Assembly (NCBI GenBank): GCA_918234285.1
Contig: CAKJXZ020000019.1
Coordinates: 1-32,352, forward strand
DNA from: Pseudomonadota bacterium
GTDB lineage: Bacteria > Pseudomonadota > Alphaproteobacteria > RF32 > CAG-239
DNA length: 32,352 nt
Direction: 5' to 3'
Shown in pieces: positions 1 through 32,352 of the stretch. The notes under the pieces were generated by a model. The model was given only the letters and a program-made list of their open reading frames with translations, had not been told where the DNA came from and did not search any database. The translations under genes were made by a program, and so were the position numbers. The number at the start of each line of letters is the position of its first letter. The first letter of the stretch is position 1.

Positions 1-142
1 CCGGCGGTAATTTATTATGACAGCCCGATTTTGGCGCCGCACCACCATTATGCGCCGTATCCGCATCATTATAATGATGCGGATACGGCGCATAATGGTG
101 GTGCGGCGCCAAAATCGGGCTGTCATAATAAATTACCGCCGG
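1..142. repeat. Perfect 142-bp palindrome at the window edge (probable fold-back assembly artefact)
   Basis: 1-71 is the exact reverse complement of 72-142, with no loop. Confidence 0.95.
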
Positions 143-301
143 TTGCTCATACACCACCGTCGGAGCGCCGGAAACATACGTTGTTGAATACGCCGGCGCA
201 TATCCGTCGGAAACCACATACGAATCTTCGTAGTAATAGTCTGCCGGAACATAGCATCCGCTCAATCCCAGACAAATCATTATCGCAAATATTTTTTTCA
301 T
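1..301 (-). CDS. Small Tyr/Pro-rich lipoprotein, 3' end running off the window (not in the ORF track)
   Basis: ATG at 301 with AAGGAG RBS; translates as MKKIFAIMICLGLSGC-YVPADYYEDSYVVSDGYAPAYSTTYV...; lipobox LSGC; no stop before position 1. Confidence 0.8.
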   Translation of the reverse strand, partial: MKKIFAIMICLGLSGCYVPADYYYEDSYVVSDGYAPAYSTTYVSGAPTVVYEQPAVIYYDSPILAPHHHYAPYPHHYNDADTAHNGGAAPKSGCHNKLPP

Positions 302-407
302 GGCAAAAACTCCTTTTGTGTTTCAATACCTCTATCATGTCGCAAAAAAAATTAAATGTAAACAGAAAAAACATCCGTTTAGGTATGTATAATTTAAAAA
401 TTTTACC

Positions 408-435
408 TTGACAATTTTGTCAAAACAGCTATACT
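408..435 (+). promoter_or_regulatory. Sigma70-like promoter overlapped by an inverted repeat
   Basis: TTGACA(408-413)-16 bp-TATACT(430-435); 408-423 is TTGACA-ATTT-TGTCAA. Confidence 0.55.
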
Positions 436-507
436 GACAGTGTATTTAAGTTATTAATATATATATTATGTCGCATCTTTTCATTATTGAAGGGACGACA
501 TTAGTGC

Positions 508-903
508 ATGAAAACTCCAAGAAAATTGTCGAACCAAAAATATTACAAAATGAAAAGAGTTATTTTTTTAGGACTGTGCTTTGCACTGTTGCTCTTGTTG
601 CTGGCTTTTGCTGATAAGCGGGATTTCCTCGGCGAGGAAGATACCGGTTGGTGCATTGCCACGGTTGCAGTTACCTGCGCCGTAATAACCGCCGCAGTAG
701 AGAACAGGTGGATTGCCACGGTAGCAGTCATCATCGGCTTCTTGAACTCCATCCTCTTGGGCTTGGTCTCCGCGGGCATTTATGTCTTCGGCATGATTGC
801 CATCATCTGGATGGTTATCTCCTACCCCGAAGTTAAGAGCATGATTACTCAGCTTTGGGCACCGGAGAAAGATGAAAAAGAAGATGATGAAGAAGAAAAA
901 TAA
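508..903 (+). CDS. Hypothetical membrane protein with acidic C-terminal tail
   Basis: 131-aa ORF with several hydrophobic segments, an upstream promoter and a downstream terminator; alternative start at 550. Confidence 0.75.
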   Translation: MKTPRKLSNQKYYKMKRVIFLGLCFALLLLLLAFADKRDFLGEEDTGWCIATVAVTCAVITAAVENRWIATVAVIIGFLNSILLGLVSAGIYVFGMIAIIWMVISYPEVKSMITQLWAPEKDEKEDDEEEK

Positions 904-905
904 GG

Positions 906-945
906 AAAAGCGTCTGTGCTCGTCACACAGACGCTTTTTCTTTTG
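906..945 (+). terminator. Rho-independent terminator
   Basis: AAAAGCGTCTGTG-loop-CACAGACGCTTTT followed by a T-rich tail. Confidence 0.8.
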
Positions 946-1035
946 CATATAATGTGCATAAACCGCCGTAATTCTTTGAAAAAATCAATCGTATTGCTAA
1001 AATATCCCCGATTCGTAACAGTAACAGAGGGAAAT

Positions 1036-2190
1036 ATGGCACAAACAGAAAATAACAAACCGGTAGTTTTACAAGTTTTGCCCGAACTTAATCAGGGCGG
1101 AGTCGAACTCGGCACCATCGAAATCGCCTCCGAGCTGCAAAAACGCGGCATTGCCAATTTTGTGGCGTCGGCGGGCGGACGGATGTTGCCGCAGCTGGAG
1201 CGCCTGAAGGTCAAACACTTCACCCTGCCGCTCAAAACCAAAAATATTTTCAAAATGTGGCTCAACACCAAAAAACTCGAAAAAATCATCAAAGAAAACG
1301 GCGTAACCATTGTCCACGCCCGCTCGCGTGCACCGGCTTGGAGCGCTTATTGGGCGACCAAAAACTGCGGTGTGCATTTTGTAACCACCTTCCACGGCAC
1401 CTATGGTTTGGGTCCGCGCGGCATCAAAAAATTCTATAACCGCATTATGACCTACGGCGAGCGCGTTATTGCCATTTCCAACCACATCAAAGAGCATATC
1501 ATCAAAAATTACGGCACCGACGAAAATAAAATCCGTCTGATTGCCCGTTGCGTCAACATGGAAAATTTTGACGTGGAGAACACCACCGCCGAGCGCATGA
1601 TTAAGTTTTTGGAAGAAAATCAAATTCCTTCCGACAAACCGCTCATCACCCTCATCGGCCGCCTGACTAACTGGAAAGGCCAAAAACTCCTGATTGAGGC
1701 CTTGAGCAAAATCAAGGATGAAGACTTTTTCTGCCTGTTAATCGGTGATGACCAGGGACGCACCAAATATACCGACGAATTGCACGAGATGATAGAAAAA
1801 TACAATATGACCGACCGTTTTGCGTTTATCCGCCATGTTTCCGATGTTCCGGCGGCGATGATGGTATCGGACATTGTGCTCTCAACCTCGATTGAACCGG
1901 AAGCATTCGGCCGTATTGCCATTGAAGGCCAGGCCATGGGACGAATTGTTATTGCCTCAAACATCGGCGGCTCCAAAGAAACCGTAATCGACGGAGTTAC
2001 AGGCAAATTGTTTACAAGCGGCGATGCCGACAGCTTGGCTTCTGCGCTCAAATGGGGACTGTCGCTTTCCACCTCCGAGCGCGAAAAAATCGGTGCCGCT
2101 GCCATAAAAAATATAAAAGAACATTTTACAAAACAAATTATGTGTGATAAAACAATCAAGGTTTATGAAGAACTCATGAATCAAAAGTAG
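1036..2190 (+). CDS. Glycosyltransferase family 4 (GT-B, RfaB-like)
   Basis: VLQVLPELNQGGVE, HARSRAPAW, TTFHG and EAFGRIAIEGQAMG motifs; ATG at 1036 follows AGAGGG. Confidence 0.92.
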   Translation: MAQTENNKPVVLQVLPELNQGGVELGTIEIASELQKRGIANFVASAGGRMLPQLERLKVKHFTLPLKTKNIFKMWLNTKKLEKIIKENGVTIVHARSRAPAWSAYWATKNCGVHFVTTFHGTYGLGPRGIKKFYNRIMTYGERVIAISNHIKEHIIKNYGTDENKIRLIARCVNMENFDVENTTAERMIKFLEENQIPSDKPLITLIGRLTNWKGQKLLIEALSKIKDEDFFCLLIGDDQGRTKYTDELHEMIEKYNMTDRFAFIRHVSDVPAAMMVSDIVLSTSIEPEAFGRIAIEGQAMGRIVIASNIGGSKETVIDGVTGKLFTSGDADSLASALKWGLSLSTSEREKIGAAAIKNIKEHFTKQIMCDKTIKVYEELMNQK

Positions 2191-2220
2191 AATTTTTAAT
2201 AGTGAAAAGGTAGGAAAAAA

Positions 2221-4152
2221 ATGATAAAAATTAAGTTGCCGGATGGCAGTATTTTAGAAGAAAAGGACGGTATTTCCGGCTTGGAAATAGCGCAAAAAAT
2301 CAGTTCTGGTTTGGCCAAGGCCGCACTCGCGGTCAGCGTTAACGACAAATTGCAAGATCTCACTACTCCGATAACTACCGATTCTACACTCACTATTATC
2401 ACCGCCAAAGATAAGGACGGTTTGCACATTTTAAGACACTCTTGCGCTCACGTTATGGCTGAAGCCGTACAGGAAATCTGGCCGGATACGCAGGTTACCA
2501 TCGGCCCGGCTATTGAAAACGGCTTCTACTACGACTTTGCCCGCAAAGAACCGTTTACCACCGAAGACTTTGCAAAAATCGAAGCCAAAATGCACGAGAT
2601 TGTCAAGCGCGACGAAAAAATCGAGCGTATCGTAATGCCGCGCAACGACGCAATTAAATTCTTCAAAGATAAAGGTGAACACTATAAGGTAGAAATTATT
2701 GAAGATTTACCTGAAGATGAAATCATAACCCTTTATCGTCAGGGCAATTATACCGATTTGTGCCGCGGTCCGCACGTTCCGTCAACCGCCAAAATCGGCG
2801 ATGCCTTCAAACTGATGAAGGTTGCCGGTGCTTATTGGCGCGGCGATTCCAATAACGAAATGTTGCAACGCTTGTATGCTACCGCTTGGGCCAACAAAAA
2901 AGACTTGGATGCCTACATCACCATGATGGAAGAAGCCGCCAAACGTGACCACCGCAAGCTCGGCAAAGAAATGGATTTGTTCCACTTTGAACCGGAATAT
3001 GCGCCGGGTGCCGTGTTCTGGCACGACAAAGGTTTCCGCATTTATCGCAAATTGATTGAATATATGCGCAACCGCCAAGAGCACAACGGCTATATTGAAA
3101 TTGAAACCCCGCGTGTTATGAATCGCGTTTTGTGGGAAACTTCCGGTCACTGGGATAAATACGGCGCACACAACTATTCCGGAGAAATGGAAGACGGCAG
3201 TATGTTCTGCGTCAAACCGATGAACTGCCCTGGCGGATTGCTGGTTTATAAACAGGGCGTTAAATCTTATCGCGACCTGCCGCTTCGTATGGCCGAGTTC
3301 GGCAAGGTTAACCGCTATGAGGCCTCCGGTGCTCTGATGGGCCTGATGCGCGTACGCGAATTTACTCAGGACGATGCCCATATTTTCTGCACACCGGAGC
3401 AAATGGAAGACGAATGTATCAACACCATGAAGCTGATTTTCGATATTTATAAAGATTTCGGCTTTGACAGCGTGAAGATTTATCTTTCAACCCGTCCGGA
3501 CAGCATTTATCGTATCGGCAGTGACGAAATTTGGGATTTGTGCGAAAATTCGTTGGCGCACGCTCTCGAAAAACACGGTTATGCTTATGAAATCAATCCG
3601 GGCGAAGGTGCCTTCTATGGTCCGAAACTCGAATTTATTTTGAAAGATGCCATCGGTCGTGAATGGCAATGCGGCACCATTCAGGTAGATATGAACCTGC
3701 CGGAGCGTTTCGATATTTCCTATATCGGCGAAGATGGTGAAAAACATCGTCCGGTGATGTTGCACCGCGCTTTGTTCGGCTCAATCGAACGCTTTTTGGG
3801 TATTTTGATTGAACATCACGCCGGCAAATTGCCGCTATGGCTGTCGCCGTTGCCGGTAGTGGTAGCGCCGATTGTCAGCGAATTTGACGGCTATGCCGAA
3901 GAAATCGTGGCTGAATTGGATAAGGTGGGAATTAAGGCACAATCCGACTTGCGCAACGAAAAAATCAATTACAAAGTGCGTGAACATTCGCTCTCTAAAG
4001 TTCCGGTAATCGTGGTTGTCGGTGCCAAAGAAAAGGAAAACCACAGCGTAACGATTCGCCGTTTGGGTAGCGAAAAGCAAGAAACCATGTCGCTTGCCGA
4101 CTTTATCAAACAAATGCAAAAAGAATCGGAAATGCCGCATCGCTTTGAATAA
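2221..4152 (+). CDS. thrS: Threonine--tRNA ligase
   Basis: TGS domain, RHSCAH, DLCRGPH, GAYWRG, KPMNCP, RVREFTQDDAH, HRALFGSIERF; 643 aa. Confidence 0.99.
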   Translation: MIKIKLPDGSILEEKDGISGLEIAQKISSGLAKAALAVSVNDKLQDLTTPITTDSTLTIITAKDKDGLHILRHSCAHVMAEAVQEIWPDTQVTIGPAIENGFYYDFARKEPFTTEDFAKIEAKMHEIVKRDEKIERIVMPRNDAIKFFKDKGEHYKVEIIEDLPEDEIITLYRQGNYTDLCRGPHVPSTAKIGDAFKLMKVAGAYWRGDSNNEMLQRLYATAWANKKDLDAYITMMEEAAKRDHRKLGKEMDLFHFEPEYAPGAVFWHDKGFRIYRKLIEYMRNRQEHNGYIEIETPRVMNRVLWETSGHWDKYGAHNYSGEMEDGSMFCVKPMNCPGGLLVYKQGVKSYRDLPLRMAEFGKVNRYEASGALMGLMRVREFTQDDAHIFCTPEQMEDECINTMKLIFDIYKDFGFDSVKIYLSTRPDSIYRIGSDEIWDLCENSLAHALEKHGYAYEINPGEGAFYGPKLEFILKDAIGREWQCGTIQVDMNLPERFDISYIGEDGEKHRPVMLHRALFGSIERFLGILIEHHAGKLPLWLSPLPVVVAPIVSEFDGYAEEIVAELDKVGIKAQSDLRNEKINYKVREHSLSKVPVIVVVGAKEKENHSVTIRRLGSEKQETMSLADFIKQMQKESEMPHRFE

Positions 4153-4169
4153 AGCTTTCCGAGGCAAGC

Positions 4170-4209
4170 AAAAATCCGCTTGAGGTAGTCAACCTTAAGC
4201 GGATTTTTT
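4170..4209. terminator. Bidirectional terminator
   Basis: AAAATCCGCTTGAGGT-loop-ACCTTAAGCGGATTTTT between convergent genes. Confidence 0.85.
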
Positions 4210-4215
4210 GATAGT

Positions 4216-4500
4216 CTATACGTAATAACCGTAATCATTAATCATTTTGATAAAATTTTCGACTGTCGGATTCTCCTTGAACGAAGATTTATCCATCGCG
4301 TCGTCTGCCATTTCTATTTTGTATTCAGACCAAACAGCGGAACGCATTTCCTCAAAATCCAAAGAATCAAGCCCGTAGTCATCGCGGAGATTGACTTTCA
4401 TCAAAACTTCGTCTTTTACGAATCCCGAATGCAATTCAAGTAAAGCAAGATTGCATTTGTTAAGTATGTGACGAACTTCAGTTATACCTATTTTAACCAT
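4216..4500 (-). CDS. Acyl carrier protein-like (phosphopantetheine-binding) protein
   Basis: 94 aa, acidic; LRDDYGLDSLD attachment motif and C-terminal TVENFI. Confidence 0.75.
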   Translation of the reverse strand: MVKIGITEVRHILNKCNLALLELHSGFVKDEVLMKVNLRDDYGLDSLDFEEMRSAVWSEYKIEMADDAMDKSSFKENPTVENFIKMINDYGYYV

Positions 4501-4526
4501 AATCGTAACGTTTTAATGTTCAACAT

Positions 4527-5072
4527 TTACTCACTCGCGGGAATGAACAAGATACCGATTGCCGCAATCGAAAGCATGATGATACCATAGATGTTAATCG
4601 CCGGCTCCAAACCATTGAAAACCATTGCGAAGTAGGCACCGATACTATAGCACAAATAGCTGTATGCTCCGCAACCGAGCCACAACGTGTCAGCACCGAC
4701 TTTGTTCAACCGCCAGATGGCTAAATAAAGCAGAACAATACAGCCGACTAAGATGCCCGCGTGGAAATACCAGACTACGGAAATATAAATTCCCATAATT
4801 GCCGTCAATCCCACGAGGATATTGCCGTTTCCCCTATGATTAGTCAATCCTGCCCCGATAAAAGCTGGTAAAACAAGTAACATAAAGAGAATGGCATCAA
4901 TCGTAAGACCTAAGTTCTCGACCGACGGGAACAATCCGCCAATCCATACCAGCAGGCTCTCAGTGCCGGTTATAACTACGGCGATGACGAGAAAGAGGAG
5001 AATACACAAAAAGCACTCCTCATCGAACCACTTACTGAAGAAATTTTTAATCTTTCCCATAATGCAGTGCAC
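4527..5072 (-). CDS. Hypothetical multi-pass membrane protein
   Basis: About 6 hydrophobic segments; start uncertain (MGKIKN at 5060 possible). Confidence 0.7.
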   Translation of the reverse strand: MHCIMGKIKNFFSKWFDEECFLCILLFLVIAVVITGTESLLVWIGGLFPSVENLGLTIDAILFMLLVLPAFIGAGLTNHRGNGNILVGLTAIMGIYISVVWYFHAGILVGCIVLLYLAIWRLNKVGADTLWLGCGAYSYLCYSIGAYFAMVFNGLEPAINIYGIIMLSIAAIGILFIPASE

Positions 5073-5097
5073 GGGCTTTTACCGCAGGCAAGCTGTC

Positions 5098-5129
5098 TGT
5101 TAAATTGTTAAATTGTTAAATTGTTAAAT
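5098..5129. repeat. Tandem repeat (TGTTAAAT)x4
   Basis: Four exact 8-bp copies just upstream of the 4527-5072 gene. Confidence 0.9.
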
Positions 5130-5298
5130 AGTTTATTCGTATTAAATGATTACTGATATATGTATTCTTTATTTTAAACAAAGAATCGATTTCCAATTAT
5201 ACCTTCATAATTTGATTGTTAAGCGCTAAAATAAATAGAAATTTTGCAAAAGTCAAGTCCCAACTTAAATCATCGGCACAGCGCTTTATTGCTGATTT

Positions 5299-6867
5299 CT
5301 AATCACAAAGAGAAAATACGACTTTTAATGCATCGGCGGCGGATGAGGTTATCCCGCCGGCATATCCCGCCCCCTCGCCGCACGGAAATATACCGCGAAT
5401 ATTGCACTGCATGGTATCGTCGCGCACAATCCGCACCGGCGACGAACTGCGGGTTTCCACACCGGTCAGCACCGCGTCATGAGTATCGAACCCGCGCAAC
5501 TTTTTTGCCATCTCCACAATTCCGGCACGCATGGCCGCCGCAATCTCCCCCGGATAAAGCGCGCCCAAATCGCACCACGTTATCTCCGGCGCATAACTCG
5601 GCCGCACCTCACCGCCGCGCGTGCTTGCTTTTGCTTGCAAAAAATCCCCGACCAACTGTGCCGGCGCGTGATAATTCTTGCCGCCCAGCACAAAAGCGCG
5701 TTCTTCCAACTTGCGCTGAAAATACATACCGGCCAACGGATGCTTACTGCCGAAATCGGCCTCCTCAACCCCGACCAAAAGCGCGGCATTGGCATTTTCC
5801 TTATCGCGCGCAAACTCGCTCATACCGTTGGTAACCACGCGCCCTTCTTCCGAAGCCGCCGCCACCACCGTACCGCCCGGACACATACAAAACGTATACG
5901 CCGAACGGCCGCTCGGCAAATGCACCGCCAGCTTATAATCGGCCGCTCCCAAATACGGACTTTGCGCCGCCGCTCCGTATTGTGCCGCATTAATCATCGC
6001 CTGCTTATGCTCGATTCGCGCCCCAACCGAAAACGGTTTCTGCGTCATATAAACACCGCGACGATACAGCATTTCAAAGGTATCGCGCGCGCTGTGGCCG
6101 ATTGCCAGAAACAGCCGCTCCGCCGGCAATTCATAAACTTCATCATTTGCTTTAACTTTTACGGCCTTTAAACATCCGTCTTTAATAACCAAATCTTCCA
6201 ACTTGCTACCAAAACGGTATTCCCCGCCGAGTTCTCCGATTTTGCGCCGGATGTTGCGCACCACCACTCGCAGATTATCGGTACCGATATGCGGCTTGGC
6301 CAAATACAAAATTTCCGCCGGTGCCCCCGCTTCATATAATTCGTGCATGACTTTGGCGGTAAATTTATCTTTTTTGATGCCGCTCATCAGCTTGCCGTCG
6401 GAAAAAGTACCGGCCCCGCCTTCACCGAACTGCACATTGGTTTCGCTATCCAAGCTGCCGGTTTTCCAGAAGATTTCCACCTTTTGCCGGCGCGTATCCA
6501 CATCGGCGCCACGCTCCAAAATAATCGGCTTCAACCCGGCCTCGGCCAGCGCCAAGCCGGCAAACATCCCGGCCGGACCGCTCCCGACCACAACCGGCCG
6601 CACTCCGTCATCTTTTATTTTAAAAATCAACTTCTCCGGTTCCGGCAAAATCTCTATATCTTTATCTGCCGGATTCCTATTCGCAAAATTGCAATCCACG
6701 CTGTATACAAAGTGCACATTATGTTTGTTACGCGCATCCACCGACTTTTTGGAAACCGCAAAATCGCTGATTTCATCTGCCCGACAATGCAATTTTTCCG
6801 CCGCGCATTTTTTCAAATCGGCCTCATTCGCCGCCAACGGCATTTTTATATTATTGATGCGTAACAT
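5299..6867 (-). CDS. Uncharacterised FAD-dependent oxidoreductase (COG2509-like)
   Basis: VVGSGPAG, FGEGGAGTFSDGKL, YTFCMCPGG, CGEGAGYAGGI; ATG at 6867 with GAGGAG RBS. Confidence 0.9.
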   Translation of the reverse strand: MLRINNIKMPLAANEADLKKCAAEKLHCRADEISDFAVSKKSVDARNKHNVHFVYSVDCNFANRNPADKDIEILPEPEKLIFKIKDDGVRPVVVGSGPAGMFAGLALAEAGLKPIILERGADVDTRRQKVEIFWKTGSLDSETNVQFGEGGAGTFSDGKLMSGIKKDKFTAKVMHELYEAGAPAEILYLAKPHIGTDNLRVVVRNIRRKIGELGGEYRFGSKLEDLVIKDGCLKAVKVKANDEVYELPAERLFLAIGHSARDTFEMLYRRGVYMTQKPFSVGARIEHKQAMINAAQYGAAAQSPYLGAADYKLAVHLPSGRSAYTFCMCPGGTVVAAASEEGRVVTNGMSEFARDKENANAALLVGVEEADFGSKHPLAGMYFQRKLEERAFVLGGKNYHAPAQLVGDFLQAKASTRGGEVRPSYAPEITWCDLGALYPGEIAAAMRAGIVEMAKKLRGFDTHDAVLTGVETRSSSPVRIVRDDTMQCNIRGIFPCGEGAGYAGGITSSAADALKVVFSLCD

Positions 6868-6918
6868 GCAAACTCCTCTGTTTTGACGCATCATAAACAC
6901 AAAAAAACAAATACGCAA

Positions 6919-7233
6919 CTATTCTTTTGTGGCTTTATCTGCGGCGGAAAAACTCAACATCTCCCACAGCGGACGGCGGTAAATCCACAAATTTATTATG
7001 CCGAGCGCAAACGCCAGCGCCCCGAAAACATACAAAAAGAAATACCAATTAAAGTTATCGGCCGTCAGCATAACATCCTGATGCTTTACCCTTAAAGCAA
7101 ACAAAGCAACGGCGGTCAGAAAACCCGCACCGATAAAAGCAAATGTCCAAATTTTCCGCACCTGCTCCCGATTACCGACAACGGCGGAAACAATATAAAT
7201 AAACCCCAATGCGGCCAACACATAAATTTCCAT
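6919..7233 (-). CDS. Small membrane protein (about 3 TM)
   Basis: ATG at 7233 preceded by GGGGAGG; hydrophobic helices. Confidence 0.75.
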   Translation of the reverse strand: MEIYVLAALGFIYIVSAVVGNREQVRKIWTFAFIGAGFLTAVALFALRVKHQDVMLTADNFNWYFFLYVFGALAFALGIINLWIYRRPLWEMLSFSAADKATKE

Positions 7234-7297
7234 ATTTTTCCTCCCCGGATATGCAAATAAGCTCCGAATACCGAAATTCAAGGCAACACAGAAAATA

Positions 7298-7334
7298 AAA
7301 AAGGAACCTGCCGATTAAAGCAGATTCCTTTTTT
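7298..7334 (-). terminator. Rho-independent terminator
   Basis: AAAAAGGAACCTGC-loop-GCAGATTCCTTTTT directly after the stop at 7337. Confidence 0.75.
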
Positions 7335-7336
7335 GT

Positions 7337-8170
7337 TCAGAGCCTTTTTATGGCTACCACCTCATTCGGGAACAGAGTGTATACGCTGTACACGATTCTG
7401 TCGCCGACTCTGATGGAGCTCTCCAGCTTGCTCTTTTTCACATAGATCAGATTGCCGTTATCCAACTCGATAAACATCGTATCTATCGGCCAGAAAGTAA
7501 TGCTGTACCTAATCTCCATGGAGAAGAGATGCTTTACAGTTCCCTCAATCGGATCCGTTGCCACCAAGTACTGACCGGCATCAACATACTGTTCGTACTC
7601 CGGTGTCTCGGTAACGTCACCAACATCAACTCCGTTGATTCTGGCAATTTCATGAGGACAGAACGAGAATACTCCGAAGGAGATTTGATCACCAACATGC
7701 AATTCCTTATCGTAACGCAAGCGCAGCATATAGAAGTAATTTCCATCGCTGACCTGCAGAACATAGGCCTTGAAGGGCCACGGAATCTCACGCCTCATAA
7801 CAACAGAATACAATCTGGTAATTGTCAACAACGACGGATTATTATTCACATTACCGTTGTTGCCGGTATTGTCACCGTTGTTGCCGGTATTGTCACCGTT
7901 GTTGCCGGTGTTGTTACCATTGTCGCCGGTGTTGTTACCGTTGTTGCCGGTGTTGTTACCGTTGTTGCCGGTGTTGTTACCGTTGTCGCCGGTGTTGTTG
8001 CCGGTGTTACCGTTGTTGTTCGGATTATCAGGCTTATTACCACCGGAGTAGTGCTGATGATGATCCCACTCGTACCTTTCCCCATATCCAAGCGGATCGG
8101 GCTCACATGAGGCTACACATAACACCGTTACGGCAGCCAAAAAGAAGAATAATACCTTTTTCATACGCAT
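7337..8170 (-). CDS. Lipoprotein with Gly/Asn/Thr heptad linker and duplicated beta-rich domain
   Basis: MKKVLFFFLAAVTVLCVASC signal peptide; GNNGNNT-type repeats; two similar C-terminal modules. Confidence 0.8.
   Translation of the reverse strand: MRMKKVLFFFLAAVTVLCVASCEPDPLGYGERYEWDHHQHYSGGNKPDNPNNNGNTGNNTGDNGNNTGNNGNNTGNNGNNTGDNGNNTGNNGDNTGNNGDNTGNNGNVNNNPSLLTITRLYSVVMRREIPWPFKAYVLQVSDGNYFYMLRLRYDKELHVGDQISFGVFSFCPHEIARINGVDVGDVTETPEYEQYVDAGQYLVATDPIEGTVKHLFSMEIRYSITFWPIDTMFIELDNGNLIYVKKSKLESSIRVGDRIVYSVYTLFPNEVVAIKRL
7851..8020 (-). repeat. Coding 21-bp tandem repeat, about 7 imperfect copies
   Basis: ACCGTTGTTGCCGGTGTTGTT-like units encoding T-G-[ND]-N-G-[ND]-N. Confidence 0.9.
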
Positions 8171-8255
8171 ACTAATATTTGTTTGCGTTGATTATAGCAT
8201 TTTTTGACAAAAAGTAAATAAAAAAATGCGCAGACTGTAAAATAGTCGCCTTTTA

Positions 8256-9950
8256 CTATTCCAATTTAAAAGGTTCTTCGCTTTGCATTACCTTATCAAC
8301 CCAGCGAATAAATGCCGTTTCGGCGTCTTGTGAATTTTCTTCGGCTCGGGCTTGTACCTGACACCACAAAACTTTGAAATCGACCTTTGATACCGTCGGA
8401 TAATTGGCCAATGCCAAGGCCAGATTTATTTCCGTCGTCAATGCCGTATCCGTCCGATTGATACCGGAACGAATCCGCCAATAAGGAGCGGCTTTGGCGG
8501 TGCGATATCCTTCAAACGACGGCATAAGAAAATACAATGGTGTATACATATTTAATCTGTCTTGCACCGAGCTCCCCAACGCATCTTGTTTTTTTAGGTC
8601 GGTGGCATATTCTCTGCCGAGAGAACTGTCTTTAAGTATTTTCACCATAAATTTATCAAAGTGATTTCCCTTGCCGTCACCGTTACCGAACAGCATATTT
8701 TCCGGCCGTGAACGATCCGGTGAATCAAATGCTCCCAAAGGTTTGGTTGCCGGCTTCATAAGGTGCACAAAATCTTCAATGCTGCGAATCACATACCGGT
8801 TATCCTCGGTATCATATTTTATCCAACTGAGTTTATCGTTGAGTCGCCGCAAATACCGCTCCTTATCAATATAAAAACCGGCATAATTCTTCATAAACGA
8901 CGGCACCGTATTTTCATCAATCTGCAACGGATATTTGCTGGTTTGCAAAAATTCGTTCAAAGAATCTTCAATTGTCTCTTTAACAAACTGATAGTAACCT
9001 CCTTCTTGATATACCCCGCGCTCGGAATATTGCAGTATTAACGGGTTACCGCGCATATCACGAAAACCGGCATTATTTACATAATTTGCATATTCGCGTG
9101 CCATTTTCTGCGAAAGTTTCAGCTGGTTATCGCTCAGACCGCCACGGGTTGCCCCCATATTCCATTCATAAGCTTCGTTGGCCGCATCAAAGTTAGTCGA
9201 CGGTGACCAAGCCATAACTCCGTATATACGCTCATTGCCGCGTTCCAACGCCCCGATGTCCTTAAAATACGGCCGAAACAACGGACTATCCGCGGTTGTA
9301 CCCACCAAAGAAGCCAATCCGCCACCGGCCTCAGCACCAAACACAAAGATATAATCGGTGTTTGCCGGCACCTGCTTTTGATTATGCCGCAAATAGCGTA
9401 TGGCGGCCTTAATATCAACCAACCCGGCCGGAACTCCGTGCTCTTTTCCTCTAAATCCGACATGGGCATAAATATGTCCGGCTTTAGTGTGTGCACTGAC
9501 ATTTCGATATGCCTTCAATGCCGGATTCGCCTCATATTCCGAAGTCTCTATCGGTATGACAATCGGCGCGTTCTTAATTGTATATTCGCCGATTTTACCG
9601 GCTTCATTCGGCTCGCAACCATAGGTCCCTGACCCGTTAGCACGACACTTCATAAACTCTGCCGGCACAAACAAAGCCATTCTCTCATACTTTTCATCTT
9701 CCGGACGCTGAACATACAAAATCCCCAGCTGATAATAAACATTATCCGCCTCATTGTAGCGCCAGCTTGCCATATTGATAATCTCGCCGTATTCCGAATT
9801 TATCGGCCGCCTATATTCTTCCGCCGCGCTGTCGACGCTGTCCAACAACTCGTCTCCGGCGTCGTGATGATGAGTTTTAAACAAATAAGCCGCATATCCT
9901 GCCAAAAGAAGGGCTGCAATAACCGAAATCAACAATACTTTCTGACGCAT
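8256..9950 (-). CDS. Tannase (subtype A)-like alpha/beta hydrolase, N-terminally anchored, catalytic residues apparently altered
   Basis: APIVIPI, DIKAAIRYLRHN and YWRIRSGI..DTALTTEINLALAL motifs; nucleophile elbow reads GAEAG; ATG at 9950 with GGAGAG. Confidence 0.75.
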   Translation of the reverse strand: MRQKVLLISVIAALLLAGYAAYLFKTHHHDAGDELLDSVDSAAEEYRRPINSEYGEIINMASWRYNEADNVYYQLGILYVQRPEDEKYERMALFVPAEFMKCRANGSGTYGCEPNEAGKIGEYTIKNAPIVIPIETSEYEANPALKAYRNVSAHTKAGHIYAHVGFRGKEHGVPAGLVDIKAAIRYLRHNQKQVPANTDYIFVFGAEAGGGLASLVGTTADSPLFRPYFKDIGALERGNERIYGVMAWSPSTNFDAANEAYEWNMGATRGGLSDNQLKLSQKMAREYANYVNNAGFRDMRGNPLILQYSERGVYQEGGYYQFVKETIEDSLNEFLQTSKYPLQIDENTVPSFMKNYAGFYIDKERYLRRLNDKLSWIKYDTEDNRYVIRSIEDFVHLMKPATKPLGAFDSPDRSRPENMLFGNGDGKGNHFDKFMVKILKDSSLGREYATDLKKQDALGSSVQDRLNMYTPLYFLMPSFEGYRTAKAAPYWRIRSGINRTDTALTTEINLALALANYPTVSKVDFKVLWCQVQARAEENSQDAETAFIRWVDKVMQSEEPFKLE

Positions 9951-10110
9951 TTCACTCTCCGCTGTTGATGAAACCAATCTACAAAAAGCATATTGCATCT
10001 GACCGGTACTGTCAAACGCAAATGAGCCCGTTGTGCGTATTTTTTGAGGTTGAAATCGCTGATGACATGTGCTAGCATTGGCATAAATTGATTTTACGGA
10101 GGCTGCGATT

Positions 10111-10578
10111 ATGCTTATAAAAACAACCTATTTCCTGGCGATTATCATGATTGTCGGATATGTTCTGCTCGGTCACACAACTCCCACCCGTGCCGACAAT
10201 TTAATCTATTATCAAAACGGTCAAGCAGAGCAGTTGCCGCTTGATAAAATGCCGGAAATCCTTGCAAATACCGACGCATTGATAAGCAAAATTGATGATG
10301 CCTTCCAGCTGATAGTAACAGACGAACTCATCACAGAATTAAAAAGTAAAGAATGTCTGGAGATTGTTTTATCTGCAAAACGTGAAGTAAAACCTAATGA
10401 TTTTGTTGCATCCGGCTTTTTTTATTCGCGCTTGTTGCTTCCGCTCTGCAACGGCGAAAACTGCGGTAAAGGCGCCGTATTTTATTTCGGCAACGACCGT
10501 ACCTATTTTACCCCGCCGTATATCAACAAAAACGATGACACTCATTTGGAAGAAATCCGCAAAATTATAGGTAAATAA
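10111..10578 (+). CDS. Hypothetical exported protein
   Basis: GGAGG RBS; signal-peptide-like N-terminus. Confidence 0.75.
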   Translation: MLIKTTYFLAIIMIVGYVLLGHTTPTRADNLIYYQNGQAEQLPLDKMPEILANTDALISKIDDAFQLIVTDELITELKSKECLEIVLSAKREVKPNDFVASGFFYSRLLLPLCNGENCGKGAVFYFGNDRTYFTPPYINKNDDTHLEEIRKIIGK

Positions 10579-10589
10579 CGGGAAATATT

Positions 10590-11102
10590 ATGCGCTCGCT
10601 ACGACTTTTTTTATCATTATTCCTTTTGTTCTCCTGTTCGCCCGAAAATAAAACCGCGCAAACGGAAACGGCGAACATCGATAATATTTTGGTAGAAAAA
10701 GCCAACCGGAAATTATATCTGCGGCAGGGCGAAAATATCATCAAAACTTATAACATATCTCTGGGCCGCAATCCCGTCGGTACCAAGGTCAAATCCGGCG
10801 ACAACAAAACACCCGAAGGAACTTATCATATTGTCAGCCACAATCCGCACAGTAAATTTCATCTTTCTTTGCGGATTTCCTACCCCGACGCCGCGCAAAT
10901 CAAGGCCGCCGAAGAAGGCAACTATTCTGCCGGCGGCGATATCATGATTCACGGTTTTCCCAACAAAGTTCCGACCGCCGTATTTAAATTATATCACAAA
11001 TTCAGCGATTGGACCGCCGGTTGTATTGCCGTTACCAACGCCGAAATCGAGGAGATTTACAACCTGGTTAAAGACGGCACTCCGATAACCATAAAACCTT
11101 GA
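10590..11102 (+). CDS. L,D-transpeptidase family (YkuD) lipoprotein
   Basis: LFSC lipobox, GDNKTPEGTY, LRISYP, IMIHG and WTAGCIAV with catalytic His/Cys. Confidence 0.92.
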   Translation: MRSLRLFLSLFLLFSCSPENKTAQTETANIDNILVEKANRKLYLRQGENIIKTYNISLGRNPVGTKVKSGDNKTPEGTYHIVSHNPHSKFHLSLRISYPDAAQIKAAEEGNYSAGGDIMIHGFPNKVPTAVFKLYHKFSDWTAGCIAVTNAEIEEIYNLVKDGTPITIKP

Positions 11103-11110
11103 TTCAAGCA

Positions 11111-11137
11111 AAGAACCGCCCGAACGGGCGGTTTTTT
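11111..11137. terminator. Bidirectional terminator hairpin
   Basis: AACCGCCC-GAAC-GGGCGGTTTTTT between convergent genes. Confidence 0.8.
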
Positions 11138-11158
11138 AACAGAATTTACCTGCCGATA

Positions 11159-13222
11159 TTACAGAATAAATCTGTGCATCAGCGCCGAAACATCGGCCAA
11201 CAACGCTATACGGTTTTGGCGTTCGCGCAAGTCGTCCGAAAGCACCATATTATTATCAAAGAAAGTATTAATCGGTGCACAAATCTCGCTCATAACCTTC
11301 ACAAAATTCATATAATCCTTTTGCTCGAGGTATTGCTCCGCCGCCGCTTTGGCCGCAACAAATGCCTCCGCCGCGCGTTTCTCGTCCGCATTGTTTACCA
11401 GAGCCATCGCAAATTCGGTTTGCTTCTTTTCCTTCATCAAATTATCGATACGCTGCATGGTTTGCGCAAACAACTTAAACGGCTCGGCCGTCAGCAAATT
11501 ATTGATAACCTGCGCCTTAACGTCGATTTCCGCCACATTAATCGTCGCCAAATCAATCCGGTTGATGACGTCGGTTATCGAATAATGTAAATCTTCATTC
11601 AGCATCACCGAGAGGCGCTGTTTGATAAAGCCGATTACATAATCAACAAAGTCAGCTTTGCTCATATTTTCAGCCTTATAATAGCCTTCATACAAATCGG
11701 CAACTTCGGCCACAAAATCAGCCAATGCGATATTAAAGCCGAATTTACGGACAATCAGCAAAATACCGATTGTCTGGCGGCGCAACGCAAACGGGTCCTG
11801 CGAGCCGGTCGGCTTCAAATTAACCGCGCACAAACCCAAAATGGAATCCAATTTATCGGCAATTGCCATAACGGCACCGAGTTCGGTTTCCGGCAATCTA
11901 TCGCCAGCAAAACGCGGCAAATATTGTTCTTCAATAGCTTTGGAAACACTCTGCTCATAGCCTTCTTCCGCTGCATAAATACTTCCCATAATGCCTTGCA
12001 ATTCGGAAAATTCGCCCACCACGGTCGAAACCAAATCCGCTTTCATAATCGCCGCCACCGTATCGATTTGCTTATCCGCACCGAGCGCCGATTTTTGCGC
12101 CAACAAATGCGCCAACGCGGCAACACGTTTCATTTTTTCGGCATAACTTCCCAACTTGGTCTGAAACACCACTTGCGGCAATTTCTTCGCTTTATCCGCC
12201 AACGTGGTCTTTTTATCTTCGTGATAGAAAAACTCGCCGTCTTTCAAACGCGCCGTCAACACACGCTGATTGCCTTTGGTAACACCGTCAATACCATAAT
12301 CATCGCCGTTACGCACAAACACAAAACAGTTGGCCAATTTACCGTTACGATATGCCGGAAAATAGCGTTGATGGTCTTTCATCGGCGTAATCACAATCGG
12401 GTCCGGCATCGCCAAAAATGCCTCATCAAAATGACCGAGAGCCGCCGTCGGATATTCCACCAAATTCACGATTTCATCAAGCAAACTCTCGTCAATCGGC
12501 ACCTGAATATCATTCTTTTGTTCCAAATCCTGAATTTGCTGTAAAATCAACTTCTTGCGTTCATCTTGGTTCACAATCACAAAAGCTTCTTTAGCCTTGG
12601 CGAAGTAGTCGTCAACCGATGTAATCGTATATTTTTTATCCGCCAACATTCTGTGTCCTTGCGTAAAATCGGCCGCACTTAAAAATTCCAGTGCAAAATC
12701 CAACCGCCGCGTCCCCAAAAACGCCAGCAACCAACGTATCGGGCGAATATATTTGCCGACAAACACATTCCAACGCATCGGATTCGGCTGATATACCGAC
12801 ATAATCAAATCCGGCAGAATCTTTTCCAAAATTTCGCCGGTATCTTTCGCCGCCGTTTTCTGCACGGCAAAGATATATTCAACCCCCTTGATATCCTTAA
12901 CGAAAGTATCATCCAAAGTCAGTTTGCGACCGGCCAAAAAGCCCTCCAACGCCTTGGTCGGTTTGCCGTTTTCATCATACGCACTCTTTTGCGCCGGACC
13001 TTTGACTTCCACTTCCTGACCGGCCACCTGCAAAGCAACGTTTTCGATATATAAAACCAAGCGGCGCGGTGTATAAAAAACCTTCAATCCGGCAAATTCG
13101 ATTAAATTTTCCGCCAAAGCCTTCTGCGTGTTGTCGCGCAGACTTTCAGCCATTCTTTTGACATACTGTGCCGGAATTTCCTCTATTCCGATTTCCAGTA
13201 AAAACTTTTCACTTGCTGTCAT
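11159..13222 (-). CDS. glyS: Glycine--tRNA ligase beta subunit
   Basis: FLLEIGIEEIP, TPRRL, IRPIRWL, LVEYP, HQRYFP, EFSELQGIMG, PTGSQDPFALRR. Confidence 0.97.
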   Translation of the reverse strand: MTASEKFLLEIGIEEIPAQYVKRMAESLRDNTQKALAENLIEFAGLKVFYTPRRLVLYIENVALQVAGQEVEVKGPAQKSAYDENGKPTKALEGFLAGRKLTLDDTFVKDIKGVEYIFAVQKTAAKDTGEILEKILPDLIMSVYQPNPMRWNVFVGKYIRPIRWLLAFLGTRRLDFALEFLSAADFTQGHRMLADKKYTITSVDDYFAKAKEAFVIVNQDERKKLILQQIQDLEQKNDIQVPIDESLLDEIVNLVEYPTAALGHFDEAFLAMPDPIVITPMKDHQRYFPAYRNGKLANCFVFVRNGDDYGIDGVTKGNQRVLTARLKDGEFFYHEDKKTTLADKAKKLPQVVFQTKLGSYAEKMKRVAALAHLLAQKSALGADKQIDTVAAIMKADLVSTVVGEFSELQGIMGSIYAAEEGYEQSVSKAIEEQYLPRFAGDRLPETELGAVMAIADKLDSILGLCAVNLKPTGSQDPFALRRQTIGILLIVRKFGFNIALADFVAEVADLYEGYYKAENMSKADFVDYVIGFIKQRLSVMLNEDLHYSITDVINRIDLATINVAEIDVKAQVINNLLTAEPFKLFAQTMQRIDNLMKEKKQTEFAMALVNNADEKRAAEAFVAAKAAAEQYLEQKDYMNFVKVMSEICAPINTFFDNNMVLSDDLRERQNRIALLADVSALMHRFIL

Positions 13223-13235
13223 CTAAAAAACTCCT

Positions 13236-14078
13236 TTAGCACTCTTGCGACAAATACGATTTGGCGATTTCTTTCATCAAATTACGAATACGCGCAATAT
13301 AGTTGGCACGTTCGGTAACGCTGATGGCTCCCTTGGCATCCAACACATTAAACATATGCGAACATTTCAGCGCAAAATCATACGCGGTGTAGATATTGCC
13401 CAAAGCGGTCAAACGCTTGGATTCCGTTTCATAATTGTCAAAATCGGCAAACAGCTGCTTCTCGTTGCACAGCTCAAAACAATATTTTGAGTGGTCGTAT
13501 TCGCGGTGATGATAAATATCGCCGTATTTTTCCGCCGGACTGTATTGCAAATCATACACGTTTTCCACGTTTTGCAAATACATCGCAATGCGCTCGAGAC
13601 CGTAAGTAATCTCCGCCGTAATCGGCTTGCAGGTCATACCGCCGATTTCCTGGAAAAAGGTAAATTGCGTAATTTCCATACCGTCGAGCCATACTTCCCA
13701 ACCCTTACCGAAAGCGCCGAGCGTCGGGGACTCCCAGTTATCTTCCACAAAGCGAATGTCGTGCTCTTTTTTGTTAAAGCCGATATATTCCAAACTCTTG
13801 ATATAAATATCCACAATATCAATCGGCGACGGTTTGATAATTACCTGAAACTGATGGTGCTGATACAAGCGGTTCGGGTTATCGCCGTATCTGCCGTCGG
13901 CCGGCCGGCGTGACGGTTCCACATAAGCGCGCGCCACCGGCTTTTCACCGAGCGCACCGAAAAAAGTCAGCGGATTCATGGTACCGGCGCCCTTTTCCAC
14001 ATCGTAAGGTTCGCCGATGGTACAACCTTGTTCCAACCAAAAATCCTGCAATTTGCGTTTTAATTCCTGAAAATTCAT
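13236..14078 (-). CDS. glyQ: Glycine--tRNA ligase alpha subunit
   Basis: [40 protein letters not shown]; ATG at 14078. Confidence 0.97.
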
Positions 14079-14109
14079 TAAGTGCCTCACTTATTTATAA
14101 TTCTGCGGG

Positions 14110-14138
14110 ATTGTACCCACAAAAAAAAGTCATGTCAA
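14110..14138 (-). promoter_or_regulatory. Sigma70 promoter of glyQS
   Basis: TTGACA(14138-14133)-17 bp-TACAAT(14115-14110). Confidence 0.8.
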
Positions 14139-14195
14139 CAGATATTTATTTTGCTTGGCATACTCCCGTTGCCGAAACGATATACCGATTCCGCC

Positions 14196-15404
14196 TCAGC
14201 CGCGCCGCAATTCATCCAACGTTTGCGCGATAACATCGGCATATTCCGCCACAGCCTCAGCCGACGTACCTTCGCGAAAAATCGGCATTCCGAAAGAATT
14301 TTGCAACACTTTTTCCGTCAGCGGCAACTTGCCATAACCGTAATTGACCGCCTTATCGGCAAACACTTTGTGGGTGTGCAAAAGCGGATAAAATTCGTTT
14401 TCAATCGGCACTCCTCTTGCTTTGAGCACCGCAATTAAATCCGCTTTAGACACGGTAAAGTCTTGCATATCAATCAAAATGCGATAGCTAAAATGCCCGC
14501 CCGGCCGATAAAACGGCGACTTTTGCCGCGGAACTCTGACCGACGGAATTTTTTCCAGGGCCGCATAAAACATTTGGTGCAGTTTGTTTTCTTTTTGTAA
14601 ACGTTCTTCCAGGTTTTCCGTTTCGACCAGCGCCAATGCCGCACAAAGCGGGCTGATTCGATGTTTATACCCTAATCCGAGATATGCCAAATCGGTATCT
14701 GCGACCAATTCTTTTCTGGCGCGCTCGTAGTGGCCCAAAAGCAACGCCCGCTCATAATACTTTTTATTGCCCGTCAAAAAGATACCGCCCTCGCCGGCAC
14801 ACAACGGCTTGCCGGCCTGCATACTGAAACAACCGATATCAAACAGCGTCCCTACCGGTTTATCTCGCCAATATGCCCCTAAAACGTGCGACGCATCTTC
14901 AATAACCGGAACATAATACTGTTCCGCAATTCGCTTAATCTCATCCAAATCCGTAACCTGCCCGAACAAATGCGGAACCACAATCGCCGCCGTATTTGGA
15001 TTGATTTTGCGCTCCAAATCCTGCGGGTCGACCATCAGAGTTTCCGCGCTTATTTCCGCAAATCTGACGGTTGCACCGCAATTTATTGCCGGCAAAATCG
15101 AGGCCCACCACGTAAACGACGGACACAATATCTCTTTACCTTTCAAAGCTTCGGCCGGTTCATATCCTTCGCCGACGGCAAAAAAAGCCGAATGCAGCGT
15201 GGCCGTTCCGTTATTCATCGTCAACACATAATCAACATTGAAGAAACTCTTTAATTTTTTCTCCAACTCGCGCGTCATACCGCCTTCATCGGGAAAAGAT
15301 ATATCGCGCTTTGTCAGACACTTCTGCAGTGCGGCCAAGTGCTTATCGGTCAATACCGGATACGTAAAAGATGCCTTGTTTTTCATCATAACCTCCGCTT
15401 TCAT
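14196..15404 (-). CDS. DegT/DnrJ/EryC1/StrS PLP-dependent sugar aminotransferase
   Basis: NNGTATLH, PSFTWWAS, VIEDASH, FSMQAGKPLCAGEGG; GGAGG suggests an alternative start at 15386/15389. Confidence 0.93.
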   Translation of the reverse strand: MKAEVMMKNKASFTYPVLTDKHLAALQKCLTKRDISFPDEGGMTRELEKKLKSFFNVDYVLTMNNGTATLHSAFFAVGEGYEPAEALKGKEILCPSFTWWASILPAINCGATVRFAEISAETLMVDPQDLERKINPNTAAIVVPHLFGQVTDLDEIKRIAEQYYVPVIEDASHVLGAYWRDKPVGTLFDIGCFSMQAGKPLCAGEGGIFLTGNKKYYERALLLGHYERARKELVADTDLAYLGLGYKHRISPLCAALALVETENLEERLQKENKLHQMFYAALEKIPSVRVPRQKSPFYRPGGHFSYRILIDMQDFTVSKADLIAVLKARGVPIENEFYPLLHTHKVFADKAVNYGYGKLPLTEKVLQNSFGMPIFREGTSAEAVAEYADVIAQTLDELRRG

Positions 15405-16822
15405 AAATATTTTTCAATGATGGAATCCGCCGCCATCAACCCCGTTGCGCCGGCTGCGGAAATCCCCGAAACCACCCCGCCGGCGTCGCCGATAAAATAC
15501 AGCCCTGGACAGTTGCTTTCGGCCTTTTTTAACTCGAGCCGCGGCGCATATTTCACTGCCGAAGGCGCCAGCAACACCGTATTGTTATAAAAATAATTCG
15601 AGTCCGTAACCACCGACTTCATCAGCTCGATAAACCATTCAATCGCAATCCCGTATTTTTCCGCCAACGGCCGCAAATTAGCCGCAACACAGCCGCTCAA
15701 GGTTAAAGATAAATCATCGATATCCGCCTGAGCCGATTTACTTCCGCTCAAGTAATCCGCCAACTTTTGCGCCGGAACTGCTCCTTTTTCCAAAGTATTG
15801 GCCTCATGCACAAATTCCGCCGCAAATTTGCAACTGTTTTTACCTGCCGGCACTTTCACTTTTGAAAGCAGCGAAAAATTTGTTTTATTGCCGCGACACG
15901 AATAAGCATGTTGCCCGTCCAAAACAAAATCCTCGCTTCCCCAGGCAAACGGATATTTCATCATTCGCCCGCCGCCGCAAATACAAAAAGTCCGATGTTT
16001 GCCGCAGGCGCTTTTAATGCGCGGATTGCAGGCACCGCCTAACAGTTTATCCGCAATTTCCGCCGAAGTTTCCACTCTGAATCCCAATTCTGTTTCCGCC
16101 GGAAAACTATGTTGTAAGGCGAATTTACGGATAAATTCCGCCACCATTGGAATGCTGCGATAACCGGTTGCCACCGCTACCGTTTTGGCATAAAACTTTT
16201 CCGTTTCTTCGCCTGTTTTTTGCTTACACGATACTATAAAATCCCCGTTTTTATCAATGTCCGTAACCGTTCTGCTGCCGAGAAGGCATACGCCGTATTG
16301 CGCCAAATCCCGCTCCAACTTGGCCGCGATTTTTTTAATATCATCCAACCTGGCCGGTATGGTTCCGGAAGGAGACGCCCCCACACGAGCATTACCGCAA
16401 ACGGCTGGCTCAGCCGCTGGCTTTTGCAACCCGGCCGCAAACATATAGTCATAAAATTTCATAATATACGCTTCCGTCGCATCGCCCAAAGCCGCCTCCA
16501 AAAACGGCGAAAACTTGAAATCGGCGATACGCTCTTTTTGCTCGCCGTCCGCATAGGGATAATTATCAAAATTTGCTTCAAAATGCAGAGCCGCCCCGCC
16601 CAATCCGGACAGGCATGAATGTCGCCGGCAGCACGGCTCGTGCAAAGAACAATCATAAGTCTGACGCACAAAATGAGCGCACAAATTATCGTCAAATGCC
16701 CCGCCTTTATCGAGCAACAACACTTTTTTCCCGTTTTGAGCGAGCGAGACGGCGCACAAAGCACCGGCCGGGCCGGCACCGATAATAATCGTGTCAAACT
16801 TTTTTACTTTATTTTCTTCCAT
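15401..16822 (-). CDS. FAD/NAD(P)-dependent oxidoreductase with Cys-rich insert
   Basis: IIIGAGPAG, Cys cluster before SGLGGA, RTFCICGGG, GLYFIGDAGG..SGI. Confidence 0.85.
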   Translation of the reverse strand: MEENKVKKFDTIIIGAGPAGALCAVSLAQNGKKVLLLDKGGAFDDNLCAHFVRQTYDCSLHEPCCRRHSCLSGLGGAALHFEANFDNYPYADGEQKERIADFKFSPFLEAALGDATEAYIMKFYDYMFAAGLQKPAAEPAVCGNARVGASPSGTIPARLDDIKKIAAKLERDLAQYGVCLLGSRTVTDIDKNGDFIVSCKQKTGEETEKFYAKTVAVATGYRSIPMVAEFIRKFALQHSFPAETELGFRVETSAEIADKLLGGACNPRIKSACGKHRTFCICGGGRMMKYPFAWGSEDFVLDGQHAYSCRGNKTNFSLLSKVKVPAGKNSCKFAAEFVHEANTLEKGAVPAQKLADYLSGSKSAQADIDDLSLTLSGCVAANLRPLAEKYGIAIEWFIELMKSVVTDSNYFYNNTVLLAPSAVKYAPRLELKKAESNCPGLYFIGDAGGVVSGISAAGATGLMAADSIIEKYL

Positions 16823-18924
16823 ACGACATCCTTTATCCGAACATCTGTAAGATAAGAATAAATAAAGCCTTCGGTCGCCCGCGCCATCTTCTTCAAACGC
16901 CGCAAACGATTTGCGGCATAAGCCGGAATTTCTTTAATCATATCTTCCGCAGTCACTCCCGTCAGCTTGCCGTAAAAAGCCAAAAGCTTGGCGATAAGCC
17001 TTGTTAAATCAGATTTTTGATACAAAATTTTTTCCGCCAACTTAGCCGGTGACAGCTTGTTTTCCGCATAGATAATTCCAACCATCAGCACAAAATTCAA
17101 AATATCGAATAGCTGATTTTCATTCTTTTGAAAATCTTCCCAATCCACAAAAACCAACTCACCGTTTTTCTTCACGATAACCTGCCACGGATCTATATCT
17201 CCGTGCACATATCCCATCGGCTCGATTGCATCAATACGAGACGATTTATGAAATTCGGCCAAACATTCTACGGATTTAAGCAAAAACTCCTCGGCAGCGG
17301 CCGGATTTTGACGCATCAGTGACGACAACAGCATCCCTTCCTCGTATTTTTGAATAACGTATTTGGAATTACACTTACCGCACACTTCCGGTACAAATGC
17401 GAATTTCTTCAGCAAAGACAGCGCCTCATATTCGGTTTTGGCAAATGAATCCCGTCTGGTTTTTGCCGCTTTTATAAAATAATCATACTTTGTCGGCGCA
17501 TTTTTATTCAGCTTCAAATCCACAAAACAACGCTGATAATTTTCCTTGGCGATTCCTTTGTTATAGCGTAAATGAGCTTCCCAAACCTCCGGCTTCACTC
17601 CCAAATCGGATACGGCCTCTTTCAAAATTTTACGAATTGCCGATTGCGGCCATCTGTTGGCAAACTCCACCAACTGCACGGTTTTTCCGCAGGATTCGCA
17701 CTTGGCGGTCCATCCGTCTTTAACATACATACTGCCGTGACAATTATCACAGCTGAATTCCTCTATAACAGAGAAAGTTTCCGGCATGGTTTGAGTACGA
17801 ATTTTGCGCGAAAGAACATGCGAAACACCGTTTTTGGCAGCAAAAGAATCATACATTTTCATAACGGCCGCAGTATCTTCCGCACCGCCTATCATCGGTG
17901 CCGTGCGGTTTTTCACGCAGTCAACAAATGCCGCTAATTCGTTAATATAGCCGTAAAGTGCGTGCGAATGCAAACTGAGAGCCCCCAAAGGCCTCCGCAA
18001 ATTCGGGTTCCAAACGTGAGAATGCGTACCATCGGCTCGCACAAACGAAAAATCCCGTCCGTAAGAACCCGGATTCCCCGGCTCGTGCAAAACCACTTCT
18101 TCGGCATTTTTCAATTCAATAAGCGTGCCGTTGTCAATCTTATCGGAATTGCCGACAATTCGCATATATTCAGCCGGTCCGGTAATGCTTATGCCACCCA
18201 AAATCCGCACAACTCCGGTCAGGCCGTTTTTATATTCCAACACGGCGACGGCATCATTTTCGCCACCGCGATAAGTCGTCATCTTATACGGGCAACCGAA
18301 CAAAAACTGAATCTGCGATAAAATATGGACGATATCATCCAAAAATCTCCGCGCATTCACATCCGTCAAATCGCGGACATCCGACGGAAAACTGACCGCA
18401 TAAGACACATCGAAAGATTGCGGCGCTCCAAATTTTGGGGTACTGATTAACTTTTTAACCTGTTGCAATGCCGGCGCAAACATCATTTTAAATCCGGTCT
18501 GAAAGAAGGTATTGCCTTTTTTTGCCGCCGCCGTCAATAAACCGAGTTGCTGATACGACGCGGCCGGAGGTTTTTCCAACCAAACAGGAATTCCCTTTTC
18601 CAAAAACTGCGGAATAATATCCGGATACAGCGGATTTCCGGTTTCCGGCGAAAAGCCGATAATCACCAGCAAAGCATCGTATTTTTCCGGAAAAGCCTTA
18701 AGCAGTTCGTCGGTCGAGCTGCACCAGTTTGCCACACCGTGATACTTGGCAAACAACTCCGCCTTTTCCGCGTTTTTATCGCAAAAGACGGTCAGCACCG
18801 CGTCCGGAATATAACGTATTGAAGGCAAAATATTGCGATACACATGACTGCCGCAACCCAAAACGGCCAGCCGCACCGGCTTTTCCACCTCGATAATTTC
18901 TCCTTCGATACCCAGCAATTTCAT
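16804..18924 (-). CDS. Gfo/Idh/MocA oxidoreductase fused to a Zn ribbon and an APH/choline-kinase-like phosphotransferase
   Basis: LAVLGCG, WLEKP, DDIVH; CDNC...CESC; HGDIDPWQV and FVDWE. Confidence 0.85.
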   Translation of the reverse strand: MKLLGIEGEIIEVEKPVRLAVLGCGSHVYRNILPSIRYIPDAVLTVFCDKNAEKAELFAKYHGVANWCSSTDELLKAFPEKYDALLVIIGFSPETGNPLYPDIIPQFLEKGIPVWLEKPPAASYQQLGLLTAAAKKGNTFFQTGFKMMFAPALQQVKKLISTPKFGAPQSFDVSYAVSFPSDVRDLTDVNARRFLDDIVHILSQIQFLFGCPYKMTTYRGGENDAVAVLEYKNGLTGVVRILGGISITGPAEYMRIVGNSDKIDNGTLIELKNAEEVVLHEPGNPGSYGRDFSFVRADGTHSHVWNPNLRRPLGALSLHSHALYGYINELAAFVDCVKNRTAPMIGGAEDTAAVMKMYDSFAAKNGVSHVLSRKIRTQTMPETFSVIEEFSCDNCHGSMYVKDGWTAKCESCGKTVQLVEFANRWPQSAIRKILKEAVSDLGVKPEVWEAHLRYNKGIAKENYQRCFVDLKLNKNAPTKYDYFIKAAKTRRDSFAKTEYEALSLLKKFAFVPEVCGKCNSKYVIQKYEEGMLLSSLMRQNPAAAEEFLLKSVECLAEFHKSSRIDAIEPMGYVHGDIDPWQVIVKKNGELVFVDWEDFQKNENQLFDILNFVLMVGIIYAENKLSPAKLAEKILYQKSDLTRLIAKLLAFYGKLTGVTAEDMIKEIPAYAANRLRRLKKMARATEGFIYSYLTDVRIKDVVWKKIK

Positions 18925-20186
18925 TAAAGTAACCTTTCCATATCTGCCGTTATTTCATCAATCCGTGCCGCCGGAAAAGAAAAACAGCGTTCAAAATACA
19001 ATCTTTGCTTCTCTGCCAAACTTTTGCGATATGCCTTGCCGGCAATATCCGCCAAAATTCGGCCGTATCTATGCTTCAATGCCGTAAAAACCGCGCCGTT
19101 TTCGTCATGCAAAATATCGGCAATATGCTCATAAAGCACCGTAATATCACTTTCTTTCATCCCCTTCAGATGCCTAATAAACGGTGTCAGCATCTGCCCC
19201 GGAAAAATCTCCTCCGGATTTTCGACATGTCCGGTGAGTGCGCGATAATTCGGCCAATGTCCGTCGTGCTGTTCCGGCAAAAATATCAGCGGTTTGTCAT
19301 AAGCCCGACTTTCATAAAAAGTAGTCAGCGACGGTGGCGCAATTACTGCTGAAGCGGAACTGATTGTTTCGTAATAATCATGATAATTCAAATGTTTGCA
19401 CAGTACCGACGGGAAACCGGTTTGCTTAATAATCTCCGCCAGATTTTTCATCACAAACGGGTGTCCGATAATCAGCAGACGATTTTCTTCTTTTTGCAAA
19501 AATTCACCAAATCCGTCTTTGGTAACCCCGAGAATCAATTTGCAATAATCCAACACGTTTTCCGGTTTGACAATCGGATTAAATTGCCCGCAAAAACTCA
19601 GCACTGCCGTATTGTTATCCGATTTTTTCGCCGCGGCAAATGAGGCATCGACAATCGGCGCCACAATCTTTTTATGCGGAATATATTCAATATTGCGCGA
19701 GGCTTTTTCTTCGTCAAAACACGCCTGCAAATACGAAATCAGAGCATATTTATGAGCCAAATACTGTTGCTCGTGCGGGTGCGTATTTTTCCCGATATAA
19801 GCCAAATCTTCCAATGTTTGCACCGGCAGATTATCCAAAAAATCAATCCGGTCCGGACGCCAATCCCAAAACCAATACAGGCTGTCAATCAAAACCACCG
19901 GCACCTTGTAAATATGCGCCGTCAGCACAATTTTCGGTTCCATCACGGAAACCACCGCATCATAATACTTATCGCTTATACGCTGCTCAATCATACCGCG
20001 TTGCCGATTATCGTAAACATTTTGAAAGATATTTCTCCGCGTGTTGGCCAGCTCGTAAGCCGTTCCGGTGCCGATAAAATCTATCGCGATATGCGGGTTA
20101 TCCCGCCGCAACAACGAAGCTACAACCGCCCCCTTTGCCGCCGGACCGAACCCGAAACCTTGTGCCGAAACCAGAACTCTTTGCAT
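18924..20186 (-). CDS. GT-B glycosyltransferase resembling CGA-synthase-related proteins
   Basis: N-terminal VLVSAQGFGFGPAAK, VVSVMEP, IDSLYWFWDW, APPSLTTFYE...PLIFLPEQH; TAATG coupling to the next gene. Confidence 0.65.
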   Translation of the reverse strand: MQRVLVSAQGFGFGPAAKGAVVASLLRRDNPHIAIDFIGTGTAYELANTRRNIFQNVYDNRQRGMIEQRISDKYYDAVVSVMEPKIVLTAHIYKVPVVLIDSLYWFWDWRPDRIDFLDNLPVQTLEDLAYIGKNTHPHEQQYLAHKYALISYLQACFDEEKASRNIEYIPHKKIVAPIVDASFAAAKKSDNNTAVLSFCGQFNPIVKPENVLDYCKLILGVTKDGFGEFLQKEENRLLIIGHPFVMKNLAEIIKQTGFPSVLCKHLNYHDYYETISSASAVIAPPSLTTFYESRAYDKPLIFLPEQHDGHWPNYRALTGHVENPEEIFPGQMLTPFIRHLKGMKESDITVLYEHIADILHDENGAVFTALKHRYGRILADIAGKAYRKSLAEKQRLYFERCFSFPAARIDEITADMERLL

Positions 20187-20190
20187 TCCC

Positions 20191-20847
20191 CTACCTTTTT
20201 CTTAAAGCAGTAAACCAAAATTTTTGCGGCACGTCTTCTTTGCCGGCCACCGGTATATTGTCAAACACATACATTTCCTCAACATAAAAATCCGTCAAAA
20301 ATGTGTTCAATATATCATCGGAAGTCAGCCTTATCGGCCCGTTACCGGAAGTTGACGGCGGCATCAAATAAGAAAAACCGCGCATAAAATAGCGACCGCC
20401 GCTTTTCAGGCAATATTTCACAGCATTTTTGTATGCTTGACGATCTTGCGGCAAAATATGATGAAAACACCCTTGGTCCGTAACAATATCAAATGCGCCC
20501 GCAAATTCTTTCAGTTGCTCGATTTCCAAAAAATTCTGCACTCTGAAATCAACCTTGGTATCCAGGAGGGCCGCATATTTTTCGGCCTTAGCGATAATGG
20601 CCGGGTCGGCATCGATTGCCGCCACCCGGTGTCCGTGCCTGGCCATAAAAACCGCCTCGGTACCGAAACCGCACCCGACATCCAAAATACTCATGCCGGC
20701 CGGAATTTGCTTATTGATAATCTTTTTCAATATTTCAATCCCCACCGCACCGGTTACCCACGGAACATTCTCGAGAGTCGCCTTATCGTGATACACTTCG
20801 TTAAAGTATTGCTTTACCGTCCCTTTATCTGTATGTATATCCGCCAT
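20191..20847 (-). CDS. Class I SAM-dependent methyltransferase
   Basis: ILDVGCGFG, AAID, FDIVTDQGCFHHI, LKSGG. Confidence 0.92.
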   Translation of the reverse strand: MADIHTDKGTVKQYFNEVYHDKATLENVPWVTGAVGIEILKKIINKQIPAGMSILDVGCGFGTEAVFMARHGHRVAAIDADPAIIAKAEKYAALLDTKVDFRVQNFLEIEQLKEFAGAFDIVTDQGCFHHILPQDRQAYKNAVKYCLKSGGRYFMRGFSYLMPPSTSGNGPIRLTSDDILNTFLTDFYVEEMYVFDNIPVAGKEDVPQKFWFTALRKR

Positions 20848-20850
20848 ATT

Positions 20851-22071
20851 CTATCCTTTATTTTTGATTAATTGCGAGAAATAGGTATCTTTTTTAACCA
20901 TCGCCGGCAATCCGCACCGCCCGACCAGACAATCCGGAATTTTTAATGTTCCGTCCTCCTGATACATACATTCGAGCAAAGCGGCAAAAACGCGCGGAAT
21001 AGCAAAGCCCGGGGTATTATAGGTGTGTACGTATTTTTTCTCTCCTTCAGGTGTAAGATAAGTTGCGTTAAGGCTGCACGCCTGAAACGTGGCGCGATAG
21101 CTCAAGCTCGAAATCTCCAGCCATTTTTTAAGCCCCGGCGCATAAATTTCGTAGTCGCACGTAAATGAGCCGGCTTGCCCCATATCGCCGGTGCAGAGCA
21201 ACAATTTTCGCCACATAAAGCCCAATTTTTCCAGCAAATTCTCCAACATGGCCGACAAGCTGTCCAACACTTCTTCCCACTGGTCTTCCCGACAAACGGT
21301 AAACGATTCCACTTTGCCGAATTCGTGCAAATTGGTATATAAGTCAATTTCCCGTCCTCTCTCAACACGGAAAGATCTGGCAAAACCGACAACTTTCATC
21401 GGCAACTCATCGTATTCAAACTTGCGATTTCTGATTAAGCTTGTTTCCTGCATCTCGATTGTCGGGTTCAAATACAAAGATGTACCTTCGATTTTATAAA
21501 CGTTATGCTGATGTTTCGGAAACGAACCGGCCATAAAAAACGTGCGTTCGTGCGTCAAAATCGGCATTGATATTTCGTCGTAGCCGTAATCGGCATGATG
21601 GTCAAGCATCAACCCGATGAGCGCTCTTTCCAACTTTGGTCCCACTCCCGACAAAACCGGAAATCCCATTTCGGCGATGGTTTCGTTCATCGCTTTGGAA
21701 AAAATTCCGAACTCGGCACCGATTTGCTCATAATTCTTCTTTGTTTGATATGTTTTCGGAGCAGACTCCTTTAATATGACATTCTGCTCCGAAGAATTCC
21801 CTATCGGGACGATTTTATGTGAAACATTAGGTAAGCTCAAATACAATGCCAACATTTTGCCTACTTCGTCTTGCGGATTATTCACCTCCCGCAGTGTCAT
21901 ATACCGCGCCCGTTCTTCCAGTTCTTCGGTCGGTGGCAGAGGCGTTGTGCTTGCAACCTTTTTATATTGTTCCAGAAAGTTCTTAAACATCTCCAAACCC
22001 TTGCGTGCTTCCATCGCCGCGCACAAACTTTCGTAGTTGGCCGGATTTACCAAATATTCTAAAGAATTCAT
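20851..22071 (-). CDS. serS: Divergent serine--tRNA ligase-like protein (class II aaRS paralog)
   Basis: LPN..VPIG, LERALI, YLNPTIE, FRVE..HEFGKVE, LCTGDMG, EISS, VHTYN; many signature residues substituted and the N-terminal arm is short. Confidence 0.8.
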   Translation of the reverse strand: MNSLEYLVNPANYESLCAAMEARKGLEMFKNFLEQYKKVASTTPLPPTEELEERARYMTLREVNNPQDEVGKMLALYLSLPNVSHKIVPIGNSSEQNVILKESAPKTYQTKKNYEQIGAEFGIFSKAMNETIAEMGFPVLSGVGPKLERALIGLMLDHHADYGYDEISMPILTHERTFFMAGSFPKHQHNVYKIEGTSLYLNPTIEMQETSLIRNRKFEYDELPMKVVGFARSFRVERGREIDLYTNLHEFGKVESFTVCREDQWEEVLDSLSAMLENLLEKLGFMWRKLLLCTGDMGQAGSFTCDYEIYAPGLKKWLEISSLSYRATFQACSLNATYLTPEGEKKYVHTYNTPGFAIPRVFAALLECMYQEDGTLKIPDCLVGRCGLPAMVKKDTYFSQLIKNKG

Positions 22072-22118
22072 CTTTGATTATACCCTTTCTTGAAAGAAAT
22101 TATGTTAATCATGGTTGC

Positions 22119-22148
22119 AATATACACCACGGTATAAAATACTGTCAA
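22119..22148 (-). promoter_or_regulatory. Putative promoter of the biosynthetic operon
   Basis: TTGACA(22148-22143)-18 bp-TATATT(22124-22119); TATAC-N6-GTATA dyad overlapping the -10 box and spacer. Confidence 0.6.
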
Positions 22149-22280
22149 TACGTTACAAACATTTCGGTAAATAAAAAAATAATTTTCCGCCTATAAGATG
22201 ATTATTTCGGCGGTATCCCGAATAATATGCTTAAAAGATTGTCCTTCGCTAGAGCTCACGACCTGTGTCGCCTTTCAGCT

Positions 22281-22589
22281 TTCGCTGACCGGCATACTTC
22301 CGTCTGCCGGCGGCTCCTTGTCGAACGCTCTTTTCCGAGCGTTCTAATCCTCTGCCCCACTAAAAACAGCAAAACCGCCCAAACGGGCGGCTTGCTGTTT
22401 TTGGCAGGGGCAGAACGATTGTTTCGATCCGCTCCTCCTTCGCTCTCATCGCTTCGCGACCGGCGCGCTTCCGCTAGCCTTTCGTTTGGCGTCGAACGCT
22501 CTTCCCGCGTTCTAATCCTCTGCCCTACTCAAAAACACCAAAACCGCCCAAACGGGCGGTTTGTCGTTTTTGGCAGGGGCAGAACGATT
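22281..22589. repeat. Two ~170-bp imperfect tandem units with direct and inverted copies of the tRNA-Trp 3' end around a terminator hairpin
   Basis: GTCGAACGCTC at 22320 and 22491; TGGCAGGGGCAGAACGATT at 22402 and 22571; AACCGCCCAAACGGGCGG at 22373 and 22542. Confidence 0.85.
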
Positions 22590-22646
22590 CGAACGCTCGA
22601 CACTTGGTTTTGGAGACCAATGCTCTACCAACTGAGCTATACCCCT
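22571..22646 (-). tRNA. tRNA-Trp (CCA)
   Basis: 76 nt AGGGGTATAGCTCAGTTGGTAGAGC ATTGGTCT-CCA-AAACCAAG...TTCGAAT...GCCCCTGCCA; folds as a cloverleaf with encoded CCA end. Confidence 0.97.
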
Positions 22647-22732
22647 ATCATTTCGGAATTGCTTATAAAACATTTCGTTTTATAAATCAAGCACTTTTTT
22701 CTTTCTTTCGCACATTTATTTTTCTACACGTT

Positions 22733-23866
22733 TTATAAAAACGGCTCCGGATAAATAACACCGCCGTCTTTAATCAGCTTTCCGTGTTCGCGTTTGATTT
22801 TATATTCGGATTCGGCGCCGACGTTGCGCTCGAAAATCGCACCATAATTGCCGACAATTGCCACCGCCTGATCCAGCCATTTCGGAAACAGCCCGAGACC
22901 GCTCCACAGCTGCGGATTATCGCCCATCAAATTGCGAATTTCCGGATTGTTGTGTCCGCGGAAAAAGTTCAAATTTTTAGCATTCATTCCGTACTGTTCC
23001 GCCAGTTGCAACCCGTTAATAACCCACTTTACGGCCAAACCGAAATCGTTATTGCCGCGTGCCACCGACGCCATCACCGGAGCCACCGAAATCGGTTCCG
23101 GAAAGATTTTGAAATTGCTTTTCGCCATCGCCTGCTTCATACCGCTGAGATAAACCGCACCGGCGGTCGCCATATCGCAACGCTTGAGCAAAAATCCTTC
23201 GCGCATAGCTTTTACCGTCGGAAACGGCAGAGTTTTTGCCTCTAAATTGTGTTCGTTATTAAATGCTTCAAAGTTACGCGAATAATCGGTTCCCTCGGCC
23301 ACACAAATTTTTTTGCCGATAAAATCTTCATCTTCTTCCCCGTCTTTTTCCGACATCATCAGCATTTGCGGTTCATAATACAACACCCCGACCGGCATAA
23401 TGTTTTTGCTTATTTCGGAGCGAGCCGATACCGAAGCGCCGCTGAGCATAACATCTATCCGACCGGAATTGAGTGCACGCGATACTTCCCCGGCTTCCAC
23501 ATTAACCATTTCGATATGGTCGGCATCGCCTACCACCGCCAAGGCAATTGCTTTGCAAAAATCGGCATCAATTCCTTGCCACATGTCATCTTCGCGATAG
23601 GCAAAGCATTTTAATTGCAAATTCGTACCGCAACGGATTCGGTCGCGTTGTTTTATCCGCCGTAAGGTTGATATCCCTTGCGCCTCTTGCTGTGCCTTTT
23701 GTATAACGATAAGTTCTTCCTGTTCCGCTCGTTTTTCCTTATCTTCCGGATGAACCGCCGGTTGCACCACCGGTCTGACCTGAGCCCCCGACAGCACTTT
23801 TTGCGCTTGAGCTTCAAAACCGGTCAATCCGGCTAAAACGATAAATAAACTAAAAAACACTTTCAT
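22733..23866 (-). CDS. aapJ: General L-amino acid ABC transporter substrate-binding protein (AapJ/BztA-like)
   Basis: GIDADFCKAIA, ALNSGRIDVML, VKWVINGLQLAEQYG, VGNYGAIFERNVG. Confidence 0.85.
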   Translation of the reverse strand: MKVFFSLFIVLAGLTGFEAQAQKVLSGAQVRPVVQPAVHPEDKEKRAEQEELIVIQKAQQEAQGISTLRRIKQRDRIRCGTNLQLKCFAYREDDMWQGIDADFCKAIALAVVGDADHIEMVNVEAGEVSRALNSGRIDVMLSGASVSARSEISKNIMPVGVLYYEPQMLMMSEKDGEEDEDFIGKKICVAEGTDYSRNFEAFNNEHNLEAKTLPFPTVKAMREGFLLKRCDMATAGAVYLSGMKQAMAKSNFKIFPEPISVAPVMASVARGNNDFGLAVKWVINGLQLAEQYGMNAKNLNFFRGHNNPEIRNLMGDNPQLWSGLGLFPKWLDQAVAIVGNYGAIFERNVGAESEYKIKREHGKLIKDGGVIYPEPFL

Positions 23867-23922
23867 TTTTTTTCCAGTATGCTAAAATGGTTTTGTACGA
23901 TGATAACTCCAGAGGTTTTAAA

Positions 23923-24597
23923 ATGAAGTTAAAACACTGTTTATATTTAATGCTTTTTTTGTTCGGCACATTGTTTCTGCCGACAATCGTCTGTGCCGCG
24001 GAAAATTTTACTTCCGACGAAGCTAAGGCTTGGGCCGATGACAAAGGCCGCGAAGTTTTGGAAATTCTGACTTCGGAAAATTCGGCGGAAAAATATCAAA
24101 AACTCGATGAAATTTTGCAAAACGATATTGATATGGACCATGCCGCCCGCTTTGTTATCGGTAAATATTGGAAACAAATGACAGACGAACAACGCACCGC
24201 TTACCTCGATATTTTTCAAAAGTACACTTCTGCCCTATATAAGAGCTATCCGCTCGACATCAAAAAGGGAGCCGTTACTTATGCCATCGATAAAGTTTTG
24301 GCCGACAAACAACTGCAAAACGTGTATTGCACGGTATATGTCAAGGCAATCGAAAATAATGTTGATGATGCATCTAAAGGCGGAATTCATGTTATTTTTT
24401 CGCTGGTCAAAAACGACGGCAAAATCCGAGTACGCGATTTAAAAGTCACCGAAACCAGCTTCTTACTGGCCTATCGCGAGCGCTTTTATAAAATGTTGCA
24501 CGAAGACGATGATGACGATATAGATTGGTTTCTGGAAGATTTAAGGCAAATCACTGCCGATTTGGAAAAAGAAAACGCCGCGGCCAAAGTTCGCTAA
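23923..24597 (+). CDS. mlaC: MlaC/Ttg2D-like phospholipid-binding periplasmic protein
   Basis: Signal peptide; IDMDHAARFVIGKYWKQMTDEQR and RDLKVTETSFLLAYRERF; ATG at 23923 after AGAGG. Confidence 0.75.
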   Translation: MKLKHCLYLMLFLFGTLFLPTIVCAAENFTSDEAKAWADDKGREVLEILTSENSAEKYQKLDEILQNDIDMDHAARFVIGKYWKQMTDEQRTAYLDIFQKYTSALYKSYPLDIKKGAVTYAIDKVLADKQLQNVYCTVYVKAIENNVDDASKGGIHVIFSLVKNDGKIRVRDLKVTETSFLLAYRERFYKMLHEDDDDDIDWFLEDLRQITADLEKENAAAKVR

Positions 24598-24604
24598 CCG
24601 TCCG

Positions 24605-25711
24605 CTATTCCGGCAGGTTGTTCTTTGCTTTGATTTTATCAAATATCAATTTGGCGGCCGGGCTCAAGCCGTTGTCTTGCGGTGCTCTGTCCGCTTCAAC
24701 ATTGCCGCCGGAAACTCGTTGCCGCAGCTGTGCCATCTTATTTTCCAGCGCCTTATTGCTGAAAAACAGCGGTTCTTCATTAAACGAAACCTTATGCTCG
24801 CCATAGGTTACGGTTTTGGCGCCGGAAATTTTTTCATCAGTCCCGAAATTGCTGTGCATTTTGCTGATTTTGACATTATCCAGTGCCACTTCTCCGCAAT
24901 ACTTCAAAGCAATATTCTGCGTATGCAAAACTCTGCCGTTTATCGCAACTTCACGCTCGTTTTTGGCCACCGCTTTAAGCAATACATCATAATTTTCACG
25001 AAATTCCGGATTGCAGCGGCAAAAATAATCATTGATGCTCTGTGTTAATTCCGAATCTTCGGCTCGCGTGGTTTCCATATATTTTTTCTTTTCGTTGCCG
25101 GCGCCGTCGCTCATCAGCAAAACCGGACAATGTTTTTCTTCGTCCCAGGATATTCCATTATAGCTGTTGCCGGCAGCATCTTTGAAAGTAAAACTTTCAT
25201 CGTTGAAAACATGCTTTTGCGCTTCCCAAAAATCGAGCCAAATCGAGCGATCGCGTCCGCGATTTTTGTTGGGATGCTGTTCATTATCCAGCTGAAAGTC
25301 CGGATATTTAACCGCATCTGCCTGAATCGTAATTTCTACTTTTAAGGCATTACCGTCTTTTAAGGTCGTATCCAGCCCGAAAGTTTTTTTGGCCCACTCG
25401 GCATCGGCGCCGATAGCCCAACCGGCAAAACATTTATTTGCCTGTTCTTCATTGGTCCAGCAGTAAAAACCGGAAGATTGCCCGCCGTAACCGGTACCGC
25501 CGGCCGCCTTAATTCCTTGCTCAAACGACCGTGCTCTCTCCTCCGATGCATCACGGGAGATATGATAAAAGTGAAATTCCTCTTTTTCGCCGAAAATCGC
25601 CGCCAATATTTTATCCTTAACACCGGCGTTATCCGGATTAAGCAAACGCCCGTACTGGTCGAACTTCTCCTCGGCCGACAGAATATTTTCCGGTGTTTTT
25701 TCTTCGCTCAT
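24605..25711 (-). CDS. Hypothetical protein, possible ADP-ribosyltransferase-like N-terminal domain
   Basis: ATG at 25711 with AGGGAG; FYHIS...FEQGI...G.G...GFYCWT...A pattern. Confidence 0.7.
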   Translation of the reverse strand: MSEEKTPENILSAEEKFDQYGRLLNPDNAGVKDKILAAIFGEKEEFHFYHISRDASEERARSFEQGIKAAGGTGYGGQSSGFYCWTNEEQANKCFAGWAIGADAEWAKKTFGLDTTLKDGNALKVEITIQADAVKYPDFQLDNEQHPNKNRGRDRSIWLDFWEAQKHVFNDESFTFKDAAGNSYNGISWDEEKHCPVLLMSDGAGNEKKKYMETTRAEDSELTQSINDYFCRCNPEFRENYDVLLKAVAKNEREVAINGRVLHTQNIALKYCGEVALDNVKISKMHSNFGTDEKISGAKTVTYGEHKVSFNEEPLFFSNKALENKMAQLRQRVSGGNVEADRAPQDNGLSPAAKLIFDKIKAKNNLPE

Positions 25712-25906
25712 GGAATATCTCCCTTTGCATGGTCGTACCACATACTTTATTTGTAGCATTATTGGTCGATTTTGTCAATCATTTTTATTATCATCCGCAT
25801 TTCTTAAACCTCAAAAATTTATCCGCCGAATGCATTTTAAGGTTGAATTTACAAAGTAAAGTCTTTATTATGCCGTAATTAACGAGAAACAAATTTAGGT
25901 AATAAA

Positions 25907-27229
25907 ATGTCAGAAATTAAAGTAAGATTTGCCCCGAGCCCTACCGGTTTTATGCACATCGGCAACACGCGTACGGCGCTGTTTAACTGGCTCTTGGCCA
26001 AAAAACTGGGCGGAAAGTTTATGCTCCGTATTGATGATACGGATTTTGCCCGCTCCAAAAAAGAATATGAAGACGCTATGCGCGAAAGCCTTAAATGGCT
26101 TGGTTTTGATTGGTGTGAAGAAGCCCGTCAGTCCGCACGTTTCGAGCGTTATGACGCCATGCGCGACAAACTCATTGCCCAAGGCCGCATTTATCCGTGT
26201 TACGACACACCGGAAGAATTGCAAATCAAGCGCAAACGCGCCATGTCCAAAGGCGAAGCGCCGATTTATGACCGTCAGGCCTTGCGCTATACGCCGGATG
26301 ATATTGCACGTTTTGAAGCCGAAGGACGCAAACCGCACTACCGATTCAAGCTCAATCCGGGGATTATCGAATGGGAAGATATTGTGCGCGGACATTGCCA
26401 ATATGAGGCAGAAAAATTAAGCGACCCGATTATCATTCGCGAAGACGGCAGTTATCTGTATCACTTCCCGTCCTGCATTGACGATTCCGATTTCGGCATT
26501 ACCCACATTGTGCGCGGCGAAGACCACGTTACCAATACCGCGGCACAAATCCAGATGTTTGAGGCCATCGGCGGCAAAGTTCCGACTTTTGCTCATCTGC
26601 CGCTGTTGACCGGTGTGGAGGGTAAGCTTTCCAAGCGTTTGGGCAGTTTAGGTGTGCGCGAACTCAAAGCCGAAGGTGTGGAAGCTCTGGCCATCTGCTC
26701 GTTCTTGGCTAAACTCGGCACTTCCGATGCCATCGAGCCGTATTACTCTCTTGATGAACTGGCACAATCGCTTGATTTTGCCAAACTCGGCCGCTCACAG
26801 CCGAAATTTGACGAAGAAGAACTCAAGCATTTCAACACCAAATTCGTGCGCTCTCTGCCGTATGCGGTAGTTAAGGACCGGGTTGACGTCAGCGAAGAAT
26901 TCTGGAACAAAGTGCGCCCGAATTTAAATGTGGTTGATGACATTAAGGCTTGGGCTGATATTTGTCATCACGAAGTAACTCCGGTTATGGAAGATAAAGC
27001 ATTGACCGATTTGGCTGCTTCGGTATTACCGCCGGAACCGTGGGATGAAAACACGTTCAATGAGTGGCTGAATGAGGTTAAAGCGCAAAGCGGTAAAAAA
27101 GGCAAAGAGCTGTTTCACCCGATTCGCAAGGCCCTGACCGCGCTCGATAACGGACCGGAGCTGAAAACTCTGTTACCTCTCATCGGCTATGAAAGAACCT
27201 TAAAACGTCTCAAAGGCGAAAAAGCATAA
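25907..27229 (+). CDS. gltX: Glutamate--tRNA ligase
   Basis: RFAPSPTGFMHIGN, LRIDDTD, THIVRGEDH, KLSKR. Confidence 0.98.
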   Translation: MSEIKVRFAPSPTGFMHIGNTRTALFNWLLAKKLGGKFMLRIDDTDFARSKKEYEDAMRESLKWLGFDWCEEARQSARFERYDAMRDKLIAQGRIYPCYDTPEELQIKRKRAMSKGEAPIYDRQALRYTPDDIARFEAEGRKPHYRFKLNPGIIEWEDIVRGHCQYEAEKLSDPIIIREDGSYLYHFPSCIDDSDFGITHIVRGEDHVTNTAAQIQMFEAIGGKVPTFAHLPLLTGVEGKLSKRLGSLGVRELKAEGVEALAICSFLAKLGTSDAIEPYYSLDELAQSLDFAKLGRSQPKFDEEELKHFNTKFVRSLPYAVVKDRVDVSEEFWNKVRPNLNVVDDIKAWADICHHEVTPVMEDKALTDLAASVLPPEPWDENTFNEWLNEVKAQSGKKGKELFHPIRKALTALDNGPELKTLLPLIGYERTLKRLKGEKA

Positions 27230-27297
27230 CACTACTTTCCGCGTTATTCTTAGTGAACATTACGAGCGAAGAATCCGGATAAAAAAGAGGAAAAAAT

Positions 27298-28674
27298 ATG
27301 ACACAAATTTATTTGCACGATACTTTAAAACAACGCAAAGTCCCGTTTACACCGATTGATGAAAACAATGTACGGATATATGTCTGCGGCCCGACCGTTT
27401 ATGACAAAGCCCATCTCGGCAACGCCAAAACGCCGGTGGTCTACGATGTTTTGTATCGCCTGATGTGTCATGTTTACGGTAAAGACCACGTAACCTATGT
27501 TTCCAACATTACCGATGTTGACGACAAGATTTTGAACAAACACAGAGAAACCGGCAAGTCCATTCGCGAAATTACCGAACAAACTTATAATTGGTATATT
27601 GAAGATATGGCCAAGCTCAACGTTTTGGCACCGAATTATCGTCCGCGTGCTACCGAATATATTGCCGATATGATTGAGCTGGTCAAAAAATTGCTGGCAA
27701 ACGGCCACGCCTATGAAGCCGAAAAACAGGTTTTGTTTGATGTGGATTCAATGCCGGCATACGGCCGTCTTTCCGGCCGTTCGATGAAGGAAATGCTGGC
27801 CGGTGCACGTATTGAAGTAGCCGATTATAAAAAGAATCCGGCCGATTTTATTTTGTGGAAACCGTCGGATGCCGACCAACCGGGTTGGGACAGCCCGTGG
27901 GGTTACGGCCGTCCGGGTTGGCATTTGGAGTGCTCGGCGATGAGCTCCAAGTTGCTCGGCAACGATTTTGATATTCACGGCGGCGGCTCCGATTTGATTT
28001 TTCCGCACCATGAAAATGAGTTGGCGCAATCTTGCGGCGCGTTTCCGGGCACCAACTTTGCTCATTATTGGGTGCATACCGGTATGCTGATGATAAACGG
28101 CGTCAAAATGAGTAAGTCGCTCGGCAATTTTTACACGGTTGATGAAATCCTGGCAAAATATCCGGCCGAAGCTTTGCGCTTGTTGTTTTTAACCACGCAC
28201 TATCATCAGCCGTTCAACTTTACTTTTGAAGGATTGCAAAATGCCAAGAGCGTGTTGGATAAATTCTATAATGCCCTTTTGAAAAATGCCGATGTGCCGA
28301 CCAAAGAGGTTGCACCGAACCCGAAGGTGGTAGAAGCGCTGGCCGATGATTTGAACACTCCGTTAGCCTTGTCTTATCTGCACGAAACCGTAAATAATTT
28401 AAACAAAGCCGAAACTGCCGAAGAGCGTACTGCGCTCAAATCCGAATTGTTGGCCGATGCCTATATGCTGGGGCTATTGTATAATGAGCCGGAAGCATGG
28501 TTCAAGGGCGAAAACAATGACGAAGCAACCGAAATCGAGGCGCTGATTCAGCAACGTGCCGAAGCTAAAAAGAATAAGGATTGGGCCACCGCCGACGCTA
28601 TTCGCAATTCGCTCAAAGAACGCGGCATCATTTTGGAAGATTCCCCGTCCGGCACTACTTGGAAAAAGGCATAA
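27298..28674 (+). CDS. cysS: Cysteine--tRNA ligase
   Basis: YVCGPTVY, HLGN, GRPGWHLECSAM, DIHGGGSDLIFPHHENE, KMSKS. Confidence 0.99.
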   Translation: MTQIYLHDTLKQRKVPFTPIDENNVRIYVCGPTVYDKAHLGNAKTPVVYDVLYRLMCHVYGKDHVTYVSNITDVDDKILNKHRETGKSIREITEQTYNWYIEDMAKLNVLAPNYRPRATEYIADMIELVKKLLANGHAYEAEKQVLFDVDSMPAYGRLSGRSMKEMLAGARIEVADYKKNPADFILWKPSDADQPGWDSPWGYGRPGWHLECSAMSSKLLGNDFDIHGGGSDLIFPHHENELAQSCGAFPGTNFAHYWVHTGMLMINGVKMSKSLGNFYTVDEILAKYPAEALRLLFLTTHYHQPFNFTFEGLQNAKSVLDKFYNALLKNADVPTKEVAPNPKVVEALADDLNTPLALSYLHETVNNLNKAETAEERTALKSELLADAYMLGLLYNEPEAWFKGENNDEATEIEALIQQRAEAKKNKDWATADAIRNSLKERGIILEDSPSGTTWKKA

Positions 28675-28689
28675 ATCTAAAAAAGGATA

Positions 28690-28718
28690 TTGACAAGCCC
28701 GAAAACTTCAGATATAAG
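28690..28718 (+). promoter_or_regulatory. Promoter of the tRNA-Thr locus
   Basis: TTGACA-17 bp-TATAAG, 15 bp upstream of the tRNA 5' end. Confidence 0.7.
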
Positions 28719-28733
28719 AATCACGAATTAAAC

Positions 28734-28775
28734 GCCGACATAGCTCAGTTGGTAGAGCAACTGATTTGTAATCAG
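28734..28775 (+). pseudogene. 5' fragment of tRNA-Thr (TGT); probable att junction
   Basis: GCCGACATAGCTCAGTTGGTAGAGCAACTGATTTGTAATCAG then CGAACAATTTT; no T-arm or acceptor 3' strand. Confidence 0.85.
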
Positions 28776-28812
28776 CGAACAATTTTCCAAACAATCAAAA
28801 AATATTTAATAA

Positions 28813-28825
28813 AATCAATATGTTA
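28813..28825 (+). promoter_or_regulatory. IHF-like binding site in the att arm
   Basis: AATCAA-TATG-TTA matches WATCAANNNNTTR; second match at 30230-30242. Confidence 0.55.
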
Positions 28826-28941
28826 TGCAATTTATTTTTTGCATAAACCACCGCTTTTTTGCCCGAGTGAGCGCCGAGTGAGTGAATTTAATACTGTTGC
28901 CTACAATTCTATTCATTTTAATACATAATGCTTGATAAAAG

Positions 28942-28965
28942 AAAATCCGCCAAGCGGCGGACTTT
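28942..28965 (-). terminator. Probable integrase terminator
   Basis: AAAATCCGCC-AAGC-GGCGGACTTT, with a T tract on the minus strand. Confidence 0.6.
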
Positions 28966-28983
28966 GAGAGATGTTTTTCAGAG

Positions 28984-30150
28984 TTAAAAATTAACAATTT
29001 CACCGAGTAATTCAGCGGCTTCTCTAACCGGCTTACTTGATAAATAAGCATAACGTTCCGTAGTGCGTTGGCTTTTATGTCCGAGCATCTTGCTGACAAT
29101 ATATAATGACTCCCCATTTTCAACGCAAATACTTGCGCCCTGATGGCGCAAATCGTGTATGCGATAATCCTTTATACCTGCGTTCTTTAATATTGTGCCC
29201 CATGCCCTTTTGATGTCTTTTAATCTATCAGTATAATTCGGGCCTTTGAAAATATAATCATTCATTTCACGTTCCGGCAAATCATAAAGTTGTTTCAGGA
29301 TTTTTATAGCTGTATCGCTTAGATAAATCGGTTTCCAGCCGGTTTTACTTTCTGGTTGAAACAGGATTTTACGTTCCCAATCAACTCTGCTCCAAAGTGC
29401 TGTCAATATCTCATTTTTGCGTGCCGTGGTTAATAATAGCAATTTTATGGCAGAAACGGTATATATCATATCGCGTTTACGGTCTAAAGCCAAAATCAAT
29501 TCCGCCTTCAACGAATCCATCTCACTTTCGGATAAAATACGCTGTCTTGGTTGTTCCGGATAATGTTCGATATTTTCCAAATCTATAATTAAACCGCGCT
29601 CTTTTTTGATTTGTTTGCATAAAACACTTGCTAATGCCAACATTCTATTTGCACAATATGGAGCATTCGCTTTTGAAACGTGTATTGCTTCAAAATCTTT
29701 GCTTGTTAGGTCAAGCAATTTTTTCTTGCCGAGTTTGGGTTTTATATCGTGTTCCCAATATGTCTTATTATTTTTTAGGTATTGTTCTGGATTTCTATGT
29801 TTTGGAACAAAATTTTTTACAAAGCAGTTATCCCAAAATTCTTCGAGCGTTTCACAATCTCGATATTCTTCCTTTTGTTCTTGTGGATCTTCGCCATTTT
29901 TTACTTTTAATAAAAACTCTGCGGCTTTTTCTCTGGCAATTTGTGTCGGCATAAATGAAGTTTCGCCAAATAAATAATATCGTTGAATTGCATTTCTGCC
30001 GCCTTCCTTATGATAATAACGAAGCACATATTTCTTTTTACCGTTTGGAATAACTTTTAATCCAAAACCGGTAATTGTGTCGTCCCAAATATAATAAATC
30101 TTATCTGTTATTTCGGCTTTTTGAACAACCGTTTGCGTTATATGAACCAT
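28984..30150 (-). CDS. Tyrosine recombinase/integrase with N-terminal arm-binding domain
   Basis: WDDTITGFGLKV..GKKKYVLRY; ARKNEIL, HDLRH, LGHKS..TTERY catalytic residues intact. Confidence 0.96.
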   Translation of the reverse strand: MVHITQTVVQKAEITDKIYYIWDDTITGFGLKVIPNGKKKYVLRYYHKEGGRNAIQRYYLFGETSFMPTQIAREKAAEFLLKVKNGEDPQEQKEEYRDCETLEEFWDNCFVKNFVPKHRNPEQYLKNNKTYWEHDIKPKLGKKKLLDLTSKDFEAIHVSKANAPYCANRMLALASVLCKQIKKERGLIIDLENIEHYPEQPRQRILSESEMDSLKAELILALDRKRDMIYTVSAIKLLLLTTARKNEILTALWSRVDWERKILFQPESKTGWKPIYLSDTAIKILKQLYDLPEREMNDYIFKGPNYTDRLKDIKRAWGTILKNAGIKDYRIHDLRHQGASICVENGESLYIVSKMLGHKSQRTTERYAYLSSKPVREAAELLGEIVNF

Positions 30151-30286
30151 TTTTACCTCTCAATTAAAATTTATCTCTCTATACTATTCTGGCATACCCA
30201 CCGCCGAGTGCAAGTTCTTTTTTAGGTAAAATCAACAACTTACAATATTTTACAATTAAAAACAACGACAAACTGTTAATAGAATC

Positions 30287-30958
30287 TTAATTAAAGTAAC
30301 CGGTCATCTTTGCAACCTGCAGATTCGGCGAATCCCAAGTATTAAAGGTTTCCAAAGTTAAACTATTGCCATGAATAACGCGTACGCTTAAACCGAGCAG
30401 ACTAAGCTGCGTGTATGTCATATCCACACACAACGCGTCAATATCTGTCGCCTCTATATAAATCTTGCCGCCTAAATTATCGTAACCGCGATTTTTCATA
30501 CACCGAACCAAACCAATAACCATCGCACCGGAACCGCACGCTGGCTCTGCAACTCTAAAATAACCTTTTTCCTTTAAGGCATTTTCCACGTCGTCACCCA
30601 AAGTTATTTCGGCCATAAATTCGCAAATATGTGGCGGTGTGAAAAACTGGCCGTTAAAATGTTGGCTCAAGTTCAATTTTTCAAAAATTGTTCCGAGATA
30701 ATCTTTCGGCTCTTGTAATAATAATGACGTTAAATTCGCCAACATCAGCGGAAAATAGTCATTAAAAACCTCTTTTTTATACTTGCCGACAACTTTCAAA
30801 TACTCATTTTCGCGGCTTTCGTATAAATCCCGATAACAGCTTTTTGCCATTATCGGGTTATCTTTATAGGCATTATGCAAAGAACAACTGCATATCTTGC
30901 AAAAATCCTCGAATACTTGATACAAAGGAAAATGGCTTAATCTTGAAACTGTTTCCAA
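30287..30958 (-). CDS. N-6 DNA methylase-like SAM-binding domain protein; frame open upstream to 31018
   Basis: DYLGTIFE, GQFFTPPHI, EPACGSGAM, VIHGNSL; only a weak TTG start. Confidence 0.8.
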   Translation of the reverse strand: METVSRLSHFPLYQVFEDFCKICSCSLHNAYKDNPIMAKSCYRDLYESRENEYLKVVGKYKKEVFNDYFPLMLANLTSLLLQEPKDYLGTIFEKLNLSQHFNGQFFTPPHICEFMAEITLGDDVENALKEKGYFRVAEPACGSGAMVIGLVRCMKNRGYDNLGGKIYIEATDIDALCVDMTYTQLSLLGLSVRVIHGNSLTLETFNTWDSPNLQVAKMTGYFN

Positions 30959-30987
30959 CTTCTCGATTAAGCCTTTTTCTTCAAAAA

Positions 30988-31707
30988 CTACTTCTTGCTT
31001 TTCTTGCTCGATTTTTTTTTAGCCTTTGCCGACTTCTTTGTCTTTTTGAAATTCGGCTCAACTTCCTTAGATTTACTGGCTTGTTCGAATACTGCCTCAT
31101 CTTCCGGTGTCATAGGTTCCGGCTTTAATTCAGCTTCATTGTCCTCATATTCCACCGCCAAAGAGATTTCAGAAACATTAAGAGGAGCATTTTCGTTTTG
31201 CTCCTCTTGTGTTACGTCTTCGCTTTCCATTTCCTGCTGTTCGTAAACCATTTTACCGTCGCTGTCGTATTTTATGACGTGACATTCGGCAACAACTTGC
31301 GGTTTCTTTTCTTCTTCCGGTGCATCCATGCCTTTACGTTTTGCATACTGTTGGCAAAAATCAATAAATTCGGCACTTACTGTCGCCGGTTGCTTTTTAG
31401 TAATTGTGTCGTTAAAAATCCGCTCAATGTCTATTATGGTAATTTTTCCGAACTTCTCGCTATAGTCAGCGATTGCACCATCACGCTGAACCGCGCTGTA
31501 ATCATTGTCGCTATAAACATTGACCATAGGAGCAAAGCCGTCGAATTTCATAAAAAAGTGGAACTTATTATAAAAGTCATACATAGCAACTTTTAAGCCA
31601 TCGCCGGTTTCCATTGTGGCAATCGGCTTTTTGCGAGTTAATGTCGGTTTACGGTTTCTGAATATCATCTCGGTATAGCCCGGATATTTATTTACATCAA
31701 ATGTCAT
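30988..31707 (-). CDS. Hypothetical protein with acidic then Lys-rich C-terminus; possibly the N-terminal part of a frameshifted fusion
   Basis: AAGGAG RBS; 239 aa; A9 run shortly before the stop. Confidence 0.75.
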   Translation of the reverse strand: MTFDVNKYPGYTEMIFRNRKPTLTRKKPIATMETGDGLKVAMYDFYNKFHFFMKFDGFAPMVNVYSDNDYSAVQRDGAIADYSEKFGKITIIDIERIFNDTITKKQPATVSAEFIDFCQQYAKRKGMDAPEEEKKPQVVAECHVIKYDSDGKMVYEQQEMESEDVTQEEQNENAPLNVSEISLAVEYEDNEAELKPEPMTPEDEAVFEQASKSKEVEPNFKKTKKSAKAKKKSSKKSKK

Positions 31708-31718
31708 TTTCGTTCTCC

Positions 31719-32090
31719 TTAATATTCTTCTGGTAATAAAATTGTTAAAACACGGTTTGTGAGTGCCGGATTACTTGGGTCTTCCGAACAAAACTCATGG
31801 TTCAAGTCATAATAATCAATCTTCCAAAATACCTGAACATCATCAACTTCAAGACTTCCGAAGTCATGTTCATTATATGGGTCATTTTCATAATCAAATT
31901 CGTTAAACTCTCTGACTTTCTGTAAAACCTTTGCTTTTAATACCGGCTCTAAGTTATCAATACCATCGGTTATCAAAACTTGTCCGCCGATAAAAGTCTT
32001 GCGGAATTTATCGTTAAGTTCTCTAATTTGCTTTCTTTTATTCGGATTGTTTTGCCAATCGTCATCTAAAATATTTTCTGCCATATTCAT
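31719..32090 (-). CDS. DUF3768 domain-containing protein
   Basis: IRELNDKFR, NDPYNEHDFG, FWKIDYYD, TNRVLTILLPEEY. Confidence 0.85.
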   Translation of the reverse strand: MNMAENILDDDWQNNPNKRKQIRELNDKFRKTFIGGQVLITDGIDNLEPVLKAKVLQKVREFNEFDYENDPYNEHDFGSLEVDDVQVFWKIDYYDLNHEFCSEDPSNPALTNRVLTILLPEEY

Positions 32091-32352
32091 TTCTAACCTC
32101 TTGATTTTACTAAATTATCTTTACATATTCTATACTGACATATCCACGGTGAAACGCAAGTACTTTTTTTAATAAAAATGCTGATTTTTCAATAATTTAG
32201 CATTATTTTTAGGTAACAATTTATTACTAAAATATTTTTTATTGTTTTTTAATGATTCATTTTATATAGTGAATCTCGTTGGGATAAGCCCAATTCTCAA
32301 CTGGATATTGACAATCCAATCGACGCGGGCAAAGACATAGCTTTTGTATTAC

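What the first reader, a model, noticed from the sequence alone, without database searches (positions are those of the whole stretch)
14196..22071. Candidate undescribed aaRS-associated aminoacyl-nucleoside/amino-sugar biosynthetic operon
Seen: six tightly coupled genes (gaps of at most 4 nt, or overlaps) behind one promoter: SerRS-like, methyltransferase, CGA-synthase-like glycosyltransferase, dehydrogenase-kinase fusion, FAD oxidoreductase and DegT aminotransferase, then glyQS. Known: in blasticidin S, mildiomycin and gougerotin, a CGA synthase joins cytosine to glucuronate; in gougerotin, oxidation plus transamination give a 4-amino sugar that is acylated with sarcosyl-D-serine. Inference: this set supplies glycosylation, oxidation/amination, aminoacylation, methylation and phosphorylation, and its Ser- and Gly-type synthetases plus a methyltransferase parallel gougerotin's Ser/N-methyl-Gly moiety, but with aaRS-fold enzymes and in a non-actinomycete. 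Caveat: no exporter, nucleotide hydrolase (BlsM/MilB) or radical SAM gene is in view, and the product is unknown.
Basis: partly seen in the sequence, partly recalled or inferred. Interest (0 to 1): 0.9.

Follow-up and report, generated by a model that had tools for sequence, protein, structure and literature searches.

The report
Mobile aaRS-linked aminoacyl amino-sugar operon
A rare, horizontally travelling six-gene operon that pairs an arm-less seryl-tRNA-synthetase copy with sugar-building and sugar-aminating enzymes probably makes an unknown aminoacylated sugar-nucleoside compound, and it repeatedly sits beside extra glycyl-tRNA-synthetase genes, as antibiotic clusters do with resistant copies of their target.

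Summary
In detail: six co-directional genes (22071 to 14196, minus strand; gaps 3 and 4 nt, overlaps 1, 19 and 4 nt) encode an arm-less SerRS paralogue, a SAM methyltransferase, a GT-B glycosyltransferase whose nearest curated family is CGA synthase, a Gfo/Idh/MocA dehydrogenase fused to a RIO-like kinase, a flavoprotein and a DegT aminotransferase, followed by glyQS.

The set is a real, conserved and mobile module. It was found in 2 of 283 genomes of the host's order. The same genes recur in order in a distant alphaproteobacterial MAG, a contig binned as Methanosarcinales, and several metagenome contigs. None of the annotated flanks hold polysaccharide genes. Relatives add LOG/SLOG domains, a short UDP-sugar dehydrogenase-like gene, Nudix-CYTH or nucleoside phosphorylase, which points to nucleobase-sugar chemistry.

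The most striking result concerns GlyRS. One carrier has three GlyRS loci, two of them flanking the cluster. Another contig couples a GlyRS gene to the SerRS-like gene. The window's clade replaced the genus-typical dimeric GlyRS with a foreign glyQS.

My best reading is an undescribed aminoacyl amino-sugar or nucleoside pathway aimed at translation (confidence about 0.55). The product, the amino acid and the role of GlyRS are inferred, not shown.

The parts
22119..22148 (-). sigma-70-like promoter site in front of the SerRS-like gene
   Evidence: 11 of 12 consensus matches. This is a pattern match only. The count of such sites in the region equals the shuffle expectation.
20851..22071 (-). arm-less SerRS paralogue (P0001, 406 aa), the proposed ATP-dependent amino-acid ligase
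   Evidence: PF00587 only, and TIGR00414 at 227.7 bits, below the 301.65 cut-off. A canonical serS lies elsewhere in the genome. The arm region is 46-60 residues against 81-91 in canonical enzymes, and the motif 2 loop is shortened, while the catalytic R/E/T residues are kept. The family is one clade with SH-aLRT 99. The model has the SerRS fold without the long coiled coil.
20191..20847 (-). class I SAM-dependent methyltransferase (P0006, 218 aa)
   Evidence: Methyltransf_25/11/31. Relatives of this MT were found in 10 further distinct loci. Nine lie within 1.4 kb of the GT and one (L078) lies 2.4 kb away beyond the SerRS gene; the G001 locus is counted once and distant L030 is excluded.
18924..20186 (-). 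GT-B glycosyltransferase of a rare CGA-synthase-related family (P0002, 420 aa)
   Evidence: No Pfam hit. Only 23 relatives were found in the 5.8-billion-protein search. 22 of 23 members hit TIGR04467 best, all far below its cut-off. The AF2 model has pLDDT 90.5 and a GT-B fold, with GT1 small-molecule UGTs as top PDB matches. The Atlas neighbours are CGA-synthase-related clusters.
17689..18924 (-). Gfo/Idh/MocA dehydrogenase domain ending in a CxxC...CxxC zinc-ribbon-like motif (residues 1 to about 412 of P0003)
   Evidence: PF01408/PF22725/PF02894. The best PDB hit by sequence is 3m2t. This part is a separate gene of about 415-423 aa in L009, L068, L075 and L078.
16804..17652 (-). RIO-like kinase domain (residues about 425-706 of P0003)
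   Evidence: Weak RIO1/LanKC hits. Invariant HGD.DP and DWE motifs occur in 7 of 7 aligned homologues. The best profile hits in PDB are RIO2 kinases at E 1e-7. This part is a separate gene of about 290-305 aa in other loci.
15401..16822 (-). FAD-dependent oxidoreductase of the VP0956/COG2509-like type (P0004, 473 aa)
   Evidence: N-terminal FAD Rossmann hits. The C-terminal part matches 3nlc. The Atlas neighbours carry PF21688 FAD-depend_C. The gene is missing from the module in L069, L075 and L078.
14196..15404 (-). DegT/DnrJ/EryC1 PLP aminotransferase (P0005, 402 aa)
   Evidence: PF01041 at 234.6 bits. The best PDB relatives are sugar and inosose aminotransferases.
14110..14138 (-). second sigma-70-like site, in the 105-nt gap before glyQ
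   Evidence: 11 of 12 consensus matches. This is a pattern match only.
11159..14090 (-). glyQ (13236-14090) and glyS (11159-13222): the genome's only GlyRS, of a foreign type
   Evidence: Both score over their curated cut-offs. No dimeric GlyRS is present in the genome. GlyQ is 48-60% identical to that of 50 class genomes but 90% to that of the distant cluster carrier L007. GlyS is 60-63% identical to that of sister genomes whose ThrRS is 95% identical.
11114..11134 (.). GC-rich hairpin after glyS, one of only five copies of this motif in the genome
   Evidence: The other copies in the window are at 22373-22393 and 22542-22562, so the three bracket the cluster plus glyQS.
22362..22646 (-). tRNA-Trp (22571-22646) with a 59-nt direct repeat (22362-22420 and 22531-22589) that duplicates its 3' end and terminator hairpin
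   Evidence: This is att-like and marks a variable spot. The sister genome G001 carries about 3 kb of extra genes between the repeats and the cluster.

Best explanation
The six genes form a self-contained, horizontally mobile biosynthetic operon for a small aminoacylated amino-sugar compound, most likely a hexose (uronate) nucleoside.

Proposed order of steps, all inferred:
1. The CGA-synthase-related GT-B enzyme joins a UDP-sugar to an acceptor, probably a free nucleobase.
2. The Gfo/Idh/MocA dehydrogenase oxidises one sugar hydroxyl to a ketone.
3. The DegT enzyme transaminates the ketone to an amine.
4. The arm-less SerRS paralogue forms an aminoacyl-adenylate (most likely seryl) and passes the amino acid to that amine instead of to tRNA.
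5. The methyltransferase, RIO-like kinase and flavoprotein tailor the compound or mask it temporarily.

The product probably acts on translation. The module is repeatedly tied to full-length aaRS genes, above all GlyRS, which most likely give the producer immunity (target replacement). Less likely, they supply a second (glycyl) residue.

Shown here: the gene set, its conservation and mobility, retention of the adenylation residues, loss of the tRNA arm, and the GlyRS multiplicity. Inferred: every substrate, the order of steps, the product and its target.
For: 1. Conservation and mobility.
- All six proteins recur in the same order in L007/G092, a MAG outside the host's order. Its ThrRS is 61% and its CysRS 43% identical, but its module proteins are 57-77% identical.
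- The same order recurs in L009, titled Methanosarcinales archaeon, and, with DH and kinase as separate genes, in metagenome contigs L068, L075, L078 and L069.
- The GT was found in 2 of 283 genomes of the host's order and in 2 of 41 relatives.

2. Arm-less SerRS family.
- The 19 closest homologues (32-97% identical to P0001) carry PF00587 without PF02403.
- The arm segment is 46-60 residues in 20 of 20 members, against 81-91 in 94 canonical enzymes.
- The motif 2 loop has a 3-residue deletion and loses an Arg that is invariant in canonical SerRS. FRxE, PTxE, KVE, the Mg/ATP Glu and Ser and the motif 3 Arg are kept in 19-20 of 20.
- The family is a single clade with SH-aLRT 99.
- The model superposes on SerRS at TM 0.83, and at rmsd 1.9 A on the E. 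coli arm-deletion mutant.
- A canonical serS is present elsewhere in the genome.

3. GT.
- 22 of 23 family members hit CGA synthase as the best NCBIfam family.
- The fold is GT-B, closest to GT1 small-molecule transferases.
- The Atlas neighbours are CGA-synthase-related.

4. Nucleobase and sugar context in relatives.
- SLOG/LOG domains are fused to the GT in 3 of 23 proteins and in L068, L069, L071, L075, L079 and L012.
- A LOG gene stands beside the module in L007.
- A short UDP-glucose/GDP-mannose dehydrogenase-like gene lies in L068 and L075.
- CYTH-Nudix lies in L078.
- Radical SAM, MT and nucleoside phosphorylase follow the GT in L081.

5. aaRS linkage.
- L075 has a dimeric GlyRS ending 1 nt before the SerRS-like gene.
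- G092 has three GlyRS loci. The native copy is 92-93% identical to that of its relatives. A divergent dimeric copy (55% to the native one) and a glyQS flank the module. None of 15 close relatives has glyQ.
- In the host genus, 26 of 30 other genomes have the dimeric GlyRS. The window's clade has only a foreign glyQS, whose nearest GlyS relatives outside Alphaproteobacteria are Firmicutes at 44% or less.
- The window's GlyS is 60-63% identical to that of sisters whose ThrRS is 95% identical.

6. Precedent.
- aaRS-like enzymes build aminoacyl nucleoside antibiotics (AcmF, SbzA), and producers carry resistant aaRS copies (passages read in PMC12945691, and PMC9437257).
Against: - No exporter, base-releasing enzyme, UDP-sugar dehydrogenase or carrier protein lies in the window's operon.
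- The GT scores 39.7 bits against a CGA synthase cut-off of 300, so membership is not met and the acceptor is unknown.
- The dehydrogenase, aminotransferase and flavoprotein match only broad families.
- In L068, L069, L078 and L079 the module carries a full-length, canonical-type SerRS instead of the arm-less one. L068 and L069 add an N-terminally shortened AspRS/AsnRS-like gene. Which enzyme is the ligase, and which amino acid it uses, is therefore unsettled.
- In the window glyQS is the sole GlyRS and has its own promoter-like site.
- Sisters G003, G005 and G008 have the foreign glyQS but no GT match, at completeness 83, 96 and 89%.
- L009 and the L068 group have no GlyRS nearby.
- Small genomes pack translation genes densely, so some aaRS adjacencies (for example pheT in L010) may be chance.
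- There is no expression or chemical evidence.
- The L009 taxon label rests on binning of a 13-kb contig.
Confidence: 0.55

Rival explanations
1. The module decorates a cell-surface glycan or glycoprotein. It would make an amino sugar that carries an amide-linked amino acid, as seen in some O-antigens and capsules, not a diffusible metabolite.
For: The dehydrogenase plus DegT pair is the standard route to amino sugars for surface polymers, and the best DegT hits include PseC, ArnB and WbpE-type enzymes. A GT4 glycosyltransferase lies elsewhere in the window at 916-2190.
Against: - No flippase, polymerase, initiating transferase or sugar nucleotidyltransferase was seen beside the module in the window, L007, L009, L068, L069, L075 or L078. 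Their annotated flanks hold translation, nucleotide-processing or unrelated genes.
- The GT is closest to small-molecule GT1 enzymes and to CGA synthase, not to polymer GTs.
- This reading does not explain the LOG/SLOG, Nudix and PNP neighbours or the extra GlyRS copies.
Confidence: 0.13
2. The module makes a protective or cofactor-like metabolite built like mycothiol. A GT makes a glycoside, and an aaRS paralogue ligates an amino acid to its amino sugar, for the cell's own use rather than as an antibiotic.
For: The logic is the same as MshA plus MshC. MshC is a CysRS paralogue that ligates Cys to GlcN-inositol (passage read in PMC9437257). The dehydrogenase's best NCBIfam hit is inositol 2-dehydrogenase, though weak at 43.7 bits against a cut-off of 355. 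No exporter is present.
Against: - The module occurs in only 2 of 283 genomes of the order and is scattered over unrelated phyla, which is unlike a core cofactor.
- The ligase is SerRS-derived and so provides no thiol.
- Extra, divergent GlyRS copies flanking the module have no role in such a pathway.
Confidence: 0.12
3. The SerRS-like gene is a spare or drug-resistant SerRS, glyQS is ordinary housekeeping, and both merely sit beside an unrelated sugar-modification operon.
For: Duplicate SerRS genes that confer albomycin resistance are known (passage in PMC9437257). The window is rich in aaRS genes: thrS, glyQS, gltX and cysS.
Against: - The paralogue lacks the tRNA-binding arm and has an altered motif 2 loop.
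- It forms a clade of its own.
- In all 5 lineages where I could see its context, it sits with the same MT, GT, DH, kinase and DegT genes: window/G001, L007, L009 and L075 by sequence, and an ENA contig inferred only from matching contig length.
- The spacing of 3-4 nt or overlaps argues for co-translation.
Confidence: 0.05
4. The module modifies tRNA or another part of the translation machinery, for example by adding a glycosyl-aminoacyl group to a nucleoside in RNA, which would explain its company of aaRS and CCA-adding enzyme genes.
For: aaRS genes are adjacent in 5 of 6 independent contexts, and a CCA-adding enzyme lies upstream in L068. GluQRS is a precedent for an aaRS paralogue that acylates a tRNA base (table in PMC9437257). 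The kinase's nearest structures are RIO2 ribosome-maturation kinases.
Against: The module has no RNA-binding domain, and the paralogue has lost its tRNA arm. The patchy distribution is unlike that of RNA-modification genes. LOG, PNP and UDP-sugar dehydrogenase-like neighbours point to free bases and sugar nucleotides.
Confidence: 0.05

Closest known systems
Cytosine hexuronate peptidyl-nucleoside pathways (gougerotin, blasticidin S, mildiomycin)
   Same: The GT's nearest curated family is CGA synthase. An oxidoreductase plus an aminotransferase could give a 4-amino sugar, as gouA, gouF and gouH give 4-amino-CGA. A methyltransferase is present, as GouN makes sarcosine (passage read in PMC12835213). 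Relatives carry base-releasing LOG/SLOG or PNP genes and a radical SAM gene. These are analogous to BlsM/MilB and BlsE, whose roles I recall from memory.
   Different: The GT is far below the family cut-off. No amidotransferase (GouB), acyl-CoA-type activator or N-acyltransferase (GouK, GouJ) or exporter (GouM) is present. Amino-acid attachment would be done by an aaRS paralogue. The hosts are gut Alphaproteobacteria, contigs of uncultured lineages and an archaeal bin, not actinomycetes. The module also has a kinase and a COG2509-type flavoprotein.
Aminonucleoside pathways (puromycin, A201A, cystocin)
   Same: A dehydrogenase (Pur10) plus an aminotransferase (Pur4) make an amino-nucleotide that is then aminoacylated and methylated. 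A Nudix enzyme (Pur7) takes part (passages read in PMC11641026). L078 has a CYTH-Nudix gene next to the module.
   Different: There is no Pur6-type synthetase, N-acetyltransferase or exporter. A GT is central here and has no counterpart in the puromycin core. Homology of the dehydrogenase to Pur10 was not tested.
aaRS-like enzymes in aminoacyl-nucleoside antibiotic synthesis (AcmD/AcmF of ascamycin, SbzA of SB-203208)
   Same: An aaRS-derived enzyme attaches the amino acid to a nucleoside-like scaffold, a second full aaRS gene lies in the cluster, and the products inhibit aaRS (passages read in PMC12945691).
   Different: Those enzymes derive from AlaRS and IleRS and use aminoacyl-tRNA. Here the enzyme is a class II SerRS core that has lost its tRNA arm, so direct transfer from the adenylate is more likely. 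The scaffolds there are sulfamates or sulfonamides, not amino sugars.
Mycothiol biosynthesis (MshA glycosyltransferase, MshC CysRS paralogue)
   Same: A GT-B enzyme makes a glycoside, and an aaRS paralogue ligates an amino acid to the amino group of its sugar without tRNA (passage in PMC9437257).
   Different: The aaRS class and the amino acid differ. The amine here is made by oxidation and transamination, not by deacetylation. The module is a rare mobile accessory, not a lineage-wide core pathway.
Target-replacement immunity in aaRS-inhibitor producers (albomycin SerRS2, mupirocin IleRS2, indolmycin TrpRS2)
   Same: An extra, divergent copy of one aaRS lies beside a biosynthetic cluster. The review gives about 30% identity between the coexisting copies (PMC9437257). 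Here the cluster-side dimeric GlyRS of G092 is 55% identical to the native copy, and a structurally different glyQS lies on the other side.
   Different: I know of no natural GlyRS inhibitor with a gene cluster (recalled, and none was listed). Resistance is untested. In the window the foreign glyQS has become the only GlyRS.
Amino acid:carrier-protein ligases (truncated SerRS homologues)
   Same: These are SerRS-derived enzymes that lost tRNA binding and acylate a non-tRNA acceptor. Some of them activate glycine rather than serine (table in PMC9437257).
   Different: As I recall, those derive from the methanogen-type SerRS and act on a phosphopantetheinyl carrier protein encoded nearby. Here the nearest sequences and structures are bacterial-type SerRS, and no PP-binding hit was found among the six proteins.

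Membership tests
Seryl-tRNA synthetase (TIGR00414 serS) | Score over the curated cut-off (301.65 bits) | tested here: not met
   227.7 bits. The genome's canonical copy on C30 scores 421 bits.
Seryl-tRNA synthetase (TIGR00414 serS) | Long N-terminal coiled-coil arm (PF02403) that binds tRNA-Ser | tested here: not met
   No PF02403 hit. The arm segment is 46-60 residues against 81-91. The model shows only short helices.
Seryl-tRNA synthetase (TIGR00414 serS) | Class II motif 2 and motif 3 residues for adenylate formation, and the Thr/Glu that I recall as contacting the serine hydroxyl | tested here: met
   R235, E237, T204, E206, E255, E319, S322, T350, R360 and E367 are kept in 19-20 of 20 family members. 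The assignment of these residues to serine contacts is recalled, not tested.
CGA synthase (TIGR04467) | Score over the curated cut-off (300 bits) | tested here: not met
   39.7 bits for the window protein. The best E-value among the 23 relatives is 4.4e-21.
CGA synthase (TIGR04467) | GT-B fold, nearest family among curated models | tested here: met
   The model has pLDDT 90.5 and a GT-B fold. TIGR04467 is the top family in 22 of 23 members. The Atlas neighbours carry PF27895 CGA_synth-rel.
CGA synthase (TIGR04467) | Uses a free nucleobase (cytosine) and UDP-glucuronate | not testable with these tools
   The only support is from context: LOG/SLOG fusions, a PNP gene and a UDP-sugar dehydrogenase-like gene in relatives. 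None of these is in the window.
Gougerotin-type gene cluster | Full enzyme set as listed in the passage read (gouA-gouN, including GouB amidation, GouK/GouJ acyl activation and transfer, GouM export) | tested here: not met
   Only functional analogues of the GT, oxidoreductase, aminotransferase and methyltransferase are present. I made no sequence comparison with the Gou proteins.
Puromycin-type aminonucleoside cluster | Pur6-type aminonucleoside synthetase together with Pur10, Pur4, Pur7 and Pur3 | tested here: inconclusive
   A dehydrogenase and a DegT enzyme of the same broad families are present, and a Nudix gene occurs only in L078. Nothing of Pur6 size or type is in the operon, but I did not run a Pur6 sequence.
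Amino acid:carrier-protein ligase system | Carrier protein (PP-binding) partner encoded alongside | tested here: not met
   None of the six proteins has a PP-binding hit. Small ORFs under 80 aa were not scanned.
aaRS-inhibitor cluster with a resistant target copy | An additional, divergent copy of one aaRS beside the cluster in a genome that keeps its native copy | tested here: met
   Met in G092, not in the window. G092 has the native dimeric GlyRS on C5 (92-93% to relatives), plus a 55%-identical dimeric copy and a glyQS flanking the module. The window's genome has glyQS only.
aaRS-inhibitor cluster with a resistant target copy | The extra copy is insensitive to the product | not testable with these tools
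   This needs the compound and enzyme assays.
Known anti-phage defence systems (PADLOC-DB) | Significant match of the component proteins to system models | tested here: not met
   The only matches are a generic methyltransferase hit (mad2, E 1.4e-20), a weak Type II methyltransferase hit on the same protein, weak kinase hits and a weak SspA hit on the aminotransferase. Three of the six proteins have no hit.

The most novel reading that the evidence does not exclude
The module makes the first known natural inhibitor of glycyl-tRNA synthetase, an aminoacyl amino-sugar nucleoside that mimics the aminoacyl-adenylate. It would be built by an aaRS core that has turned from tRNA to a sugar amine. The GlyRS genes that travel with the module would be immunity genes. 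Their spread among gut Alphaproteobacteria would then have driven replacement of the genus-typical dimeric GlyRS by a foreign glyQS, even in relatives that no longer carry the cluster.
Probability: 0.25. Interest if true: 0.9.

Novelty: new variant of a known kind. Interest (0 to 1): 0.78.

Why it matters
If the reading holds, four things follow.
- It is a new way of making peptidyl or aminoacyl nucleosides. A class II synthetase core that has lost its tRNA arm would attach the amino acid to an amino sugar, in place of the acyl-CoA, ATP-grasp or Pur6-type enzymes known from actinomycetes.
- It extends such chemistry to small-genome gut Alphaproteobacteria, to contigs of uncultured lineages and possibly to archaea, which are seldom considered as antibiotic producers.
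- The GlyRS pattern gives a directly testable prediction of the target. GlyRS is an enzyme for which I know of no natural inhibitor.
- It offers a concrete ecological cause for the long-noted patchwork of the two unrelated GlyRS types in bacteria.

Even if the product proves mundane, the arm-less SerRS family is a clean new case of an aaRS paralogue recruited outside translation.

Tried and rejected
Searches and ideas that led nowhere
- PADLOC scan of the six proteins. It gave a generic methyltransferase hit (plus a weak Type II methyltransferase hit on the same protein), weak kinase hits and a weak SspA hit on the aminotransferase, so I dropped the anti-phage defence reading.
- Rfam scan of the window at gathering thresholds. 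It found only tRNA-Trp, with no riboswitch or T-box in front of the operon or glyQS.
- tRNA genes near the module in nine loci. None is tRNA-Ser or tRNA-Gly, so I found no sign of a dedicated tRNA.
- PDB sequence searches. The GT has no hit at E up to 10. The dehydrogenase, flavoprotein and aminotransferase match only broad families, so no substrate could be read off.
- Sequencing runs. No RNA holder was listed. The RNA rows offered were added only by species label, so I did not lay reads, and nothing can be said about expression.
- Base composition. The cluster (GC 0.43-0.49) does not differ from its flanks, so composition gives no sign of recent transfer. The transfer argument rests on distribution and identity levels instead.
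- Cluster-linked GlyS sequences are not closer to each other than to the cluster-free sisters' copies: window to L007 is 63%, window to G008 is 63%. The three lineages are equidistant, so I did not claim a dedicated 'cluster GlyS' clade.
- The full-length SerRS genes inside L068, L069 and L078 fall among canonical SerRS, not with the arm-less clade. I therefore dropped the idea that every module-linked SerRS belongs to one special lineage.
- The actinomycete relatives of the GT (about 30 loci) share only the GT, kinase-like and flavoprotein trio. In L049 these sit among NRPS/PKS-type genes. I did not identify that cluster and use it only as a sign of secondary metabolism.
- Literature searches listed no paper on this gene set. 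They cover only Creative Commons PMC papers and bioRxiv. The original gougerotin and aa:CP ligase papers were not read; I saw only passages in later papers.

Tools not used or not available
The contexts of 14 of the 20 arm-less SerRS proteins therefore remain unseen.
- Complex prediction, read laying, the search of protein representatives, the RNA model tools and search_dna_similar were not used.

Full report
WHAT IS THERE

The window is contig C19 of a 2.0-Mb, 71-contig genome. The record of a sister genome is titled 'MAG: Alphaproteobacteria bacterium' (L006, which is G001).

On the minus strand lie six ORFs:
- 20851-22071
- 20191-20847
- 18924-20186
- 16804-18924
- 15401-16822
- 14196-15404

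They are separated by 3 and 4 nt, or overlap by 1, 19 and 4 nt. A gap of 105 nt follows, then glyQ (13236-14090) and glyS (11159-13222).

A promoter-like site matching 11 of 12 positions precedes the first gene (22148-22119). One of equal quality precedes glyQ (14138-14110). A GC-rich hairpin follows glyS. These are consensus matches only, and their number in the region is what shuffles give.

Rfam finds only a tRNA upstream, which is tRNA-Trp.

THE SIX PROTEINS

1. A class II synthetase core (PF00587) that matches serS at 227.7 bits, below the 301.65 cut-off, from model position 83 onward.
2. A class I SAM methyltransferase.
3. A 420-aa protein with no Pfam hit. Its best NCBIfam hit is CGA synthase, at 39.7 bits against a cut-off of 300.
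4. A Gfo/Idh/MocA dehydrogenase. It carries a CxxC...CxxC motif at residues 392-412 and is fused to a kinase-like domain.
5. A flavoprotein. Its C-terminal half matches the uncharacterised VP0956 structure 3nlc.
6. A DegT-family aminotransferase (234.6 bits).

THE SerRS-LIKE PROTEIN IS A DISTINCT, ARM-LESS PARALOGUE

The genome has a canonical serS elsewhere (C30, 421 bits, 415 aa with no stops).

In the 5.8-billion-protein search, 221 proteins scored at E 0.001 or better among 2082 candidates. The 19 best hits after the query (32-97% identical to it) carry PF00587 without the N-terminal arm domain PF02403. The hits below them are canonical SerRS with both domains, apart from three shorter entries that list PF00587 only.

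I aligned these 20 arm-less proteins with 94 canonical ones and found:
- The segment between a conserved Arg and the conserved Pro-Asn that ends the arm is 46-60 residues in the 20, against 81-91 in the canonical set.
- The motif 2 loop has lost three residues, and with them an Arg that is invariant in the canonical set.
- The residues of adenylate chemistry are kept in 19-20 of 20: FRxE, PTxE, KVE, a Glu and a Ser near the metal site, and the motif 3 Arg.
- Thr350 and Glu255 are also kept. My assignment of these two to the serine hydroxyl follows T. thermophilus SerRS from memory.

In a tree of 74 rows, the 23 arm-less rows form one side of a branch with SH-aLRT 99. This is the quick tree; the careful search did not finish.

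An AlphaFold2 model (pLDDT 88.5) has only short N-terminal helices. It matches bacterial SerRS structures at TM 0.83, and it superposes best on chains without an ordered arm, including the E. coli arm-deletion mutant at rmsd 1.9 A.

The protein can therefore very probably still make an aminoacyl-adenylate, but it has given up the normal way of holding tRNA-Ser. From memory, arm deletion in E. coli SerRS abolishes efficient tRNA charging but not serine activation.

THE GLYCOSYLTRANSFERASE

- Only 23 relatives were found in the large protein search. None has a Pfam domain except three that are fused to PF18306 (SLOG cluster 4, LOG-like).
- 22 of the 23 hit CGA synthase as their best NCBIfam family (best E 4.4e-21). 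5 hit the MJ1255 family and 2 hit MurG.
- The model (pLDDT 90.5) is a GT-B fold. Its best PDB matches are GT1 enzymes that glycosylate small molecules: plant UGTs, YojK, CalG and GtfD.
- The Atlas lists 'CGA synthase-related' clusters among the nearest.

The GT is not a member of the CGA synthase equivalog, but that is its closest described kin.

THE OTHER ENZYMES

- The kinase domain has invariant HGD.DP and DWE motifs in 7 of 7 homologues and is nearest to RIO2 in PDB (E 1e-7).
- The dehydrogenase and the aminotransferase match only broad sugar or inositol families.

THE SET IS CONSERVED AND MOBILE

Pattern scans with the GT alignment gave 59 loci in 185,579 species genomes and 48 loci in metagenomes. 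I ran tblastn of the six proteins against 108 loci and made ORF maps. They show:
- All six genes, in the same order, in G001 (93-98% identical).
- All six, in the same order, in L007/G092 (55-76% identical).
- All six in L009, titled Methanosarcinales archaeon, at 29-43%, with DH and kinase as two genes.
- The module without the flavoprotein in L075 and L078.
- The module with MT, GT-SLOG, DH, kinase, flavoprotein, DegT and then a full-length SerRS in L068.
- Partial sets in L069 and L079.
- CPR loci (L010, L013, L021, L099) keep only the DH plus GT.
- About 30 actinomycete loci keep the GT, a kinase-like gene and the flavoprotein. In L049 these lie among transketolase, A-T and KS-AT-ACP genes.

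Within the host's own order the GT was found in 2 of 283 genomes (G000 and G001; 219 of the 283 are of high quality).

G092 lies outside that order. Its ThrRS is 61% and its CysRS 43% identical to the window's, while the module proteins are 57-77% identical. This fits horizontal transfer of the module.

No polysaccharide export, polymerase or flagellin genes were seen in any annotated flank.

CONTEXT POINTS TO NUCLEOBASE-SUGAR CHEMISTRY

Besides the LOG-like fusions (L012, L068, L069, L071, L075, L079):
- L007 has a separate LOG-family gene two genes from the module (PF03641 and PF18306).
- L068 and L075 have a short UDP-glucose/GDP-mannose dehydrogenase-like gene, 57% identical between them.
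- L078 has a CYTH-Nudix gene after DegT.
- In L081 the GT is followed by a radical SAM enzyme, a methyltransferase and a PNP/UDP-family phosphorylase.

In the known cytosine nucleoside pathways, a nucleotide hydrolase frees the base and CGA synthase joins it to UDP-glucuronate (recalled). For gougerotin, gouA, gouF and gouH give 4-amino-CGA, and GouN methylates glycine (passage in PMC12835213). In puromycin, a dehydrogenase and an aminotransferase make the amino-nucleotide, and a Nudix enzyme takes part (passages in PMC11641026).

None of these helper genes is in the window itself.

THE GlyRS CONNECTION

(a) Coupling in L075. A dimeric GlyRS (592 bits against a cut-off of 312) ends 1 nt before the arm-less SerRS gene.

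(b) Three GlyRS loci in G092.
- A dimeric GlyRS (547.6 bits) lies divergently next to the SerRS-like gene, with the LOG gene behind it.
- glyS-glyQ lie convergently after DegT.
- A third GlyRS lies on another contig. It is 92-93% identical to those of relatives G343 and G348, and only 55% identical to the cluster-side copy.
- None of 15 close relatives of G092 has glyQ, and 14 of 15 have the dimeric enzyme.

(c) Replacement in the window's genus.
- 26 of 30 other genomes have the dimeric GlyRS.
- G000, G001, G003, G005 and G008 lack it and have glyQS. G042 has both.

(d) This glyQS is foreign.
- The window's GlyQ is 48-60% identical to the GlyQ found in 50 of 60 other genomes of the class, but 90% identical to that of G092.
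- The GlyS relatives at 60-96% identity that carry a name are all labelled Alphaproteobacteria MAGs. The next relatives, at 44% or less, are Firmicutes where named.

(e) The window's copy is not the sisters' copy. Its GlyS is 94% identical to G001's but only 60-63% to those of G003, G005 and G008. Those three are 83-86% identical among themselves, and their ThrRS and CysRS are 95% and 90-92% identical to the window's. The cluster-side glyQS is therefore not the vertical counterpart of the sisters' copy.

(f) A probable fifth lineage. A GlyS at 65% identity, a SerRS-like protein at 78% and a GT at 59% all list a longest contig of 92,880 bp from one source. They are probably on one contig, but I did not see it.

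(g) Bracketing hairpins. A hairpin motif that occurs only five times in the genome brackets exactly the cluster plus glyQS in G000 and likewise in G001. Next to tRNA-Trp, a 59-nt direct repeat duplicates the tRNA's 3' end.

Evidence against a functional tie:
- In the window glyQS is the only GlyRS.
- G003, G005 and G008 have this glyQS without a GT match.
- L009, L068, L069, L078 and L079 show no GlyRS nearby.
- The three glyS lineages are equidistant from one another.

HOW I READ IT

The enzyme logic is glycosylation, oxidation, transamination, ATP-dependent aminoacylation and methylation. The arm-less but catalytically intact SerRS core, the nucleobase and UDP-sugar helpers in relatives, the rarity and mobility of the set, and the company of extra aaRS genes all fit a small-molecule pathway for an aminoacyl amino-sugar nucleoside directed at translation.

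Precedents read in passages:
- aaRS-like enzymes that aminoacylate nucleoside antibiotics (AcmF, SbzA; PMC12945691).
- MshC, aa:CP ligases and resistant second aaRS copies in producers (PMC9437257).

For the GlyRS genes I favour immunity by target replacement. It alone explains three things: the two extra copies of different architecture in G092, the loss of the native enzyme in the window's clade, and the presence of the foreign glyQS in cluster-free sisters. I put a functional tie at about 0.6.

An open difficulty is the mismatch between a seryl-type ligase and a GlyRS target. The aa:CP ligases show that truncated SerRS homologues can activate glycine (table in PMC9437257). However, the arm-less family keeps the residues that I recall as binding the serine hydroxyl.

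A second difficulty is that the L068 group carries a full SerRS and a shortened AspRS-like gene instead. The amino acids and targets may therefore differ between variants.

NOVELTY

Five literature searches listed nothing on this gene set. A 2022 review of aaRS paralogues lists only SerRS2, SLIMP and aa:CP ligases for SerRS.

The kind is known: an aaRS paralogue in natural-product synthesis, with a resistant aaRS beside the cluster. This architecture, these hosts and the GlyRS link are new. I rate it a new variant of a known kind, of high interest, with every chemical step still to be shown.

Noticed in passing
genomes G000-G046 (genus of the window); window 11159-14090: The two unrelated GlyRS types alternate within one genus. 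25 of 31 genomes have only the dimeric enzyme, 5 have only a Firmicutes-like glyQS, and 1 (G042) has both; its glyQ is 58% identical and sits on a 7-kb contig.
   Followed up: yes
window 22362-22646: tRNA-Trp is followed by a 59-nt direct repeat (93% identical, 169 nt apart) that duplicates its 3' end and terminator hairpin, like an att site. The 152-aa ORF at 22227-22685 overlaps the tRNA and both repeats on the other strand and has no family hit, so it is probably not a gene.
   Followed up: partly
window 11114-11134, 22373-22393, 22542-22562: A GC-rich hairpin motif (CCGCCC, 4 nt, GGGCGG) occurs five times in the 2.0-Mb genome. Three copies bracket the cluster plus glyQS. G001 has three copies after tRNA-Trp and one after glyS. 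The motif was not found in the stretches examined of L007, G003, G004, G005, G008 and G012. The copies may be similar terminators or the ends of a cassette.
   Followed up: partly
L125 (G001:C23) 7027-14744: The sister genome has about 7.9 kb that the window lacks between the SBP gene and the SerRS-like gene. It holds a DUF6994 protein, a 483-aa ankyrin-repeat protein, an RNase T-like exonuclease, an alpha/beta hydrolase and, 160 nt upstream of the SerRS-like gene on the same strand, an ADP-ribosylglycohydrolase-family gene.
   Followed up: partly
L049 5000-20200 and about 30 other actinomycete loci (L029-L060): Distant relatives of the GT, the kinase-like domain and the flavoprotein form a conserved trio in Streptomyces and allies. 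In L049 the trio sits among transketolase, Gfo/Idh/MocA, A-T, KS-AT-ACP and 3-hydroxyacyl-CoA dehydrogenase genes. I did not identify that cluster.
   Followed up: partly
L081 9986-14097: A GT 31-32% identical to the window's is followed by a radical SAM enzyme, a methyltransferase and a PNP/UDP-family nucleoside phosphorylase. This may be a different nucleoside pathway built on the same GT family.
   Followed up: partly
window 2221-4152, 11159-14090, 25907-28674: The 32-kb window holds thrS, glyQS, gltX and cysS besides the SerRS paralogue, which is an unusually dense set of synthetase genes.
   Followed up: no
window 28984-32352: A tyrosine recombinase gene (28984-30150) borders a low-GC stretch (0.37-0.39 against about 0.46 elsewhere). 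The stretch holds a weak DNA-methyltransferase-like ORF and ORFs without family hits. It is probably a separate integrated element.
   Followed up: no
L122 (G008:C34) 9613-10451: In G008, glyQ aligns in two overlapping pieces in different frames. This is a frameshift or an assembly error in that genome's only GlyRS alpha subunit gene.
   Followed up: no
L007 19562-20095: A GNAT acetyltransferase gene lies just beyond glyQ at the end of the G092 island. Acetyltransferases are common self-protection enzymes for aminonucleoside antibiotics (recalled). It was seen only in this locus.
   Followed up: no

Follow-up and report, generated by a model that had tools for sequence, protein, structure and literature searches.

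A rare and unnamed family of seryl-tRNA synthetase (SerRS) paralogs was found in uncultured gut or rumen Alphaproteobacteria. Its member in the window, by which we mean the whole stretch of 32,352 nucleotides that was analysed, lies on the reverse strand at 20851..22071. It is a single ORF of 406 aa with an ATG start, and it combines a class II aminoacyl-tRNA synthetase (aaRS) core with reduced tRNA-binding parts. Judged by sequence, the product is not the housekeeping SerRS. Our favoured reading, in which we place about even confidence, is that the paralog is a SerRS-derived amino-acid-activating ligase, which would acylate a sugar amine made by its neighbours. That an amide is formed, which acceptor and which amino acid are used, and that tRNA is not required are our inferences.

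The resemblance of the paralog to SerRS, as measured by profile and structure-database searches, is far above chance. TIGR00414, the serS equivalog model with a curated cut-off of 301.65 bits on the whole-protein score, matched with an E-value of 2.5e-67 over model positions 83-414 of 418, but at 227.7 bits, below the cut-off. PF00587 was the only Pfam match (E 1.5e-20), and the top solved-structure match of the sequence was 2dq3_A (E 3.3e-51). A canonical serS, reaching 421 bits with TIGR00414, is encoded on a separate contig (C30) of the same genome. In a tree of 47 rows built by a quick method, a branch with 100% SH-aLRT support separated 19 paralogs from 28 canonical SerRS. The sequence-only reading had suspected that this is probably not the housekeeping enzyme and had suggested a search for a canonical serS elsewhere in the genome. 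Both ideas are borne out, as the paralog is not the sole serS and groups apart from the housekeeping enzymes.

The family is very rare: 1.84 billion representatives contained 5-6 clusters of it, and one of 401 alphaproteobacterial genomes carries it. The paralog was absent from the three same-family genomes searched, and a published description of the family was not found in the literature searched. Longer fused forms were not detected at E 1e-40 or better, which is weak evidence. The gene is under purifying selection, with a dN/dS of 0.057 against its counterpart in the related MAG L004 (0.072 for glyS); against L005, a second related MAG, synonymous sites were saturated.

The paralog shares with canonical bacterial SerRS (TIGR00414; PDB 6he3, 2dq3, 1sry) the class II core, motifs 1-3, and the TxE, KVE and EISS residues. 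It differs in an arm of about half the length, which is also broken, in a motif-2 loop shorter by 3-4 residues, in a score below the equivalog cut-off, and in the changes from HQF to HEF, from IPTAE to NPTIE and, in motif 3, from GR to PR. Furthermore, it belongs to a separate clade and sits in a sugar-modifying operon, whereas the housekeeping serS is located elsewhere. The motifs listed by the sequence-only reading were all found in the 406-aa translation, namely LSLPN (78-82), PTIE (203-206), FRVERGREIDLYTNLHEF (234-251), EISSLSY (319-325), FQACS (329-333) and HTYNTPG (349-355). In an alignment of 25 rows (19 paralogs and six canonical SerRS), P170 of motif 1, T204, E206, R235, E237, F251, E255, E319 and R360 were invariant throughout. 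Their roles in adenylation are assigned after the T. thermophilus SerRS literature. They include Arg and Glu of motif 2 and Arg of motif 3, and the claim that the ATP-binding arginines of both motifs are retained holds. The adenylate-forming residues are intact, and activity is predicted.

Motif 2 (residues 234-251, FRVE...HEF; 21319..21372, reverse strand) contains the invariant R235, E237 and F251, and has a loop of 11 residues versus 14. Measured from the Glu of fRxE to the His of HQF/HEF, this loop numbers 10-11 residues in each of the 19 paralogs, compared to 14 in each of the six canonical proteins. The paralog model shows it ordered with high confidence, whereas residues 262-269 in the model of the canonical protein have a pLDDT <50. 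The motif 3 region (residues 349-367, HTYNTPGFAIPR...E; 20971..21027, reverse strand) includes the invariant R360 and E367. Within it, position 354 is Pro in this protein and others (7/19 paralogs). Canonical SerRS have Ser/Thr there, and the amino acid used by the paralog is therefore uncertain. Position 359 is also Pro, as opposed to Gly in five of the six canonical rows, and the genome's own serS has Pro here too. A remodelled substrate pocket, as initially proposed, was confirmed in part: the exchange at position 354 stands, but the TxE, KVE and EISS residues are kept.

Canonical SerRS reads the variable arm of tRNA-Ser with a long N-terminal antiparallel coiled-coil arm, as described in PMC10817482. 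In the N-terminal domain of the paralog (residues 1-82; 21826..22071, reverse strand), short helices replace this arm in the AF2 model (pLDDT 92.8), and the Pfam search gave no match to PF02403, the coiled-coil arm, in the paralog or its family. The modelled helices span residues 4-8, 10-22, 26-42, 48-56, 60-64 and 69-78. A model of the canonical SerRS from this genome, obtained by the same method, has its arm helices at 25-61 and 67-101. Between these models, the first arm helix measures 17 residues in the paralog versus 37, and the second is broken into pieces of 9, 5 and 10 residues versus a single helix of 35. The N-terminus is ~22-25 residues shorter than the canonical one. The proline of (L)PN is found at residue 66-84 in 19/19 paralogs, compared to 103-107 in the four of six canonical rows that the search pattern matched, two being missed. 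These values agree with the short stretch before LPN and the shortened tRNA-binding arm noticed at first sight.

The model matched bacterial SerRS structures with Z 43-45 (at Z 45, rmsd 1.7 A over 368 residues). The E. coli arm-deletion mutant 9qof_A fitted it as closely as full-length SerRS (Z 44.9, rmsd 1.5 A, 353/368 residues), and methanogen-type SerRS structures reached Z 29-30 among the 50 matches listed, a list that held no aa:CP ligase structure. The N-terminal domain is conserved within the family, with F32, Y77 and L78 invariant or nearly so. Because it is reduced yet conserved, and not deleted, it would still function somehow, possibly in RNA binding.

The paralog gene is the first of six reverse-strand genes, which overlap or lie 0-5 nt apart. 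After a gap of 3 nt follows a SAM-dependent methyltransferase (20191..20847, 218 aa; PF13649, PF08241, TPMT-like), sharing 99% identity with its relative in L004 and 72% with that in L005. The third gene encodes a GT-B glycosyltransferase (18924..20186, 420 aa) without a Pfam match. TIGR04467 was matched by 22 of the 23 members of its family (best E 4.4e-21), and in the Atlas it lies near clusters named CGA synthase / PF27895 (scores 0.96-0.98). The window protein itself reaches 39.7 bits against a TIGR04467 cut-off of 300, which indicates that it is only related to CGA synthases. A SLOG cluster4 domain is fused to three of the 23 glycosyltransferase homologs.

The fourth gene (16804..18924, 706 aa) encodes a fusion of an N-terminal GFO/IDH/MocA sugar/inositol dehydrogenase (PF01408, residues 18-144) with a C-terminal APH-like kinase (RIO1-like match, residues 492-596). 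The fusion protein has weak iolG and UDP-GlcNAc 3-dehydrogenase matches, its PDB matches are a sugar 3-ketoreductase and a scyllo-inositol dehydrogenase, and its residues 370-706 lie near APH clusters in the Atlas (0.91-0.93). An FAD-dependent oxidoreductase (15401..16822, 473 aa) overlaps both of its neighbours, with FAD/NAD Rossmann matches at residues 9-43 and a C-terminal part resembling 3nlc. The last gene encodes a DegT/DnrJ/EryC1-type sugar aminotransferase (14196..15404, 402 aa; PF01041, E 2.6e-69), whose PDB matches include sugar, 2-deoxy-scyllo-inosose and scyllo-inositol aminotransferases. For this gene, a dN/dS of 0.847 against L004 was discarded as an indel artefact of the ungapped comparison.

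A promoter-like site, TTGACA-18-TATATT (22119..22148, reverse strand), is placed ~50 nt upstream of the paralog start and was recognized by its consensus match alone (11/12 positions). A second near-consensus promoter follows the cassette, before glyQ. The six genes occur in the same order in L004 (93-99% identity) and L005 (57-77%), with different flanks. Tight packing, promoters on either side and a block kept in two MAGs show that the cassette is one unit. A tRNA-Trp-bounded island was considered and rejected, as the 19-nt 3' end of the tRNA recurs only once, 169 nt away, and does not bracket the cassette. An anti-phage defence system was likewise dismissed, because PADLOC returned only a generic methyltransferase-domain match (mad2) and a weak kinase match. 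The cassette holds no base-releasing hydrolase. A LOG-like base-releasing enzyme lies near the cassette in L005. LOG was not retained as a cassette partner: the sole LOG gene of the genome is on another contig, and since LOG matches occur in 13/14 control genomes, its proximity is uninformative.

A distant branch of the family, at 38% identity, comprises L007/L008 and L009. Here, too, the paralog is surrounded by sugar enzymes that expose amines, among them a GNAT, a DegT enzyme, a GT4 glycosyltransferase, a PIG-L deacetylase of BshB-like type and a UDP-GlcNAc-3-dehydrogenase-like enzyme, joined in L009 by an APH kinase. The paralog is linked to sugar-amine enzymes in three independent contexts only, the window clade, L007/L008 and L009. 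Some of the L007 neighbours look like housekeeping genes (a KsgA-like protein, SAH hydrolase and FolE2), and for this reason the locus is perhaps not one pathway. The KsgA-like rRNA adenine dimethylase was also rejected as a resistance marker, as its 160 bits compare with a cut-off of 171 and it may be a housekeeping enzyme.

The proposed function starts from SerRS-style chemistry. The paralog would bind ATP together with serine or a small amino acid resembling it, and form an aminoacyl-adenylate, but the aminoacyl group would then be handed to a small-molecule amine instead of tRNA-Ser, giving an amide. The five neighbours, co-transcribed with the paralog, would build the acceptor. In this scheme, a sugar may be coupled to an aglycone, nucleobase-like or other, by the CGA-synthase-related glycosyltransferase. 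One hydroxyl may be oxidized to a ketone by the GFO/IDH/MocA domain, and the DegT enzyme may replace this ketone by an amine. Tailoring or masking of the product, which would most likely be an amino-acid-decorated amino sugar or nucleoside-like compound, could fall to the methyltransferase, the FAD enzyme and the APH-like kinase.

Characterized examples of an aaRS paralog taken over by a small-molecule pathway are MshC, AbmK/AbmF, AcmF, SbzA and the aa:CP ligases. A tRNA-free acylation of an amino sugar, which the sequence-only reading had suggested, would fit the conserved glycosyltransferase, dehydrogenase and DegT enzymes as well as the precedents of AbmK/AbmF, MilI and MshC. In the biosynthesis of albomycin / SB-217452, AbmK (SerRS2) is an in-cluster SerRS copy which activates serine, and an amide is later formed on a sugar-nucleoside amine when AbmF condenses the amino-thionucleoside with the seryl-adenylate from AbmK, according to the description in PMC9032320. 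AbmK has the further tasks of charging tRNA and conferring resistance, and the condensation is left to AbmF, a second aaRS-like protein, whereas here a single aaRS-like gene with reduced tRNA-binding parts is present.

For the SerRS-like region of MilI (mildiomycin), the description in bioRxiv 10.64898/2026.02.25.707955 proposes that it forms an amide between L-Ser and the 4'-amine of a cytosyl-hexose that a CGA synthase supplies, and the window cassette likewise includes a CGA-synthase-related glycosyltransferase. MilI, whose function is a proposal only, carries an N-terminal carrier-like (T) domain that the paralog lacks.

The logic of the proposed ligase resembles that of MshC, an aaRS-derived ATP-dependent enzyme that acylates a sugar amine without tRNA by ligating Cys to GlcN-Ins in the mycothiol pathway, as outlined in PMC9437257; for the paralog, such a role is predicted. 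MshC is a class I CysRS homolog and the paralog a class II SerRS homolog, so they would share logic, not ancestry. The MshC-like traits are the retained adenylation residues with reduced tRNA-binding parts, the dehydrogenase and DegT genes of the cassette (window, L004 and L005), and the PIG-L, DegT, dehydrogenase and GT4 genes at L007/L008. The L007 locus parallels the mycothiol logic with its GT4, PIG-L deacetylase, aaRS-like ligase and GNAT. Another related case is that of the aa:CP ligases (Mocibob et al. 2010, cited in PMC9437257), whose class II cores are related to SerRS but no longer charge tRNA and serve outside translation. These are described in PMC9437257 as derived from zinc-dependent methanogen-type SerRS, as devoid of an N-terminal domain and as targeting an adjoining carrier protein. 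The paralog, in contrast, has a bacterial-type core, keeps a short N-domain and has no carrier gene.

An unlikely, though not negligible, alternative is that the paralog is an aaRS dedicated to the pathway and has kept its use of tRNA, either charging it (probably tRNA-Ser) for a transferase or itself transferring the aminoacyl group from tRNA to a small molecule. Every catalytic residue is kept and a short but conserved N-terminal helical domain persists, and models exist in VlmL supplying VlmA and AcmD supplying AcmF. Aminoacyl-tRNA use in natural-product pathways is known, including the aaRS-like AcmF and SbzA, and VlmA with Ser-tRNA, as covered in PMC12945691. However, none of the five neighbours belongs to a known aminoacyl-tRNA-using family, with no Fem/GNAT, CDPS or LanB-like match in Pfam or NCBIfam, and the genome lacks a dedicated or odd tRNA among the 45 tRNAs found by ARAGORN, which include four ordinary tRNA-Ser. 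A T-box or other RNA leader was not detected in the window, where Rfam at gathering threshold gave a tRNA-Trp only.

Less probable still is a self-resistance SerRS like AbmK/SerRS2. The cassette would then make a SerRS inhibitor and the paralog would charge tRNA-Ser, perhaps supplying seryl-adenylate too. Resistance is classically marked by a second aaRS encoded within the biosynthetic cluster, and a dual role is described for AbmK (PMC9032320, PMC9437257). An aminoacyl-amino-sugar nucleoside would presumably resemble seryl-adenylate, and the pocket is altered at position 354. The resistant SerRS, the other option raised by the sequence-only reading, is nevertheless the less likely one, because such an enzyme must still charge tRNA-Ser, and do so efficiently, yet both the arm and the motif-2 loop are reduced in 19/19 family members. 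Moreover, the housekeeping serS is kept and would stay sensitive, and the distant family members occur in quite different loci.

A mixed dimer with the housekeeping SerRS, in which the partner's arm would hold the tRNA while the paralog's active site charges it, is very improbable. In its favour are the invariant proline of motif 1, a fold that agrees with that of dimeric SerRS, and a precedent in protostome mitochondria, where SerRS2-alpha, which has no arm, forms a heterodimer with SLIMP, as described in PMC10817482. Nonetheless, the shortened motif-2 loop affects the acceptor end too, the tight operon with sugar enzymes would be left unexplained, and the paralog is missing from the same-family genomes searched, as mentioned above. 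We give equally little credence to the aminoacylation of a non-tRNA macromolecule, be it a carrier protein (as by aa:CP ligases) or a protein side chain (as by EpmA/PoxA): class II aaRS paralogs are known for both (described in PMC9437257), but the 0-5 nt gaps of the cassette leave no space for a carrier-protein gene and none is found among its genes, the lack of fused longer forms is weak evidence in the same direction, and, among the 50 structure matches listed, the fold goes with bacterial-type SerRS (Z 45) more than with methanogen-type SerRS (Z 30 or less), the group from which, according to PMC9437257, the aa:CP ligases arose.

Returning to the favoured sugar-amine ligase, a more specific version is possible, and we put it forward tentatively. 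In this version, the six genes would form a compact pathway to a nucleoside of the aminoacyl-amino-hexosyl type, comparable to gougerotin, mildiomycin or SB-217452, with a bacterial-type SerRS acting as a single-enzyme, tRNA-independent amino-acid:sugar-amine amide ligase. A product of this kind would likely be an inhibitor of translation or of an aaRS. We know of no reputation of uncultured gut or rumen Alphaproteobacteria for nucleoside-type antibiotics, and the present cassette, with its CGA-synthase-related glycosyltransferase, is undescribed. Should an aminoacyl-amino-sugar nucleoside be the product, direct expression would be feasible given the small size of the cassette (~8 kb, six genes).

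To our knowledge, few aaRS paralogs have been recruited to small-molecule biosynthesis, and each characterized case gave a new amide- or ester-bond route. If true, the more specific version above would establish a new family of enzymes and would be the second time that an aaRS was independently converted into an MshC-like ligase. The paralog family looks like an intermediate stage. With the core untouched, half of the arm gone and the motif-2 loop trimmed, it could therefore show a synthetase's exit from translation.

The SerRS-like gene at 20851-22071 (minus strand) starts with ATG and encodes 406 aa. Translation recovered the coordinates and all the motifs that a sequence-only reading had quoted: LSLPN at residues 78-82, leaving about 80 residues before LPN as that reading had counted, PTIE at 203-206, FRVERGREIDLYTNLHEF at 234-251, EISSLSY at 319-325, FQACS at 329-333 and HTYNTPG at 349-355. 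Pfam matches only the class II core domain PF00587, at residues 196-367 (E 1.5e-20); the Seryl_tRNA_N domain is absent in this search. With the NCBIfam serS equivalog the protein reaches 227.7 bits, below the cut-off of 301.65 and over model positions 83-414 only, and its best solved relative is the bacterial SerRS 2dq3_A (E 3.3e-51). Judged by sequence, the likeness to SerRS exceeds chance by far.

The paralog is different from the housekeeping SerRS of the genome, as had been suspected. The window is contig C19 of a genome of 2.0 Mb (71 contigs, rated 100% complete), and the search for a canonical serS elsewhere found one on contig C30 (421 bits, a 426-aa ORF with LRMPN and HTLNNTG...PR). 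In a quick IQ-TREE tree of 47 rows, with SH-aLRT support only, a branch with 100% support splits the 19 paralogs from 28 canonical SerRS, and the genome's own serS falls among the latter. This housekeeping gene (locus L001, 1465-2745) sits at the end of a very long branch (2.17 changes per column). Profile matches are weak for the SerRS of the three same-family genomes too (E ~1e-69 to 1e-71, most others ~1e-85 to 1e-95), which suggests that SerRS is fast-evolving across the whole lineage.

The paralogs form a rare, coherent family. In a collection of 5.8 billion sequences, the first 19 matches (P0001-P0019, 35-97% identity) bear PF00587 only, and from P0020 onward PF02403 is also present, three short fragments excepted. 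A family profile run against 1.84 billion representatives retrieved five clusters at 483-605 bits, followed by one 310-aa fragment (356 bits) and canonical SerRS at up to 332 bits. The family HMM gives 583-604 bits for six of the database loci L004-L085 and at most 351 for the rest; L006 duplicates L004, and L008 duplicates L007. Only one of 401 evenly sampled alphaproteobacterial genomes, the window's own, had a paralog-type match (587.9 bits, next best 322.8); the unpublished G040 and G240 enter this negative tally only. The profile search of the three same-family genomes found the housekeeping copy and no paralog. The close relatives, L004 (97%) and L005 (77%), are both labelled as MAGs of uncultured Alphaproteobacteria. 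Between the paralog and L004, dN is 0.016 and dS 0.28, and the resulting dN/dS of 0.057 is comparable to those of glyS (0.072) and glyQ (0.019).

The active site is largely that of a SerRS. Across all 25 aligned rows (19 paralogs and six canonical enzymes), P170 of motif 1, T204 and E206 (TxE), R235 and E237 of motif 2, F251, E255 (KVE), E319 (EISS), and R360 and E367 of motif 3 are invariant, so the motif 2/3 arginines of the ATP site are indeed retained. Going by the T. thermophilus seryl-adenylate complexes, these residues bind ATP, the alpha-phosphate and the metal, as well as the amino and hydroxyl groups of serine. Around them, the family has N202 (Ile in five of six canonical rows), Q208 (Pro in four of six), S233 (Cys in all six) and E250 (Gln in all six). 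P359, present in 18 of 19 paralogs, is Gly in five of six canonical rows, the genome's own serS likewise having Pro. The motif-2 loop is 10-11 residues long in all 19 paralogs, against 14 in all six canonical rows. Position 354, the partner of the serine hydroxyl, is Ser or Thr in canonical SerRS; in the paralogs it is Pro (7/19, including the window's), Thr (7/19) or Ser (5/19), so that the window clade may use serine or another amino acid. The earlier idea of a remodelled pocket is thus upheld at position 354, but not for the TxE, KVE and EISS residues, which are unchanged.

The paralog heads six minus-strand genes (14196-22071) that overlap or lie at most 5 nt apart. It is followed by a SAM methyltransferase, a 420-aa protein without Pfam match (18924-20186), a 706-aa GFO/IDH/MocA dehydrogenase-kinase fusion, an FAD oxidoreductase (15401-16822) and a DegT aminotransferase. 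Near-consensus promoters stand before the paralog and before glyQ, the latter directly beyond the cassette. All six genes keep their order in L004 and L005; outside the cassette, L005 has glyQS in inverse orientation and other genes upstream. The small family of the 420-aa protein counts 23 members, 22 of which match the CGA-synthase equivalog TIGR04467 far under its cut-off (best E 4.4e-21); its Atlas neighbours are clusters named CGA synthase or PF27895 (0.96-0.98). In three of these 23 (P0273, P0277 and P0278), each ~610 aa long, a SLOG cluster4 domain is fused at the C-terminus (residues 431-597 in P0273); these proteins may join a base-releasing to a base-glycosylating enzyme. SLOG/LOG enzymes liberate bases from nucleotides, which would suit a glycosyltransferase using a free base. 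The dehydrogenase half of the fusion is akin to inositol and sugar 3-dehydrogenases, its kinase half to APH-type kinases (an Atlas lead only), and the aminotransferase to sugar and inosose aminotransferases.

Several features of the window were recorded besides. The C-terminal part of the cassette FAD oxidoreductase matches 3nlc, and a second protein of the VP0956/FAD-depend_C type lies outside the cassette (5299-6918; PF21688, 267 bits). The window is rich in aaRS genes, with thrS, glyQ, glyS, gltX and cysS (2221-4152, 11159-14090, 25907-28674) besides the paralog. The 3' 19 nt of tRNA-Trp and its terminator hairpin occur a second time 169 nt downstream, as a 59-nt direct repeat (22362-22420 and 22531-22589, 93% identical). 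The solute-binding-protein gene and the paralog are separated by 0.66 kb here and by 7.9 kb in L004, where the interval (2130-10000) contains DUF6994, an ankyrin-repeat protein, an RNase T-like exonuclease, an alpha/beta hydrolase and an ADP-ribosylglycohydrolase; tRNA-Trp appears to mark an insertion/deletion hotspot. A low-GC stretch (28984-32352; 0.37-0.39 versus ~0.46 elsewhere), probably a separate mobile element, has a phage-type integrase (28984-30150, minus strand) at its start. The subtype A tannase model gives 529 bits for a 580-aa protein (8256-9998), slightly below its cut-off of 550.

We see an even chance that the paralog is an amino-acid-activating ligase, acylating a sugar amine made by its cassette neighbours. 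The glycosyltransferase, dehydrogenase and aminotransferase would place the amine on the sugar, the paralog would make an aminoacyl-adenylate and transfer its activated aminoacyl group to that amine, and the methyltransferase, FAD enzyme and kinase would tailor the product. As precedents, AbmF joins an amino-thionucleoside to seryl-adenylate from the SerRS AbmK (PMC9032320), MilI is proposed to attach L-Ser in mildiomycin (bioRxiv 10.64898/2026.02.25.707955), and MshC is a further case (PMC9437257, Table 1). In a distant branch of the family (L007/L008 and L009, 38% identity), genes for a GNAT, a QueC-like protein and a KsgA-like methyltransferase lie around the paralogs. L007 has in addition a cysteate-racemase-like, a G1P-dehydrogenase-like and a UDP-GlcNAc-3-dehydrogenase-like protein, a BshB1-like PIG-L deacetylase, a DegT enzyme and a GT4 glycosyltransferase, and L009 an APH kinase. 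The set of GT4, PIG-L, aaRS-like ligase and GNAT follows the same logic as mycothiol synthesis; a housekeeping role is possible for part of these genes. In this distant branch the paralog is directly followed by, and overlaps, a conserved 508-aa gene (L007 9908-12696, L009 608-3359) with a weak radical-SAM (HpnJ-like) match, perhaps a second partner of the family.

The shortened tRNA-binding arm, foreseen from the sequence, is seen both in the lack of a Seryl_tRNA_N match and in the predicted structure. In the AF2 model of the paralog (pLDDT 92.8, from a 25-row alignment), the N-terminal part folds into helices at 4-8, 10-22, 26-42, 48-56, 60-64 and 69-78, and the genome's own SerRS, modelled in the same way as a control (27 rows, pLDDT 90.6), forms the classical hairpin (25-61 and 67-101). 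The ascending helix therefore counts 17 versus 37 residues by the helix boundaries of the two models, and the descending helix of the paralog is broken. The short motif-2 loop is modelled confidently, whereas that of the canonical model is predicted to be disordered (residues 262-269, pLDDT <50). The paralog model matches bacterial SerRS (Z 45.5, rmsd 1.7 A, 368 residues) and the E. coli arm-deletion mutant 9qof_A equally well (Z 44.9, rmsd 1.5 A, 353/368), and methanogen-type SerRS at Z ≤30. In SerRS, the long variable arm is read by the coiled coil, which also guides the acceptor end into the partner subunit (PMC10817482). A tRNA-using supply or transfer enzyme is an unlikely reading beside this reduced arm; the 45 tRNAs found by ARAGORN include four ordinary long-arm tRNA-Ser (GGA, TGA, CGA, GCT) and no odd tRNA. 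A resistant SerRS, in favour of which the pocket change at position 354 may be cited, appears less probable still. That the paralog pairs with the housekeeping SerRS in a mixed dimer, or acts as a ligase on a protein or carrier, we regard as very improbable. The SerRS duplicates known to one review are SerRS2, SLIMP and aa:CP ligases (PMC9437257), none of which appears to match the paralog family. A search of open-access papers and bioRxiv found no account of a reduced-arm paralog of bacterial-type SerRS in a sugar cassette. The hypothesis of a ligase acylating a sugar amine is directly testable through the six-gene cassette.
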